28,724 bases of DNA from Candidatus Omnitrophota bacterium (GCA_043803685.1 JAZDJU010000047.1:1-28724), one strand, 5' to 3'; positions 1-28,724 are shown, numbered from the stretch's first letter. The notes: generated by a model from the letters alone, not told the origin. Made by a program: numbers and translations.

Positions 1-72
1 CCACACCTGCGCCATGACGACCGCCATGGGATATTTCAGGCTATGGATCTTATTGAGAATACGCTTGTTCAT
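1..72 (-). CDS. 5' end of a gene running off the window (MNKRILNKIHSLKYPMAVVMAQVW...), possibly beginning with a signal peptide
   Basis: ATG at 72 with a GGAG RBS (78-81) and a sigma70-like promoter just upstream; the frame is open to position 1. Not in the ORF track. Confidence 0.6.
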   Translation of the reverse strand, partial: MNKRILNKIHSLKYPMAVVMAQVW

Positions 73-100
73 ACTTACTCCGTTTTTGACTTACACCGGG

Positions 101-128
101 AATCTAACAGATTTCTTGGATTTGTCAA
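101..128 (-). promoter_or_regulatory. sigma70-type promoter, TTGACA-16nt-TAGATT with extended -10 (TGn)
   Basis: tgtcaa at 123-128 and aatcta at 101-106 on the + strand, upstream of the ATG at 72. Confidence 0.6.
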
Positions 129-182
129 ATTTCTCGAAATGCCGTTCAATAAATTCTTACTGGAATTGTCTCTGCCATGGGC

Positions 183-216
183 TCCCCCTTTCGCAAAGGG
201 GGACCGAGGGGGAATT
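183..216. repeat. REP-like GC-rich hairpin (tcccccttt-cgc-aaaggggga, followed by ccgaggggga)
   Basis: Perfect 9-bp inverted repeat downstream of the amidase stop codon; could also act as a terminator. Confidence 0.6.
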
Positions 217-242
217 CCGGTACGAACTTGGCAAACGACGTA

Positions 243-1103
243 CTAGAAAGCTCTAATGCGGCGCTTGAACTCGTTCCAGGGGAAGAATTTTCCGGGACAT
301 TCGGTGGCAGCTCCCGGAACACCCCGGTGCCCCACGATATTGCTGTCCGGAATGCGGTAGAAACTTTTGAGGGTCACCACGAGGAAAACCAGCGAGTCGA
401 ACATCTTATCGGGAAGCCCCGTTTCGCTGTAATTACCCACGATCGCGATCCCGATCGCCTTTTTGTTCCAGTCCCCCTGCTTAGTATGAGCGCCATCCGT
501 CTGCTTCATCCAGCGAGGCCCCACCTCGATCTGACCGTTCGTTTTTCCACGCGTGCCGTTATCGATCAGAAAATCGTACCCCATCCCATTCTCCCAGCCA
601 CGTTTCTGATGAAGGCCATCAATGCTATAGGCGCTTCCTTGATCAGTCGCGGTATGATGAATGACAATGTGAGTCCATCGCGTGGTCGGAAAAAGCTGGA
701 TATTCGCCCGAGGACCCCGCGTGTTCGGGATCAAAAGTTTCATCCCCTTCTTGAGCTGGGTCTTGTTCGTTAAATGGTTCACCCGCATGATCGTCGCCAT
801 GTCGACGCTGTAAATGCTCGAGATACGCCAAAGCGTCTCGTACGGCCCGACCTCATGATAGATATCACGAAGAGCACCCGACGGGGCCGGAAGAACCGTG
901 GTGATCGCAGAGATCCGCTGAGGCTGATGGAATCCCACCGGAGGAGCACTGGGGCGAGACGAAGCACAACCCGAAAAAAAACTCGCGCCCGCCAGGAGAA
1001 CGATGAACATCCAGGAGTAACTGCCCGAAACCCTGTTCGTGGATCGTGGAGATAGCACGTTATGAAACCCTTTTACTTTTTTGAGCCCTGGAATGCCAGG
1101 CAT
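243..1103 (-). CDS. LysM-domain N-acetylmuramoyl-L-alanine amidase (Amidase_2 family), probable lipoprotein
   Basis: Lipobox-like FFSGC; LysM-like YHEVGPYETLWRISSIYSVD...NHL...LKKGMKLLIP; amidase motifs IVIHHT, GYDFLI, GAH, IGIAIVGN, IVGHR, TECPG. The true start may be downstream (e.g. ATG at 1010). Confidence 0.88.
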   Translation of the reverse strand: MPGIPGLKKVKGFHNVLSPRSTNRVSGSYSWMFIVLLAGASFFSGCASSRPSAPPVGFHQPQRISAITTVLPAPSGALRDIYHEVGPYETLWRISSIYSVDMATIMRVNHLTNKTQLKKGMKLLIPNTRGPRANIQLFPTTRWTHIVIHHTATDQGSAYSIDGLHQKRGWENGMGYDFLIDNGTRGKTNGQIEVGPRWMKQTDGAHTKQGDWNKKAIGIAIVGNYSETGLPDKMFDSLVFLVVTLKSFYRIPDSNIVGHRGVPGAATECPGKFFPWNEFKRRIRAF

Positions 1104-1115
1104 CGAATGATCTCT

Positions 1116-3989
1116 TCAGCTTCGGCTTTTCAAAAATGCCGCCATCTTCTTTTGAAAAGCGCCAAAGCCTGACGCGAGATTCGATCCTAGTTCTACGGCA
1201 AGGATCGGAAGGCCTTTACTGGAGATCGCTTCATAATCCCCCATCGCCTGAGCCTGCTTGAGCTGACTGAAGCCGTAAACCTCTCCAGGGATCTTCACAT
1301 CCTTCGCGTCCTTCACAAAGAACTCAATAAAGATGCCCTGCTTCGGCCCGCCTTTGTAGAGCTGACCGATGGAGTGAAGATACCGGGGACCAAAACCGGA
1401 AAGCACCGGGACTTGTAAACCCGAGGCCATGGACTTCTGCAATCCTTGAAGAGCTTTCTTCGCGACCGGCGAGCGATCCACATAGGCCAAAAGCGACACA
1501 AATCCGTCCTTGGGCAACTTGGCAAAAAAAGCTTCCAGCATTTTCTTATCCGCCGGCGTAAGCATCACCTTCTTGGAAACAAGAACCTTTCCGGGCTTCG
1601 GAAGGGCTTTTTTCTTGCGCACATCTTCCAAAAGCCGGTTCGTGATGTTCTTCGACTCCGTCACGTTCGGCTCATCGAAGGGATTCACCTTGAGGACCAC
1701 GCTCGCGAAACTCGTCGCGACTTCCCAACGCAGGAACTCCCCGCCCACGTTCGTCCCGTCGCTCCACACAAAATCCAGGACCGGGAATCCTTTGGCTTTG
1801 AGCGCCTTGATGCGGGCGGCCCACAGCTTCTCATTCTCGCTCTTGAGCCGCAACATGACGAACACACGATCACTGCCATAGCGCTCGAGATCAAGTGGCG
1901 CCTCGCCGGCCACCGGCGTGATCCCCTTACCGTCTTTCCCCGTGCTCTCGGCGATCAATTGCTCGGCCCAATCCGCAAAGGAGGCCAATACAGGAGAAGT
2001 CCAGAAAGTAAGTTTGTCTTTTCCCTTGAGCGCCAATGCTCCTAAAAGGATCCCGAGCGAGATCCCTTCGTTCTTGGCAATATCGGTCGTCGAGCGCATC
2101 GCGCCAAGAAAACGTCCGGCATCGGCAAGTACCTGGCGCACGTCGATCCCCAAAAGCGCGGCAGGCACAAGCCCGAAAAAGGACAATGCTGAATAGCGTC
2201 CGCCGATGTCCTGAGGATTCAGGAAAAGTCCGCCAAAGGTCTTGCTGCGTCCCAAAGCTTCCAACGGTGAACCGTGGTCGGTGACAATGACGAACCGCTC
2301 CGCCGCCTTGTTCTCGTCACCTTTGTAGAACTTTTTGACCCTATCAAAGAAATACTGATACTGAGAACGCGTCTCGATCGTGGAACCGGACTTCGAACCC
2401 ACGAGAAACATCGTCGAAGGATAGCGGACGACTTTTTCGACCTTGAGAATGCTGGCGGGATCCGTGGTGTCAAGCAGATGGAACCGGATACCCTTCGCTG
2501 CGCCTTTTACCTTATGCGCGGGTTTCGAGAGAATAAGCGACAGAACTTCCGCCGCGAGGCTGGAGCCGCCCATCCCAAGAAGAACAATATCACGGACTTT
2601 GCTCGTGAAAACCTTCGCCTGAAGCTCGTCGATCTCATAAAGCTGCCCGGCGATCTTCTCGCAGTTATCCACCCAGCCCAAACGGTTGAGGATCACTTTC
2701 TTATGGGCTTCATCATTCGACCAAAGCGTCGGATCCTTCGCCAGCCAGCGGCTATGCACATTCTTCTTCGCGAGTTGGGCCAGCGTGTCCGCTGCATTTT
2801 TTTCGAGTTTTTCGGGTAATGAGATATTCACCTTAACGTTCGAGGCCATTTTGATGTCTCTTTTCTTTTCTAAGGTTGTCATGAGGGATTCAAAGGAGTT
2901 GACGAAAGATTTCACGCCGTCTTTCTGCAAACGGTCGCAGACTTGATGGATATCGATGCCAACCCCCTTCAATTCGACGATCGCCGTTTCGGCATCGATC
3001 ATATTTTCTTCCACCGAACCCGGCCGGATCTCGCCGTGGGCCAAAAGCGCTTCCCAGGTGTTTTGCGGGAGTGTGTTCACGGTATCTTTCCCGACCAGGG
3101 TCTCCACATAGATCAGATCCGGATAGCTCGGGTTCTTGCAACTGGTGCTGGCCCAAAGAGGCTTCTGGACGAACGCCCCTTGGCTCTTGAGCGTTTGAAA
3201 TCGGGACGAGCCGAAAAGCTCCGTAAATGTCCGATAGACCATTTTGGAATTCGCGACCGCCGCTTTGCCCTTGAGACCTGCCAAAAGCGTTCTTTTCGCG
3301 AGGTCCTTTTCGACCGCGATCCTGGCGTCGAGCTGTTTATCAATGTCGGTGTCGATGCGACTTACAAAAACGCTCGCCACGGAATGGACCGTAGAAAGGT
3401 CGCCGCCTCTCTTCGCAAAAGCTTCAAGCCCGTTCAGATACGCCTCAGCCACATCCCGGTAATTTCTCTGGGAGAAGATCAGTGTCACGTTAACGTTGAT
3501 CCCTTCCCCGATCAGCCGGCGAACGGCGCAAACTCCCTGCTCAGTGGCCGGCACCTTGATCATGACGTTCGGACGGTTCACGAGGGAGTAAAGCCGACGC
3601 GCTTCCGCGACCGTCGCTTCTTCGTTGAATGCCAGGTTGGGAAGCACTTCCAGGCTCACGAACCCGTGTTCACCGTGGGTCTTCTCGAACACCGGAAGGA
3701 AAAGGTCACAGGCTTCGCGAATATCCTGGGTGGTCAAAGCGTCATAGATCTCTACGGTGCTCGCCCCGCGTTTCAGGAGCTTTTGAATGTCCTGCTCATA
3801 CCCTTCGCCCTGGCTGATCGCTTGCTGGAAAATGGAGGGATTGGATGTCACGCCGAGAAGACCATCTTCTTCAATGTAGGCCTTCAGCGTTCCGGATTTT
3901 AAAAGTTTGCGGCTGATCGTGTCCAGCCACGGGCCCTGACCGGCCTTATAAAGTTCAACACTCGGTAAACCTGTCACACACGCGTCCAT
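1116..3989 (-). CDS. tal-pgi: bifunctional transaldolase / glucose-6-phosphate isomerase
   Basis: Transaldolase motifs GVTSNPSIF, VMIKVPAT, NVTLIFS, VASVFVSRID, LWASTSCKNP; PGI/SIS motifs LLGMGGSSL, SKSGSTIET, IGGRYSALS, QLIAESTGK, NPFDEPNV. Confidence 0.93.
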   Translation of the reverse strand: MDACVTGLPSVELYKAGQGPWLDTISRKLLKSGTLKAYIEEDGLLGVTSNPSIFQQAISQGEGYEQDIQKLLKRGASTVEIYDALTTQDIREACDLFLPVFEKTHGEHGFVSLEVLPNLAFNEEATVAEARRLYSLVNRPNVMIKVPATEQGVCAVRRLIGEGINVNVTLIFSQRNYRDVAEAYLNGLEAFAKRGGDLSTVHSVASVFVSRIDTDIDKQLDARIAVEKDLAKRTLLAGLKGKAAVANSKMVYRTFTELFGSSRFQTLKSQGAFVQKPLWASTSCKNPSYPDLIYVETLVGKDTVNTLPQNTWEALLAHGEIRPGSVEENMIDAETAIVELKGVGIDIHQVCDRLQKDGVKSFVNSFESLMTTLEKKRDIKMASNVKVNISLPEKLEKNAADTLAQLAKKNVHSRWLAKDPTLWSNDEAHKKVILNRLGWVDNCEKIAGQLYEIDELQAKVFTSKVRDIVLLGMGGSSLAAEVLSLILSKPAHKVKGAAKGIRFHLLDTTDPASILKVEKVVRYPSTMFLVGSKSGSTIETRSQYQYFFDRVKKFYKGDENKAAERFVIVTDHGSPLEALGRSKTFGGLFLNPQDIGGRYSALSFFGLVPAALLGIDVRQVLADAGRFLGAMRSTTDIAKNEGISLGILLGALALKGKDKLTFWTSPVLASFADWAEQLIAESTGKDGKGITPVAGEAPLDLERYGSDRVFVMLRLKSENEKLWAARIKALKAKGFPVLDFVWSDGTNVGGEFLRWEVATSFASVVLKVNPFDEPNVTESKNITNRLLEDVRKKKALPKPGKVLVSKKVMLTPADKKMLEAFFAKLPKDGFVSLLAYVDRSPVAKKALQGLQKSMASGLQVPVLSGFGPRYLHSIGQLYKGGPKQGIFIEFFVKDAKDVKIPGEVYGFSQLKQAQAMGDYEAISSKGLPILAVELGSNLASGFGAFQKKMAAFLKSRS

Positions 3990-4046
3990 AATATTCCTCG
4001 TTTAATTTAGAAAGATTGTGATTGAGGCGGGGGGAAATTGTTGCGA

Positions 4047-4076
4047 AGTATAACATGACGAACAGGGGCTATTCAA
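4047..4076 (-). promoter_or_regulatory. putative promoter for tal-pgi, TTGAAT-18nt-TATACT with extended -10
   Basis: agtata at 4047-4052, preceded on the minus strand by TGT; attcaa at 4071-4076. Confidence 0.5.
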
Positions 4077-5163
4077 TCAAGCTTTCGTTCGGCCCCGCGG
4101 CATGCCGGATCCTCGCGATCAGCTCCTGAACGCCCTGTTTCTGCGCCGCGGAGATCAGGACCGCTTCCGGAAAAACATCCTGGATACGGGCCTGCTCGAT
4201 GGGCGCAAGCAGGTCAATCTTATTGAGCGCGAGAAGCTTCGGCCTGGCTTCCGCGCCCAGTTCTTTCAAGACCTCATCCACCACCCGTTTATGCTGAAGC
4301 GCATGCTCGCCCGAGGCGTCGACCACGATCAGGATCAGGTCTGCTTCCAGGACTTCTTCCAGCGTCGCATGGAAAGCTTTCACGAGCCCGTGCGGCAGAT
4401 CCCGGATAAAACCCACGGTGTCTGTAAAAAGAATGGCGGGACCACTCCCATCTTCATAGATCCGCGTCTTGGGATCCAGCGTAGCGAAAAGCCGGTTCTC
4501 CACATAGGCATCCGCCTTGGTCAAGGCATTGAGGAGCGTTGATTTTCCGGCATTCGTGTAGCCGACGATCGCCACCTGCCGGAGCCCTTTTTGGCGACGC
4601 CCCTGACGCAACTGGGCCCGGTGCGTCCGGAGCTTCTCAAGCTGTTCCTGAATATAAGTGATGCGCTTGCGGATCTTGCGCCGGTCCACTTCGAGTTTTT
4701 GTTCGCCGGGTCCGCGGGTCCCGATACCGCCGCCGAGTCGCGACATGATCACGCCCTGTCCCACAAGCCGCGGCAGAAGATACTGCATCTGCGCGAGCTC
4801 AACCTGAAGCTTTCCGTCGCTTGAGACCGCGCGCCGGGCAAAAATATCGAGAATGAGACCGGTCCTGTCGACGATCCTCGCGCCGCACTCGGTTTCAAGG
4901 TTCCGAGCCTGAACAGGTGACAGATCCACACTGAAGATCAATACATTCGCCCCCGTCCTCGCGATCTCCTCCCGAAGCTCCTCGATCTTCCCTCCGCGGA
5001 TAAAGTGGCTTGGACTCGGATGCGGGACACTTGCCGTAAGACTCGCGACCACGCCCCCTTGGGCTGATTCCGTGAGTTCCGTCATCTCTTCGAGAATGTC
5101 CCGGATATCCGGCTGGCTCCGGTCACCCGTTTTGATGATCACAAGACAAACTTTATCGCGCAT
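4069..5163 (-). CDS. hflX: GTPase HflX
   Basis: DRTGLILDIFARRA, GKLQVELAQ, RGPGEQKLEVDRR, VGYTNAGKSTL, LFATLDP, DTVGFI, NKID. Start placed at ATG 5163 because the longer GTG start lies in a repeat tract. Confidence 0.95.
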   Translation of the reverse strand: MRDKVCLVIIKTGDRSQPDIRDILEEMTELTESAQGGVVASLTASVPHPSPSHFIRGGKIEELREEIARTGANVLIFSVDLSPVQARNLETECGARIVDRTGLILDIFARRAVSSDGKLQVELAQMQYLLPRLVGQGVIMSRLGGGIGTRGPGEQKLEVDRRKIRKRITYIQEQLEKLRTHRAQLRQGRRQKGLRQVAIVGYTNAGKSTLLNALTKADAYVENRLFATLDPKTRIYEDGSGPAILFTDTVGFIRDLPHGLVKAFHATLEEVLEADLILIVVDASGEHALQHKRVVDEVLKELGAEARPKLLALNKIDLLAPIEQARIQDVFPEAVLISAAQKQGVQELIARIRHAAGPNESLIE

Positions 5164-5174
5164 AAAAACGCTCC

Positions 5175-5225
5175 TCGAGCCAAGCACCACGGGCCACGTG
5201 GCTCGTGGGTCGTGGCTCGTGGCTC
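5175..5225. repeat. inverted heptamer tandem repeat (CCACGnn / CGTGGCT family)
   Basis: gagccaa gcaccac gggccac followed by gtggctc gtgggtc gtggctc gtggctc, between miaA and hflX. Confidence 0.8.
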
Positions 5226-5249
5226 AAACGTATTTCGTCCAAAGGATTC

Positions 5250-6215
5250 CTAAAAAGCATTTTTCATTAACCTCAAAATAAAATCCCGAACCGGTCCGGC
5301 CGGAACGGCTTCCGGCCACCAAACCCAGCGAATGCTTCGCTCCCGTTTGAACCAGGTCCACTGCCTTTTGGCAAAATGGCGCGTTGTTTGTTTGATCCTG
5401 TCCTTTACTTTCACAAGCGGCTCCTCGCTCCCAGCGCGAATCCAACTCAGCGTTTCTTTGTATCCCACTCCCTGAAGCGCCGTCGCGGAAAAACCTTTTC
5501 GCGCGAGCCGTTTCACTTCGCGCACCAGCCCTTTACGGAACATCGCGTCCACACGCCGGTTGATCTTTTGATAAAGAGCTTCGCGGTCCCGGTGAATACC
5601 GATCACCACAGGCCGGTATCCAAGTTCTTTGAGCCCCGGGGCTTTAGGAACTGTCTCGGAAGGCTTTTTCCCCGAAGCAAGATAGATCTCCAGAGCTCGA
5701 ATAATGCGACGCTGGTTGTGCGGCCCAATAGCCTTGGCCCTCTTAGGATCTAGCTTGAGAAGACGCTCATAGAGGGCCGGCAAACCCTTCTCCAAGGCCT
5801 CCTGCTCGAGTTTTCGCCTCAGGACAACCTGAGTGCCGGGTAGAGGAGAAAGTCCCTCCAAGAGAGCCCTAACGTAAAAACCTGTCCCCCCTGCCACGAT
5901 AGGAACTTTGCCACGTTTAACGATATCCCGGATGGCTTTGAGAGCATAACGGCGATAGGCAAAAACCGAGAAGTTTTTTGTGGGCGGAATAAGATCCATA
6001 CCCTGATGCGGAACGCCTGCGCGCTCTTTTGCTGTAGGTTTCGCGGTTCCGATATCCATCCCCTTGTAAACGAGCATGGAATCCGCGGAGAGGACTTCGC
6101 CGCCGACCTTTTTCGCGAGCGCGACCGCAAGCGCCGATTTCCCCGAAGCCGTAGGACCGACGATGAAGAGAACCAAAGGAGAACGTGTCAGAGTATCAGC
6201 GTGTCGACGTGTCAA
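5250..6215 (-). CDS. miaA: tRNA dimethylallyltransferase
   Basis: IVGPTASGKS, SADSMLVYKGMDIGTAKP, GGTGFY, RRIIRALE, GVGYKE, TRHFAKRQWTWF. Probable TTG start at 6215 overlapping the upstream TGA. Confidence 0.95.
   Translation of the reverse strand: MTRRHADTLTRSPLVLFIVGPTASGKSALAVALAKKVGGEVLSADSMLVYKGMDIGTAKPTAKERAGVPHQGMDLIPPTKNFSVFAYRRYALKAIRDIVKRGKVPIVAGGTGFYVRALLEGLSPLPGTQVVLRRKLEQEALEKGLPALYERLLKLDPKRAKAIGPHNQRRIIRALEIYLASGKKPSETVPKAPGLKELGYRPVVIGIHRDREALYQKINRRVDAMFRKGLVREVKRLARKGFSATALQGVGYKETLSWIRAGSEEPLVKVKDRIKQTTRHFAKRQWTWFKRERSIRWVWWPEAVPAGPVRDFILRLMKNAF
6183..6214. repeat. octamer tandem repeat (acgtgtca/gagtatca), inverted relative to the tract at 6598-6661
   Basis: acgtgtca gagtatca gcgtgtcg acgtgtca. 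Confidence 0.75.
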
Positions 6216-6577
6216 AGTTTTGAACGAACCCCGCGAATAAATGCCGTCAACAGAAGGCCCAATTCGCACCGTTTCTTTTCTAGCAGCTCGTAATCAAGCG
6301 CATTCAGATAGGTGAGATCCCTTGAAAATTCCAACAAATACTCGGACTCCACCAAAGACCGGTTCGCAATATTGAGGAAATTCAGAAAATCCCTTTTGCT
6401 GACACTGGCTTGACCTTCAACAATGTTCAAAGCTACAGACAGCGCCGCCCTGCGAAACTGGGAGGTAATCCCATACAGCTCCTCGCGGGGAAAAATCTTT
6501 GTGGCCTTGTATACCGCCAAGGCATACTCGTTCGCTTTCTCCCACACTCGTAGTTTTTTATACCCTTTTTCACTCAC
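6212..6577 (-). CDS. four-helix-bundle protein (23S rRNA intervening-sequence protein family)
   Basis: YKKLRVWEKA...YKATKIFPREELYGITSQFRRAALSVALNIVEG...FLNIANRSLVE is the family signature; GGAGGA RBS before GTG at 6577. Confidence 0.9.
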   Translation of the reverse strand: MSEKGYKKLRVWEKANEYALAVYKATKIFPREELYGITSQFRRAALSVALNIVEGQASVSKRDFLNFLNIANRSLVESEYLLEFSRDLTYLNALDYELLEKKRCELGLLLTAFIRGVRSKL

Positions 6578-6597
6578 CGCACATCCTCCGGACATGC

Positions 6598-6661
6598 TGA
6601 CACTTTGATACTCTGATACTTTGATACTATCATTCTTTGACGCTCAGATACTCAGACACAG
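6598..6661. repeat. octamer tandem repeat x8 (consensus TGATACTY)
   Basis: tgacactt tgatactc tgatactt tgatacta tcattctt tgacgctc agatactc agacacag. Confidence 0.8.
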
Positions 6662-6663
6662 CT

Positions 6664-8325
6664 TTACATACTCTCCGGCTGGGAGATACCGAGGAGCTCG
6701 AGTCCGTTGCGGAGAACGATGCGGGTGGCGTCGGCCAAAAGAAGCCGTGCCTTGGTCAGTTCCTTGTCCTCCGTGACTACGCGGTGATGGCTGTAGAACT
6801 TGTGAAAGGATGCGGCGACCTGCCGCAGATAATCCGCGAGACGGTACGGCTTCGTCGAACGACTTGCCTGGATCAGATAATCGGAAAATTGCGAGAGACA
6901 GCCGATCAGCTCCGATTCTTCCGTCGTGGCGAGCAACTTGAGATCCACTTTGGCGGTAATACCCTGCTCGGCGTACTTGGCAAGACTCGCGATGCGGGCG
7001 TGAGCATACTGAAGATAAAAAACAGGATTCTCCTGCGATTGTTCCTTGGCTAGATCAAGATCAAAATCAAGATGACTTTCCTGCCGGCGCATCACAAAGA
7101 AAAATCGCGTCGCATCAACACCCACTTCGTCATAGAGTTCCTTGAGGGTTACAAACTCTCCAGCCCGCGTGGACATGCGCACCGGCTGCCCTTTTCTGAA
7201 AAGAGTGGTCAACTGAACGATCCCGATATGAATAGCTTCCGGCGGATAACCGAGCACCTGGCAGGCGGCCTTGAGGCGCGGTATATAACCGTGATGGTCG
7301 GGCCCCCAGAAATTGACAAGCATGTTGTAGCCGCGTTCGTATTTTGAAAGATGATAAGCGATGTCCGGCGCCAGATACGTGTATTCCCCGGTGGATTTTT
7401 TGACCACCCGGTCCTTGTCGTCCCCGAGATCGGTCGAACGGAACCAGAGCGCCCCTTCGTTTTCGAAAAGATAGCCTTTCTTTTTCAGAACCTCGAGCGC
7501 GTGTTCCACGGCGTGCTTCGCGTAAAGAGTCTTCTCGCTGAAGTAATGATCAAAATGGACCCGCATCTTGGCGAGGTCTTCTTCGATCGAGCCCATGAGA
7601 TACTTCACCGCGTAGAGCCCGCAATACTCGACCGCTTTTTCCTCGGGATCCTTGAGCAAACTGTCCCTTTTTTCTTTTTCGATGATGTCGCGGGCGATCT
7701 CGCGAACATAGTCGCCCTGATAACCATCCTCAGGGAAAGGCATTTCCATGCCGAGGAGCTCGTTGTAGCGGACCCACACGCTTTGCGCGAGCATCCGCAT
7801 CTGGCGACCCGCGTCGTTCAGATAATATTCCGAGTGCACCGTGTGGCCCGTGAACTTGAGAATGCGAGCGAGGCAATCCCCGATGGCGGCCTGGCGGCCA
7901 TGCGCGATCGTAAGCGGCCCCGTGGGATTCGCGCTCACGAATTCCAGGATCGCCTTCTTCCCTTTTCCAAAATCCGACTTACCGTAATCCTTGTCTTGTT
8001 TATGGATCTCAAGGAGCACGGCACCCAGATCTTCTTTTCTGAGATAAAAATTGATGAATCCGCCACCGGCGAGTTCCGTCTTCTCGACAAGAGAATCCTT
8101 CGCGGACTTCTGCTCGATCAGGCTCATCAGACCCGCGGCGATCTCCGAGGGTTTCTGCCGAGTGACCTTGGCGAGCTTGAAGGCGACATTGCACGAAAGG
8201 TCCCCGTGCTGACTGTCTTTGGGAGGATGGAGGTCGTAAGCAAAGCCCTCAGGCTTTGCGGCGCCCTGCTGGCTGCAATACGCGTCCACTACGGAATTGA
8301 TGAGGATTTCGATCTTGGATTTCAT
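6664..8325 (-). CDS. argS: arginine--tRNA ligase
   Basis: HGDLSCNVAF, GGGFINF, EFVSANPTGPLTIAHGR, DKDRVV, MSTRAGEFVTL, NPVFYLQYAHARI, C-terminal LGISQPESM. Confidence 0.97.
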   Translation of the reverse strand: MKSKIEILINSVVDAYCSQQGAAKPEGFAYDLHPPKDSQHGDLSCNVAFKLAKVTRQKPSEIAAGLMSLIEQKSAKDSLVEKTELAGGGFINFYLRKEDLGAVLLEIHKQDKDYGKSDFGKGKKAILEFVSANPTGPLTIAHGRQAAIGDCLARILKFTGHTVHSEYYLNDAGRQMRMLAQSVWVRYNELLGMEMPFPEDGYQGDYVREIARDIIEKEKRDSLLKDPEEKAVEYCGLYAVKYLMGSIEEDLAKMRVHFDHYFSEKTLYAKHAVEHALEVLKKKGYLFENEGALWFRSTDLGDDKDRVVKKSTGEYTYLAPDIAYHLSKYERGYNMLVNFWGPDHHGYIPRLKAACQVLGYPPEAIHIGIVQLTTLFRKGQPVRMSTRAGEFVTLKELYDEVGVDATRFFFVMRRQESHLDFDLDLAKEQSQENPVFYLQYAHARIASLAKYAEQGITAKVDLKLLATTEESELIGCLSQFSDYLIQASRSTKPYRLADYLRQVAASFHKFYSHHRVVTEDKELTKARLLLADATRIVLRNGLELLGISQPESM

Positions 8326-8330
8326 GATTT

Positions 8331-8408
8331 AGACCGAAGACTGAAGACCTGAGACCACAGACCCAAAGCTTTTCCTGAAGTCCGTAGTCTGTAGTCTGTC
8401 GTCTGTCG
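8331..8408. repeat. inverted heptamer tandem repeat (AGACnnn / nGTCTGT family) filling the rsfS-argS spacer
   Basis: agaccga agactga agacctg agaccac agaccca ... agtccgt agtctgt agtctgt cgtctgt. Confidence 0.8.
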
Positions 8409-8741
8409 TTAGATCTTTTTCGCTTCTCCCCACAGCCGCTCGAGGCCGTAGAATTCGCGGGTTTCATGGTAGAAAATATGAGCGATCACGGGACCGAAAT
8501 CCAGGAGGACCCATTTTCCCTCGGCCAAGCCCTCGACATGGAAGGCAGGCATCTTGCGCTGTTTCATCTCGTCCATAAGATGCATCGCGACGGACTTCAC
8601 ATGCCGGTCGCTATTCCCATGACAGATCAGGAAATAATGCGCAATGCTGGAATGTTTGGAGATATCAAGAAGCACCGGTTCTTCGGCCTTCTTGTCTTCC
8701 GCAAGTGTTCTAAGTAGTTCGGCGATCTTTTTAGGCTGCAA
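8409..8741 (-). CDS. rsfS: ribosome silencing factor RsfS (Iojap)
   Basis: EDKKAEEPVLLD, YFLICHGNSDRHV, WVLLDFGPVIAHIF, REFYGLERLW. Confidence 0.95.
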   Translation of the reverse strand: MQPKKIAELLRTLAEDKKAEEPVLLDISKHSSIAHYFLICHGNSDRHVKSVAMHLMDEMKQRKMPAFHVEGLAEGKWVLLDFGPVIAHIFYHETREFYGLERLWGEAKKI

Positions 8742-8768
8742 GTGATTTCCCTCTCTGAAATTTTTTGG

Positions 8769-8777
8769 ATTATACCA
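8769..8777 (-). promoter_or_regulatory. extended -10 promoter TGGTATAAT upstream of rsfS-argS
   Basis: Consensus TGnTATAAT on the minus strand, about 28 nt before the rsfS start. Confidence 0.65.
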
Positions 8778-8783
8778 CAGCCA

Positions 8784-8809
8784 ATAGCCTATGGCCTATA
8801 GCTTATAGC
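8784..8809. repeat. heptamer tandem repeat (ATAGCCT family)
   Basis: atagcct atggcct atagctt atagc; a weak complementary arm (tagctgc aggctac) follows. Confidence 0.55.
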
Positions 8810-8841
8810 AAAGCGGGTGTTTTTAGCTGCAGGCTACCGAC

Positions 8842-9342
8842 TCAAGTCTCTAGGCTTAGCGATCGTTGAGCGGAAACGGTTCTTTCGTGTTCCAATAGCG
8901 TTCGCTTCCACTTCGTCCCTGCCGAATACGCCCCAAGTCCCCCCTTCGACGGAATGACCCGATGACACGGGATCACGATCGGCAATGGATTCTTTCGCAT
9001 TGCGGTACCTACTGCGCGTGCCGCCCCAGGATGTCCCGCCCGCTTCGCAAGCGATCCGTAAGTAATGACCGTTCCCGCGGGAACCCTCTGCAAAGCACGA
9101 TAAACATTCCTTTCAAACTCTGTGCATCGCGAGAGATCGAGATCCATCTTAAAAACCGTTTTTGGATCCTTGAAATAAACCGCGAAGGCCCTCTTGACCC
9201 GTTCACACACCCGGTGTGTACCTAAACACACACCCGGTGTGTGCGCAGGGTTCTTACCTGGAAAGCGCACAGCACACAAGCCCTTCGGAGTTACAAAGAG
9301 GCTGAAAATCCCGTACTTTGTCTTGACCGGTATCTTTTGCAT
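8842..9342 (-). CDS. ogt: methylated-DNA--protein-cysteine methyltransferase
   Basis: VPAGTVITYGSLA, AARAVGTAMRKNPLPIVIPCHRV with the active-site PCHR, KRTLLEHE. Confidence 0.93.
   Translation of the reverse strand: MQKIPVKTKYGIFSLFVTPKGLCAVRFPGKNPAHTPGVCLGTHRVCERVKRAFAVYFKDPKTVFKMDLDLSRCTEFERNVYRALQRVPAGTVITYGSLAKRAGHPGAARAVGTAMRKNPLPIVIPCHRVIPSKGGLGAYSAGTKWKRTLLEHERTVSAQRSLSLET
9204..9242. repeat. tandem pair of near-palindromic 16-mers (cacacacccggtgtgt x2) inside ogt
   Basis: Identical copies at 9204-9219 and 9227-9242. Confidence 0.8.
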
Positions 9343-9344
9343 TT

Positions 9345-9386
9345 GTCTAGAGGCTGTCGTCTGAGGTCTGCGGTCTGAAGTCCCGA
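9345..9386. repeat. heptamer tandem repeat (GTCTGnn family)
   Basis: gtctaga ggctgtc gtctgag gtctgcg gtctgaa gtcccga. Confidence 0.65.
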
Positions 9387-9476
9387 TTTTCTGTCCAAAC
9401 TTTCCATTTCTTTCCCTGATGGTAGTTTGGACTGCACTGATTACCTTCGTCTTTTTATTGATGAGAATCAGTGCTG
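9383..9476. repeat. two-hairpin intergenic element, copy 1 (copy 2 at 26934-27053)
   Basis: Stems gtccaaact/agtttggac and gcactgatt/aatcagtgc; the 26-nt core tgatggtagtttggactgcactgatt is identical in both copies. Confidence 0.8.
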
Positions 9477-11201
9477 TTATTCAGAAAATCGGTTCGTGAT
9501 CGGCATCCGGCGGCCGAACCAGGCCTTTTCAGACACGCGCAGGACAGGCGGCGTTTGGCGGCGCTTGTATTCGTTGTGATCGACCTTGCGGATCACATCC
9601 GCTATGATCGCTGCAGAAGCGCCATTTTTGAGCGTGCGAAGGATCGCGTCACGGCTCAGGTTCTTTTCGATGTAAAGATGAAGCACCGCATCCAGCACCT
9701 CGTACGGCGGCAAGGAATCCTCATCCTTTTGGTCCGGGCGCAATTCCGCGGACGGAGCCTTCGTCAAAGTCGCTTCAGGGATCACAGGCCTGATCGTGTT
9801 GCGGTAATGCGCCAAACGATAGACATCCGTTTTGTAAACGTCACCAATCACCGCGAGCCCGCCCGCCATGTCGCCATAAAGCGTGCAGTAGCCCATCGCG
9901 AGCTCCGATTTGTTCCCGGTCGTCAGGACGAGCCGCCCTTCGTGATTGGAGAGGAACATCAACTCGAGTCCGCGGAGCCGCGCCTGCAGATTTTCCATCG
10001 CCAAATTCGGGACACGTTCCACGCTCCACGCACCACGTTTCTTACTTCTCCCGTGGCCCGTGGCTCGTGGCTCGTGGCACTCGCTTTTCAGAAACGTCTC
10101 ATACATCTTCTTGATCGGCTTCACCTCGAACGCGATCCCGAGGTTCTTCGCCAGCTGTTCGGAATCTTTCCAACTCCCCTCCGACGAGAACGGGCCCGGC
10201 ATAGTCACACCTTTGACCGCGTCAGCCCCTAGCGCGTCAACGGCCAGCGTCGCAACAAGCGCGGAATCGATGCCGCCGCTCAGACCGATCACGGCCTTCG
10301 TGAACCCGTTCTTCCGGAAATAATCCCGGAGCCCCATCACGAGCGCGTTATACGTTTCCTTAGACTTCCCGGTCCATTCAGGAAGCGGCACTTCGCGCGG
10401 TTGACCCGATGTACACCTACGAGGTGTACAAGAGTTCCAGTTGTAAAAGAAAAGTCCTTCCTCAAAGGCTGGCGCGCGAAAAAGAATACGACCCTTTGCG
10501 TCGCAAAAAACACTGCGCCCGTCAAAAAGAAGGTCATCCTGCCCTCCCACCTGGTTGACATAAAGCATCGGAAGGCCATACCGCACGGATTGCCCCTTGA
10601 GCTGAGCATCACGGATCCCGGCAACGCCGCGATAGTAGGGCGAGGCGGAAAGGTTGATAACAAGATCGGCTTTCTGTTTTTTTAAAGCTTGAAGCGGTTT
10701 GACCGGATAGCGTTCGTCCCAGATGTCCTCACAGATCGTGAGGCCCACCTTCCGTCCCTTCCATGACAACAGACCGGATTCATGTCCCGGACGGAAAAAG
10801 ATATCCTCGAGAAAAACATCGTAGGTCGGAAGAAGCTGCTTGTGATAGACCGTGCGGACCTTGCCCTTTTCGATCCAGGCGAGAGCGTTGAAGGATGACG
10901 GATGGAGGATGGCGGATGGCGCCCGTTCTTTATCGATAAATCCGATCACGGCGGCGACTTTTTTGCCACGGGTAGCTGCCGCGATACGGCTAAGGCATTT
11001 AAGGCCCTCGTCCACAAACTGTTTTTTATTGGCCAGATCCCAAACCGGATAGCCGCAAAGCGCCGCTTCCGGAAATACGATGAGGTCAGCCCCTTTTTTC
11101 TCAGCCTGCCCGATCCACGCGATGATCTTGCGGGTATTTTCGGCATAGTCCCCGACCGTCGGGTTCATCTGGGCAATGGCGAATTTCAGAGCTTTTTTCA
11201 T
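9477..11201 (-). CDS. nadE: glutamine-dependent NAD+ synthetase
   Basis: Nitrilase-like domain (IVFPEAALCGY, KQLLPTYDVF, ICEDIW) and synthetase domain (GLSGGIDS, ENLQARLRG, TGNKSELAMGYCTLYGD, KAPSAELRPDQKD). Contains in-frame repeat-derived segments. Confidence 0.96.
   Translation of the reverse strand: MKKALKFAIAQMNPTVGDYAENTRKIIAWIGQAEKKGADLIVFPEAALCGYPVWDLANKKQFVDEGLKCLSRIAAATRGKKVAAVIGFIDKERAPSAILHPSSFNALAWIEKGKVRTVYHKQLLPTYDVFLEDIFFRPGHESGLLSWKGRKVGLTICEDIWDERYPVKPLQALKKQKADLVINLSASPYYRGVAGIRDAQLKGQSVRYGLPMLYVNQVGGQDDLLFDGRSVFCDAKGRILFRAPAFEEGLFFYNWNSCTPRRCTSGQPREVPLPEWTGKSKETYNALVMGLRDYFRKNGFTKAVIGLSGGIDSALVATLAVDALGADAVKGVTMPGPFSSEGSWKDSEQLAKNLGIAFEVKPIKKMYETFLKSECHEPRATGHGRSKKRGAWSVERVPNLAMENLQARLRGLELMFLSNHEGRLVLTTGNKSELAMGYCTLYGDMAGGLAVIGDVYKTDVYRLAHYRNTIRPVIPEATLTKAPSAELRPDQKDEDSLPPYEVLDAVLHLYIEKNLSRDAILRTLKNGASAAIIADVIRKVDHNEYKRRQTPPVLRVSEKAWFGRRMPITNRFSE
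10012..10078. repeat. in-frame inverted heptamer repeat inside nadE (CCACGnn / CGTGGCT family)
   Basis: acacgtt ccacgct ccacgca ccacgtt ... ccgtggc ccgtggc tcgtggc tcgtggc; encodes CHEPRATGHG...RGAWSVERV. Confidence 0.85.
10893..10920. repeat. heptamer tandem repeat (GGATGGC family) inside nadE
   Basis: ggatgac ggatgga ggatggc ggatggc; lies within APSAILHPSS. Confidence 0.75.
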
Positions 11202-11251
11202 TTTAAGATCTCACTCGGGAAACCAACGCTGTAAGGTGAAGCACTCATGGG

Positions 11252-11578
11252 TTACGAACTCTTAAGCGACTTTTTGAGGCGGCCCGCCTGAGGATCGGCG
11301 AGGCTCGCCTGCTTGCGAAGGCGGCTTGCAGGGACCCAACCGCCCTTTTGATGTTCATCACGCCCCTGAGAAACCTCACGAACCAGATTCTTGTCTTTAA
11401 ATTCTTCCAGCATTTCGAGAAGCTCCAAAAGAACCGGGTACGACAACACAGCCCGCACCGGCTTACCGTGGTCGGTCACAAAATAAGTGCGAGGACTTTT
11501 GAGCACTTGCGCAAGATTCTCACGCAGCTCCCGGACCCCGACATGCATTCCTTCTCTCACCAATCCCATTACAGTCAT
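11252..11578 (-). CDS. Phd/YefM-like antitoxin, no adjacent toxin
   Basis: VGVRELRENLAQVL...YFVTDHGKPVRAVLSY...LLEMLE matches the Phd/YefM N-terminal pattern; AGGAGAGG RBS before ATG 11578. Confidence 0.75.
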   Translation of the reverse strand: MTVMGLVREGMHVGVRELRENLAQVLKSPRTYFVTDHGKPVRAVLSYPVLLELLEMLEEFKDKNLVREVSQGRDEHQKGGWVPASRLRKQASLADPQAGRLKKSLKSS

Positions 11579-11654
11579 AGAATTTCCTCTCCTTTTGTAT
11601 GCGCCGTGGACATCTCCGGCCACAAACGTTCTCGTACATTTCTCTGGGTCAGGG

Positions 11655-12581
11655 TCAATGCCATGGCCCTGGAGCGTGCCAATGCGCAGTAAAATCACGA
11701 CTGGAATGAATCGCTTTGACTGGCTCAAGGAGAAAACTTTCAATGCCCCTGGCAATTTCGCAGAGCTCACCTGGAGCATTTTTGATTTCCATCTTCCTCA
11801 AGAATGCTTTCCAAAGCTGCTGGCGGTCAGACGAATTATCATAGATTTCCGCATCAAAAAACGGCATTTTTCCCGGAAGCCCCGTCCCCCTGTGCTCAAA
11901 GGTCCGGCGAATGGCCTGCGTCAATTCTTCTCCGCTGAATCGAAACTGCCGTGCCATAAGCCATATATCATAAAAATCCTTCATCCTACTGTTGAGGTGG
12001 CCCAGCTTAATCATTGCCTCAAATTTTTCGGCGACAACGGTCTCAGCCGCATAACCTTTCAAATAAGCGCTAGGAAAATCGAGGATAGCGGGATAGTTAA
12101 TGGTTTTCGGCTTTGGAAAGACAACGTCTCCAAATCCGATATCAACCTGCATAGGGATCCTTGCTTTCCCGAGAAACCCCGTGAATTTGATCCGGACACC
12201 TTCATAATCCGCATCTTCTTTGATCCTCTCCCCCTTAACCGTCTCCGGATCAAAGAAAAGTCCATCCTGGGGGCCCTCCATAGAACATATTTCTCTAAAA
12301 ACGCTTTCTATGGCGACAATTTCATTATCAAAACGGCCGAGGAAATCAATGTCTCGCGTCGTCCGCATTCCAGGAACCTTCCAAACAACGAACATGAGGG
12401 CGCCCTTCAAAACAAACGTGTCAGCATATTTCGATTGGCTCAATCGATAAAGAAACCTTTCCATTCCATAATATTGGAAGACTTCCGCAAAAGGACGCCC
12501 CGTTTCCTGCGCTTTGTTTTGCAACCGGGCGCGAACTGAAGCTTCGATGTTTTTTGGTTCCGGGATTTTCTTGGACGTCAT
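11655..12581 (-). CDS. AbiEii/AbiGii-family nucleotidyltransferase toxin (type IV TA)
   Basis: ERFLYRLS, FVLKGALM, RTTRDIDF, VDIGFGD, AEKFEAM, NSRMKDFYDI; ATGA overlap with the upstream antitoxin. Confidence 0.9.
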   Translation of the reverse strand: MTSKKIPEPKNIEASVRARLQNKAQETGRPFAEVFQYYGMERFLYRLSQSKYADTFVLKGALMFVVWKVPGMRTTRDIDFLGRFDNEIVAIESVFREICSMEGPQDGLFFDPETVKGERIKEDADYEGVRIKFTGFLGKARIPMQVDIGFGDVVFPKPKTINYPAILDFPSAYLKGYAAETVVAEKFEAMIKLGHLNSRMKDFYDIWLMARQFRFSGEELTQAIRRTFEHRGTGLPGKMPFFDAEIYDNSSDRQQLWKAFLRKMEIKNAPGELCEIARGIESFLLEPVKAIHSSRDFTAHWHAPGPWH

Positions 12582-13180
12582 ATCAGGGATTCCAGGATGG
12601 GCTGTATGACTTTCACAACGCGACAAATTTTGGCGTATCTCATGATTTCCCTGGGAGACACTTTTTTTTCTGACAGTGCATTTTTAAGGGCCTTGAGAGC
12701 AACATCAAAGCCGATCTTATTTCTAAATTTGAAACAATCAGCGATCGTCTTGGCGAGACTGTAGATCCTGACCTCCTGCCCCACGATCTTCTGAACCTCT
12801 ATTCCCACTTGCCATGCATCCTGAGTAAAACGATAGTATTTCACAGGCGGGTGGCTGATTTTATTAGCGTGAGCACCTCGGGGAATAGCGAGATCGACGT
12901 GACGCGGAATTTCGTCCGTCACTTCATAAAAAGCAAGGGCAGAAATAAGGCATACAACCCCTTTGGGTGCTTTTATGGAAGCAATGAGCAAATCCGGATT
13001 GATGAGATCGTCAACTTCCGCAAGCTTATAAACCGACCTACTCATCTTCTGGACGCGTCCCGAAGCAATGAGAGATTGCAGAATGTCGTTATGAAATCCA
13101 GCTTTTTTAATGTCGGGGTACTGCACAACCCCTCCATGCCGTTTAAAAAGCTCTACAAGGCTATCCCCTCTAGCTCCCAT
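12578..13180 (-). CDS. AbiEi-family antitoxin / transcriptional regulator (type IV TA)
   Basis: N-terminal wHTH-like GRVQKMSRSVY; GVVCLISALAFYEVTDEIP; IYSLAKTIADCFKFRNKIG; translationally coupled to AbiEii. Confidence 0.88.
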   Translation of the reverse strand: MGARGDSLVELFKRHGGVVQYPDIKKAGFHNDILQSLIASGRVQKMSRSVYKLAEVDDLINPDLLIASIKAPKGVVCLISALAFYEVTDEIPRHVDLAIPRGAHANKISHPPVKYYRFTQDAWQVGIEVQKIVGQEVRIYSLAKTIADCFKFRNKIGFDVALKALKNALSEKKVSPREIMRYAKICRVVKVIQPILESLI

Positions 13181-13198
13181 ACAAATACGCTCCGTTTA

Positions 13199-13243
13199 TT
13201 TACATTTGTAAAAAAGTGTAGTGAATCAGATCGCTTTTGTCAA
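13199..13243 (-). promoter_or_regulatory. abiE promoter TTGACA-17nt-TACACT with candidate operator palindrome TTTACA-nn-TGTAAA
   Basis: tgtcaa at 13238-13243, agtgta at 13215-13220, palindrome at 13199-13212 over the expected transcription start. Confidence 0.65.
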
Positions 13244-13290
13244 CTGTCTGTTTTTGATGTTTTTGATGGGTTTTGATAGGGACGATACCG

Positions 13291-16200
13291 TCAAGCCGCA
13301 ATGGCGAAAACAAGACTGCTTTCGTAGGCCTTTTGGATGCCGGTCAATAAAGTTTCCGCGACGGTCCAGAAACCGTCCTTTTCGAGGCTCACGCCGGCAA
13401 GCCTTGCCTTCTCAGCTCCGGAAATTGCCCAGAGAAGCGCCACAGCAAGCGTCCCGCCCTTCTCCCCGTGTTGCTTAAAGAACATGACGCGTTTCCCCAG
13501 GGATCTGACAACCGCAGACGTCGGCTGTACTTCCTTGGAAAGATGGATCGTTGGCATATTCGTTTTGCCGAAAACCGCCAAGGCACGGCTCAGGTCCTGA
13601 TCAGTCCTCGTTACACGGTCGGACTTGAGAAACTCAACCCACTGTTTGTCCCGAACCTGGCCATGCTCATTGTAGACAATGGTCCGCACGGCCTTATTCG
13701 AAAACGCCACATAAAAACACTCCCGCTTCTGCGCCGGAGAAAGGCTTCCAAGATCATCAGCATCCACAAACCACATCGCCGGCTGCACATTCTTCCGGAT
13801 CGCCCGAACTATCGCATCTGCTCCCTCACCGAGAACCTTCGACGAGCCCGGAGTATTTAGTTCGGAGTTCGGAACAACTATTTGTCTCTCCGAGCTCTCT
13901 GCTCCTGTCCCCGAACTAACAAGGTTCCTCAGCTCTGAACGGAAGGCGGTAGAATCCGCTACGGGGCCGGAGAACTCGAGGTGAGAGGCGATGAGCTCGG
14001 ATTCGAACTGGACCTGTTTTTTGCCGTCATGCGGCTGTCGCAGGGGCTCATCCGAAGGATCCGAGGCATGGAACACGGAGAGCTGGATCGTGTGGCCGCC
14101 AAAATCCTGCGTCGTAGGGAGCTGATACGTATCCTGTAATTCTTTGCGAATTGTTTTTTTCTTTTCATTGAAGAGCTGTGCGGCATCGTTACTTGAACGA
14201 ACCAGCAATATCGGGATCACCTCGCCGGAGGTCATATATTGCACAAGTCCCTCAAAGTTAGATCTTTCTTGATGAATTTTGTAAAATTCCCTGACCGTAC
14301 GTTCATCCAAACGAACGGGATTGGCAACATAAACCTCAAAACCTGCCTCCCGAAATTTTTCAATGATCTTGTCCTTGATCAAAAGCCCATCCCTCTTGAT
14401 CATCGCAAAGGTCACTTTCCCCTGTCTGATCCCCTCCACAAACTCTTGGTAGGGATGCATGCCCACCTTGGCGATATCCCGGATCTCCGCCCTGGCCTTG
14501 CCAGGGACGGATCCGTCCTGCTTCGTAGGCAGATCCGAACGTTTAGGCGTGTCATCCGAACGCTGCCACGCTTGGAGATGGAGCTGAGCCTGCTGTTCGG
14601 CGATGAGTTGGCGGACGGTTTTGCCCTGGATCTTGTTGAGCCAGGCAAGAACTTCGGCAGCGCCGTCCATTTTTTCGCCATTCGAAATAAGCACGTGATC
14701 TGCCACGCGCAACGAAAAGGCCTTGTGGTGACTTAGCGCAACGGACAGATCGACCTCCGGCTTATCCGGCGCCGCGAAGTCATGATTTAAGACGGGAAGA
14801 TCGTTGAGCCCGTCACCGATCGCCACCGTCAACAGCAGATCCTTTTCACGCTTTGCAGGATACCGGTGCCTGATGGCCTCGACGCCGTCCAATTTCGTCA
14901 GGGCGGAAACATCCAGAAAATCCAGTCCCGGAATAAACTCGAGCCTCTCCTTCGTTCCAGCCATATCTTTCTTGACCGACTGTGCGGCTTCATAAAAAAA
15001 GTCGTGCCCGAGCCATGGATAGGTCCGGGAGGCCATCACGGTATCGATCGCCATCTTCGCCCCCGAATCATAAATAAACGCGTTTCTTCCAAAAAGCTGT
15101 GGCAAAAGATAAACAACCACGTTCTTACTTTCGCCATCAGGGATCTTTTTCCAATGCCGTAATTTGCGCTGGATCGCCTTCATCGCATCGGCCCGCGAGA
15201 CTTCGATCTGGGACTCCGTCAACGGTACATCGGGAATTTTTCCCGCCTTCAGAAGCGCTTTTAGTTGATCATAAAAAGCATGGGCCATGGAGGTTGCCAG
15301 TCGTCCTTTCATAGGCACCGGCCACGCAGCAACAAGCGGCGAACTATGCAACTCACCGTTTTTGTGAAGTGCGCTGACAATGGTCCCCCCCGCAGATGTT
15401 ATAAACCAACGATGCGTCACGCCTGTCTGAACCAGGTGCCCGATCAGGGATTGCTGTGATCGCACCACCGAATGGGCATCGTCTCCCGTATTCACAATAA
15501 GTCTGTTAGCATCATTGGATTCGACGACGGATCGAGCGTCGACGCCCGTACCAATAATGACCCGATTCGCGTTATACGAGAGAAGATCCATCAACTTATC
15601 GTGAATAGCGTCAGACAGCGGCCTCCCCAGATGCAAGGTGAGCGTTCCTGTATTGTCGGAGATCAGATCGATCGCGATGGGACGGTCCCAGAATTTTGTT
15701 GGCACACGCTGCGCGAGATCGAAAACGGCTGGAACCAGCCGCGCCTCAGAACGGGCGTTCAGGAAATAAAGGAACGTTTTTTCGAGGCCTTCCCGAAGAG
15801 GAACGCTCGGGGCATAATCAAGGATAGTGCGGGCCCGTGTGAGATCGGGCTGACGCTTCACGGGGTCAGAAGGGTCGATGGCCCCCACGACATGCACCGG
15901 CACAGTTCTGTTAAGATGTTTTTTACCCAGCTCATTCACAAGATCCGCGAGCTCTCCAAGAGTAAATTCTCCGTCGTTCCCGATATTGAAGACCCGGTCC
16001 TGGATCGGCGTCGCCGAGGTAAGTTTGTCCGTCCTCAGGAGTTTCAGTAAGCCATCCACGGTGTCATCTACATACCCAAAGCTCCGCGTAATACTCCTGT
16101 TCCCGTAGATCTCGATCGGCTGGCCTGTCAGTACTTTTCCGATAAAATTCGTTACGGCGCGTCCATCATCAAGACGCATAAATGGCCCATAGGTGTTGAA

Positions 16201-19200
16201 AGGTCTCGCAATGCGGAAATCAGGTCCTTTTTCCGCATATTTGGCCGCATAGAGTTTTATTAACGTTTCCGCGCCGCGTTTTGACTGGTCATATTGAGAG
16301 CGCTTCAGGAAGGAACTTACATTCCCCTCGTAGGTCTCCGCTTGGGGATGGACCTTGGCATCGCCATAAACCTCGGAAGTCGATGTGAAAAGAAACCGCG
16401 CATTTTTGCTCAACGCTAACTCGACCATCTCACGGGTGGCCAGCAATCCGGACCGTAAAGTTTCAAGGGGACGCACATAATAGTCCGGCGGACTTGCGAG
16501 CGAAGCAAGATGGATCACCTGGTCCACGGGGCCTTCAATGTCGAACGGTTTGGAGACATCCCATTTCTTGAAATAAAGATCCGGCTCCTTTTGAAAAAAC
16601 GAGGAAAAATCCTTGTTCGCGGTGATCAGATCATCCAGAGCAATGACCTGATGTCCCTCCGCAAGAAGCCTCTTCACCAGATTGATCCCGATGAATCCGG
16701 CAGCACCCGTAACCACGATACGTTTTTTTCCTGCGGGAATCGGTGGCAGGTCCGGCCGGATCATTTCCCGCGCAGCATCGCTCTGTTCCGTTCCCGCAAT
16801 CAGAGCAATCGCTCGCGACTCCAAAGAAAGTTCCGGCTTCCGGGAAGGGATGATCGTAAGAGCATCCGCCAACCTGAACATCCGCGCCTCCATTTGCGAT
16901 TCAGGGGTCCCCCCCTCGACCCGAACATCTTTCGATAAGAGCTTCTTTACGGCCATTGCGATCGGCGCCTGGGGAACATTTACAGCCGGAAGCTGAAGGA
17001 CCCGCACGTCCACATTGCCCAATTCTTTAAACCGGAAATACGCGCTGGCCCAAGCCAAAGCCGTTCGAGCTCCTTCGATCCAGGGGGCTTCTTCTGCCAG
17101 AGGTCCGAAACCGTCCAATTTTTCAGGGATCACAAGGACTACGGGTAACTTTTTCTGAGCGGCGTGTTCGAGCAGTTTCGGAAATTCAAAGACCATTTCA
17201 TTAAAATCGCGCCATGCAGCATCAGAGTTCTTGTTTCCCTTCGGGAGTAGCGGCGTTTGATACGCCAGCCCCTTCTCCGCGCCAGTCCGAGAGTCACGGA
17301 TCACCCAGGCTTCTGCATTCCCCTTCGTTGCTTTCCCCCACACGTCCCGCATCTCCGCCCGATTCTTCGCATCGGGACGGATCCGTCCTTCGCTTTGCAA
17401 AGGCGGATCGGAGCGACGAGCTTCGAGCGTCTTTGCGAAAAAACCGATCGTTTCCGGTCGAGACCGGATCGTTCTGTTCATCGCGTTCCGAATACCCGCC
17501 TCCGTCAAAGCATCGTAATTCTTCAAGAATTCCATGGAAAAAATGCGATTGATGAGTTGGTAGGAACCCCACGTCTCCCCCGGAAGCTCGGGAAGCACGT
17601 CCATCCCGGGTTCCCGGACCACCAGCCAAGCGCTCTTCCCGCTCCAAGCCACACTAAAAGGAAGACCCGCTTTGTCCAATTCCGGAAGAACAGCGGAAAG
17701 TGCCTGCGAAAGGACTTTCACTGTCGGAGCACTCCACCGCGTCACAAAAGCTTCGGAGTCCTTTGCGTCAGCATCAAGCCTCAGACCGGGGAATTCCCTG
17801 GAAAATTGCTCGGCCAGCACACGGCCTTCCGCATCGCGAACGGCAACAAATCCCTCGCCGAGTTCTACCGTTCCTGGATAAACCTTTGCGTGGATGTGAT
17901 TCTGGGATGCTCCCGACATAGCCCCTTCAAAATAGATCGTGAGGCCGCTCGAGTTGAAAGACATCTCCGTAAGATCACTGATATCTTCTTTTGTAAGACG
18001 CTGTTCTCTCAAATTCCCGGGCTTGCTCAAATCTGGAATAAGGAGATATCCACCCCGTTCATCGATCGGGCTGACGTTCTGGTAAACCTGCCAGATCCGG
18101 TGATCTTGCGCCGTGATCCGGGCGACTTCCGGCCGGTTCTTGAGCGCCAATACGCCAGCATCAAATGAACACGTATTGGGATCATGCGGCGCTTTAAATC
18201 TTTGCCTCCGTTCTTCCAAAGATTGGAGAACGAACGGACCTGGGCGCAAACTGCGATTCCAGATGAAATTCGCTATAAAAGGGCCGACCCTTTTTTCAAG
18301 AACGACATCTTGGAGATCTTCCCCCATCGCAAGATCCGTGGCGAATTGCTCCACACTTTCGCGATCCTTCGAGATCCTGACCCCATACTCGATGTCCTGC
18401 CCCGTGCCCGGATCTTTCGTGGTCGTAAGGATCTTTTTGTTTCTCACAAGCCAGAGCCAGCTTTGAGTAAGATTCCGTTCCATCAAGATCATCGGGGATT
18501 TCAACATCGCGCCTATTTCGGTCGCTCCGGCTTGCCGGACCTCGGAGCGATTTCTTTCCACCGCAGCACGAAGACCTTCTTCCAGGGTCATTTCGGGCTG
18601 AGTTCCAGGAAGATGTTTTTGAAGCACGTCATAATCTGAAGGGGTCATCATTTTCAAAGGCTGATCGCCATGATCCTCAAGGTCCGGAAGATCCACGCCC
18701 ACGAACGCGGCGACGTTTTTCAAGACTTCAAGCATCGTATAGACGTGTCCCGTCCCGACATGGACGACCTCGGAATGTCTTTTTTCCTCGCCTTCAAGCA
18801 CTCCAAGAACGCCGCTTAAAACGCCAGCCAATTCCGTGGCGGCCATAAAATCACGCGCGTGGTCTGTGAAATGGATCCCTCGAGGACTCTCTCCCCGCCC
18901 GACTCTCTCCCGGTTCTTTTCTAAATGGTTTAAATAAAAACTGATCACGTTAGGATGCATCCCTTCGCCATAAACATTCACGAAACGGAACGCCCATGCC
19001 TGGGCCAATTCCAGGACATCTTTTTCTGCCAACAGCTTCGAGATGGCATAATTCCCGAAAAGAAGGTCCAACGGGAACCGTTCGCCGATCGCTTTTAGAG
19101 CCTGGGTCACTTTCGGCTGTTGCGTCGCAGGCTTGTTGCCCTCTTCCGCCTTGGCGGGATAATACTGCTCATCCAGAAGATTGACGGCCTCGATCAGACT

Positions 19201-22200
19201 CTCCCACTTGTCACCTTCGTCCAGCCTTTGCACCAAGGGCTTATTAAGAAGGTCCTTTGTGAACTCAAGCGGTGACATTTGTGCCGCGCCCGCCACATAT
19301 TGCGCGACATAGTCATCGAACGCCCGCTGAATTTCCGCCATAAAAGCCTTCGTCACCGGATGGAACGGGATCGGCATTTTTTCTGTGACCGGCGTGGCCA
19401 TGGGCTTCTGGAACAGCTGATTCAATGAAAAAACTTCCTGGCTCGAGCTGTAGACCATCGGAAGCTTCAGCTCCTTGGCAACACGAGCGATCAACTTTGT
19501 ATAGAACACGTTGAGCACATAGGTCCTAACGGCAAAACTTTCATAAGTCTCCCCACGTGCCTTGTTAGGCCGCACATGGGTTTGCGCGGCCAAGTGATAA
19601 ACCACCGTAGATTTGCCTAACAGTTGCTTCAAAAGCTCATAAGAAGCACCCCTCTCGTCCATCCTCATTGGATCCAGGGAATCTCCGGTATCCACAAAGA
19701 CCACCCGTTCTGCAAGTCCGTCTTTGCCAAGCGCTGCAACCACCCCCAGCAGGTTCTTGGCATGTTCCGCGGAGATCCCGGCCCGGATGGGGACTGCAAC
19801 CTGCCGCCCTTCCCGCGCAAGCTTCTCAATAAGATGCGCTCCGATCATTCCTGTCCCGCCAATGATGACAGGCCCTTTAAAATCCGATGCCAAAAATTGC
19901 GCGAGACCCACGGTCGGCAGTTCTTTTGGCTGAACCTCGCGTCTCGTTTCCGACCGGGAATTATAAATGGATAGCTCTCGCTGGACATCTGGATTAACCT
20001 GAGTTCCGTCATTATCAGCTGTCGCCACAAAAACAGGTTTATGAACCTCAAAGGAAGGAAAATCCATATCCCTCCGTTCTCTGATCCAATCAAGGAATTT
20101 ATCCAATACATCCTTTCCCATAGGCCTTTCTAATCGAGCCACCGTAATATGAAAACTCATCTCGTTGGCCCAGCGTTCTCTATCCGGGATTAATCCGCTC
20201 CACTGAGTGCGAAGATCTCCAAGAGAGTTTCCCTCAACAAAGCCATTAACAACAATCGAACCTGCCGGGCCGTTATCGATCCCTTTTAAATGAACCCGGA
20301 AAGGCTTGAATGCCCCCCGAATCCGCGTGATTTTCTTAAGAAGATCCCTTAGTTCCAAACTCAATTGTTTCGGATCACTTTGATCGTCCGATAAAGCTGA
20401 TTGAGCTACGTCGAAGAGAGTCGCGTGAAATTGGCCTCTTCCTGTGACTTTAAACTGAGGAAATTTCATTTTAATTTCTCGAGCAACGCCATCCAAGGCG
20501 TCGACGAGTTCAGGCGGAAAGTCGGATAAAGCTCCCGAAACCTCCCCATATCCCGCGTCGAGACTGATATTTAAAACTCGGTAGTTATGCCTCGGCTGCG
20601 GAATACGCCCTTGAGCCCAAAGTTTTTCTCTGTTATTCCGCGTAGTCTCGTAAAAAGCCCGCTGCTTTTCGACGTAGTCGTCCGCCCCACTGCGAGCCTC
20701 CGACCGTTTGCTAAAACCCGCTTTGAGAAGCAATTGTTCCACCTCAACAGGATCGAGACTCGCGGCACGGAACGCTTGATCGATCTGTGCTTCAGTCAGA
20801 TCTTTCTTCTCCGGCATCACAGTGACGATCCCGGCGGCTTCAAGCACGTGAACGGTATGATTTTCTCCTAAAATGGCTCCGACCTCACCGATCGGCGTGT
20901 TGGGTTTCCCCATAAACACAACGACCTTCCCTTTGAGAACGACCGTCCAGTGAGGGATCTGATCCGTCTGTAGATTACGGATCAGCTTCATCGCGCTCCC
21001 GGCAAGCTTTTGAAGGTCATCATCCTGAAACACCACGTGAGAAAGCGGCCATTCACTGGCCTGCAACAGACTTACGCCCTCGTCCTTCCCGATCAACCCG
21101 GCACGAGGCAAAAGCTTTTCGAACGGTAGATTCTCTGTCGTCACATGGATATGAAGCTGCTCGGCCGTATACCATTCTGTATTCTGAAGAAACTTCATCC
21201 CTGGATTTTTTTCCGAAAGCGCCAAAGACACTTCGAGATCTTCCGTCGTCAGGATATTGGGCCGTACCGTTTCGTCATCTGCGATCATAAGCGTATGAAA
21301 AGGCACGGTGAGCTCTTGCGGCGCCACCATGAAATACTTCCGCGTCAGGGTCTCAAGCCGCGCGAGGATCCCCCGTTCGTCGAGGAATTTCTGGATTTTC
21401 CTGAAATAAAACCTGTTGAGATCCACAGGCCTGTTCGGCTTTAGCCCTTGAGCGTTAGGCTTGCCCTGCGAGGCCGGATCAAGCGCCAGATCGAACTTTC
21501 CCTTCGTGACCCGCTCCGGGATCTTTTCCTTCTGGGCTTGAACGAAAGCATTTTCTCTCCACGACCGCTCAAAATACGATTCAAACTGATCCGAACCGAT
21601 CGTATCCCCCTCGGATCCTGTGAGCTCGATATTTCGCATTTCAGAACGAAAATTGGAAACAGCGCTGCTCAAGGGAATGATTTCATCGCGTAAAAAAATC
21701 CCAAAAGATCCACGCCCCATTTCCCGTAAGGCATCAAGCGCTTTTAAATAAATGGGCTGCTGAAGTTGATTCTCTCTTGCATTTTCAAGCCATCGAAGAA
21801 CTGGATAAGCCGTTTGAAAGAAGAAGAAATCCGGGATTACATCAATTTCATCTGAACTCAATGGCTCAGAAGCTGTTTTCTGGTAGACCTGAACTGCTTC
21901 GAGAGTTTCCTGTTTGAGATTTGAAACAACCCAGTTGAGTTTTCGCGCGCCAAACATCATCAGAGGCAGAAAATCTTCAAAACGATAAGCCATTCGAGCC
22001 TGCACAAGATCAAAAACTCCAATGACCTCCTGCCCAGTCGGATTAAATATCATATTGGTTAAATTAAAATCACTTGGAATAGGAATTTTTTTCAGTTTTT
22101 TCATTGTCTTTAAGAGACGCGGGACAGATTGCGTCATAACGACATGAAGCATGGCATAATCTTCAGGGGCAAGAATGCGACGCGCCTTTTCAATAAATTC

Positions 22201-25200
22201 TTTTCTTGAATACAACCCCTGAGAGGAGAGAACCACCTTCCTGAGGTCATATTGGTGAAACCAAAATGTCCAGGGTTTCCAGTTTTTGCTGGCATCATGA
22301 ATTCTTGCTAGCATCGAGCTCGCTGCCCTCAGATTTTCCAGAGAAGCTTCATTTCGAAAAATCGGCCGTCCCAAAACTCGTTTTTCAACTGTATAAAAAA
22401 CGATTCCTCTGGCTTCAGGATCTTGAACGGGAAAAAGATAATGCTGAGTCGCTTGTTTCGGAATCAGAGGAACTGGGATATCAGCTTGTTGAAGAAGCAT
22501 GATGTATTTTTCAAAAAAACTCGCGTCCGCTTGCCTCATAGGAGAACTATCGGACTGTCGCAACTTTTTGATAAAAAACTCACCTTGATCAGTCTGAACA
22601 AAAAATCCGATAAGCGGTCTACCGCGCATTCTTTTAACAATTTTTTGAACTTTCAAGACTTCTCCTATGTCGAATTGATTCGGGATCCCCGCAAGGTAAA
22701 AAGGCAGGCCCGGCATTAATTCAAGGTCAAGATAGCGCGCATCCAGCAGCTCTTTCATTGTCAAGCCTGAGGCATCGCTATCTCGCGCTTCTGAACCCCG
22801 CATTTCAGAACGAGTGGATGAAATGGGCTGTAGGATAATGTCGAGAAGATGACTGAAACCTGGGAGAGCGCTGGCGTCGGCGACGGAATTTTTGACGAAT
22901 CTTCCGAGCGGGTTGCTCGGCCACGACATCAGGCCGTGGCTGTCGCTTCCGGAAACCGATAAAAGAGGATGCGCAGAATAATAAGGATCTTCGGTGTTCA
23001 AGTTTTTAATTTGTTGCAGGACAAAATCCTTATGACGACTCCGGGCCAGTTTGTGGCTGACAAGCTCAACTCCCAACAGATTTTCCGCTGAAAGTCTCCC
23101 CTCCCGGGCAGCTTTGGACAGCTCCTGCATAAGAGACTCGAAAACGCCCTCTTCCTGCTCGATGATCTCATTCGGGTGCGCCACGGCGATCTTGGCGCCC
23201 ATCGCACGCGCAAATTCCAGCGTCTCATTCAACTGGGGATACAAGCGTCTCTCTTCTTCCGTCAAAGAGTGAACCGGCACATAAGGAACAATAAAGTTAT
23301 ACCAGACGTCCTTGCCTGACTTGATGTTATATCTTTCGAGAGCCACCTTCCCGGCGGGATCGTCCTTATATTTTTCCCATATCGCATCCCCCACCCCGGA
23401 GTTGTATTTTTCATAACGGTAGATCGCATTGAGCTCCTCAAGGGTCAAAGAAAATTCCGGATGATGTTCGTTGATCCAGTACATGATCCTCTCGGCCCTT
23501 GGACCATTCACAGCTCTCGCCTCTTTCAGCTTCTGCGTAAAACGTTCCAGGACCGGCCTCTCGGCCCCCTCACGCGTCTCAAAAAATGACGGCATGTACA
23601 GAAGCAGATGAACTTCCGGTCCTCCGAAAAAGGTCGTGACCTCGATCCCGGGGATCAGCGTAAAAGAAGGCACCTTCATGCCCGTCTTACTATTTATTTT
23701 CTCGATCTTCTCATTCAAGATTTTCGCCGCCCGCGAGGTTTCTTCTCCAGGAAGATAGTTATGGTCTGTTAATGCCACGCCACGCAACCCCTCCTCAAAA
23801 GCATGCAAAATGTACGCCGTTGGCGTATCGTAAGCATCCGACCGGTAGGAATGAGTGTGGAGATCGACCTCACGCTCCGAAGGTCTCGGGAATTCTGTTC
23901 TGGCAATGATCCCGGGCAGGATCGCTGCGAACGCCTCCAAGCGGAGCGCCTCATACTCATCCCCAAGCACTTCCTCCACGATCTTCCGACCCGCCGCTTC
24001 CCTGATCGCCTCATTTTTCGAGGTCTTCATCAGTTTTTCCAACTGCCGAATCACCGCCATATCCTTGATGGAATGATCCATATTCAAAAGCAAGCGCACC
24101 TCTGAGGATATATCTAAAATTTCAGAGGGCATAGTGGTTGGCGTAATCCCCCGGGGCTTAGTTTGCAAAGAATATTGTTGGATTTTCCGAACTTCCTCAG
24201 CGGCATCTTTAATGGCGGCAATCGCCTCGGCTGGATCCCACTCGTTCAAATTAATCTCTGGAGACCAAATGCCGACCTTTTCAATGCCAAGTGATGCCAG
24301 CGATTCATTACCAAGGGGATAATGCAGTGTAAAGGTTGGCCCTGCTCGACGATGAAGAATTGAAGCAATTATGACCCTCTTTGGAGACAAACGAAGCGTG
24401 TCCACAACTTCACGAGACTCTAGAACATTAGTTGTTGTGTTGGTCGAGCTTTTCCCCATAAAATCTGGGCGAACACCAAGATCACCCATGGCTTTTGCGA
24501 AATATTCCGCTTCCGAGACCCTCTTTCCATCGACCTCATAGTTACCTGCCATCTGTTGATCTTTTCCGTAATTGCCCACCACGATCACCTTCATGTCCGG
24601 GTTTTGCTTGCGAAGCTCAAGAGCTACGCGAGCCGCCTCTTTAGGCACATCCAGATATCCTGATCCAAAAACCATCATGGCATCGAATGGGCCTTCCCCA
24701 AGCAGATCACGATCATCTTTCAGGACGTGATACATTTCTCTTTTCGCATCATAAATCTGCCGCGCGTTCACATAAGCAACCAGCTTTTGCCCAAGCTCAT
24801 AAATTCTTGGAAGATACTGATTATCGTAACCATGTTGAAGCATGTTATTTGAAACTGCTAAGTGCGCGGTCATTTGCCGCATCTCGGATCGGACGCTCTG
24901 CCTCTGATCAATCGAGCCAAGATGTCGTTCGATGAGTGAAGGCTCAGCGTGATCCCCCAAAGCTTCCACGGAAGAAGTAAGGGCGCGAAGTTCCGAACGA
25001 ACCGCAGAAGCTTCCCCAGAAGCGACTGCTGCGTGAAAAATACCGGGGGGTTTATTGGCGCGAGCCACGAGAAAGGGCGTTTCAAAGGAATGATGGCCCA
25101 CCGACATGAGCTGTTTGTAGTAATCCTGATGTTTTTTGGAGATCGAGGTGATCCGGGGTGAGATCACGACGTAGGACACGCCCTGCTCTTTCAGGATCTC

Positions 25201-26721
25201 TTTTATAGCGTTCGCGTGGAATCCGCCGTACACAAGAATCGCCGTTTCCGCGCCACGGTCCACGCTCCACGCACCACGCTTATCCTTTTTCGTGGCTCCT
25301 GGCTCGTGGATCGTGTCCCCCCATAAGTAGTGATCCAGGGCTTTCGCAAGCGAGCGATCCCTCGATCGCGCTATGTCATAAAAGCGGACCGCGTCCTGAA
25401 TGTGTTGTTCCCAGGACTTGGAAAGCACGAGAGACTTATGGGTCTGAGAGACAATGAAATCCGCCATACCTTGGGTGTGAAAGAAACTGGATGGCGGAGG
25501 GCGGATGGAGGAGGGCGCCAAACCAGCGTTTACGCTATCCGCCATCCGCCATCCGATACCCTCGGCGCGAAGCGCCGCATACTCATCCTGCGTCACTTCG
25601 ATCCTGTTGAGCCGCTTCAGAAGTTCGAGGCCCTGATAATAGGCAAAGATCCGCTGATCTCGTTCATTTGTCAGAAAAGCGCCGGAAACATCCTTCTCCA
25701 GCCGCATCATTTCCTCAAAAACAACTTTGGAGTCGAGCGCATTCAATTGCTTGATCAGCTTCTTGTCTTTTGATTTCTCAGCCGTCAGAAGAAGCGAAGT
25801 GGCAGGATATTCCTCTGAAAACATTTTCCCCTCACCCTCCCCTCTCCCCCTTGCTGGGGGAGAGGATAAAGGAGAGGGGGTGAGATCAAACGATTCAAAA
25901 TAGATCTTCTGGAGATCCCTTAGATAATCCAGTAGCGGCAGTTTCCGTTCCCCGAAACGTTCCTTCGCCTTGAGCAAGGTCTTGAGCTCCCGGGGGAAAT
26001 ACTGGTTGGCAAGGATGGTGATCTGACTGAAAAGCTCACGGAGGTCTTCTTCCGTACCCTGGCGGTTCACGGAAGCCCTCTGGTAAGCTCCGATATTTTC
26101 AGAATACAGCTTGAGATCGTCGACGCCGATGAGTTGCCAGTTCGTTCCACGATCCACGTCTCCCGTGCCACGCACAAGCTTTTCCGTGGCTCGTGGCTCT
26201 TGGCTCGTGGCTCGATTGATATGCGCATACTCCGCGCCGCCGATGCGGAGTTTATCGAGTAGAAAATAGGAAACCTTCTGTTTGACGGCCGGGTCTTTGA
26301 TAAACCCAAAGAACTTGTCCGTGGGAACGGGGCCTTCATAGCCTTCCTCAAAGACCGTCTTCACCCCCTTCTCTTTTACAAGGTGATCAATGATCTTCGC
26401 GATATTCTCCTGCGCTTCGAGAGAGTCGTGGGCGTCTTGAATGAAGACAACCGTTTTGGGTGCCACGGGCCAGGAGCCACGGGCCAAGTTACGTGGATCG
26501 TGGGTCGTGGCGCGTGGCTCGAGGTAAACTTCTTCTATCTTCCCAAGCTCTGAAGGGATCGTGAATCCAGCGTTGGCGACTTGAACCACAGGATCAGAAG
26601 TTTTGGCGAGAGTCACCGGAGCGGGAATAAAGGCCTGGGTCGAAATGAAGGCGACGAGCGTAAGGAGGGCGACGCTCTTCACGGGAGACGATTTTCTAAG
26701 GGTATTCCCGGATCCGTTCAT
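13291..26721 (-). CDS. giant (4476 aa) multi-enzyme protein with signal peptide and R[SA]ExR-delimited modules
   Basis: Uninterrupted 13.4-kb ORF with an AAGGAAAGGA RBS-like tract, a basic-then-hydrophobic N-terminus and at least 10 recognisable enzyme domains (see sub-features). Confidence 0.92.
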   Translation of the reverse strand: MNGSGNTLRKSSPVKSVALLTLVAFISTQAFIPAPVTLAKTSDPVVQVANAGFTIPSELGKIEEVYLEPRATTHDPRNLARGSWPVAPKTVVFIQDAHDSLEAQENIAKIIDHLVKEKGVKTVFEEGYEGPVPTDKFFGFIKDPAVKQKVSYFLLDKLRIGGAEYAHINRATSQEPRATEKLVRGTGDVDRGTNWQLIGVDDLKLYSENIGAYQRASVNRQGTEEDLRELFSQITILANQYFPRELKTLLKAKERFGERKLPLLDYLRDLQKIYFESFDLTPSPLSSPPARGRGEGEGKMFSEEYPATSLLLTAEKSKDKKLIKQLNALDSKVVFEEMMRLEKDVSGAFLTNERDQRIFAYYQGLELLKRLNRIEVTQDEYAALRAEGIGWRMADSVNAGLAPSSIRPPPSSFFHTQGMADFIVSQTHKSLVLSKSWEQHIQDAVRFYDIARSRDRSLAKALDHYLWGDTIHEPGATKKDKRGAWSVDRGAETAILVYGGFHANAIKEILKEQGVSYVVISPRITSISKKHQDYYKQLMSVGHHSFETPFLVARANKPPGIFHAAVASGEASAVRSELRALTSSVEALGDHAEPSLIERHLGSIDQRQSVRSEMRQMTAHLAVSNNMLQHGYDNQYLPRIYELGQKLVAYVNARQIYDAKREMYHVLKDDRDLLGEGPFDAMMVFGSGYLDVPKEAARVALELRKQNPDMKVIVVGNYGKDQQMAGNYEVDGKRVSEAEYFAKAMGDLGVRPDFMGKSSTNTTTNVLESREVVDTLRLSPKRVIIASILHRRAGPTFTLHYPLGNESLASLGIEKVGIWSPEINLNEWDPAEAIAAIKDAAEEVRKIQQYSLQTKPRGITPTTMPSEILDISSEVRLLLNMDHSIKDMAVIRQLEKLMKTSKNEAIREAAGRKIVEEVLGDEYEALRLEAFAAILPGIIARTEFPRPSEREVDLHTHSYRSDAYDTPTAYILHAFEEGLRGVALTDHNYLPGEETSRAAKILNEKIEKINSKTGMKVPSFTLIPGIEVTTFFGGPEVHLLLYMPSFFETREGAERPVLERFTQKLKEARAVNGPRAERIMYWINEHHPEFSLTLEELNAIYRYEKYNSGVGDAIWEKYKDDPAGKVALERYNIKSGKDVWYNFIVPYVPVHSLTEEERRLYPQLNETLEFARAMGAKIAVAHPNEIIEQEEGVFESLMQELSKAAREGRLSAENLLGVELVSHKLARSRHKDFVLQQIKNLNTEDPYYSAHPLLSVSGSDSHGLMSWPSNPLGRFVKNSVADASALPGFSHLLDIILQPISSTRSEMRGSEARDSDASGLTMKELLDARYLDLELMPGLPFYLAGIPNQFDIGEVLKVQKIVKRMRGRPLIGFFVQTDQGEFFIKKLRQSDSSPMRQADASFFEKYIMLLQQADIPVPLIPKQATQHYLFPVQDPEARGIVFYTVEKRVLGRPIFRNEASLENLRAASSMLARIHDASKNWKPWTFWFHQYDLRKVVLSSQGLYSRKEFIEKARRILAPEDYAMLHVVMTQSVPRLLKTMKKLKKIPIPSDFNLTNMIFNPTGQEVIGVFDLVQARMAYRFEDFLPLMMFGARKLNWVVSNLKQETLEAVQVYQKTASEPLSSDEIDVIPDFFFFQTAYPVLRWLENARENQLQQPIYLKALDALREMGRGSFGIFLRDEIIPLSSAVSNFRSEMRNIELTGSEGDTIGSDQFESYFERSWRENAFVQAQKEKIPERVTKGKFDLALDPASQGKPNAQGLKPNRPVDLNRFYFRKIQKFLDERGILARLETLTRKYFMVAPQELTVPFHTLMIADDETVRPNILTTEDLEVSLALSEKNPGMKFLQNTEWYTAEQLHIHVTTENLPFEKLLPRAGLIGKDEGVSLLQASEWPLSHVVFQDDDLQKLAGSAMKLIRNLQTDQIPHWTVVLKGKVVVFMGKPNTPIGEVGAILGENHTVHVLEAAGIVTVMPEKKDLTEAQIDQAFRAASLDPVEVEQLLLKAGFSKRSEARSGADDYVEKQRAFYETTRNNREKLWAQGRIPQPRHNYRVLNISLDAGYGEVSGALSDFPPELVDALDGVAREIKMKFPQFKVTGRGQFHATLFDVAQSALSDDQSDPKQLSLELRDLLKKITRIRGAFKPFRVHLKGIDNGPAGSIVVNGFVEGNSLGDLRTQWSGLIPDRERWANEMSFHITVARLERPMGKDVLDKFLDWIRERRDMDFPSFEVHKPVFVATADNDGTQVNPDVQRELSIYNSRSETRREVQPKELPTVGLAQFLASDFKGPVIIGGTGMIGAHLIEKLAREGRQVAVPIRAGISAEHAKNLLGVVAALGKDGLAERVVFVDTGDSLDPMRMDERGASYELLKQLLGKSTVVYHLAAQTHVRPNKARGETYESFAVRTYVLNVFYTKLIARVAKELKLPMVYSSSQEVFSLNQLFQKPMATPVTEKMPIPFHPVTKAFMAEIQRAFDDYVAQYVAGAAQMSPLEFTKDLLNKPLVQRLDEGDKWESLIEAVNLLDEQYYPAKAEEGNKPATQQPKVTQALKAIGERFPLDLLFGNYAISKLLAEKDVLELAQAWAFRFVNVYGEGMHPNVISFYLNHLEKNRERVGRGESPRGIHFTDHARDFMAATELAGVLSGVLGVLEGEEKRHSEVVHVGTGHVYTMLEVLKNVAAFVGVDLPDLEDHGDQPLKMMTPSDYDVLQKHLPGTQPEMTLEEGLRAAVERNRSEVRQAGATEIGAMLKSPMILMERNLTQSWLWLVRNKKILTTTKDPGTGQDIEYGVRISKDRESVEQFATDLAMGEDLQDVVLEKRVGPFIANFIWNRSLRPGPFVLQSLEERRQRFKAPHDPNTCSFDAGVLALKNRPEVARITAQDHRIWQVYQNVSPIDERGGYLLIPDLSKPGNLREQRLTKEDISDLTEMSFNSSGLTIYFEGAMSGASQNHIHAKVYPGTVELGEGFVAVRDAEGRVLAEQFSREFPGLRLDADAKDSEAFVTRWSAPTVKVLSQALSAVLPELDKAGLPFSVAWSGKSAWLVVREPGMDVLPELPGETWGSYQLINRIFSMEFLKNYDALTEAGIRNAMNRTIRSRPETIGFFAKTLEARRSDPPLQSEGRIRPDAKNRAEMRDVWGKATKGNAEAWVIRDSRTGAEKGLAYQTPLLPKGNKNSDAAWRDFNEMVFEFPKLLEHAAQKKLPVVLVIPEKLDGFGPLAEEAPWIEGARTALAWASAYFRFKELGNVDVRVLQLPAVNVPQAPIAMAVKKLLSKDVRVEGGTPESQMEARMFRLADALTIIPSRKPELSLESRAIALIAGTEQSDAAREMIRPDLPPIPAGKKRIVVTGAAGFIGINLVKRLLAEGHQVIALDDLITANKDFSSFFQKEPDLYFKKWDVSKPFDIEGPVDQVIHLASLASPPDYYVRPLETLRSGLLATREMVELALSKNARFLFTSTSEVYGDAKVHPQAETYEGNVSSFLKRSQYDQSKRGAETLIKLYAAKYAEKGPDFRIARPFNTYGPFMRLDDGRAVTNFIGKVLTGQPIEIYGNRSITRSFGYVDDTVDGLLKLLRTDKLTSATPIQDRVFNIGNDGEFTLGELADLVNELGKKHLNRTVPVHVVGAIDPSDPVKRQPDLTRARTILDYAPSVPLREGLEKTFLYFLNARSEARLVPAVFDLAQRVPTKFWDRPIAIDLISDNTGTLTLHLGRPLSDAIHDKLMDLLSYNANRVIIGTGVDARSVVESNDANRLIVNTGDDAHSVVRSQQSLIGHLVQTGVTHRWFITSAGGTIVSALHKNGELHSSPLVAAWPVPMKGRLATSMAHAFYDQLKALLKAGKIPDVPLTESQIEVSRADAMKAIQRKLRHWKKIPDGESKNVVVYLLPQLFGRNAFIYDSGAKMAIDTVMASRTYPWLGHDFFYEAAQSVKKDMAGTKERLEFIPGLDFLDVSALTKLDGVEAIRHRYPAKREKDLLLTVAIGDGLNDLPVLNHDFAAPDKPEVDLSVALSHHKAFSLRVADHVLISNGEKMDGAAEVLAWLNKIQGKTVRQLIAEQQAQLHLQAWQRSDDTPKRSDLPTKQDGSVPGKARAEIRDIAKVGMHPYQEFVEGIRQGKVTFAMIKRDGLLIKDKIIEKFREAGFEVYVANPVRLDERTVREFYKIHQERSNFEGLVQYMTSGEVIPILLVRSSNDAAQLFNEKKKTIRKELQDTYQLPTTQDFGGHTIQLSVFHASDPSDEPLRQPHDGKKQVQFESELIASHLEFSGPVADSTAFRSELRNLVSSGTGAESSERQIVVPNSELNTPGSSKVLGEGADAIVRAIRKNVQPAMWFVDADDLGSLSPAQKRECFYVAFSNKAVRTIVYNEHGQVRDKQWVEFLKSDRVTRTDQDLSRALAVFGKTNMPTIHLSKEVQPTSAVVRSLGKRVMFFKQHGEKGGTLAVALLWAISGAEKARLAGVSLEKDGFWTVAETLLTGIQKAYESSLVFAIAA
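13942..14478 (-). other. giant-protein module: nucleoside diphosphate kinase domain
   Basis: TFAMIKRDG, FYKIHQERSNFEGLVQYMTSG, catalytic-His motif FHASD. Confidence 0.85.
14542..15738 (-). other. giant-protein module: HAD-superfamily hydrolase domain
   Basis: Motif I SDNTGTLT, motif III KLDGV, motif IV AIGDGLND. Confidence 0.7.
15754..17346 (-). other. giant-protein module: unassigned ~190 aa plus UDP-glucuronate decarboxylase-like SDR
   Basis: VVTGAAGFIG, HLASLASPPDY, FTSTSEVYGD, YDQSKRGAET, FNTYGPFMRLDDGRAVTNFI, DPVKRQPD. Confidence 0.85.
17416..18534 (-). other. giant-protein module: HIT-like, GDP-hexose phosphorylase (GDPGP1/DUF4922)-like domain
   Basis: NVSPI...YLLIP...QRLT...GASQNHIHAK pattern. 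Confidence 0.55.
18550..19941 (-). other. giant-protein module: NAD-dependent epimerase/dehydratase (extended SDR)
   Basis: IIGGTGMIG, VYHLAA, YSSSQEVF, YAISK, FRFVNVYG, RDFM, TLEEGL. Confidence 0.8.
19957..20691 (-). other. giant-protein module: 2H phosphoesterase (2'-5' RNA ligase-like) domain
   Basis: Two HxT motifs, FHATL and FHITVAR, with typical spacing. Confidence 0.75.
20707..21633 (-). other. giant-protein module: second HIT-like phosphorylase domain (tentative)
   Basis: PFHTLMI...QLHIHV...LPFE and LEAAGIV pattern, similar to GDPGP1/DUF4922-type domains. Confidence 0.45.
21649..22797 (-). other. giant-protein module: APH / type II homoserine kinase-like phosphotransferase
   Basis: VQTDQGEFFIKK, IPVPLIP, MLARIH, PSDFNLTNMIF, VIGVFDL. 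Confidence 0.75.
22813..24876 (-). other. giant-protein module: DUF218 (YdcF/ElyC-like) domain followed by PHP phosphoesterase domain
   Basis: DAMMVFGS, VIVVGNYG, SEAEYF, SSTNTTTNV; then VDLHTHS, VALTDHN, PGIEVT, EVHLL, AVAHP, GSDSHG. Confidence 0.8.
25253..25315. repeat. in-frame inverted heptamer repeat (CCACGnn / CGTGGCT family)
   Basis: ccacggt ccacgct ccacgca ccacgct ... cgtggct cctggct cgtggat cgtg; shares 19 identical nt with the nadE copy. Confidence 0.85.
25489..25554. repeat. in-frame inverted heptamer repeat (GGATGGC / GCCATCC family)
   Basis: ggatggc ggagggc ggatgga ggagggc ... gctatcc gccatcc gccatcc. Confidence 0.8.
25831..25884. repeat. in-frame REP-like nested hairpin
   Basis: ctcaccc..cctctccccc-ttgct-gggggagagg..gggtgag; encodes LTPSPLSSPPARGRGEGE. 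Confidence 0.75.
26146..26214. repeat. in-frame inverted heptamer repeat (CCACGnn / CGTGGCT family)
   Basis: tccacga tccacgt ctcccgt gccacgc ... cgtggct cgtggct cttggct cgtggct. Confidence 0.8.
26462..26521. repeat. in-frame inverted heptamer repeat (CCACGnn / CGTGGCT family)
   Basis: gccacgg gccagga gccacgg gcca ... cgtggat cgtgggt cgtggcg cgtggct. Confidence 0.85.
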
Positions 26722-26756
26722 TATCCCAAGTCCTTTCCTTAATTGACGTTAAGTAA

Positions 26757-26784
26757 AGGATAACACCTGTATTTAAAAACGCAA
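26757..26784 (-). promoter_or_regulatory. possible promoter of the giant gene (TTGCGT-16nt-TATCCT, TGn-extended)
   Basis: acgcaa at 26779-26784, aggata at 26757-26762. Confidence 0.35.
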
Positions 26785-26863
26785 AATTGGGCGAGGCTTC
26801 AAAGGCTCTGCAAGGAATGAACGCTATGAATTGCTTCTTTCTGATAGTTTTAATCCCGTACTA

Positions 26864-26906
26864 AAAAAAGGGGACAGGCATTCAGTAACTGCCTGTCCCC
26901 TTTTTT
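26864..26906. terminator. 17-bp perfect inverted repeat with A/T tails; bidirectional terminator-like or REP-like
   Basis: aaaaaaggggacaggca-9nt-tgcctgtcccctttttt. Confidence 0.75.
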
Positions 26907-26933
26907 GTACGATTTGGAGCGATTCGCCTTACG

Positions 26934-27053
26934 CCGATTTCACTTGCCCCCGCGGGCAAGTACTGCCCAAACTTTATTTTATTTTCCATGATGGTAGTTT
27001 GGACTGCACTGATTTCTTTGATTTATTACTTATCAATGAAAAATCAAGTGCTG
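26934..27053. repeat. two-hairpin intergenic element, copy 2, with an extra hairpin (acttgccc-ccgc-gggcaagt)
   Basis: Homologous to 9383-9476; identical core at 26989-27014. Confidence 0.8.
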
Positions 27054-27077
27054 CGTCGTGTGGATCAAGGAGATCCA

Positions 27078-28724
27078 CTACGCCGATTTACCGATCGCTT
27101 CAGCGGCGCGGATCTCGGCGCTCAGGACTTCGGCCACTGTAAGAGTTGACGCAAAACCGACGGGTCTGTTAAATCCGAGGAAGGCCAGGATCCCGCTCAA
27201 CTTTGCGACCTCGCCGTAAGCCCTGATCTCGTCTGCGCTGATCTGGGCATCCCCACGCATCATGACCTGGACCACGCTCTTACTGACCTCGCCCGGCTGA
27301 AGCTTCAGATCAAATGCCTTCAATTGTTCGCTCGCGATCGTGGCAAGGTTAGCGCTTGAGGCAAGCTCAAATCCATCAAATCCGGTGATACGGGCTTCCA
27401 CGTCCGTCCGGTTCTCATCCTTGGCAACAACCACGATCAAAGCCTTCGGATTCTCGCGCCGTAATTGCATGAGGCCATCAAGACCCAAACGCTCGTACGA
27501 CACCACCAAACGGGTCTGGTCCTTGTAGGATTCCAAACCGAGTTCCTGCATCATTTTCGCGATCTTCGCCATCATGCGCACTTCTGCTCGTGAAGCTGCT
27601 TCATTCAACGGAACTTGTCGCTCTAATTGACCCGCCTGCAGAGATTCTGCCGCCGCAATCAATGGAACCGGCGCCTTAGGAGTAGCGAGGGTCTTCACGA
27701 CTTTCGGCTCGGACGCTTTCGCCATAGCCGCCTGAATAGCCGCCGCCTGCGCAGCTTCGACTTCAGCATTCACCAAAGATTCATCCGCTGTTCGCAATTC
27801 CGAGCGCTGCATTTCAACATTGGCAGCCTTCAGCGCATTAGCCACCCCACGCGAAAGGCTATCGATCGACGCGGAGCTCTGAAGGATCTCTGGCGAAAGC
27901 GTGGTCGCAAAGATCTTATTGGTAAGATCGGACTCAACGACTTTCAGCAATTCTCTCAAGCTCAAACCGCCTGCTAAAACATGAGAATCAGCCCAAGTAC
28001 GACCATCCCCCATCTTCTGCCAGATCCGCGTACCGGAAGCGACATTCCCGATCACGGCTTTGATGACACCATTCACTTTGATCAGATACTGAAGAGCAAA
28101 ATGGCCCGCGGGAACATACAGCTCTTTACCCGGAAGCAGAGAGCTGAATACCGCGGCATTTTCGGGAACATGCAATTTACCGATAGAATCGCGCACATAT
28201 CCGAAGACTTCGCTGCCTCTCTCAAGGACCGTATCCCCCACAACGATCGCACGGGGACCGAGCGTCACATTCTTGGCGATCCTCACGTTCGGCCCCACGA
28301 TCCTCCCTGGGAACCGTTGCCACATCTCGGGAGTCACCTGCGAACGATACCACTCATCGATCCCCAAGATCCCAACACCCAGGAGGCGACGCGAGGCTTC
28401 ACTGTCGAAAAGCGACTGGGCGATCTGCCACGTCTGCTCAGCATCGTTGGCGTGCAGATAAAGCGAGTGTGAGCCCAGATTCACAAAGCTGAATCCAAAA
28501 ACCTCTTCGGCTTCCTTGGCCATGGCCTTCATGGCGTTAAAGAACTCGACGTCATCCCCGATATTCTGATATCCCAAGCTGGAATAGCGTTTCTTATAGA
28601 TCTCGGGATATTCTTCTCCGAATGTACCCGCCTCGAACAAGGACTCAACCCAGTTGATCGGCGGATGGGTCGGGAAACGCTGTTTCAGTTCTTCAAGTTT
28701 CTTGTTCACCCAGAAATAGGCTGG
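27078..28724 (-). CDS. C-terminal part of another R[SA]ExR-containing, probably large modular protein; 5' end lies outside the window
   Basis: The frame stays open beyond the GTG at 28709 to the window edge (PAYFWVNKK...); hexapeptide-like stretch GPNVRIAKNVTLGPRAIVVGDTVL; RSELR at 27792-27806 and RAEVR at 27576-27590. Confidence 0.8.
   Translation of the reverse strand, partial: PAYFWVNKKLEELKQRFPTHPPINWVESLFEAGTFGEEYPEIYKKRYSSLGYQNIGDDVEFFNAMKAMAKEAEEVFGFSFVNLGSHSLYLHANDAEQTWQIAQSLFDSEASRRLLGVGILGIDEWYRSQVTPEMWQRFPGRIVGPNVRIAKNVTLGPRAIVVGDTVLERGSEVFGYVRDSIGKLHVPENAAVFSSLLPGKELYVPAGHFALQYLIKVNGVIKAVIGNVASGTRIWQKMGDGRTWADSHVLAGGLSLRELLKVVESDLTNKIFATTLSPEILQSSASIDSLSRGVANALKAANVEMQRSELRTADESLVNAEVEAAQAAAIQAAMAKASEPKVVKTLATPKAPVPLIAAAESLQAGQLERQVPLNEAASRAEVRMMAKIAKMMQELGLESYKDQTRLVVSYERLGLDGLMQLRRENPKALIVVVAKDENRTDVEARITGFDGFELASSANLATIASEQLKAFDLKLQPGEVSKSVVQVMMRGDAQISADEIRAYGEVAKLSGILAFLGFNRPVGFASTLTVAEVLSAEIRAAEAIGKSA

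Follow-up and report, generated by a model that had tools for sequence, protein, structure and literature searches.

A strict pentapeptide at the boundaries of enzyme cassettes in an Omnitrophota family of giant proteins: a candidate site of cleavage or other recognition

The giant open reading frame P0001, found in a 28,724-nucleotide stretch of DNA from Candidatus Omnitrophota bacterium (GCA_043803685.1 JAZDJU010000047.1:1-28724; hereafter the window), is a member of a very large, undescribed Omnitrophota family with a fixed chassis, and carries copies of a pentapeptide, R-[SA]-E-x-R (the motif), between its enzyme cassettes. The chassis consists of a signal-peptide-like N-terminus, a conserved N-domain of ~530 aa and a variable set of cassettes, and its C-terminus closes with ..[AS]-x-[AS]-A. 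Of the available candidates for the sites at which such giants are cut, or read in another way, the motif is the best, and we assign a probability of about 0.45 to the reading that it is the recognition site of one cellular reader, most likely an endopeptidase which would cut the exported precursor at every copy.

Many different enzyme domains tile the reading frame, no single one being dominant (Table 1). Pfam matches were obtained for DUF218 (E = 7.7e-7), PHP (1e-5), the APH kinase (1.5e-9), the first SDR (3e-14), the UXS-like Epimerase (7.7e-43) and NDK (2e-14), which bears out the labels given to these segments in a preliminary description of the same DNA. Its 2H and second HIT-like labels correspond to matches below the cut-off (2H/LigT, 2e-4; Ap4A_phos_N, 1.4e-3), its HAD label to a match of E = 0.12 only (Hydrolase_3), and the segment it had called the first HIT-like domain (aa 1697-2005) had no match in the Pfam search.

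Table 1. Coordinates of the giant open reading frame, its parts and the adjoining family member in the window (residue numbers of motifs refer to their first residue).
Feature	Residues	Position	Strand	Remarks
Giant ORF P0001	4,476 aa + stop	13291..26721	-	Chassis and nine motif-delimited cassettes
Basic N-terminus	1-39	26605..26721	-	Hydrophobic segment aa 14-32; SPase-I-like site TLA/K; modelled helix 13-29
Family N-domain	40-574	25000..26604	-	Alpha/beta core with large helical insert
Motif 1, RSELR	575	24985..24999	-	Within confidently predicted helix 571-591
Spacer between motifs 1 and 2	31 aa	24892..24984	-	Kept in close subfamily: ..SSVEALGD..LIER
Motif 2, RSEMR	611	24877..24891	-	From sequence
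Cassette A	616-1303	22813..24876	-	Pfam: DUF218 and PHP phosphoesterase, motif-free between them
Motif 3, RSEMR	1304	22798..22812	-	Degenerate GSEAR (aa 1309) right after
Cassette B	1309-1691	21649..22797	-	Pfam: APH-type kinase
Motif 4, RSEMR	1692	21634..21648	-	From sequence
Cassette C	1697-2005	20707..21633	-	No family match; motif-to-motif also in P0003 and P0004
Motif 5, RSEAR	2006	20692..20706	-	From sequence
Cassette D	2011-2255	19957..20691	-	Weak 2H/LigT phosphoesterase; missing in closest relative P0003
Motif 6, RSETR	2256	19942..19956	-	From sequence
Cassette E	2261-2724	18550..19941	-	Extended SDR (Epimerase/NAD_binding_4)
Motif 7, RSEVR	2725	18535..18549	-	From sequence
Cassette F	2730-3120	17362..18534	-	Weak Ap4A-phosphorylase-N / HIT-like
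Motif 8, RAEMR	3121	17347..17361	-	From sequence
Cassette G	3126-3656	15754..17346	-	~200-aa region of no assigned family, then UXS/ArnA-like SDR
Motif 9, RSEAR	3657	15739..15753	-	Immediately after conserved SDR end ..EKTFLYFLN
Cassette H	3662-4076	14494..15738	-	HAD-like; Pfam E = 0.12 only; GDGLND motif in sequence
Motif 10, RAEIR	4077	14479..14493	-	Low-confidence model stretch, pLDDT 28
Cassette I	4082-4260	13942..14478	-	NDK fold
Motif 11, RSELR	4261	13927..13941	-	Low-confidence stretch, block pLDDT about 35
Family C-domain	4266-4476	13294..13926	-	Alpha/beta, pLDDT 80-92; long helix, flexible tail ..LVFAIAA-COOH
Second family member, 5'-truncated	 	27078..28724	-	RSELR (aa 307), RAEVR (aa 379); tail ..AIGKSA-COOH; 0 Cys

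The 11 copies reported in the preliminary description match the translated reading frame in coordinates, residues and codons, against 0.21 expected from composition; 5,000 residue shuffles gave a mean of 0.21 copies and a maximum of 4. Every R.E.R (11/11) and every RSE.. (9/9) in the giant protein is a full motif. No copy occurs in the roughly 4,195 residues of the window's 12 ordinary reading frames, and two occur in the upstream 5'-open reading frame. Translation of the window in its other five frames gives 0-2 copies per frame. Chance, a compositional artefact or a signal at the mRNA level, for which the GC-rich nature of the motif and its more stable folding would speak, has a negligible probability, the enrichment, the comparison of frames and the folding of shuffled sequences together refuting it. 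Windows of 50 nt over the motif fold at -12.0 kcal/mol compared with -9.6 for the background (about 2.3 more stable), but this difference disappears against shuffled sequences (z = -0.29 versus -0.22 for the background), so that mRNA structure was rejected; scanning the window with Rfam and for tRNAs gave no match.

The enrichment extends to the family as a whole. Fourteen giant relatives of differing enzyme content carry 6-22 copies each where 0.16-0.47 are expected, and 145 further proteins with the N-domain carry 898 copies compared with 26.1 expected (34-fold), at least one being present in 133 of them. At 80 genomic loci the family reading frames (209,692 aa) contain 420 copies, whereas the 505 neighbouring reading frames (162,403 aa) contain 6 against 6.5 expected and are at background. 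The relatives confirm the phylum: those with source names come from Candidatus Omnitrophota/Omnitrophica, and the named records among the 80 loci are Omnitrophota except for one labelled Planctomycetales, two database matches being labelled Verrucomicrobiae. The longest relative among the matches listed has 7,652 aa.

The residues of the motif are kept with great strictness, as scored on 1,047 motifs from 160 family members. Arg occurs 822 times at position 1 and at position 5, with at most 18 occurrences of any other residue at either, and Glu 822 times at position 3, with at most 17 for the alternatives, while position 2 holds Ser (822), Ala (225) and then Pro (26); neither Lys for Arg nor Asp for Glu is tolerated. 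Position 4 is broader, with V 282, L 246, M 195, A 123, I 83, T 52 and S 38. Strings of the form x-S-E-x-R in which x is not R occur at most 18 times per residue where 2-18 are expected. The degenerate copies SSEVR (aa 872, 24094-24108) and GSEAR noted in the preliminary description are present but carry no weight, since such variants are at background family-wide. In aligned pairs, identity at R1, E3 and R5 is 53-61% compared with 17-30% at flanking residues, and selection acts on the motif residues. The motif is usually surrounded by a short run of hydrophilic residues, preceded by small residues and followed by Ser/Thr/Asn, and its flanks (-10..+15) have few bulky hydrophobic residues.

The claim that the motif never lies inside an enzyme domain held for Pfam envelopes in 11 proteins, where none of 93 copies fell inside although 18.9 were expected from an envelope coverage of 20% (P = 7e-10). 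The edges of BLAST alignment blocks coincide with the motif, block starts having an offset of 0 from it in 154/1,516 cases and block ends an offset of +4 in 103/685, and 26% of block edges lie within +-5 residues of a motif compared with 2.6% for random positions. Relatives differ in the order of their cassettes, and insertions and deletions coincide with motifs; module swaps at the motif, which had been suggested as something to look for among homologues, are thus seen as cassettes reordered, gained and lost there. Cassette G is the most widespread, being shared by 10 of the 14 close relatives, where its rank in the train varies. Cassette H is missing in the closest relative P0003. Alignments and domain maps together strongly support the view that the cassettes are units of evolution, delimited by the motif. 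Lengths between motifs are bimodal, with 190/1,039 below 60 aa, 77 of 60-150 aa and 652 of 150-800 aa, and tandem copies 11-60 aa apart make up 171/895 spacings. The cargo of the family consists mostly of nucleotide- and sugar-metabolising enzymes, further cargo including HATPase_c, radical SAM, PPDK_N, NUDIX, HAD, TPR/HEAT, methyltransferases and sigma-70. The cassette system proposed in the preliminary description therefore stands on its modules, the selection on residues and the absence of the motif from ordinary neighbours, whereas the protease or translocation signal it also proposed is an interpretation.

Recombination of cassettes at the motif would also be expected if the pentapeptide were a passive scar or hinge, carried along with a shared linker or retained as recombination microhomology and unread by any protein. 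The codons do vary among copies, as had been claimed, yet over 466 sites their use is biased, with CGC/CGT for Arg1 (353 versus 184 expected), TCN for Ser (365/387) and CGG for Arg5 (175 versus 121 expected), and a perfect 16-nt palindrome adjoins two RAExR copies, all of which suits a scar. Against it stand the free variation of wobble positions (32/34 15-mers are distinct in one genome, with all six Leu codons in use), the excess of identity at R1, E3 and R5 over the flanks, the exclusion of conservative replacements, the fixation of position 4 within genomes at sites beside unrelated cassettes, and the lack of excess RNA structure in the folding comparison. We regard a passive scar as very improbable. 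A DNA repeat as the cause of the motif was rejected, just two motif-coding stretches forming a near-repeat (D18) and the junctions having no long repeats.

Position 4 varies between lineages in a way that bears on how the motif is read. Two motifs share their position-4 residue with a probability of 0.52 if they belong to different proteins of the same genome and of 0.18 if they come from different genomes, and 0/1,000 shuffles of genome labels reached 0.52. The residue is Leu in 34/34 copies in the genome with 32 distinct 15-mers and in 27/28 in another; with the two Leu-only genomes removed, the effect of the genome is small (0.25 versus about 0.18). Because an AU test does not reject a single clade of the Leu-only paralogues (p = 0.58), shared descent contributes to this fixation, and an ancient paralogy of the copies in the Leu-only genome, suggested by their scatter in a FastTree tree, was dropped on the same result. 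Fixation of position 4 across the paralogues of some genomes indicates a specific reader that probably co-evolves with the motif. One such reader per cell, with a position-4 pocket that varies between lineages, would account for the pattern. The N-domain is itself a candidate for this reader, though it is not favoured over a separate gene, and no N-domain columns separating Leu-only proteins from the others were found.

Strict residues combined with a lineage-specific position 4 would equally suit an enzyme that modifies a residue such as Arg, Glu or Ser, by which the linkers would be tagged for attachment or regulation. Since Ala stands in 225/1,047 copies, however, Ser is not an obligatory acceptor, and modification leaves the placement at every cassette boundary unexplained; no modifying enzyme universal across the family was found, and we consider this explanation very improbable.

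If the reader is an endopeptidase, as we think most likely, the cut may be guessed to fall after the second Arg, with the aliphatic residue as P2 and Ser/Thr/Asn as P1', and the exported precursor would give rise to free enzymes and short spacer peptides, a bacterial polyprotein whose products might act outside the cytoplasm or in another cell. NDK and UXS-type SDRs act as oligomers, a state that free modules reach more easily than tethered ones. Two of three modelled motif copies lie in stretches with pLDDT of about 28-35. Some observations speak against cleavage. Motif 1 is part of a helix modelled with confidence (block pLDDT 90-96) and not of a loose linker, motif 9 comes straight after the final SDR helix with no linker between them, the motif occurs inside the C-domain in some relatives, and neighbouring proteins do not avoid the motif. 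Searches of the window protein (Pfam, NCBIfam) matched no peptidase family, and among the 505 clustered neighbouring reading frames no recurrent peptidase was found, the top cluster, and the sole recurrent one, being an MsbA-type exporter at 9/80 loci.

What speaks for a specific reader and for placement at boundaries speaks just as much for docking without cleavage. The train of enzymes, strung like beads, would then stay intact, and a shared partner would bind each linker motif and organise or move the train; this partner could be a chaperone, a scaffold, the chassis domains themselves, or machinery that secretes or translocates the cassettes one by one. The helix of motif 1, confidently predicted and packed with the N-domain, and the copies in C-domains are easier to reconcile with binding than with cutting; tandem copies could raise avidity, and no protease was found in the searches above. 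Binding motifs, however, usually accept Lys in place of Arg and Asp in place of Glu, which this one does not; the small P1'-like residues after Arg5 and the small ones before Arg1 are reminiscent of protease sites; tethering makes the assembly of oligomeric enzymes difficult; and the search of neighbouring genes found no partner, only the exporter. A preprint of 2026 (bioRxiv 10.64898/2026.06.07.730766), in the text available, views such proteins as membrane-anchored assemblies, which accords with docking. We hold docking to be unlikely, albeit a serious alternative to endopeptidase cleavage.

The constant parts of the chassis suggest where such a precursor might act. The hydrophobic segment at the N-terminus is the only one in the protein, with R9, K10 and K15 before it and TLA/K after it, and aa 1-39 would constitute a signal peptide or signal anchor; an N-terminal hydrophobic segment is present in 105/160 relatives. 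Cys makes up 0.15% of family residues compared with 1.03%, a seven-fold depletion, and because of this depletion and the signal-like N-terminus extracytoplasmic action is suggested. The radical SAM and sigma-70 cargo fits export poorly. The C-terminal pattern, hydrophobic-hydrophobic-[AS]-x-[AS]-Ala-COOH, is exposed and follows a helix, and its final [AS]A is found in 27/32 complete family reading frames compared with 9/487 others. Pfam searches of 16 C-termini gave no identity for the C-domain, a profile search of PDB sequences gave NAD synthetase as best match without significance (E = 0.28), and Foldseek searches of a joint model of NDK and C-domain against PDB and BFVD gave NDK matches and noise only.

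The N-domain has relatives in 4,753, 1,078 and 287 representatives at E <= 1e-3, 1e-10 and 1e-30, respectively, and is always N-terminal, with no match in the plasmid and phage collections. Near-invariant residues are H98, E102, E125, E126, E129, D156, R159, E164, H167, R170, E438, R454, D455 and H502, and from these conserved His, Glu, Asp and Arg residues the domain looks enzyme-like. Its model (611 aa; pLDDT 81.7, pTM 0.82) had no Foldseek match in PDB at E <= 0.001 (the best reached an E of 0.1 with a TM of about 0.1), the query being the whole model, in which the large helical insert may mask a small shared core. Profile searches of PDB sequences gave no match, and neither Pfam (the window protein and sets of 30 and 43 relatives) nor NCBIfam gave a significant one. 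The sole recurring match, below threshold, was PF04187 (ChaN, 'Tiki superfamily'), found in 4/43 N-domains (E 1.9e-5 to 0.034) and 1/30 (8.5e-5) but not in that of the window; all these matches lie below the curated cut-off (best score 25.2 bits, cut-off 27.7) and extend over the last third of the profile only. The conserved N-domain strings ..QDAH.., ..EEG.., ..RD.. and ..GGFH.. recall the GxxH/Glu pattern of the Tiki/TraB/ChaN/erythromycin-esterase superfamily, from which the N-domain differs in that no significant profile match and, by Foldseek against PDB, no fold shared with solved members was found. Together, N-domain, motif and C-tail define an unannotated family with thousands of representatives and constant parts without a Pfam, NCBIfam or PDB counterpart.

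A broader and more doubtful proposal is that the Omnitrophota produce a sizeable share of their enzymes as exported 'protein operons', several paralogous precursors per genome, built on the common chassis, being cut by a dedicated co-evolving endopeptidase to release Cys-poor enzymes that work outside the cytoplasm. Cassettes would then be swapped between precursors at the same motif sites, and the released enzymes might be active in a host or prey cell. Several known systems share parts of this scheme. MARTX proteins are giant exported toxins whose swappable effector modules are freed by cleavage between modules and shuffled in repertoire between strains; they have RTX repeats and a C80 cysteine protease, activated by inositol hexakisphosphate, which cuts after Leu, and are secreted by the type I route without an N-terminal signal peptide. 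Compared by description, swappable enzyme modules and sites at boundaries are common to both, while the site in the window is a strict pentapeptide; neither RTX nor C80 was matched in the window protein (Pfam/NCBIfam, E <= 0.01). Viral polyproteins have a strict short site at each boundary that co-evolves with the protease (potyvirus NIa, picornavirus 3C, flavivirus NS3), and like the window protein are one reading frame with a repeated strict boundary site, but the window family is cellular, chromosomal and multi-paralogue, no protease domain was found in it, and cleavage is here an interpretation. In polymorphic toxins, VENN (CdiA) and PxxxxDPxGL (Rhs) mark the point of module exchange, the Rhs motif being also an autoproteolysis site; a short conserved peptide where recombination exchanges modules is thus shared, whereas CdiA and Rhs have one junction, between constant shaft and toxin tip, compared with 6-22 enzyme junctions in the window family, which is without evident toxin/immunity logic. 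Were cleavage true, this family would be the cellular equivalent of viral polyproteins, and would offer a natural means of expressing several enzymes in stoichiometric amounts.

Giant Omnitrophota proteins, including 'Archaeovorins' and a dockerin-type, have been described by West-Roberts et al. 2023 (bioRxiv 10.1101/2023.11.21.568195), and 'multi-enzyme metabolic clusters' by Nielsen & Lui 2026 (bioRxiv 10.64898/2026.06.07.730766). Within their available text, both preprints raise or leave open cleavage of the product and suggest that peptidase domains of the C39 or S8 type might do the processing; in the former, cleavage is an open question, the cleavage points are unknown and their lack blocked structure prediction. 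The window protein resembles these giants in phylum, in a putative N-terminal signal peptide or anchor, in the tiling of one polypeptide by unrelated enzyme Pfams and in overlapping cargo (HATPase_c, radical SAM, PPDK_N, NUDIX, HAD, TPR/HEAT, methyltransferases). It differs in having 4,476 aa, one hydrophobic segment and no C39 or S8, where the giants of the preprints have at least 10,000 aa (2026) or at least 30,000 aa, in the tens of thousands (2023), and many transmembrane helices, as far as their available text goes. If the same code punctuates the Omnitrophota giants of 10,000-147,000 aa, it would supply the cleavage map that the largest known proteins lack. The boundary pentapeptide is a testable map of where to split these proteins for modelling, which peptides to seek by proteomics and which residues to mutate.

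The preliminary description knew of no earlier account of the motif, and literature searches found none in print; the available text of both preprints contains no 'linker', and 'motif' occurs only in one reference title in that of 2023 and is absent from that of 2026. A literal search for the pentapeptide matched only papers on PL7 alginate lyases, whose catalytic motif R-[ST]-E-[LV]-R is the same string. In those lyases it forms one strand of the active site within a beta-jelly-roll, whereas the window motif is repeated between domains, and PL7 was not matched by Pfam. The first module of the upstream reading frame (27078-28724) shares 44% identity with one in L004, another reading frame of the family.

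The R-[SA]-E-x-R pentapeptide recurs in the giant ORF with start residues at aa 575, 611, 1304, 1692, 2006, 2256, 2725, 3121, 3657, 4077 and 4261, as located by a regular-expression scan that agrees exactly with the 11 coordinates and codons of the preliminary description. The supposed enrichment over a shuffled background is borne out, these 11 copies comparing with a composition-based expectation of 0.21 and a maximum of 4 over 5,000 shuffles, and all R.E.R and all RSE.. strings in the ORF are complete motifs. None of the remaining twelve ORFs in the window contains the motif (~4,195 residues scanned); among them are an amidase, a transaldolase-PGI fusion, a GTPase, MiaA, ArgRS, RsfS, an MGMT-like protein, NAD synthase and an AbiEii/AbiEi pair. 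In a six-frame scan the coding frame alone was enriched, with 13 motifs against 0-2 in each other frame.

Features of the window with their coordinates
Feature	Position	Strand	Remarks
Giant ORF	13291-26721	minus	4,476 aa, 13.4 kb; ORF translation
Second family member, 5'-truncated	27078-28724	minus	2 motifs; tandem upstream of giant gene, cut by window end
Heptamer palindromic elements	25253-25321, 26147-26215, 26489-26522		in frame within N-domain coding region
Same heptamer core	5197-5225	plus	between GTPase and miaA genes
Same heptamer core	10059-10073	plus	inside NAD synthase ORF
C-terminal signature	13294-13314	minus	end of giant ORF
16-nt perfect palindrome	14504-14519, 17374-17389		identical copies
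AbiEii-type nucleotidyltransferase toxin ORF with overlapping 200-aa ORF	11655-13180	minus	toxin Pfam 7.6e-44; pair directly downstream of giant gene
Transaldolase-phosphoglucose isomerase ORF	1116-3989	minus	957 aa, single ORF; domain matches 3e-80 and 1.7e-10

Searching a set of 5.8 billion proteins gave 14 clear giant relatives (2,544-6,601 aa, one named Candidatus Omnitrophota), which have their N-terminal ~540 residues in common at 37-84% identity, most of them also the C-terminal ~180 residues, and which differ in enzyme content. They carry 6-22 motifs each against 0.16-0.47 expected; two weak matches carry none. An exhaustive phmmer search with the N-domain, the ~530-aa constant unit, gave 4,753, 1,078 and 287 representatives at E <= 1e-3, 1e-10 and 1e-30, respectively, the domain always lying at the N-terminus, and the N-domain had no match in plasmid or phage collections. 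The 145 newly listed N-domain proteins (408,182 aa) hold 898 motifs where 26.1 are expected; 133 have at least one, and 10 of the 12 motif-free ones are fragments of <=690 aa. Scanning species-representative genomes yielded 154 confirmed relatives and 80 retained loci (L001-L080), up to five per genome, all in Omnitrophota wherever a phylum is named except for one bin labelled Planctomycetales. Enrichment is specific to family ORFs, with 420 motifs in 209,692 aa as against 6 (6.5 expected) in the 162,403 aa of the remaining 505 ORFs at these loci, and nearly all of 39 motifs initially counted outside flagged family ORFs fall in adjoining truncated family genes. The original observation is confirmed, and it now covers a family that is large and unannotated.

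Tandem family genes occur at L004, L015, L023, L037, L041 and L061 as well as in the window, where the truncated second member has zero cysteines, a tail ..AIGKSA and a first module that shares 44% identity with one from a further family ORF (L004, 2206-2537). Minimal members such as P0126 (805 aa), P0112, P0078 and P0084 consist of little beyond the N-domain, motif(s) and the C-terminal region, and in some a motif is placed in the final helix, between 12 and 22 residues ahead of the C-terminus.

The proposal that the motif delimits exchangeable cassettes is supported, alignment blocks between the window protein and its relatives starting and stopping on motifs in BLAST comparisons. Window aa 1692-2010 aligns with aa 2522-2843 of the relative P0004 (motifs at 2522 and 2839) and aa 3121-3661 with its aa 1537-2077 (motifs at 1537 and 2073), the order of the two cassettes being reversed, and the closest relative, P0003, is without window aa 611-1692, 2006-2256 and 3657-4077, with a motif at both edges of each. 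All-against-all comparison puts 154 of 1,516 block starts precisely at the first Arg and 103 of 685 ends precisely at the last, and 26% of block edges lie <=5 residues from a motif against 2.6% of random positions. As had been noticed for the window protein, motifs avoid enzyme domains, with 0 of 93 in Pfam envelopes across 11 proteins (18.9 expected, P = 7e-10). In blocks spanning a motif, 53-61% of pairs agree at R1, E3 and R5, compared with 17-30% at flanking positions; the motif itself lines up exactly in only 825 of 2,550 non-independent cases, poor alignment of linkers being the reason. Motifs delimit evolutionary modules.

The earlier domain labels stand for DUF218, PHP, APH-type kinase, extended SDR, UXS/ArnA-like SDR and NDK (Pfam, NCBIfam), the NDK fold also being recovered in a structure model of aa 4077-4476; they are less supported for 2H, Ap4A-phosphorylase-N and HAD, where signals are weak, and segment aa 1697-2005 is without a match in either database. 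The N-terminal 575 and C-terminal 216 residues have no Pfam, NCBIfam or PDB sequence match.

Across 160 members (472,292 aa; 1,047 motifs), Arg occupies positions 1 and 5 and Glu position 3; any alternative residue occurs there <=18 times, and Lys and Asp are not tolerated. Ser (822) or Ala (225) fills position 2, and position 4 takes V, L, M, A, I, T or S, with charged and aromatic residues, Gly and Pro almost absent. S, A, V and P are enriched before the motif and T, S and N after it, and bulky hydrophobic residues are few from ~-10 to +15. Median spacing is 297 aa, and inter-motif lengths are bimodal (spacers of <60 aa, 190 of 1,039; domain-sized stretches of 150-800 aa, 652 of 1,039); the distance from motif to C-terminus has a median of 191 aa. 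These facts require a functional, residue-specific signal between cassettes, and modification of the residues, a passive scar or an artefact are minor or excluded as explanations of the motif.

Processing of the cassettes by an endopeptidase acting at the motif is ranked first, at a probability of roughly 0.45, because the motif is strict and excludes Lys and Asp, small residues flank it on both sides, its context is usually flexible and short spacers separate tandem sites. Both motifs modelled within aa 4077-4476 fall in stretches of pLDDT ~28-35. Several cargo enzymes usually function as oligomers, which is an additional point for processing. Docking of a partner at the motif without cleavage is ranked second, as somewhat less probable; it draws on the first motif copy (aa 575-579) being helical in the predicted model (helix 571-591, block pLDDT 90-96), on motif copies inside some members' C-domains and on the finding of no recognisable protease.

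Position 4 bears on a reader of the motif and was analysed with loci grouped by genome. The probability that two motifs have the same residue there is 0.40 within a protein, 0.52 for different proteins encoded in the same genome and 0.18 across genomes, none of 1,000 genome-label shuffles reaching 0.52, and the within-genome effect is small (0.25) without two Leu-only genomes. In one of these (L015, L018, L048, L069, L074), 34 of 34 sites spread over six proteins are Leu, with each of the six Leu codons in use and 32 distinct 15-mers, and the other (L068, L070, L079) has Leu at 27 of 28; a further genome (L012, L029, L037) has mostly Ala (16 of 23). Such fixation at sites beside unrelated cassettes reflects selection acting on the amino acid rather than homogenisation of the DNA, and the pattern is what a shared reader, a protein recognising the motif through a lineage-specific pocket, would be expected to produce. 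Cleavage is plausible, with this apparent co-evolution signal behind the candidate sites. Paralogues of one genome are scattered in the N-domain tree; that they form no clade is not upheld, as an AU test does not reject one (p = 0.58), and shared descent may therefore account for part of the position-4 pattern. Leu-only proteins are not set apart from the others by any N-domain column, a result that does not favour the N-domain as reader of position 4.

Codon use at the motif is biased relative to the same genes (466 sites, window and L001-L080). Arg1 is CGC at 211 sites against 108 expected and CGT at 142 against 76, Arg5 is CGG at 175 against 121, and Ser is TCN at 365 of 387 sites, with AGY at 22 against 121; the preference at Ser is consistent with a closed TCN/GCN (Ser/Ala) mutational network. 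Close to each of the two RAExR copies (RAEIR, RAEMR), 11-13 nt away from the motif codons, stands the palindrome GGGACGGATCCGTCCT, which is translated in different frames at its two sites (QDGSVP and EGRIRPD), ~0.03 such pairs being expected by chance for the region.

The N-terminus of the giant ORF has a basic stretch and a hydrophobic segment (aa 14-32), and small residues precede a probable site for signal peptidase, with no second hydrophobic segment anywhere in its 4,476 residues. Cysteine is seven-fold rarer in family ORFs of L001-L080 than in neighbouring ORFs (0.15% against 1.03%) and makes up 2 of 4,476 residues in the giant ORF against 39 of 4,195 elsewhere in the window. Together these features would point to an extracytoplasmic fate, against which argues the cargo of relatives including P0168, P0175, P0206 and P0199, namely radical SAM, sigma-70 regions 2/4, SecA-like and histidine-kinase ATPase domains, all of them functions of a cytoplasmic type in proteins that begin with a signal-like stretch.

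The N-domain model, a confident one (mean pLDDT 81.7, pTM 0.82), has an alpha/beta core of seven strands with a large helical insert, and many His, Glu, Asp and Arg residues are near-invariant across 53 sequences, which suggests an enzyme. A Tiki/ChaN-like hydrolase, first considered because of sub-threshold PF04187 matches alone (4 of 43 and 1 of 30 relatives), is not supported by Foldseek, which gave 0 matches at E <= 0.001. The C-domain is a well-predicted alpha/beta unit with seven flexible final residues. An [AS]A end is found in 112 of 160 proteins (101 of 127 of those >=1,500 aa). Among family ORFs whose 3' end is complete it is present in 27 of 32, compared with 9 of 487 ORFs outside the family, and the consensus Y-x-x-x-[LVF]-[VAI]-[IFV]-[AS]-x-[AS]-A makes the C-terminus a second family signature. 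The tail looks like a recognition tag, its exposed ..AxAA form resembling those of ssrA or Tsp/Prc substrates, which is a lead only.

Giant multi-enzyme proteins in Omnitrophota are already known; new are the punctuation code, the chassis of constant parts and the genome-specific position 4. A literal literature search for the motif pentapeptides returned only PL7 alginate lyase papers. The available text of West-Roberts et al. (bioRxiv 10.1101/2023.11.21.568195) treats cleavage of giant proteins as an open question with unknown cleavage points and has 'motif' once, within a reference title; that of Nielsen & Lui (bioRxiv 10.64898/2026.06.07.730766), limited to proteins of >=10,000 aa, has zero occurrences of 'motif', 'cleav', 'linker', 'proteoly' or 'processing'. 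Seymour et al. 2023 (PMC10066038), in the portion available, describe giant ORFs as poorly understood.

Among other elements of the window, the heptamer-based palindromic elements (GAGCCAC / CGTGGCT) form 60-70-nt hairpins (-24 to -35 kcal/mol), add peptides such as ..EPRAT..RG.. to the N-domain and resemble REP- or RPE-like repeats tolerating in-frame insertion. The AbiEii toxin ORF overlaps a 200-aa ORF without a Pfam match in antitoxin position.
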